The notes below the pieces were generated by a model. The model did no database searches and was not told the origin of the DNA. It worked only from the letters and a program-made list of their open reading frames with translations. A program made the translations under genes and the position numbers. Source: Flaccisagitta enflata (taxonomy: Eukaryota). Taken from it: DNA of 64,000 bases. Positions 1 through 64,000 of the stretch are shown here, one piece after another; the stretch's first letter is position 1, and each line of letters starts with the position of its first letter. Location of the stretch: NCBI GenBank assembly GCA_965153355.1, contig OZ231126.1, forward strand, positions 29,450,001 through 29,514,000, in the 5' to 3' direction.

Positions 1-1180
<1,180 letters not shown>

Positions 1181-1188
1181 GTCCACAG

Positions 1189-16396
<15,208 letters not shown>

Positions 16397-17539
16397 TCAT
16401 GTTCAAAGGCGAAATGACAATTGCCCATTTTCTACAAACTCTGCTCTATGCACGCTTGCGACTTTTTTTTTTTTTTTTTTTTATAAAATGTAACATCGTT
16501 CTGTGCGTCTATCGATGAATCGGTCGGTTCGTATGTAACTTATTCGAGCGGTTCCCGCATAACTGTCCTCTCCCCCCCCCCCCAACCGCTCGCAAATATA
16601 TCAGTCATGGCTGTTTCTTTCGAGAAACCAGATTTTTACTTTCTGTTGTAGATTGTTTCATGTTCCATTGCGGTTTAGGATGCTTTACAATGTTAAACTT
16701 GCGAAGCCTAAGCCATTGAGAAGTCTGCAAGCCGCTTTCCGCCAGTTGGTTTCTATTTTTCAGTTGCGGACACGCGCAACTCTAAAACCTGCCGTGTCGG
16801 TCTGTCGGTCGGTCCGGCACATTTCTGTTTATTGGGGTTTTCCGCTCCTACCCAGTACCCACCCGTCTGCGACAGGGAAAGTGTGTAACACATGTGCAAA
16901 AATTAGGCGGAAAAGGATTGTTTGAGTACAGATTAAGTGTAACAACTGCTGTCAAAACCCATAAAACTCCCTCAAATGAACTAATGTGCCTCATTTCATG
17001 AATTTGGAAATTGGGCACGGCTTTAATGTCCTGCGAACCTCGTTTTATGGTGATTTGCCAGTAATTCCTCAAGGGCAACAATTTCAGAAATGAATTTTTT
17101 CTTCACTTTATTCAACTGCATGTAGTTCAGGATTGACCATCCTATGGGGCAAAAACTGCGCGCTTCCAGAGTCAGCTTACTTTTTGATACTCTACCCTAC
17201 AAATATCTGACAAATTTGCTACTCTTTTTCCTCGCAGGGTGCTATAAATGCCTTGTAATGATGAGCAAATTTTTGAAGCATGAACATGGGAAAAATCGGC
17301 AACATTTTGATATCGCAATTATGACATAAGGGTTGAATTAGGCAACATATGAATTGAATCGAAATCAAATCTTCTTACTACCCAAAAGTACCACCAAATA
17401 GCTCTCTTCAGTAGAGCCGTGCGAGGAAATCGATAAGTTAGATCGTGTGGCAATTTTTCACTACTAATCGTGGGCAGGTTTTGCCTACCTAAAACCGCCA
17501 TTGATCGATTACCTATCTTTGTCTACCAGCATGTAACTG

Positions 17540-17578
<39 letters not shown>

Positions 17579-17729
17579 CTCTCTGACTCTCTCTGACTCT
17601 CTCTGGCTCACTTCGCGACTAAACAATAGCACTTCCGGACTTCATGGACCACACTTCAAGTGATCAAGTGATCGCGTTGTATGATAACCAAATTGATTGC
17701 ACCTGTTTCAGTCAATTCATGAATGATGC

Positions 17730-17806
<77 letters not shown>

Positions 17807-19569
17807 CATTTTGTGCTTTTTTTTTAATTATCTTTGGCATAAAAAAAAAATGAGATAGAGAAAAAAAAATGGAAACAAAATTGCTGAATACAAGTAAAAT
17901 GGTTTTCTTAAAGTCAATCAAAAACAAAGTGCAATTCAAACCAATGTATAACATTATAAGTAGCACATTGTATGAGAAGCAACAAGTGATAAATGCCCTG
18001 AAAAACTAGAAACCGGAAACCGGAAACCGCGGTTTTAGCGCCATCCGGAACCGGAAGTCGCCTGGCGATTAGGAGGTGCGTCGAAATCGCGTTGAAATCG
18101 TGGCGGAAATGCTCTGCCGCAAGGGTCTACTCTTCAGTCCAAATTCCATGTTACTGGAGCTATTTTTATTATGGAAACTACATCTTTACATTTTCCGCCT
18201 AATTTTTGCACTTGTGTTACGACCTTGTTTTTTTTTTGCGTTCCATTTTTCAGTTGCCGATACGCAACTCTATAAGCAAAGTGTTGGTTGGTCAGTCAGG
18301 TCATTGGTCCGTCATAAAGTCGTTGTTCGAGGTCGTCCGCTCCTGCCCAGTGCCCATCCGTCCGCGACTTTTTGTGTTTTTTAGTTTTTTTTCTATTATT
18401 ATATTCAGGAAAATATGTCCTACAGTCACTGTAGCTATGCTGTAAAAGACCAAAGATTGTTAGTTTGTATATTGGTTTATGGTATGCAACCGTTGACATT
18501 CCGAATTTCTATGTGTCTGCGAATATTGATCGCTCAACCTCATGGCCTTTACGTTCCAATCTCTTTGTTTTCAATTGTTAGCGTTATTAGCATAGATTTG
18601 TTGATGATTATAAATTGAAAGCATTATGCATTTGGAAAACTGTTTTTTCTCTCTACGGGCTTAGCATGTCCACCGCTAACATGGGGAGTATGTAAACATG
18701 CAATTGCGTGTTCGTATTTACTTGGGTGGCAAAAAAATGAAGTAGATAAAGCCTGAAGGTTACTCTTGATCTATTTTGATTCCACTTGATCCATTCTTCA
18801 TGATGACGTCATGAGCGTAACTTTTGAGTTTGATGCAGGCTCATTGAGTCAAGAAAACAGGGATACAATAAGCGTCTTGATTTGGGTATCGTGACTTAGT
18901 TTTGATACAGGCGCAGTTATTTAAGAAATATGGGATACAATAACCCTGAGTGTAGGAATTATGCACTGGTTCTATAATCTACATAGTCTATATTCTGAAT
19001 CAGCTTTGAAGGCCAAGGGGCAATGGTAATGCTTCGAAGGAGCAATGCTCCTGAACATTTAGAACTACAGACCCTAGATTGGTCCTATTCTGAAGAGTTT
19101 CCTAAACTATTCCAAACGCGTCCAATCTGGATACTAGCCTGTAGCTGTATCTGATCAGGAGCAGTGCTCTTTCAAAGTTGATTTAGAATATAGAGCCAGC
19201 TCAGATTTCTCTGCACAACCTGTTTAACGTCAGAATTAGGGCACTGTGACTTGTTTGAATGCAGGTGCAGTGAGTCAAGCAGTATAAGAATCAAAAAGAT
19301 TAATAAATGGGCATTAAGCATTGTTTTGACTCCTGGCACAATGCAATGAATCAGCGTTTGCTTATAATTTGAGTTAGCGTCACAGAGGCACTGTGTACAC
19401 TCTACAGTGCAGTGAGTCAAGAAGTATGGGATTAAAAGAACGTTATGATTAATAAGGATTAGTGTTTTGCTGTGGCACAGGATCAATGAATCAAGAAATT
19501 TGAAATTCAATGCGCTCCACGATTGGGAAACTGTGTCTTGTTTGGACTCTTTTATCGCCATGAGAGCGC

Positions 19570-19735
19570 CTTGCCCTATTTCGACTATGGCATCGCCATA
19601 AGGGCACCGTACCCTGTTTTGACTATTGCATCGCTATAAGGGCATGGCGCCCTGTTTTAACTACGGCATCGCAATTAGGGCACCGTGCCCTGTTTGGACC
19701 ATGGCATCGCCAAAAGGGCATCGTGCCCCGTTTTG
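19570..19735. repeat. ~38-bp tandem repeat, about 4 copies
   Basis: Unit ~GGGCACCGTGCCCTGTTTTGACTATGGCATCGCCATAA. Confidence 0.75.
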
Positions 19736-19879
19736 ACGCAGTGAGTCGAGAAATCGGGGATATGACGAAGAGAAGTGAATCTCATTTCGGGAAAATGAAG
19801 ACGAGAAGATCAAAAAAGAAAATAAGTCCATCATCAATTTAATCCCTCATGAAAGGCGCGAAGTTGCGTGATCTTAGGA

Positions 19880-19890
19880 TGGAGAGAGAG

Positions 19891-19963
<73 letters not shown>

Positions 19964-19994
19964 GAGAGAGAGAGAGAGATTGATTGATTGAGTG

Positions 19995-20030
<36 letters not shown>

Positions 20031-20031
20031 G

Positions 20032-20082
<51 letters not shown>

Positions 20083-20134
20083 GTGAGAGAGAGAAATATA
20101 TACTTCCACGAGACTGAGCCAGTCTAAGGGAGAG

Positions 20135-20232
<98 letters not shown>

Positions 20233-20762
20233 CAGACAGAAAGACAGACAGACAGACAGTAGCAGATACATAGGAAAACGAGTTTAAAAGAGCTGACAAA
20301 TAGAAGGAGAAGAGATGGGTAGACGAGCTGATAGAGACTGACAAACAAAGCAGTGTGACCGTGCGAGAGAAACACACGCACGTCGCACGCTATATTATGT
20401 CCGCAAGCATTTATAATTTGGTATCGAATATTTGTTACTTCAAGTAGTGTTTTACCGATCTCTCTAGTTCTTACCAAGGGACATGGTGACAATATGGCGA
20501 TGGACAATATGGGAATATTTAGAAAGGCCTCTCCGTTTTTAATTAGCCTTAGCGTATTTGTAAGTCTTGATAAATATCTGCTGTCAAGAATTAATTCCAT
20601 CAACAAAACGCAACTTTTAACGCGGCCCAAGAAGCCACGCATCTCTTCTTCTTCTTCTTCTTCTTCTTCTTCTTCTTCTTCTTCTCCTTCTTCTTCTTCT
20701 TCTTCTTCTTCTTCTTCTTCTTCTTCTTCTTCTTCTTCTTCTTCTTCTTCTCTCTTCATCTT

Positions 20763-20793
<31 letters not shown>

Positions 20794-21160
20794 TCTTCTT
20801 CTTCTTCATCTCCTTCTCTTCTTCTTCTCTTCTTCTTCTTCTTCTTCTTCTCTTCCGCCTTCTTTCTTCTTCTTCTTCTTCTTCTTCTTCTTCTTTCTTC
20901 TTCTTCTTCCTGTTCTCTTCTTCTTCTTCTTCTTCATCTTCTTCTTCCCGTTCTTCTTTTTCTTAATCCTTCATTCTTCCTCCTTTTCTTCTTCTCCCTC
21001 CCCTTGTTTTTCTTCTTCTTTTTTTCTTTTTCTTCTTATTCTCCTCCTCTTCTTCTTCTAGTTCTTCTTCTTCTTTTTCCTCCTTCTCTTCTTCTTCTTC
21101 TTCTTCTTCTTCTCCCACTCTTTCCGTCTGTCTCCCACTCTTCCTCCTCTTCCGCTTTTC
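19880..21160. repeat. (GA)n and (CTT)n microsatellite blocks
   Basis: Directly visible. Confidence 0.9.
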
Positions 21161-21724
21161 CTCATCTTCCGCTGTCCACGCCCTTAAAAGGAAAAGACGC
21201 TCCGCGCTCATCAAGTTTCCATCCAAAGAGATCTTCAAAGTAAGTACAATTTTTAGTCGACTCTATAACCCGCTTTGTCGGTCACATTCTACTTTTTTTT
21301 ATGATTCTATTTCTTTGGCCTCGCTGCTACTGCCCAAATGGTCTAGTGACCAAAAATATGGCCCCTGCCCATCCGCACGTGACTTAGGTAGCCGTGTATC
21401 CGGCCTTAATTTAAAGGATAGATGTGATGGGCCCGGATTAAGCACCAGTTAGAGCTCCAAAGGCTCTTGTCCTTATTTCAGATGTTGTTGTTGTACAACT
21501 TTCATACAGAATAAACCTAAATATTTTTCAGAAAATTCTTTAAGAGATCATGAAAAAAGCTATCTCAGGTGCTTGCTATATTTATTCCGTTTCATGCTTG
21601 AGCAAATAAAACAAAATGAAACTTTCACAATTTTCCGTTTACTAAGGTAATCCGTTTGTTGGTCATACTCATATAAATGATATCATGTATGGTATGAGTT
21701 ATATGAAATATCTATGTGTTATCG

Positions 21725-21990
21725 CCAACGCTGGCGCTAATGCCAGCATCTACGGCTCTACGCCAGCAGCTACGTAAGCGCCGATGCTAGTGCTGACGCT
21801 GACGCTAGCGCCGTCGCCAGCGCAGATTACAGCGCCGATGCCAGCGCCGACTCTTGCGCTGACACCGACGCCAGCGCCGATGCTTGCGCCAACGCTTGCG
21901 CTGACACCGACGCCAGTGTTGATGCCAGCACCGAGTCTTGCGTTGACACCAACGCCAGCGCTGACACCGACGCTAGCGCCGTCGCCGGCT
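21725..21990. repeat. Degenerate GC-rich hexamer-based tandem repeat
   Basis: GCGCCG/ACGCCA/GCGCTG units; no splice context seen. Confidence 0.7.
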
Positions 21991-22592
21991 GTGGGTTTTT
22001 GTTTTTCTTTCTTGAATGGAAACTGAATGAAATGTAAAAAGGTTTCTTTGTTTTACGTCGTTTTCTTTGAGGAGAGAAAAATATTATCTTAAAGACAAGA
22101 TCCAAGATGTAATGGAGGAAAAATAAAAAGAAGAAAGGAAAGAAAACAAATTCGTTGTCTTTTTTTATCTAGTCAGGGCGGGTATCTAATGTTGTCATTG
22201 TTGTTTATGTTTTTTTAAGTTGTTTGATACGCACTTAAATCTGGTACGCATTAAAAGAAAAAACAAAATAATAACAGAACACTCTATAAATTCCACCGCT
22301 AGAGCTGATTATCTCCATCCGATGATTTTTTTTTAATCAGATACCAGTAAAGTCGCCTTGCGCCGAAAAACAAGGCCGGATAGAAGGCAGGACAGTCGCG
22401 GACGGTTGGGCAGGGGCGGTACTGCAAAAACCCGCTTGCAACTTAAAAAGGTTACGGGACGGACCGACCGATCGACACAGCAAGGTGTAGAGTCGCGTGA
22501 CCGCGACCAAAAAGGCCTAAATGCGAGGTTTTGAAATTACAATTGCCTCGTCTGATTGTTGGCCTCGGTCTTTTGTTCTATGAGTACCTTTT

Positions 22593-25030
22593 GGGCAGCG
22601 GCCCCGAAGGGGACGATGTCCTGTAACAGGGTGTCCAGTAAATTGGGCAAAAATATAATTTCTTTAAAACCATACTTCTAAGCGACCCAATAAGCTAAAA
22701 TTTGGTATGTATCATCTTGATTAGTTCTTTTAGACCTTAGAATGCGCGGTTTTTGGGCAGCGGCCCCAAAGGGCCGATGTCCTGTAGAACACAGGGGGGA
22801 ATTTCCATACGTCCGTCCGTCCTTCCGTCCGTCCCCCCCCCCGTTGGCCATCAAGGCCTCAAATTTGCCCTCCCAGGCCTCAAATCAGCCTTCTAGGCTT
22901 CAAATCAGCCCCCCCCCGCCTCAAATCTGACCTACAGACCTCCGATCTGCCCTCCAGACCTTCAACTAGGCCTCCAAGCATCAAATCAGCCCTCTGTGGC
23001 TCAAATTTGCCCTCCAAACCTCAAATCCACTCTCAAAGCCTCAATTCTGCCCTCCAGCCTTCAAATATGCCTTCTTTGGCCTGAATCAGTCATCTATTGC
23101 CAGAAATGTGCCTCCTCAGGACGTATGGAAATTCCCCCCTGTGTTCTACAGGACATCGGTCCTTTGGGGCCGCTGCCCTGCTCTCACTCCACTTCTTCAC
23201 TGGATCACTCCCAGCAGGGCATCGGGTACCGCTGACCATGTGCGATCCTTGGATGACTAGTTCATATGTAGAATATATATATAATTTAGAAAGGAAACGA
23301 ATTATGCCTGGGACAAAGTTTCTAATTTTTTGAGATTTTTACCAATAAAACATGGCAGAGAATAGTTACTTTTTAGCTATGTTTCGCATCAAATTTGGTA
23401 TCCAAAATAGGGCAATAAATAGGTGGGTATACATCATTAAAGCAGGACAGTTTATCCATCCCCCTCAGCCTGGCCTGAAATCTGCCCTCTCAGGCCTGAA
23501 ATCTGACCTTTCAGGCCTGGAATCTGCCCTCTCAGGCCTTGAATCTGCCTTCTCAGGCCTAAAATCTACCCTCTCAGGCTTGAAATCTGTCTTCTCAGGC
23601 CTGAAATCTGCTCTCTCAGGCGTGAAATCTGACCTTTCAGGCGTGAAATCTGACCTTTCAGGCCTGAAATCTGCTCTTTGAGGCCTTGAATCTGCCTTCT
23701 CAGGTCTGAAATCTACCCTCTCAGGCCTGAAATCTATCCTCTCAGGCCTAAAATCTATCCTCTCAGGCCTAAAATCTACCCTCTCAGGCCTGAAATCTGC
23801 CCTCTCAGGCCTGAAATCTGCCCTCTCAGTCCTGAAATCTGCCCGCTCAGGCCTGAAATCTGCCCTCTCAGGCCTGAAATCCGCCCTCTCAGGCCTGAAA
23901 TCCACCCTCTCAGGCCTGAAATCCGCCCTCTCAGAGTTTGAATCTGAATAGGCAGATTTCAGGCCTGAGAGGGCAGATTTTAGCACTGTGAGGGCCTGGG
24001 GGGGAGATAAAAACAACAAACAAACAAACGAAAGTCCCCTGTGTTCTACAGGACATCGTCCCCTTCGGGGCCGCTGCCCTGCTTCTTTCCACTACAATTC
24101 ACAATCATGCAAAGCAGGGCATCGGGTATCGCTGACCACATATTGCCCTTGGGCGACCTGTTAGCTATGTTTCGCATCAAATTTGGTATCCAAAATAGGG
24201 CAATAAATAGGTGGATATACATCATTAAAGCAGGACAGTTCATCTTAATCAAAATAGGCTCAAGGCATTGAAGCAAGTCCGCTAGAATAATTTAAGATCA
24301 ACCCTCCATTTTCGTTCGTCCATCAAAGCTGATTTTTTCCAGATTACTTTAAGTGAAACTCTTCTTCCTTGTATTGATCTTTTAATATGGATTTTTGCGG
24401 CCTTTTGGATACTAGATATCCACTACTAACCAACCTTTATGTTTGACTATTACTTTGATGGAAAAGATCAGTTTAAGATAATCTTTCAATGTTCTGTATA
24501 AAATTTTGCCATATTTATTGGACACCCTGTTAGAACACAGGGGGACTTTCGTTTGTTTGTTCGTTCGTTAGTTTCTCCGTTCGTCCCCCCAGGCCCTCTC
24601 AGACCTGAAATCTGCCCTCTCAGGCCTGAAATTTATACTCTCAGGCCTGAAATCTGCCCTCTCAGGCTTTTTATCTGCCCTCTCAGGCCTGAAAGCTGCT
24701 CTCTCAGACATGACATCTGTCCTCTCAGGCCTGAAATCTGTCCTTACAGGCCTGAAATCTGTCCTCTCAGGCCTGAAATCTGCCCTCGCAGATTCAAGGC
24801 CTGAGAGGGCAGATTTCCGGCCTGAGAGGGTAAATTTTGGTAAATTTTTGGCCTGAGAGGACAGATTTCAAGCCTGAGAGGTTCTGGGGGGAATGAACAA
24901 ACGAACAAACGAAAGTCCCCCTGTGTTCTATAGGACATCGTCCCCTTTGAGGCCGCTGCCCTGCTTCCTCTCACTCCATTTCACAATTATTCATAGCAGG
25001 GCAACGGGTATCGCTGACCACATATTGCCC
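22593..25030 (+). mobile_element. DINE/Helentron-like family A copy (split by a later insertion)
   Basis: Starts TTTT|GGGCAGCGGCCCCGAAGGGGACGATGTCCTGTA..GAACACAGGGG, has internal 21-bp repeats (CAGGCCTGAAATCTGCCCTCT), an inverted copy of the start, then a hairpin tail TGCCCTGC..GCAGGGCA. Other copies at ~22755-23260, 23453-24160, 25066-25893, 30701-36772, 33230-33540, 46919-49876 and 60943-62270 (with 61111-61900 nested). Confidence 0.7.
22626..24530. mobile_element. Tc1/mariner-type non-autonomous element
   Basis: TA|ACAGGGTGTCCA...TGGACACCCTGT|TA; removing it and one TA restores the host motif GTCCTGTAGAACAC. Confidence 0.75.
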
Positions 25031-25476
25031 TTTCGCAAGCTGTAGCTGTTTGTTCCTTCAGTTTTTGGGCAGCGGCCTCAAAGGGCCGATGTCCTGTAGG
25101 ACACAGGGGGAATTTTGAGACGTCCGTCCGTCTGTCCTTCAGTCCTGCTGTCACCCCCTTGGCCATTGGAGCCTCAATTCTGCAGTCTCAGGCCTGATTT
25201 TGGCCCTCTGAGCCCTCAAATTAGCCCTTTCAGACATCAATTTAGCCCTTTAGAGCTCAAATCAGTTCTCAAGACCTCATACCTGCCCTCAAGACCTCAA
25301 ATCAGCCCTCCGGACCTCAAATCCGCCCTCCAGGCCTCAAATCAACTATTCAGGCCCCAAATTTGTCCTCCAGGCCTCAAGCCTGCCCCCCCAAACCTCA
25401 AATCTGCTCTTTTGACTGACTTCAAATCCACCTCAGGACGTTTCAAAATTCACCCCTGTGTCCTACAGGGCCGCTG

Positions 25477-25813
25477 CACCACGTAATCTGAGGTGGGATT
25501 AAAACCCGGGGTATACTCGGGTTTGCTTGGGTATGCTCGGGTATTGCTTGGGTATTGCTCGGGTATTGCTTGGCTATTGCTAGAGTATCACTTGGGTATG
25601 CCTTGGTATGCCTGGGTATGCCTGGGTATGCCCGGGTATTACTTTGGTATTGCTTTGGTATCGCTCGGGTATGCTCGGGTATGCTCCGGTATTGCTTGGG
25701 TATTGCCTGGGTGTTGCTTGCGTATTGCTAGGGTATTTTTTGGGTAAGCTTGGGTATGCTCCGGTATTGCTCGGGTATTAATCTCACATTTTACTATCAA
25801 AGATTACTAGGTG
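25477..25813. mobile_element. Transib-like MITE filled with 10-bp repeats (GGGTATTGCT-type)
   Basis: CGCTG|CACCACGTAATCT...AGATTACTAGGTG|CGCTG: CAC/GTG ends and a perfect 5-bp TSD. Confidence 0.75.
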
Positions 25814-25940
25814 CGCTGCCCTGCTCTCACTCCACTACTCCACTTGATCACTCCAAGCAGGGCATCGGGTACCGCTGACCATGGATGACTAGTTTTTCTC
25901 TGTCTGTCTGTCTGGCTGCCTCTCTCTCTTTCTCTCTCAC

Positions 25941-25978
<38 letters not shown>

Positions 25979-26601
25979 CAAATCCAACTGCATAATGTAG
26001 TGATGAGTTTTTAAGTAACATGTCTCAGAGACCACAGAATTTTTCTTGGCGCCCTCTGGAAGAGCATGGTCAACATTACTAGCCCTGTAAATTACATGCT
26101 TAGTCCCAAATGACCCCCATAACTTACCAACTTCCTCAGAAAGCCGTAAGACCTCATAAAGATGCTTCTCAAATCTAAGAGAAACGAGGCCGGATACACA
26201 GCTATCCCAGTCACGTATGGGTGGGCAGGCCCTGCCCACCCACACTGGGCAGGGGTAGTGAGCTGGTTTCTGGGGCATTTTCGCCAAAAAATTGAATCGA
26301 CCAATAGACCGACTCAACATACTGACCGACGGACCAACAGGCCGACATAGCAGGGTGCGGAGTCGCGTAGCACGCGACTAAACAAGCCCTGGCGGGCAAA
26401 TCGATGCATCTACGAGATATTGGAGGAGGCGTAACGGATGTACGTATGGACGGACGGACGGACGGACGGACGGACAGACCCTCTTGTAGAGATGCGATGA
26501 AGCATCTAAAAACAATTTTTTTTTACCGCATATGTATGGAGTCCATACTTATACGTTAATACTATGGACTGACTGTCCTGATTCTTTTGCATTGGCAGAA
26601 T

Positions 26602-29382
26602 ATGGAAATTCTTCGACATTTGTTCCTGATATTCGCTCTGGTAATCGTTTCCAACAACTGTGATGAAGCAAAGGTAATTGACTTATCATCCAAGGACCGC
26701 ATATGGTCAGCAGTTCCCATTGCCCTCCTAAGGATGATTACTGATTAGCCAAAGGAGTGATGAGAGCAGGGCAGTAGCTTTAATGAACAAATGTCCTTTA
26801 GAATATGTAAATTAACGATCGTCCATCCAGATCCTGATCTCATGCTTGAATTGAAGCCTGGGGATAAGAGGTCAGCTTTGGGGTTTGAGGGATCGCGTCT
26901 TGAGAGGGTTGATTTGAGACCTGAGATTAGGAAGGGCTGAGTTGGGGTCTGATAGGGCTAAATCGAGCTCCGAGGCCTGAGGTAGCTGAGACAGAGGCTT
27001 TGAAAGACTGGTTTGAGGCAAGCAGTACTAACAGATTTAGCACCTAGATGAGCAGTTCAAGGCCTGAGGGGCTGATCTGAACCCAGAAAAGGCTTTTTTG
27101 AGACTAGGCAGGGCTAGACCTGAGATGGGCAATATAGGGCTCGAAGGGCCTGATCAGTGATCAGGCATCGGAAATAACTAGGAGGACGTAGTGGGTGATG
27201 GATGGACATTTTGAAATTCGACCCTGATCTGAAGCCATCGTATCAAGCAAAAGTTCCGAAACGACTCGTGTATACCCTGTCTTCAGAAGCTACTGCAACC
27301 AGCAAAAAGATCTTTTGTGTGAAATCTATTCACATCTCATAATCCGCAACTGCTTCTGAAGACAGGGTTCGGCCATGAAGCTGAAGCTATAACATGAAAC
27401 CTTGTTTAGTATTCAGTTTTCCGGAGCTATCACAAAGTGATGATTGAAAAGATGGCTGTAACAATAGTAACAAAAGAGGGGTTACAATATCGCTTCGGAT
27501 GGGTGGGCAGGGGCGTCCAACCCCCATCCCATAACCCCACACATAAACATTCACAAAAAGTACTTGAAACACTCGTTTTCCCACTTTTTGACTAAATCAC
27601 CACGGACTGACGGACAGACCAACGGACGGACGGACGGACAAAGCCTCTTATAGAGTTGCCTGTCCGCAACTCACACATGGACGCAAAATACAGTGTGATG
27701 AGGCGCCAAAAGTTTTAGCACCCCCCCACTACAGCCAATTTGGCTGAATGAAAATTCATTTTGAAAATTGTTTTGAGTGACTAAGGGGAATATAAATGGC
27801 GTCATCAGAGGGGATTTTAAGATTGTATCTAGAACCTTGAAATTTATCACTTTTTACTCTATTTTTTATGTTTTTCTAAGAATGTATTTTTTATGAGTAA
27901 AACTGATAAATTTCAAGGTTTTAGTTACAATCTCAAAAGTCGCTCTGATGACGCCATTTGTATTCCCTCAAGTTACTCAAAAAATATATAATGAAAGTAT
28001 ATAATAGAAAATTTCAGTCAGCCAATATGGCTGTAGGGGGGTTCTAATTTTTTTTTGCTTTTGGCGCCTCATCACGTTCTATTTTGCGTCCATGTGTAAA
28101 AAATTAAAACTGCCGACAAATATTTTGGGAATCAAACGATGACAAAAGATCCAGGTTCAGGTGTGGAGTAGGATTATGGTTAATGAATCGATTAAACAAT
28201 ACACACTTCGAAAGACTTCGGAAGAAGCCTCATGAAAATACCATGTCATGAGACTTTGCATGGTGTTCACCAATACTATGGAGGAGGTCGGAAAAATAGG
28301 GGCAAAAAAATCTGTATTGTAGGAGTACAGTAAATGCCACCTAAAGTTAATGCACAAATATCATCTATTAGGGTAAAATTCAATTGATTTTGATCGTTAA
28401 ATTACCTACAGGTGCTTCTTCCTCAATACCTTACTTGTTCTTATCATGTCCCAGAGCATTGAAATACTAGTCCTTGTTGTCCTACAGTTGTTCCAGAGTT
28501 GTCCTGAAGTTGTCATAAAAGTGTATGTAGCTTAATCCAAGATATCAAGAAAATTACCTTTTAGCCAAAAGTATTTTTGAAAAATGTTTATTTTTTTTAC
28601 CAGAATATTCTTTGACTTGTCCTAGACTCATCCCATTTTGTCCTAGAAAAAATCACTTGTCATAGAGTTGTCCAAAGCTTATCCTAATTGTCCTTAAGTC
28701 ACAATAGTTGTCCTAAAGTTGTGCCAAATTTACCTTTGAGTTGCCTCTAATCAAAATATGAAGAAAACTCTCTTTCAGCCAAAAGTTAGTTTAAAAATGT
28801 TCATTGATTTTATCAGAATTGTCCCAGAGATGTCCAAGAGTTTACTTGAAATTATCCATGAATTGTCTCAGTTATACTAAAGTTGTCCAGATATTGTCTT
28901 AATTATCCTTAGGTTGAACATATTGTAACTTTCATTCAGATGCTGCCGCGATGCAAAATTGGCTACTAATCTCATGGTAAAAAATTGTTCCAAAGCTGCG
29001 TTACTTACGTCCTTCAGCCCATTTGCCGCTCGAAAAGAGCCATCTTGGGTCGACCACTTGATCACTCATTAACTATTTATTTTATGACATTCTTTTAACG
29101 GACTGTTTATTAGTGAATGTCTTTGTTTCTTTTACCAATAAAGGCGGCTCTCGCCGGCTGGAAAAAAGTCGTAAATGGGAGTCTTTTTTTTCATTGCATC
29201 TTCTTCTGTGTGCATCTCATGATGTCTGGTCGACTGCCTCCTGTTTTTGTCATTCAATCTGTCTCTCTGCGTCTCTTTTTTGGTCTTCCTTTGTCTTTGA
29301 GTGTGTGCGTGTGTGCTTGTGTGTGTGTGTGTCTCTCTCTCTCTCTCTCTCTCTCTCCCTCTCTCTCTCTCATTCTCTCTCT

Positions 29383-29429
<47 letters not shown>

Positions 29430-32400
29430 TTTCTCTCTCCTCTCTCTCTCTGTCTCTCTGTCTCTCTCTCTGTTTCTCTCTGTTTCTCTCTCTCTCTCTC
29501 TCTCTCTCTTCTCTATGTGTGTGTATGTGTGTGTGTGTATGTCTCTCTCTGTTTTTTTCGTTTTTTTTCTTTTCTTTCTCTCTCTTTCTCAAGCAGAATA
29601 AAATGCAAAAGCTAGCGTCATAAAACTCAGGGTCAATTTGTGTAACATCCTGACTCTTCTGTATTGTTACATAGGGGCTGAGAAATGGGATCAATGAAAA
29701 ATCTCGATTTTCGCAAAAATGCGAAAAATAAAAAAAGCTCAAAAAATTAATAGCGCCAAAATTAATGATCGTAGAGACTTCTGGTTGGTGCCATTTGAAA
29801 GAAAAAAATTAGCTCTTTCTTAGCTGTGAATATAAAAAAATGTATCATCCCAGGCAGGAAATGGCTCAACTTCCACAAATTCCCCAAATCAAAAATGGAA
29901 AACCCGATTTCTCCCCTACGTTTCAAAAAGTTGAATTACGTAATTCGACTTTTTTCCAATAATGCAAAAGCTAGCGTCATAAAAGTTAGGGCCAATTTGT
30001 GTAACATCTTGACTCTTCACTTATGTTACATGGGCCTGAAAAATGGGATCAATGAAAAATATCGATTTTTGCAAAAATGCGAAAAAATAGTAAAAGATTC
30101 AAAAATTCATAGCGCCAAAATTAATGATCGTAGAGACTTCTGGTTGGCGCCATTTGAAAGAGAAAAATAAGCTCTTTCTTAGCTATGAGTATCAAAAAAT
30201 GTATCATCCCAGCCCCAAAACGGCTCAACTTCCTAAAATTGTCTCAAATCCAAAATGGAAAACTTTATTTCTCCCCTACGTTTCAAAAAGTCGAATTACG
30301 TAATTCGACTTTTTTTCAATAATCGTTGCGCACACAATCCAATGATCTGTATCAGGCTTTGTCTTGCAATTATTGCACGTATTCCAACCTAATAATGAGT
30401 TTTGTGTTTCGCCTTTGCTGTTTTTATATTTCATGAATACAAAAAACATACTACTTTTATGCCAGTTTCCCCAGGGTTGCCTAAGACCTAAGGAAATTTT
30501 TGCCGTCAGTTGTTTTAAAGATGTCCCAGAGATGTCCTAAAACTATCCACCAGCTGTCTAAAAGGGTATATTTTTTGCTGGAAAGTTTACAGATCTGTTT
30601 GAATAAACATAATAATGCTCAGTACTTGTCTAGCCTCTCATCAGCCATCTCAAGCCTCAAATATGCTCCCTTAGACCCCATATTCTAAAATCAGCCTTTT
30701 GGGCAGCGGCTCCAAAGGGGACAATGCACAGTGGTTCCAAAAAATAAAAAGTGCACTAAAATCCCAGTTTTCTCATTGGGACCTATTTCAGACACGAGAA
30801 ATCCAATGGTGATGTTTAGATTTTTCTGTCACTTAAGGATATTGCCTTAAGGGCATCTTGAAAATAGCTAAAAAAATTTTGTTTGAAAAAAATATTTTTG
30901 TTAAGCCTAATTGTAGCCTAATGGTGGCAATAAGTGATAACAGGTGTCATTTGACCTCCTTTTGGGGTTTCAAGGACTCAGAGGCGTGTTAAAGCCATTT
31001 TTCAGCCGTTTTTAGGGTCAAATGCCCATATTTTCAACAACAACGCCCTATTGTGAGGCCAGAATTGAGTGTATCTATTATGACTGCACCTTCCTGTAGA
31101 TTTTTTGAGTGGCCCTACTCTTTTTCAAGCCTCTATGGTGTTTTAAAGTCATTTTTAAGCAGTTTTTAGGGTCAAATGCCCATTTTTTCAATGGCAACGC
31201 CCTATTATGAGGCCAGAATCAAGTGTATCTATTCAGAATACCCCTTCCTGTAAATTTTCAGATTGGCCCTACTCTTTTTCAAGCCTCAATGGTGTTTTAA
31301 AGCCATTTTTCAGCAGTTTTTAGGGTCAAATGCCCATATTTTCAATGACAACGATCTATAGTGAGGCCAGAATTGAGTGTATCTATTGAGAATGCACCTT
31401 CCTGTAAATTTTCAGATTGGCCCTACTCTTTTTCAAGCCTAAATGGTGTTATAAAGCCATTATAAAGCAGTTTTTAAGGTCAAATGTCCAATTTTTTAAC
31501 AGCAATGCCCTATTGTGAGGCCAGAATCAGGTGTATATATTCAGAATACACCTTCCTGTAGATTTTCAGTTTGGCCCTACTCTTTTTTAAGCCTCAATGG
31601 TGTTTTGAAGCTATTTTTCAGCAGTTTTTAGGGTCAAATGCCCATATTTTCAACGACAACGCCCTATAGTGAGGCCAGAATTGAGTGTATCTATTCAGAA
31701 TGCACCTGCCAGTAAATTTTCAGATTGGCCCGACTGTTTTTCATGCCTCAATGGGTTTTTAAAGCCTTTTTTAGCAGTTTTTAGGGTCAAATGCTCATTT
31801 TTTCAACGATATTTCCCTACAGTGTGGCCTGAAATTAGTGTATCAATTTAAAATGTACTTCCCTGTGAATTTTCAGATTGACCGTTCTCCTTTTCAAGCC
31901 CCAATGGCGCTTAAAAGCCTATTTTCAGCAGTTTTTAGGGTCAAATGTCAATTTTTCAACTGCAACTCCCTGTTAAGTCGCCAATATTCATCAAGCTGTA
32001 AATTTTCAGATTGTTCTATTAATCTCGCTTTAAATAAGCGCATAATGCTCTGTTACACACATGCAGAATGCTCTGTTACACACGCATGTCCCTGCCCTCC
32101 CACATAGGCGACTACTTATTGGCCATATATCCAGCCTTGCTTTAACCTGAGAGTCGCGGATGGGTGGGCTGGAGCAGAATAGCGAAAAAATGCTTACATT
32201 TTGTTTTGGTGACGGAACGACGGAGGGACCAATGGAGAGGCCGAGGTACCGACTGACAGACGGACTGACACCGCAAATTCTAGAGTCACTAACAAGCTAA
32301 CGTAGGTAATCATAGCGATAAATAAAGAGCATTTGTGGATCATGGAATTATTGAGTTACAAAGCATACGAAGTATACAAAGCATACAAAGCATACAAAGC

Positions 32401-32678
32401 AGACGGATACATACAGACGTGTATCCTATTCTATCTGATAGACCGATAGACGGACATACAGTTGCAAGCACAGCGAAACAGAAATATTGATGTTGTTTTT
32501 GTTGTTGCCTTTGTAATTTTTGTTGTCGTTCAAATTGTTGTTGAAATTGTTGAAATTGTTATTGTAATTGTTGTTGCAGTTGTTGTTGTACTTCTAGTCG
32601 TTGTGATTTTTGTGATCGTTGTTGTGATTGCTCTGGTTGTTGTTGTTGTTGTTGATAATGTTGTTGATTTTACTGGCG

Positions 32679-32717
<39 letters not shown>

Positions 32718-33557
32718 TTGTTGTTGTTGTTGTTGTTGATTTTACTGGCGTTGTTGTTGTCAGTGTTGTTGTTGTCGTTGTTGTTGATTTTACTGGCGTT
32801 GTTGTTGTCAGTGTTGTTGTTGTTTTTGTTGTTTTCTTTTTGGTGTACTTCTATCATAGTTGTTGTAGTTATTATCAAGTTCATTGTTGTACGCTGTAAT
32901 GCGAGTGAGCGCAGTGAGCGCAGTGAGCGGTGCAAGCGAACAATCATAGCGAGCGACCGAGTGAACTGTTAACAAGGCTGGATACACGGCCAATATCAGT
33001 CGCGGATGGGTGGACAGAGGCGGATAAGCGAGTTTTCACACTTACCGACTCGATCATCATGGTCCAATGGACACACGGACGGATGGATGGATGGATGGAT
33101 GGATGGGTGGACGGACGGACGGATGGATGGACGGACGGACAGACAGACAGAGCCTCTCATAGTGGCTAGTCTGCGATTAGAAACCCGATTGTCTGAGACT
33201 TGAAATACACCCAATAATTCTATGGGATTCACACGGCCCTGAAAATTGATTGAAAGGCAGACTTTCGGCCTGAGAGGGCAGATTTCAGCCCCGAGAGGTC
33301 GGATTTCAGGCCAGAGAGGGTAGATTTCAGGCTAGAGAGGGCCGATATCAGGCCTGGGGGCCAGATTTTGGGTCGGGAAGGGCAGATTTCAGTCTTGGGA
33401 AGGCAGATTTCAGGTCCAAGGGGCCTGATGGGGGGGGGGGGGGAATGGGGGACAAACAAACGGACGAATAGACGAACGAACAAACAAACGAAAGTCCCCG
33501 TGTGTTTTACAAGACTTTGTCTCCTTCGGGGCCACTGCTGAAACAGAGAAACGTACA

Positions 33558-33605
<48 letters not shown>

Positions 33606-36600
33606 GGTTGTTGCAGTAATTGTTGTTGCGGTTGTAGTTATAGACTTGTAGTCGTGATTGTTGTTGTTATTATTGTTGTTGTTGTGATTGCTTTGGTTGT
33701 TATTGTTTAAAAAAAAATGTAAACAGTATTTGGGTCCGCGACGGAGGGGGGTTAAAGATCACCAATTCCATAAGATCGCTATCACCAAAAGATCGCTAAC
33801 CCTGTAAATTTGCTAAAACTTTAAGTCTTACATTTAGAGTATCCATACAAAGATTCATGCAAATCCATTGCAAAATGGCAAAGTTATGCACGTTTTTCAC
33901 TTTTAGGCTAGTAGGAGGGTTTGGTGGTAGGCTGGTTTGAATAAATAGTGTGCATATGTTGAGTTCTTCCATTTAGAGACTCCATACCAAGTTTCAACCA
34001 AATTGGTTGAAAAATGTCCAATTTATGCAAGTTTGTTACTTTTAAGACGGTTAGCTGGTTAGGTGGTAGGTCGGTTTGGCCGGTTAGCATAATCAAACGT
34101 AAATAAATCACATACATATGTTGAGTCCTTCCATTTGGAGACTCCACACCAAATTTAAACCAAATAAGTTGAAAAATGCCAAAGTTATGCACGTTTTCAC
34201 TTTTAGGCCGGTAGGCTGGTTGGGTGGTAGGCTGGTTTGACAGGACAAATAGTGTGCATATGTTGAATTCTTCCATTTAGAGACTCCATACCAAGTTTCA
34301 ACCAAATCAGTTGAAAAATGACAAAGTTACGCAAGTTTTTCACTTTTAGGCCGGTTGGCTGGTTGGGTGGTAGGTCGGTTTGGCCGGTTAGCATGCTCAA
34401 ATGCATATAAATCATATACATATGTTGAGGCCTTCCATTTAGAGACTCCATACCAAATTTCAGCCAAATCGGTTGAAAAATGCCAAAGTTATGCACGTTT
34501 TTCACTTTTAGGCCGGTAGGCTGGTTGGGTGGTAGGCTGGTTTAACAGGATAAATAGTTTGCATATGCTGAGTCCTTCCATTTAGAGACTCCATACCAAG
34601 TTTCAACCAAATCAGTTGAAAAATGACAAAGTTACGCAAGTTTTTCACTTTTAGGCCGGTTGGCTGGTTGGGTGGTAGGTCGGTTTGGCTGGTTAGCATG
34701 CTCAAAATGCATATATACATATGTTGAGGCCTTCCATTTAGAGACTCCATACCAAATTTCAGCCAAATTGGTTGAAAAATGCCAAAATTTTCACTTTTAG
34801 GCCGGTAGGCTTATGGTACGGATAGTTCAATCTGAACCATCGGATAAAATAAAAGTTAATTTATATTTTTTTGAAATCGAACGGATAAAATGTAAAAACC
34901 ATTTTACCACCCGACAAAGATACAAAATTGTTATTTAATTGTTGTTGTTGTTGTGACAACGGTTTACGTTTGAACAAAAAAAACAATGATATTCCGTCGC
35001 GGACAAAAAACAGCGAAAATCATCGACAAACATTGCGTGATGGGACAACTAAATTTTTTGATTTAAGCTTCTTAGGGCGTGTTTCTAGTGACGATCAAAA
35101 AAGCGTGTGTCCCTGTGAAATGCGTTCTCAGTGTGAACACATGTTCATGAAGTGAGTGAAGTGAGTGAGCGAGCGAGCGAAGCGAGTGCAACGAAGTGGA
35201 GCGCTGCGAAGCCAGTGAGCGGTGTGAGCGAAGCGACTGAGTGGCCCGTAAAAACGCAATTGCTTGTGACTAGAATGCGCCCTGAGTCAAAACTAAAGTT
35301 TTAATGTCTTTGTGTGATTTAACATTCTATCCTTAGACATAATGCTAAGGCGACGACTCAACGTAAGCTGTTTCTTCATTTTCTGGCCTCAAGGGAAAAA
35401 AATGTTTGCTAAAACGGGGAAGAAGTGAATTCTTAGTGGCAAAGGCACCAGTCATTTTCCCGCCAAAACCGGGAACTGATTTTTTCCGTTTTCATTTTTT
35501 TCAAAACGCGTTGAGTTGCGAGCGAAAATGATTCCACTAGGCAACGACCACCGATATCCCGAATCTTAAAAGCAAGCCAAAATTTTTACCAAATTTTACC
35601 GTTTCCATTGAGAGCGCCAGAAACATGCGGGAGCGCAATTTGGTGCTTTTTTGTGGGATAGGGTGGCTTCCCAAACTTCGGCCCTTCTCAGGTGATGAAC
35701 CATGTCATTACCTTTCGTTTGGTACCCCGCATGAAACTTTTCTTGGAACACTGCCGTCATGGGCATGAAAACAAAATTCCTCATCGGATGACAAAAGCAA
35801 ATACCAAAAGTCATTTTCTGACTCAACGGACGCTCATATGGACATCGAACTGGCACTAAATGAAACATATTGGGATATGTGACCGACACTGGTGAAAATT
35901 TGAGTCCCAAATTCAAGCTGCGACTGTGGGAGCTTTTAATTTTTTTGAACGAATGTGCAATGTCCTGTAGAACACAGGGGACTTTTGTTCATTCATCCGT
36001 TTGTTCATTCATCTCTCATAGACCCTCTCAGGCCTGAAATCTGCCCTCTCAGGCCTGAAATCTGCCCTCTCAGGCCTGAAATCTGCCCTCTCAGGCCTGA
36101 AATCTGCCCTCTCAGGCCTGAAATCTGCTAGATTCCAGGCCTGAGAGGGCAAATTTAAGGCCTGAGAGTACAGGTTTCAAACCTGACAGGCAAAAAAAAA
36201 AAAAACACAAATATTAGGCTTGATAGTTTCAGTCTGAAGCCTGAGACTAAAGTTTTAGGCCAAATAGCAATTTTCAGGGCTTCGGAGCCGATTTGATGAC
36301 TGAAAGGCATATTTGAGGTCTGGAGGGCAAGCTTCAGGGCATCAGGCTTTGAGGGTAGACTTATGCCACAGAGGGCTTATTTGAAGCTTAAAGGGCTAGA
36401 TTAGAATTTGGGAGGGCTTGGAGACCAAACAAGGCCGGATACACGGCTACCCCAGTCGCGTGCGGGTGCGCAAGGGCCATAATTGAGGTCAGTGGAACTT
36501 TTGGGCACGAGCAATAGGGCCAAAATGCCTATTAACGCCGAAAAAGTAAAGTGTGACGAACGGACGGACCAACGGACGGACCGACCGACAGACCGACAAA

Positions 36601-38823
36601 GCGGCGTGTAGAGTCGTGTAGCACACGACTAAAAATGAGGCCTGAGAAAACTATTTGAAGTCTTAATGGTAAACAGGGGGAAAAAGACAGACAGACAGAC
36701 AAATGGAAGGACGGACAGACAGATTGACAGATGTTTGAATAATCACCACGGTATTCTACAGGACATTGACCATTGGAAGAAAACAGACAAACAGAGTGAT
36801 CAACAGATAAGGCCATAGAGGTCTGATTATCCCAAGAGAGGTTTGAGGGAAAATGTATAAGCAGAAATTTTGATAAAAAAACTCAATTGCAGGACATTTA
36901 CAGTGGGGTTCGTGGAATAACAGCCTAAACTGGAGGAAGGTATTTAAGTGTCTTAATTTTATTTGACAAATTTGATATTTGAAACATAAGCTGTTCACTC
37001 GATGCTTTTCTCCCTGAGTTTTTTGGTTGCTATGGAAACCAAAATTATTTTTTCAAACATTTATAATCACTAAAATATCAATAATTTAAGAAATATTGTT
37101 AGGGAACATTGCTCAAAATTAAATTTCCCACAGTATGTTCTGTAAGAATATTGCTCGTTTGGCCGTTGCTAGGGGGCATCACACCTAGCAACCGCAAAAT
37201 GATGCTCCCTAGCAACGGCTAAACGAGCAATATTCTTACAGGACATACTGTGGGAAATTTGTAGCAAATTTAATTCTGAGCAATGTTCCCTGATAATATT
37301 TGTCAAAATATTGATATCCTAGTCGTTATAAATGTTTAAAAAAATAATTTTGGTTTCCATAGCAACCGAAAAACTCAGGGACAAAAGCATCAAGTGAACA
37401 ACTTATATTTCAAATATCAAGTTTGTCAAATAAAATTAAGACATTTAAATACCTCCCTCCAGTTTAGGCTGTTATTCCACGAACCCTACTGTACTTATTG
37501 GAAGATGCTGAGACGAGTGTTGAACAACTTCATTAAGTATTGACTAAAACCGCTCTATGAACTTCAAGCAACTCTCCAATGATTGAGAGGCAACATTTAA
37601 ATAACTGGTAGACTCCTCTTGGACAACTGTGGAAAATTTGGAGCTGCTGATTGAGTCTCTGAACAATTTTGTTTTTCTTTCAGAATCCACCGCAAGAGCG
37701 AATTTAATTCAAATAGCTTCGGGTCGTAACACATAAAACCCAGCCAACCCTTAGCCCTAAAGCTAACCTTGTCCCTAACCTTAACCCTAAAACTATCCCC
37801 AATCCTAACCCTAAACCCACCCCTAACCCTAATTTAAAAAACCGCTTAAAAAGTCTTAAAAACAAAAGATCGACAGATGGTTGTTCAAGTGTACCGAAAA
37901 TTCAACTAAAAGATTAGAGGCAACTCAAAAGGAAATTTAGCACAACTTTAGTACTACTATTTTAACTTTAGGACAATTAGGACAAGCCTTGGACAACTCT
38001 AGGACAAGCGACATATTCTAGAACAAGTTTAGGATAATTTAAGACAAGTCTAGGACAAATCTAGGATAACTAGGACAATTCTGGTTAGACTAAAGAACAT
38101 TTTTCAAAAATACTTTTAGCTAAAAGGGAATTTTCTTGATATCTTGGAGTAAATTACATACACTTTCAGGACAACTTCAGGACAACTCTGGAACAACTGT
38201 GGGACAACAAAGACTAGTATTTCAATGCTCTGGGACATGAAAAGAACAAGTAAGACATTAGGAAAGATGCACCTGTAGGTAATTAAACAATCAGAATCAA
38301 TTGAATTTTACCAAAAAAGATATTATTTGTGCATTTACTGTACTCCTACAATACGGATTTTTTTGCCCCTATTTTTCCGACCTCCTCCATAGTATTGGTG
38401 AACACCAGCGGCGTAGGGGAGCTGGATTTCTTGGGACATCAGCCACCAAACTAGTGTCCGACAAATCTGGTGTCCCAACAGACAATAATATGTAGTTTTT
38501 GCTTGAAAATTGTGAAAAATCGTAATTACTACCATACTCTTGTTTTCTTTGAGATCTTAGATAAGTGGGATGGGGCCTAATCATGCCTGGTATAGGAGAA
38601 AATAGTTTTTTTCTCTCTCAGCCACAGCTTGTGCCTAAATACCTATCTTCACTTCTTTTTTTTACTTACTTTGCTCCCCTACATCCCTCTTTATTTGCCT
38701 TAAACTAACATAAGCTTGAAAACCACAGAATTTTGATTGCTTTATTTCTGTCTTATTTTCTTTACGGTTCATCTTTTGTTTCATCTATTTTTCTTCTACT
38801 TTTTTTACTTTTCCTGTTTGTCC

Positions 38824-38859
<36 letters not shown>

Positions 38860-38896
38860 GTCTCTCTCTCTGTCTCTCTCTGTCTCTGTCTCTGTC

Positions 38897-38969
<73 letters not shown>

Positions 38970-40922
38970 TTTTCTTTTTTTTTCCTTTCCCTTTTTTTTT
39001 CTTTTCTTTTTTTTTCTTTTTTTTTTTCTTTCTTCCTTACTTTCTTTCTTCTTTGGTGTCCCGACAACTTTGGTGTCCCGACAGCAGGGACATCAATTGA
39101 TGTCCCTGATGTCCCTTGTCCTACGCCGCTGGTGAACACCATGCAAAGTCTCATGACATGGTATTTTCATGAGGCTTCTTCCGAAGTCTTTCGAAGTGTG
39201 AATACTCAGTTACCTGACATTTTCTTCCAGTCTAAACGGGGCCGGCCGATTCCCTTCCGCTTCGGCAAGCGCGCCCTGACCGAATTTGATAACTTCAACA
39301 GTGACAACAGCAACGATAACAACAACGTCATCAGCAACAATAAAAGTATGAATGACGATGAAGAGGAGGATTTGGGCTGGAGCATCGCCATGTTGAACAA
39401 GAGAGTGAGACCCTTTAGGTGAGTAGAGATTCTCTGTTTTGCATTCCAAATAAGATTCCATCCTTTCAACAAGCTGTTACTGAAGTTAATCAAAGATTTT
39501 TCTTGTCGGGATTAGAGATATAAGAATTTGATTTTACAAAAAGCTGAATATTGAAAGTTCTATTTTTGTGTTTGTGCTAATTCCGAATACGTCTGTCTAC
39601 CAGAATAAACCAAATTGGATTATGCATTTCAATTAGGTGAGCCAGTATCATTTTGTCCATGCATTGTTATTGTCAGAATTTTGATAAAATTGGAAATGAT
39701 CATTCGAGATCTGTAATGAAGGGGGTTAATTAGAGCTCATGAATCATTAGTCATGTGCACACGAGTCTACAACTTGTTATGTCCCTGGGATGGATGGACG
39801 GCCAGTCGTTGGTTGGTCGTTAACACAAAGCTTTTTCGGCGTTTATTGGCGGTTTTTGAATCACTGCTTCTGCCCACCCGTCTACGACTTGGGTAGCGGT
39901 GTACCGGCCTTGTTTTTGAGAAAAAAAAATGGTCTTAAGGTAGTAGAGAAAGAGAAAACTTTTCAAGAAGCATTTAACATTCAAAAATATTTTTGTATCA
40001 TTCCATGAAAGCACTAATTCGTTTTTTAATGCTTCATAGGATGCCCCTTAAGACCACTTTTTTTTCTCGAAAAACAAGGCCGACCAACGACCAACGACTG
40101 GCCGTCCATCCATCCCGGGGACATAACAAGTTGTAGAGTCGTGTGCACATGACTAATGATTCATGAGCTCTAATTAACCCCCTTCAAAACAGATACGGTA
40201 AACAAGGCCGAGTGATTCCGTTCCGATTTGGCAAAAGAGTTGACGAGAATATCGCGGACGAGTTGACGCAAGCTTGGAGGCAATTCCGGCAAGCAGCTCG
40301 TGCCGACAGAAACGCCGCCACCATCGTCGACAGTAAAAATGCCGACAGCGAGAAGAAACTTGATTCAATCATTCATGGTGATGACAACAACAACAATAAT
40401 GATGACGGCGTCATTGAAACGGTGGATCTGTTAGAGAATAAAAGAGCTCCCAAAGTGCCGCTCAGATTTGGCAAGAGAATGAGGTATGGATGCGAAAAAC
40501 AAGAATGTAGTACTGAATGTATTAATACTGCGTAGGAAAACTTATCCTGGCGCGCTTTTTTAGATAATTATCAATTAAATCAAGCTAGATCTTTCCATTC
40601 CCACACCCTCAATCCCCCACTCCCTTATCTGTTTCTTCTCCTTGATACCATCCCATCTCGTTTTCCTCGTAGTCTTGGTCCGGAAGCGATTGATTCCGCA
40701 TCTCCCTTCGACGCCGCTTTTTTCTACGACGAAGATTACGACGCCGACGTCGCCGCTTTGGACGACGCCGCCATCTTCGACAAAGTCGCCATGTCAGACG
40801 CCATCAAACGGACCATCCCGTTTCGATTCGGCAAAAGAGCGCCGATTCCTTTCAGATTCGGCAAAAGAGCGCCGATCCCCTTACGATTCGGCAAGAGGGC
40901 GCGACCGTTACGATTCGGATAA
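26602..40922 (+). CDS. Neuropeptide precursor, multi-copy P-[F/L]-R-[F/Y]-amide (RFamide-type), 266 aa
   Basis: Exons: 26602-26673 ([24 protein letters not shown], signal-peptide-like), 39231-39418, 40193-40483 and 40673-40922 (TAA); 801 nt with matching phases 0/2/2. Gly-terminated peptides flanked by [60 protein letters not shown], separated by acidic/Asn-rich spacers. The link from exon 1 across the 12.6-kb intron is inferred. Confidence 0.88.
27674..28096. mobile_element. Fold-back MITE with CAC...GTG termini
   Basis: CACATGGACGCAAAATA...TATTTTGCGTCCATGTG; arms pair over nearly the full length; flanks TCA/TAA (imperfect 3-bp TSD). Confidence 0.8.
30990..32010. repeat. ~154-bp tandem repeat (about 7 units) inside the Transib-like element; same array at ~47210-48095
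   Basis: TTTAGGGTCAAATG recurs at ~154-bp spacing. Confidence 0.85.
33840..34810. repeat. Tandem repeat with alternating ~143/~162-bp units (dimeric higher-order repeat)
   Basis: CACTTTTAGGCCGGT and CCATTTAGAGACTCCATACCAA recur with alternating spacing. Confidence 0.8.
36901..37491. mobile_element. Palindromic Tc1/mariner-type MITE
   Basis: TA|CAGTGGGGTTCGTGGAATAACAGCC...GGCTGTTATTCCACGAACCCTACTG|TA; arms pair almost to the centre. Confidence 0.88.
38406..39131. mobile_element. hAT-like non-autonomous element
   Basis: GTGAACAC|CAGCGGCGTAGG...CCTACGCCGCTG|GTGAACAC: 12-bp TIR and 8-bp TSD; the empty site is visible in the opposite arm of the host TIR (~28263-28270). Confidence 0.88.
39717..40186. 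repeat. Inverted duplication in neuropeptide intron 2
   Basis: 39717-39940 is the reverse complement of 40046-40186, apart from an internal deletion in the right arm. Confidence 0.85.
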
Positions 40923-43878
40923 TCTTTAAATTTTGGAACAAAATGGAAGCGGGAGAATCCTCTCTCTCTCTTGCTTTTGCCGATTTGGATCGAAGATCAC
41001 GATTTGTCAAGGTGAGTGAAAATTTGTCTTTGAGTGAATAGTAGGAGGAAACAAGTCATGATCGGCAGTCCTACATCTGCGGTTTTCATAATAACAAGTG
41101 ACGCGGGGTCACAATGTCGTTGCGGACGTTTGGGCAGGGGCATCCAACCCCCATCCAAACCCCAACTCACCCCCAATAGTGAGGGATATTGTTCCACTTT
41201 TCATACACAACAAGGCCGGATACACGGCCAATACCAGTCGCGGACGGGTGGGCAGGGGCGGAAATGCGTGTTTTCCCTCTTTTTGACTCGTGCTCACCAA
41301 CGGACCGACCGACCGACCAACGGACGGACGGACGAAGCCTCTTATAGAGTCGCTTGTCCGCGACTAAAAAGTATCGAAAAGCTCGTTTTCCCACTTTTCA
41401 ACTCGATCACCATGACGGATGGACGGACGGACGGACGGACGGACGGACAAAGCCTCTAATAGAGTTGCGTGATCGCAACTACACGAATAAAAACTCGTGC
41501 TGCTGGGAGAGGCTGAAAGGGGGTCTTACCCTGCACAATTCAGTTTAAAATTGTCTTTGTTTTGTTTTTTTTTTCTTATTTTTTTATATCAAGTTAAAGA
41601 GTGAAAAGGATTTTAGATGATTTCCCTTGAATGACAACGATTTCCTTCCCCTATCTTACATCATCCCCTGATGTTAAAGATAATCGTTTTCTTCTTTTTC
41701 AACAACAGAAAATGTTTTGAATACAAAATCAGACCAGAGAAAGGCGGCGAAATCAGAAGTTCCGAATGCCATTTATAAGTTGAGATACAAGATGAGCTTT
41801 ACCCTGTCTCGTGTGTTGCTTCGTTCAATAAGCAGCTTGTTTGGTATGAAATCAACAACACATATTTTCTGTTCTGCTGTGCTCAGGACCTGGAACTTCC
41901 AATACTTCGCGGGAAACCGTCTCACGATGTTCGGATTTTGTTTTAATCAGCAATCTTGTATTCCTGATTCCTTATCATGAAATCCCGAACGTTAAACGGT
42001 TTGACGGTTTACCTAAACAATTATTTTTTAGTTGCAATGCATGAAAAAAAAAAAACAAATAAAAAAAAAACGCCATCACAAGCTTTACTCAACCTGCCAT
42101 GAAGCAAGCAGACTGCCACAATGACATCAAAATTTCGAAACTTTTCAGCAGTTTCACGAGGAATCTACCAAAATCTGAATTTTTGTTTTCTAGTTTTGTA
42201 TGAAAGTGACGAGGAATTCCTTGTCATGTCACGAACAAACTCTAAATACCTTCACTGCCTGCTTAATGGTTGGGTTGTAATAAAAGCTTTTGAGATGGTA
42301 TCCATCGGTCATAGATAGCATTTTAGATTTCTTTAAAGTGCATTGTCCGTTTTTTTGTTTTGGTTGCCTATTGCTTTTTCCTAATCGCAATAAAGTATCT
42401 GATTTTGGACGACTTTTCAAACAGTCCTTGATAGACCAAGCAATTAGCATCAAAACATGAGTTTGTCAAGATTTGGATTCTGAATGAATGCCATGCCAAA
42501 AGAAACGTGAATGTGCACTTCAGACGCTTTTTGGGCTATATAACCTTTTAGGCTATCCAATGCTGAACGATGGGATCTGTAGTTTGCAAATCTGTGGATG
42601 ATAATTCAGCATTAATAAAAATGTTTGTCAAAATGTACCGCGTTACGCGCGTGCGCACTTGTGTAACTTCTGTTCCCGCGTCTCTTCCTGTATGTACGAT
42701 GATTATCCCAGCACTGACTCAAAATAATTCTTGTAGTGACTCAACATTGTTCTAGTTTTGACTCAAGAACAAACCGATACCTTCTTGGCGCAAGTAAACA
42801 TCCCGATTTCCCATTCGAAATTTCGCCATCTCTGCGACATAAATGAATACCTTAAAAAAAAAAAAAAGAAAGAAAAAAAAATGAAACGTAAAGAAAACAT
42901 CCAATAAATATTCGTTACCTGCCGTTTGCTTTGGTCCAGTATTCATTCGTAAAAGCCATTCTGAGATCGAACTCCAAGCTCACGATATTCATAACATCAC
43001 CGCAATAACTTTTGCATTCCACGCAAGCTAGAAGATTCTTGGCGTATTTACCATATGACGCCATGGTTATAGGTGTCACGTTGTTCTTCCACCACATTAG
43101 CATTGGGAAACAAATAAAAAGCATCGAATATGTTTTCAACATCCCTCTATCAATAAAACTAAAAAAAAGAAGCAGAAAACGTGGTTTACATTTTAATTTT
43201 TAAAGATTTTTAAGCTAGCGTGGTAATTTCATTTTGCTCAATATCAAGTCCCCTGGAAGTGCGATCTCAGCGATTTCCCCGCACTCAAATGTAAATGTAC
43301 TTGTGTTACTGTGTCTCTGTTTCAGCGTGTGCATTTGTTTACACCACATGTAACCAATCGCTCATCAAAATAATTTTTTTTTGCGTACACTTCCATTATC
43401 AAGTTACTCAAATACAATGATTTAAATCAATGTGGTGGGTTCATTGTCTCAAAATGGTTTGTCACCCGTTACTATCAGCCATTTCTTTGCAAAGTTCCGT
43501 TGATGCGTTATGTTACAGTACATAAAAAATGATTCAATCGTTGTACGTTTAAACCGGCGCCGATACTATAAAGTCCACCTATTTTCCCACCTTCCTCAAC
43601 GCACTTGTCCTACTAAATGTGTACAAATGTGTACACTTGTGTAACTGCACAAAGGTGTAGCCCGGCCAAAATCAAATTTCATCATTATGCATTCTTATTA
43701 ACGTTGTTGTTGTTGACGTCTTGATTACAGTTCGCTTTCATGTGCCCCACCAAGAAAAAAAGCTCGTCTTTCTTTCACTATTTCCTTCTTTCTTTCTCTC
43801 TTTGCTTGCTCTTGCTTTCTTGCTTTCTAGCTTTCTAGCTTTCTTGCTTTCTTGCTTTCTTGCTTTCTTGCTTTCTTG

Positions 43879-43909
<31 letters not shown>

Positions 43910-44123
43910 TCCTACGTAATTTTCTGTGTCTTCAGTTTTACTTCTAAAGTGGTTTGATGCTTTGTTTACTATTTTGTGTTTGTTCCCCTTCACCATATAC
44001 ACATCTATGGCCGTATTTTTCAGTTTCTTCAACTGTTTCAATTATTCTTTATTTCTTATACCTTATTACCTTGTTTCTTTCCTACTTTCCTCCTTTCTCT
44101 CTTTCCTTCTTTCCCTCTTTTTT

Positions 44124-44200
<77 letters not shown>

Positions 44201-44209
44201 TTTTTCTTT

Positions 44210-44285
<76 letters not shown>

Positions 44286-45559
44286 TTTACCATCATTCTT
44301 TCAACAATAATTATTTTTCTTTCGTCCTTTCTACAATCATACTTTCTACAATCATTCTTTTTACAATCATTCTTTCTACAATCAATTTTTCTACAATCTT
44401 TTATTCTACCACCACTCATTCTATCTTCCTTTTATTTTTCCCACGCGCTAAATGTGTAGAAAACTCGAACCTTGAGTGAGAATTGTCTTAGACTGGAATG
44501 GTTGCCTTCCTTTCCTCTCTCTGCACTGTAAAATGCACCTGAATGTCATTTAACCCGGAAGTAACAACTTTTGACTTTCTAAGAACGGTATTAGAAATTG
44601 AAAAGATTTTTGAAAAATGAACTGAACTCCCTGAATGGGAAAGTTGCCGAGTGAAATCTGAAACATGAATGAATACTCATGAGTCAAGAAAAGAAATCAA
44701 CTTGCTTCTGGATTTGGAATTTCAAAGAAAGAACCATACAAATACAACTCGGATTCTTTGATACATAAAATCATTTTTGTTGTTGTGTTTCTTACTTACT
44801 TGAGTATCAAAAGGTTAACGTCTTCCTTTAAATAGACTCCGTTTTAAAGTCACGCGTTCCGTCAGATCCCAACTCTTTCAGTTACTCCCATGATTTACAC
44901 GCATGTACGTTGTATTTTGTACAACGTTTTTTAGTTAAATGCACTTTATGAATCTATCCATGAACCATCAAAAACATGAAAAGCTTTGAGAGCGTTCAAA
45001 ACGAAAGTCCATAAGCTTAACAGCAACAGGGCAACAGTCGTGCGCTCCGCGTATCGCGCAATGACAAGTATTTCTTCCATTTCCAAATTATCTATAAAAA
45101 GACAATAACTTGCTAATGTTAACCGACTGATGGACCGACGAACGAACGGACCGACTCACGAATGTAGAGAATCACTTGTGCGCGACTGAAAATAGATAAG
45201 CGAATCATCATGAATAAATATTCCCTCCGTTAATATCGATGTATATGTCTATGCAATCTGTGTTTCAATGGCGATTTGTCACTATCGCGCATAAATGTTG
45301 ATTTTCCGTTTAACAAAATGTTTTGTCTCATTGTTAAGCAGACTTCCAAATGATAAAATGATATTATGATAATCTGTTGACTCGGAATTGAAATGGACAC
45401 GAGACCTGGACTTAGAAATAGAATACATTCGATGGCAAATGAAATCTAATTTATTTGTTTTGTACTTTGTAGTTTGTACAACAAACAATATTGTCACGAT
45501 AAGGCATTTAGCAAAACCGCTTTCGGAAACAGTCAGATAGGTCAACAATATCAGCACTC

Positions 45560-45800
45560 AGCGAAGTTTTATCGTGAGTAGAGGGAAAGCTTGATGTGGA
45601 TCGGGAAGAAGTTGGGAGTGGACATATGGATGATAATTGATTATGTGTCTATCTTTGAAATGGCATGGATGAGGAATAGCTGCAAGATGATTAAGATGGC
45701 GAGATTGAAGAGTATTTGGAAGGCCAGTGGAACAATAAGAACATACACATGCACTAGAAAACAACAGGGCAACCTATGGAGAAAAGCAATCAAGCATCAT
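45560..45800 (+). mobile_element. Possible decayed 3' fragment of an RTE-like LINE
   Basis: Broken frames recall RTE C-terminal motifs (EGK..GR...MDD; MARLKSIWKA); recognised by eye only. Confidence 0.3.
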
Positions 45801-45993
45801 CAAAAACCTGATCTTGTAAGTAACAGATAAGGACGAGCTGGAGGAAGCGGCAAGGAAGACTTGCTTGAGGATGAGACGCCTAGATTGACAAGATGCTAGT
45901 TGATGCGGAAGAGAGTTTGCAGGAGGACGTTGGGCTGCAAAACAATCGATCGGAGAGGTTCGACGCATCTCGAAGCTTCTCGTTATCCGTCTT

Positions 45994-46034
<41 letters not shown>

Positions 46035-46363
46035 AAGAAAGAGAGAGTCATGAGTTGCGTCGACCATGAGTCAGTTGAAAAAATAAAGGTTTCGCCGATC
46101 ATTGATGGTTGGTTGAGTTGAACTTTAAGGCAGATGTTAAGTGGATCTCACGCTCGCTCGCTCAAAAAACAGCGAAAGATTCGTTCGCTGATTGTTTGAT
46201 TGTTGAAAGCCTCCGTCAGCGTATCCATGCGTGATCTCCAAGTCTTTAAATAAATTTTCCATAATTAACATTGGAACGTTTCGGAAACGAGACAAATTGA
46301 AGAACAACCACCGTAATAAAACCTTTTTAATAGTAATTAACATTGATAAAAAAACCCTTTAGG

Positions 46364-63130
<16,767 letters not shown>

Positions 63131-63159
63131 GAGAGAGAGATTAGAGATGATAGATGATA

Positions 63160-63222
<63 letters not shown>

Positions 63223-63480
63223 TAAAGACCAAAGATGTATATGTAGGGCGAGGACAATATTTTCACCCAGTTTAGGTTTATGAAATGTGTATTTTTACAC
63301 ACTGTATTTCTTCAATTTACAATTCATGTTGTTGTTTGAACTCGAGTAAAGCTTTTCATTTATATCAATCATCATCATTTCTCGATGTCAATTGATGCAA
63401 GTCAGTCTTTTAAAAAACCTTGTTTAGAAAGCTCTTTCTACAGTTCGATTCATTGATCGTTAAACTCCGCAAAAACAGTC

Positions 63481-63560
63481 GTCAAGGGACAAGCATAGTT
63501 AATTGGTCACAGGCAGATTGGTCAAGGGACAAGCATAGTTAATTGGTTACAGGCAGATTG
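63481..63560. repeat. 40-bp tandem duplication
   Basis: GTCAAGGGACAAGCATAGTTAATTGGT(C/T)ACAGGCAGATTG x2. Confidence 0.85.
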
Positions 63561-64000
63561 CCGTGATTGCCAATTTAATTTACATCCGCGATAATGTGTC
63601 TAGGCAGCAATACATCTTATCTGATGTAGGTTACGGATAGTCAACCGCTGTCATTTTTTGGTTTGGCTACTCAAGTGGCTTCCAACTTTTAATACATGAT
63701 GTACTGAGCCTAAAATTTAAATTTCATCAGCATAGCTTGACAAAACCAATCGCCGATTTCCCTTTATTTATCACCATTCCAAGGTGGTTGTGGTGAAAAT
63801 GTTGAAATTTGGTCACTTTGGGCTCAAAATCGGGCCACTTCGCTTTTGAAATTTGACCCAAAATCCATGAGATTATGAAACTAGAGCTCAAGAGCCAACC
63901 AGTGGTGCAATCCGCATGTTGCTATCATTTTTTGTTCAGATTTGAGAGCGTTTCAAAGATGGAAGGGTATGAGGGTTATTTTAACAGATGAATTATTTGG

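What the first reader, a model, noticed from the sequence alone, without database searches (positions are those of the whole stretch)
26602..40922. Multi-copy PxRF/Y-amide neuropeptide precursor that the ORF track does not assemble
Seen: a 24-codon signal exon 12.6 kb upstream splices in phase to three exons encoding eight distinct peptides: GRPIPFRFa, VRPFRYa (split by an intron), [10 protein letters not shown] (after a single Lys, N-terminal Gln), APKVPLRFa, TIPFRFa, APIPFRFa, APIPLRFa and ARPLRFa (Gly directly before the stop). Known: Gly-Lys-Arg signals cleavage and amidation. PLRFamide endings occur both in vertebrate GnIH/LPXRFamides and in nematode FLP-15/FLP-21 (sNPF-type), so the motif alone does not fix the family. 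Inference: possibly an undescribed or lineage-specific RFamide signalling system informative about GnIH/NPFF versus sNPF/PrRP evolution.
Basis: partly seen in the sequence, partly recalled or inferred. Interest (0 to 1): 0.8.

Follow-up and report, generated by a model that had tools for sequence, protein, structure and literature searches.

The report
Multi-copy RFamide neuropeptide precursor gene
A real, spliced gene of an unidentified marine animal encodes a secreted precursor for eight short RFamide-type neuropeptides; this is an ordinary kind of signalling gene, but the variety is undescribed and one intron sits where neuropeptide Y genes have theirs.

Summary
Exons 39231-39418, 40193-40483 and 40673-40922 (+) encode exactly the eight peptides listed, each followed by Gly plus a basic site or the stop. 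One marine metatranscriptome contig joins these three exons at the predicted borders and carries 16 further 5' letters, so an upstream exon exists.

The 26673-to-39231 joint was not seen directly. However, 26602-26673 is the only one of 1482 ATG-to-GT mini-ORFs in the window that combines a strong hydrophobic core with a strong phase-0 donor. With it the CDS is 801 nt, 266 aa.

Close relatives exist only as unnamed marine metagenome fragments. In them the peptides are conserved and the spacers vary.

The nearest named proteins share only the short motif. They are rotifer xPYRF, copepod xPLRW/xPSRF and mollusc LFRF-type precursors.

Nothing tested ties the gene to GnIH/NPFF. A new lead: intron 2 splits the Arg codon of ...RPFR|Y-G-K after its second base. 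That is the hallmark position of NPY/NPF genes.

Verdict: a new member of the short RFamide precursor kind. Orthology and taxon are unresolved.

The parts
26602..26673 (+). Candidate exon 1: start codon plus a 24-residue signal-peptide exon (MEILRH / [11 protein letters not shown] / NNCDEAK). Ends on a codon boundary; donor AAG|GTAATT.
   Evidence: Unique in the window by hydrophobic core plus donor score. Not repeated elsewhere in the window. Its joint to 39231 was not seen directly.
26674..39230 (+). Intron 1 (12,557 nt, phase 0). Most of it (28199-39203) is bounded by long inverted-repeat arms.
   Evidence: Inverted pairs 28199-28752 versus 37912-38407 and 39130-39203. The acceptor at 39230|39231 is used in RNA.
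39231..39418 (+). Exon 2: SKR, peptide 1, GKR, an Asn/Asp/Glu-rich spacer, KR, and the first five residues of peptide 2 (last codon split after 2 nt).
   Evidence: X1 contig record 6.
39240..39266 (+). Peptide 1, GRPIPFRF + Gly (predicted [13 protein letters not shown]), between KR and KR.
39405..39418 (+). Peptide 2, first part: V-R-P-F plus the first two bases (AG) of the Arg codon.
39419..40192 (+). Intron 2 (774 nt, phase 2), lying inside the Arg codon of the C-terminal R-Y of peptide 2. It holds a 482-bp inverted-repeat element (39711-40192) whose end supplies the acceptor AG.
   Evidence: Position compared with the NPY/NPF hallmark.
40193..40483 (+). Exon 3: last base of Arg, Y-G-K, peptide 3, GKR, spacer, KR, peptide 4, GKR, M, then a split codon.
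   Evidence: X1 record 6 and X2 record 14 (203 nt, no differences). An ENA metagenome fragment, P0092, is 100% identical over the exon.
40193..40202 (+). Peptide 2, second part: third base of Arg, Tyr, Gly, and a single Lys with Arg at P4 (predicted VRPFRYamide, or a 17-mer with peptide 3 if the Lys is not cut).
40203..40232 (+). Peptide 3, QGRVIPFRF + Gly (N-terminal Gln, so pyroGlu is possible).
40446..40472 (+). Peptide 4, APKVPLRF + Gly.
40484..40672 (+). Intron 3 (189 nt, phase 2), GTATGG...TAG.
40673..40922 (+). Exon 4, coding part: an acidic spacer, then four tandem peptides and the stop codon.
   Evidence: X1 record 6 and X3 record 22. Relatives P0006, P0062, P0007 and P0008.
40812..40832 (+). 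Peptide 5, TIPFRF + Gly.
40839..40862 (+). Peptide 6, APIPFRF + Gly.
40869..40892 (+). Peptide 7, APIPLRF + Gly.
40899..40919 (+). Peptide 8, ARPLRF + Gly, directly before the stop. The C-terminal ...RFG-stop is shared by P0006, P0062, P0007 and P0008.
40923..41011 (+). Start of the 3' UTR, up to a consensus donor (AAG|GTGAGT at 41011|41012). A further 3'-UTR exon may lie beyond.
   Evidence: X3 record 22 lies on 40737-41012, and 106 further letters of it are not placed on the laid stretch.

Best explanation
This is a genuine, expressed four-exon gene for a secreted prepro-neuropeptide of 266 residues. Its class is the short multi-copy RFamide precursors, the FMRFamide-like / short-NPF-like style typical of protostome animals. 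The organism is an unidentified marine, probably planktonic, metazoan.

Exon 1 supplies a signal peptide that directs the protein into the secretory pathway. Prohormone convertases cut after the KR pairs, and probably after the single Lys of R-Y-G-K, which has Arg at P4. A carboxypeptidase removes the basic residues. Each exposed C-terminal Gly is converted to an amide.

The products would be seven x-P-[F/L]-R-F-amides and one RPFRY-amide. One peptide has an N-terminal Gln that can cyclise. The last is amidated from a Gly that directly precedes the stop. The acidic Asn/Asp/Glu-rich stretches are spacers.

The peptides most likely act on one or more RFamide-type G-protein-coupled receptors. This receptor step is the least supported part. 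Orthology to a named bilaterian family is not established. By motif (Pro at -4, Phe/Leu at -3, RF-amide, many copies) it sits closest to the sNPF/LFRFamide/FLP-15/21 style.
For: Shown:
- Eight R[FY]-G-(KR/K/stop) sites lie in one frame within 1.7 kb, and none of the other 8 such sites in the window forms a series.
- All three introns have canonical GT..AG borders, and the joined CDS is open for 801 nt with one terminal stop.
- An RNA-library contig joins E2, E3 and E4 at the predicted borders and runs on into an unplaced upstream exon. Two further runs of the same study hold exon 3 and exon 4 sequence.
- The signal exon is statistically unique.
- phmmer against 1.84 billion representatives found 56 proteins at E <= 1e-3. 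I read 53 of them, and all but P0025 (allatostatin-A-like ...YSFGLGKR repeats) and P0027 (...RYGKE repeats) are repeat precursors ending in RF, RW, RY, RL or QF before GKR/GR.
- The four closest hits (95, 86 and 71% identity, plus a genomic copy) keep K-R, P-F-R-F-G-K-R and the terminal R-F-G-stop invariant, while the spacers and the copy number vary. That is the pattern of selection on the peptides.
- ARPLRF shares its last five residues with nematode FLP-21, GLGPRPLRFamide, an NPR-1 agonist (passages of PMC5333901).

Inferred: the processing steps, amidation and receptor type.
Against: - The 26673-to-39231 joint was not observed, and an extra phase-0/0 exon in the 12.6-kb intron cannot be excluded.
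- Splicing rests on one contig at depth 5.55 from one study.
- The one poly-A RNA run offered (X4, about 6 in 100 reads sampled) put essentially nothing on the exons. Nearly all its laid reads were 90-95% alike on repeats, so it is uninformative and may be another species.
- No Pfam family, including FARP, hits any exon product at E <= 1.
- No full-length relative with a signal peptide was found.
- There are no peptide-level data.
- Cleavage at the single Lys is only a rule-of-thumb prediction.
- The taxon is unknown, so 'not yet described for this taxon' could not be checked against a species-specific literature.
Confidence: 0.78

Rival explanations
1. The gene descends from an NPY/NPF-type gene. 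Intron 2 would be the ancestral NPY/NPF intron. The original long peptide would have decayed into a spacer with a new internal KR site, and short RFamide copies would have multiplied around it.
For: Intron 2 lies between the second and third base of the Arg codon of the C-terminal R-Y, followed by Y-G-K at the start of the next exon. PMC7314547 (passages read) and its preprint describe exactly this position, citing Mair et al. [quoted passage not shown] They also describe a second intron further 3' in the precursor, which this gene has too. The split peptide is the only one ending in RY and carries an R-P.
Against: There is no 36-40-residue peptide directly after the signal peptide. A KR site lies six residues before the C-terminus, and the upstream stretch is low-complexity Asn/Asp/Glu. 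The ending is R-P-F-R-Y, not R-x-R-[FY]. There is no Pfam pancreatic-hormone hit. AG|A and AG|G Arg codons are natural splice contexts, and 3 of the 8 Arg codons here are AGA (read). By my own rough estimate, not computed, a chance hit is a few per cent to about ten per cent. No relative's gene structure could be read.
Confidence: 0.12
2. It is the invertebrate counterpart of the vertebrate GnIH/NPFF (LPxRF/PQRF-amide) system.
For: All seven RF peptides end P-x-R-F, and three end [I/V/R]-P-L-R-F, close to LPLRFamide. Amphioxus is reported to have at least two precursors of PxRFamide peptides with LRFamide endings (PMC4062910, section 12 read).
Against: The similarity is a four-residue motif that also occurs in nematode FLP-21. 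The architecture (eight copies, GKR sites, acidic spacers) differs from the few-copy vertebrate precursors; that contrast is recalled, not tested here. There is no Pfam hit. [quoted passage not shown] Every named relative found is a protostome protein.
Confidence: 0.05
3. Exons 2-4 are right, but the true first coding exon is not 26602-26673. It could be another signal exon, an extra intervening exon, or a start further upstream.
For: The joint was never seen. The contig's 16 upstream letters were not printed. An acceptor-like site (TTTTGCATTGGCAG) ends 3 nt before the ATG, so the transcript may begin further upstream or be trans-spliced there.
Against: No other candidate in 22.8 kb upstream comes close. 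The next best has a donor of 3.0 bits against 9.3. Only 1 of 1482 mini-ORFs in the window passes the joint threshold, and 0 of 200 shuffles match it. The exon ends in AG, as the contig's letters 17-18 require, and it lies in unique sequence between two repeats.
Confidence: 0.15
4. It is not a functional gene: a chance run of motifs, or a decaying pseudogene.
For: No annotated protein for it exists in the collections searched. The region is full of repeats and mobile elements, one of which abuts exon 3.
Against: There is spliced RNA. The joined frame is intact. The peptide and cleavage residues are invariant across four diverged relatives. The signal exon is statistically unique.
Confidence: 0.02

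Closest known systems
Unnamed marine metagenome fragments P0006/P0062, P0007, P0008, P0024 and P0092 (ENA assemblies)
   Same: They cover the same gene or its orthologues. Exon 4 is 95%, 86% and 71% identical, with ...SDAIKR-x-[IV][17 protein letters not shown]... and a terminal RFG-stop. Exon 3 is 100% identical in P0092.
   Different: They are fragments of 65-128 residues from contigs of 542-1039 nt. They have no signal peptide, no names and no organism. Copy number differs (3 to 5 peptides in the last exon).
Bdelloid rotifer precursors with xIPYRF / xMPYRF-GKR repeats (Rotaria magnacalcarata CAF5202935.1; Rotaria sordida CAF0825379.1 and relatives; unnamed products)
   Same: Tandem [I/M]-P-[Y/F]-R-F-G-K-R units at the C-terminal end of a short precursor. 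These are the best named hits (E 4e-12 to 4e-6).
   Different: They have Tyr where this gene has Phe/Leu, only 3-6 copies, a last unit ...HFRLGKK, and a first peptide about 20 residues long. The similarity is limited to the motif, so homology is not shown. A preprint reports rotifer FMRFamide and NPF precursors, but its sequences are in figures and supplements that I could not see.
Copepod 'LWamide neuropeptides-like' precursors (Tigriopus californicus XP_059093015.1; Lepeophtheirus salmonis XP_040577569.1)
   Same: About eight short peptides with Pro at -4, GKR sites and acidic spacers, ending in a tandem cluster AP-x-RFGKR.
   Different: Most copies end in PLRW rather than P[F/L]RF. The automatic name is probably a misnomer. 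The strings PLRWamide and PSRFamide had no occurrence in the 25 of 50 papers listed.
Mollusc LFRFamide-type (sNPF-type) precursors (Liolophura sinensis XP_064617813.1, Mytilus edulis XP_071152755.1, automatically named FMRFamide-related)
   Same: Multi-copy x-[L/F]-[F/L]-R-F-G-K-R with acidic spacers; one unit ends ...TPFRFG.
   Different: Position -4 is Ser/Gly/Leu, not Pro, in most copies, and there is a conserved terminal PHTPFRFGRE unit. Equating LFRFamide with sNPF comes from the literature (PMC9071130 abstract in the listing; preprint passages), not from a test here.
Nematode FLP-21 (GLGPRPLRFamide), ligand of NPR-1
   Same: It shares the C-terminal pentapeptide RPLRF-amide with peptide 8.
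   Different: That FLP-21 is a single-copy precursor in a different phylum is recalled, not tested. The match is five residues only.
NPY/NPF genes
   Same: A phase-2 intron inside the Arg codon of the C-terminal R-[F/Y], with [F/Y]-G-K at the start of the next exon and a further intron downstream.
   Different: This gene has no long helical peptide next to the signal peptide, has eight short peptides instead of one long one, and gives no Pfam hit.

Membership tests
FMRFamide-related peptide precursors (FaRP/FLP; Pfam PF01581 FARP) | Several copies of a short peptide ending R-F followed by Gly and a basic cleavage site | tested here: met
   Seven RF-G and one RY-G sites with KR, K or stop.
FMRFamide-related peptide precursors (FaRP/FLP; Pfam PF01581 FARP) | Match to the Pfam FARP profile | tested here: not met
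   No family at E <= 1 for P0002, P0004 or P0005. In the same call two of the three phmmer hits included as comparison (P0011, P0010) do hit FARP; P0009 does not. The profile is 11 positions long and built around F-[ML]-R-F.
FMRFamide-related peptide precursors (FaRP/FLP; Pfam PF01581 FARP) | N-terminal signal peptide | tested here: inconclusive
   The candidate exon is statistically unique, but its joint to exon 2 was not seen. No SignalP was available.
sNPF / LFRFamide type | Short peptides, usually several per precursor, ending [L/F]-R-[F/W]-amide with Pro a few residues upstream (arthropod consensus xPxLRLRFamide, recalled) | tested here: inconclusive
   P-[F/L]-R-F is present in 7 of 8 peptides. 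The arthropod RLRF core is absent. The mollusc LFRF and nematode PLRF forms fit partly.
sNPF / LFRFamide type | Peptides activate an sNPF/PrRP-type receptor | not testable with these tools
   No genome is held for this window, and no assay is possible.
NPY / NPF | Intron between bases 2 and 3 of the Arg codon of the C-terminal R-F/R-Y | tested here: met
   Exon 2 ends ...TTT AG|, and exon 3 begins A TAC GGT AAA. The border is used in RNA. The definition is from PMC7314547 passages.
NPY / NPF | A single peptide of about 36-40 residues directly after the signal peptide, ending R-x-R-[F/Y]-amide | tested here: not met
   A different short peptide follows the signal. KR lies six residues before the RY end, and the ending is R-P-F-R-Y. 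There is no Pfam hit.
GnIH / NPFF (LPxRF / PQRF-amides) | C-terminal P-x-R-F-amide | tested here: met
   PFRF or PLRF in seven peptides. The motif is not specific, since nematode FLP-21 shares it.
GnIH / NPFF (LPxRF / PQRF-amides) | Precursor recognisable as NPFF/GnIH type by sequence | tested here: not met
   No Pfam family at E <= 1. No vertebrate or amphioxus protein was seen among the 53 phmmer hits I read or the 8 of 30 clusters that carry an organism name.
GnIH / NPFF (LPxRF / PQRF-amides) | Ligand of an NPFF/SIFamide-type receptor | not testable with these tools
   No receptor data.

The most novel reading that the evidence does not exclude
A short, multi-copy RF/RY-amide precursor that still carries the NPY/NPF hallmark intron would be a living intermediate between long NPF-type and short sNPF-type genes. 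It would give direct gene-structure evidence that short RFamide families arose from an NPY/NPF-like ancestor by truncation and tandem multiplication, as the authors of PMC7314547 speculated for the NPY/NPF and PrRP/sNPF paralogues.
Probability: 0.12. Interest if true: 0.75.

Novelty: new member of a known kind. Interest (0 to 1): 0.4.

Why it matters
Multi-copy RFamide precursors are routine finds, so the gene itself is a modest addition. It is an undescribed xIP[F/L]RF-amide set from an abundant but unidentified marine animal. It has relatives in several marine metagenomes, and motif-level look-alikes in rotifers and copepods that were not found under the names searched, among the papers listed.

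Two things give it more value. First, it is a clean example of a neuropeptide gene that automatic annotation misses. The signal exon lies 12.6 kb away, behind an 11-kb stretch flanked by inverted repeats. Second, the intron inside the Arg codon of the RY-amide peptide would, if inherited rather than coincidental, bear on an old question: how short NPF-like peptides relate to NPY/NPF. That question would then be testable by comparing the gene structures of the rotifer and copepod look-alikes and by receptor pairing.

Tried and rejected
1. Full-length relatives:
- The search for homologous proteins with exon 4, 'longer': 203 candidates, none at E <= 0.01.
- The same tool with exon 3, 'near': only a 100%-identical genomic fragment.
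- The search for related loci with alignment A1 in JGI metagenome contigs: 288 pattern matches, none a relative.
- Exact search for the last 24 nt of exon 1 in the same collection: 0 matches.

2. Taxon:
- No genome is held for the window.
- A search with a CLC channel exon gave 309 candidates and none significant.
- Rfam at gathering thresholds found 0 families and ARAGORN found 0 tRNAs.
- Earlier scan notes hold nothing.
- A degenerate TTAGGG-like array at 37750-37832 gave 4 matches, against a mean of 0.15 in shuffles. No TTAGG array was found. This is only a weak hint against an arthropod.
- I considered a chaetognath (rotifer-like motif, marine plankton) and a copepod. Neither could be tested. 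The chaetognath papers I opened mention only RFamide immunoreactivity and FMRFamide-receptor homologues (listings).

3. Poly-A RNA run X4: next to nothing on the exons, and nearly all laid reads were 90-95% alike on repeats. This is uninformative and is not evidence against expression.

4. ESM Atlas: best score 0.85. It returned generic neuropeptide-precursor clusters, and I did not use them.

5. Literature strings:
- 32 papers held at least one term and 30 were listed. PLRFamide refers to GnIH and FLP-21, and PFRFamide to mollusc and NPFF contexts. I judged this by title, plus three papers opened.
- 92 papers, 30 listed, all irrelevant by title.
- 50 papers, 25 listed, with no occurrence of PLRWamide, APLRFamide, PYRFamide or PSRFamide among them.
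- Copepod peptidome papers appeared only as listings and were not read.

6. I did not attempt profile or cluster analysis to assign orthology. The signal is an eight-residue repeat, and any score would reflect the motif alone.

Full report
**What is there**

The window is repeat-rich eukaryotic DNA of about 37-48% G+C, with a very high density of microsatellites and satellites (105 TRF rows). They encode eight short peptides:

| No. | Peptide and following residues |
|---|---|
| 1 | [11 protein letters not shown] |
| 2 | VRPFR\|Y-GK (split by intron 2) |
| 3 | [12 protein letters not shown] |
| 4 | [11 protein letters not shown] |
| 5 | TIPFRF-GKR |
| 6 | [10 protein letters not shown] |
| 7 | [10 protein letters not shown] |
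| 8 | ARPLRF-G-stop |

Each peptide is preceded by KR, or by a single K in one case. Asn/Asp/Glu-rich spacers separate them. A six-frame scan for R[FYW]G plus a basic residue or a stop finds 16 sites in the 64 kb. Eight are these, in one frame within 1.7 kb; the other eight are scattered singles. Nothing similar lies elsewhere in the window, so there is no tandem paralogue.

**Transcription and splicing**

Three RNA runs of one marine metatranscriptome study hold part of 39200-40960, with word shares of 0.23, 0.14 and 0.08. When laid on 24200-41200, one 650-nt contig of X1 (depth 5.55) covers 39229-39416, 40191-40481 and 40671-40825 in one piece. These are the predicted joints: every exon here ends in AG and every intron ends in AG, so the aligner's borders are shifted by two bases.

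A 203-nt contig of X2 matches exon 3 without a difference. A 379-nt contig of X3 covers exon 4 and the first 90 nt after the stop.

The first 16 letters of the X1 contig lie on nothing next to exon 2. The transcript therefore continues into an upstream exon, and letters 17-18 are AG.

The poly-A run X4 gave nothing usable (about 6 in 100 reads sampled, nearly all laid reads 90-95% alike on repeats).

**The signal exon**

26602-26673 reads [24 protein letters not shown]. It ends on a codon boundary in AAG|GTAATT.

I enumerated every ATG-initiated open stretch of 15-60 codons that ends at a GT in phase 0. Each was scored by the best 10-residue Kyte-Doolittle mean and by a recalled, approximate donor matrix.

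- Between the end of the upstream gene (16.4 kb) and exon 2 there are 182 such stretches. Five pass lenient cut-offs.
- Over the whole window and both strands, 1 of 1482 passes KD >= 3.0 with donor >= 7 bits, and it is this one.
- In one set of 200 mononucleotide shuffles, 3 gave any such candidate. In a second set of 200, none matched the observed values.
- The exon is single-copy sequence between two repeats.

With it the CDS is 801 nt, 266 residues and one terminal stop. I rate the exon as very probably right (about 0.85), but the joint itself is inferred.

**Why annotation would miss it**

Intron 1 is 12,557 nt. From 28199 to 39203 it is bounded by long inverted arms. These are 28199-28752 against 37912-38407 plus 39130-39203, at 78-99% complementarity. 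Satellites and microsatellites lie between the arms. Without that block, the signal exon would lie about 1.6 kb upstream of exon 2.

Intron 2 (774 nt) contains a 482-bp element with 110-nt terminal inverted repeats at 94% (39711-39820 and 40083-40192). Its last bases...ACAG, are the acceptor used in RNA. The dinucleotide AT flanks both ends, and the sequence before the left end reads ...TTCGAG. My inference is that the element inserted exactly at the old intron-exon border and now supplies the acceptor.

**Relatives**

phmmer with the exon-4 product against 1.84 billion representatives gave 56 proteins at E <= 1e-3, nine at <= 1e-10 and one at <= 1e-30. I read 53 of them (P0031, P0039 and P0057 were not read). 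I looked up names for 30.

The closest are unnamed ENA metagenome fragments:

- P0006 (95% identity) and its cluster mate P0062, a genomic copy that reads through the intron.
- P0007 (86%) and P0008 (71%).
- P0024, with [19 protein letters not shown].
- P0092, from the exon-3 search, which is 100% identical over exon 3.

In the alignment of P0005, P0006, P0062, P0007 and P0008, the invariant columns are the cleavage sites, [17 protein letters not shown] and the terminal R-F-G. The spacers and the number of units differ. That is what selection on the mature peptides looks like. It also shows that several related species carry the gene.

Eight of the 30 clusters carry an organism name:

| Organism | Repeat unit |
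|---|---|
| Rotaria magnacalcarata, R. sordida (bdelloid rotifers) | xIPYRF / xMPYRF-GKR |
| Tigriopus californicus, Lepeophtheirus salmonis (copepods) | xPLRW-GKR plus APSRF-GKR; automatic name 'LWamide neuropeptides-like' |
| Macrostomum lignano (flatworm) | GVFRW-GKR |
| Liolophura sinensis, Mytilus (molluscs) | LFRF-type with a ...TPFRFG unit |
| Plectus sambesii (nematode) | YRPLQF-GKR |

One JGI protein is labelled 'FMRFamide related peptide family'. All of this similarity is confined to the repeat unit, so it does not establish orthology. No full-length orthologue with a signal peptide exists in the collections searched.

**Family assignment**

Pfam gives nothing for the three exon products at E <= 1. 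Two of the three phmmer hits included in the same call do match FARP.

By motif, the peptides have Pro at -4, Phe or Leu at -3, and RF-amide. This is closest to the sNPF/LFRFamide/FLP-15/21 style. ARPLRF shares its last five residues with nematode FLP-21, GLGPRPLRFamide, an NPR-1 agonist.

The P-x-R-F ending also recalls vertebrate LPxRFamides. Amphioxus is reported to have PxRFamide precursors (PMC4062910, section 12). However, no sequence or architecture test supports GnIH/NPFF membership. The same review points out that protostome ligands of that receptor family are SIFamides.

Exon 2 ends ...CCC TTT AG, and exon 3 begins A TAC GGT AAA. Intron 2 therefore lies between the second and third base of the codon for the Arg of the C-terminal R-Y, with Y-G-K opening the next exon.

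Passages of PMC7314547 and of its preprint, citing Mair et al. [quoted passage not shown] A second intron typically lies further 3', and this gene has one.

The other NPF criteria fail. There is no long peptide next to the signal peptide, a KR lies six residues from the end, and the ending is R-P-F-R-Y rather than R-x-R-F/Y.

AG|A is a natural splice context, and 3 of the 8 relevant Arg codons are AGA. By my own rough estimate, not computed, a chance hit lies between a few per cent and about ten per cent. I therefore keep this as a rival at about 0.12 and as the most novel reading.

**Context and taxon**

- Upstream (about 1.1-16.4 kb, +) are exons of a CLC-type chloride channel with a CBS domain.
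- Downstream (about 50.2-63.1 kb, +) are cyclophilin-domain exons. A following exon reads ...ECGELP...DYPED..., and the last exon gives only weak TPR matches, below Pfam's cut-off. From recalled knowledge I read this gene as Cyp40-like.
- The neuropeptide gene is thus a separate unit in the 34 kb between them.

The organism could not be named, and no genome is held for the window. The presence of the gene and of the window's repeats in marine metatranscriptomes and metagenomes points to an abundant marine animal, probably planktonic. A degenerate TTAGGG-type array and the rotifer-like motif are weak hints only.

**Novelty and score**

None of the peptide strings, nor the rotifer and copepod look-alike endings, was described as a neuropeptide in the papers listed from the held library (only part of each hit list was shown). 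Supplements of bioRxiv preprints are closed. The rotifer FMRFamide and NPF sequences of the NP-HMMer preprint may therefore already include the Rotaria look-alikes.

The gene is a new member of a well-known kind, with a real but unproven twist in its gene structure. Interest is 0.4.

Noticed in passing
window 28199-39203 (inside intron 1): An 11-kb block is bounded by roughly 550-bp inverted arms: 28199-28752 against 37912-38407 plus 39130-39203 (78-99% complementary). The right arm is interrupted by about 720 bp of CT-rich simple repeats. The block ends 27 bp before the exon-2 acceptor. It looks like a large foldback or DNA-transposon-like insertion, and it explains the 12.6-kb intron.
   Followed up: partly
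window 39711-40192 (intron 2): A 482-bp MITE-like element has 110-nt terminal inverted repeats (94%). Its last bases (...ACAG) are the acceptor used for exon 3. AT flanks both ends, and the sequence before the left end reads ...TTCGAG, so the element seems to have landed exactly on the old intron-exon border. The same end is present in the ENA fragment P0092.
   Followed up: partly
window 41011|41012: A consensus donor (AAG|GTGAGT) lies 89 nt after the stop codon. X3 contig record 22 stops fitting there, with 106 letters left over, so a further 3'-UTR exon probably lies beyond 41200.
   Followed up: no
window 26585-26601: An acceptor-like site (TTTTGCATTGGCAG) ends 3 nt before the start ATG of the signal exon. 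Either a 5'-UTR intron or spliced-leader trans-splicing is possible.
   Followed up: no
window 7574-10600 (+): A 1008-codon open frame, very acidic (Glu/Asp/Ala/Ser/Val-rich) with 24/48/96-nt internal repeats. It sits between exons of the CLC channel gene and has no convincing Pfam family. It could be an exon, a nested gene or chance; this is unclear.
   Followed up: no
window 1100-16400 (+): Exons of a CLC-type voltage-gated chloride channel with CBS domains (Pfam Voltage_CLC E 7.6e-8; CBS E 3.1e-8). By recalled comparison it resembles CLC-6/7.
   Followed up: partly
window 50190-63130 (+), repeats at 59660-60362: A gene with cyclophilin-domain exons (Pro_isomerase E 1.6e-10 and 2.2e-5). Its last exon gives only weak TPR matches below Pfam's cut-off, so reading it as Cyp40-like rests on recalled similarity. 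The exon encoding ...[11 protein letters not shown]... lies in a tandem array of 103/207/310-nt periods, so several decayed copies of that exon precede the real one.
   Followed up: partly
window 37750-37832: A degenerate interstitial array of TTAGGG-type telomere repeats (4 matches to the dimer with at most 1 mismatch, against a mean of 0.15 in shuffles). No TTAGG-type array was found in the window.
   Followed up: partly
window 27602-27660 and related copies near 1600-1840, 32930-33200, 41300-41460, 49372-49450: A dispersed repeat ends in (GACG)n-like tetranucleotide runs. It is held at very high depth in the three marine metatranscriptomes (mean word depth 475 to 7019 in the bin 27602-28168) and also attracts most reads of run X4.
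   Followed up: no
window 30989-31971 and 47206-48093; 33827-34786; 55445-56553; 21-nt units at 23472-23934, 24593-24791, 36023-36128, 61225-61612: Several satellite families: a 154-nt unit in two arrays 15 kb apart, a 304-nt unit, an 80-nt unit (13.9 copies, 97% matches), and a 21-nt minisatellite scattered over the window. Long CT, CA, CCTT, GAAA, AAC and TCT microsatellites are also present.
   Followed up: no
proteins P0018/P0030 (copepods) and P0012/P0022/P0075 (rotifers): Copepod xPLRW-amide/xPSRF-amide precursors and bdelloid rotifer xPYRF-amide precursors are annotated only as 'LWamide neuropeptides-like' or as unnamed products. Their peptide endings had no occurrence in the papers listed. 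They may be undescribed families in their own right.
   Followed up: partly
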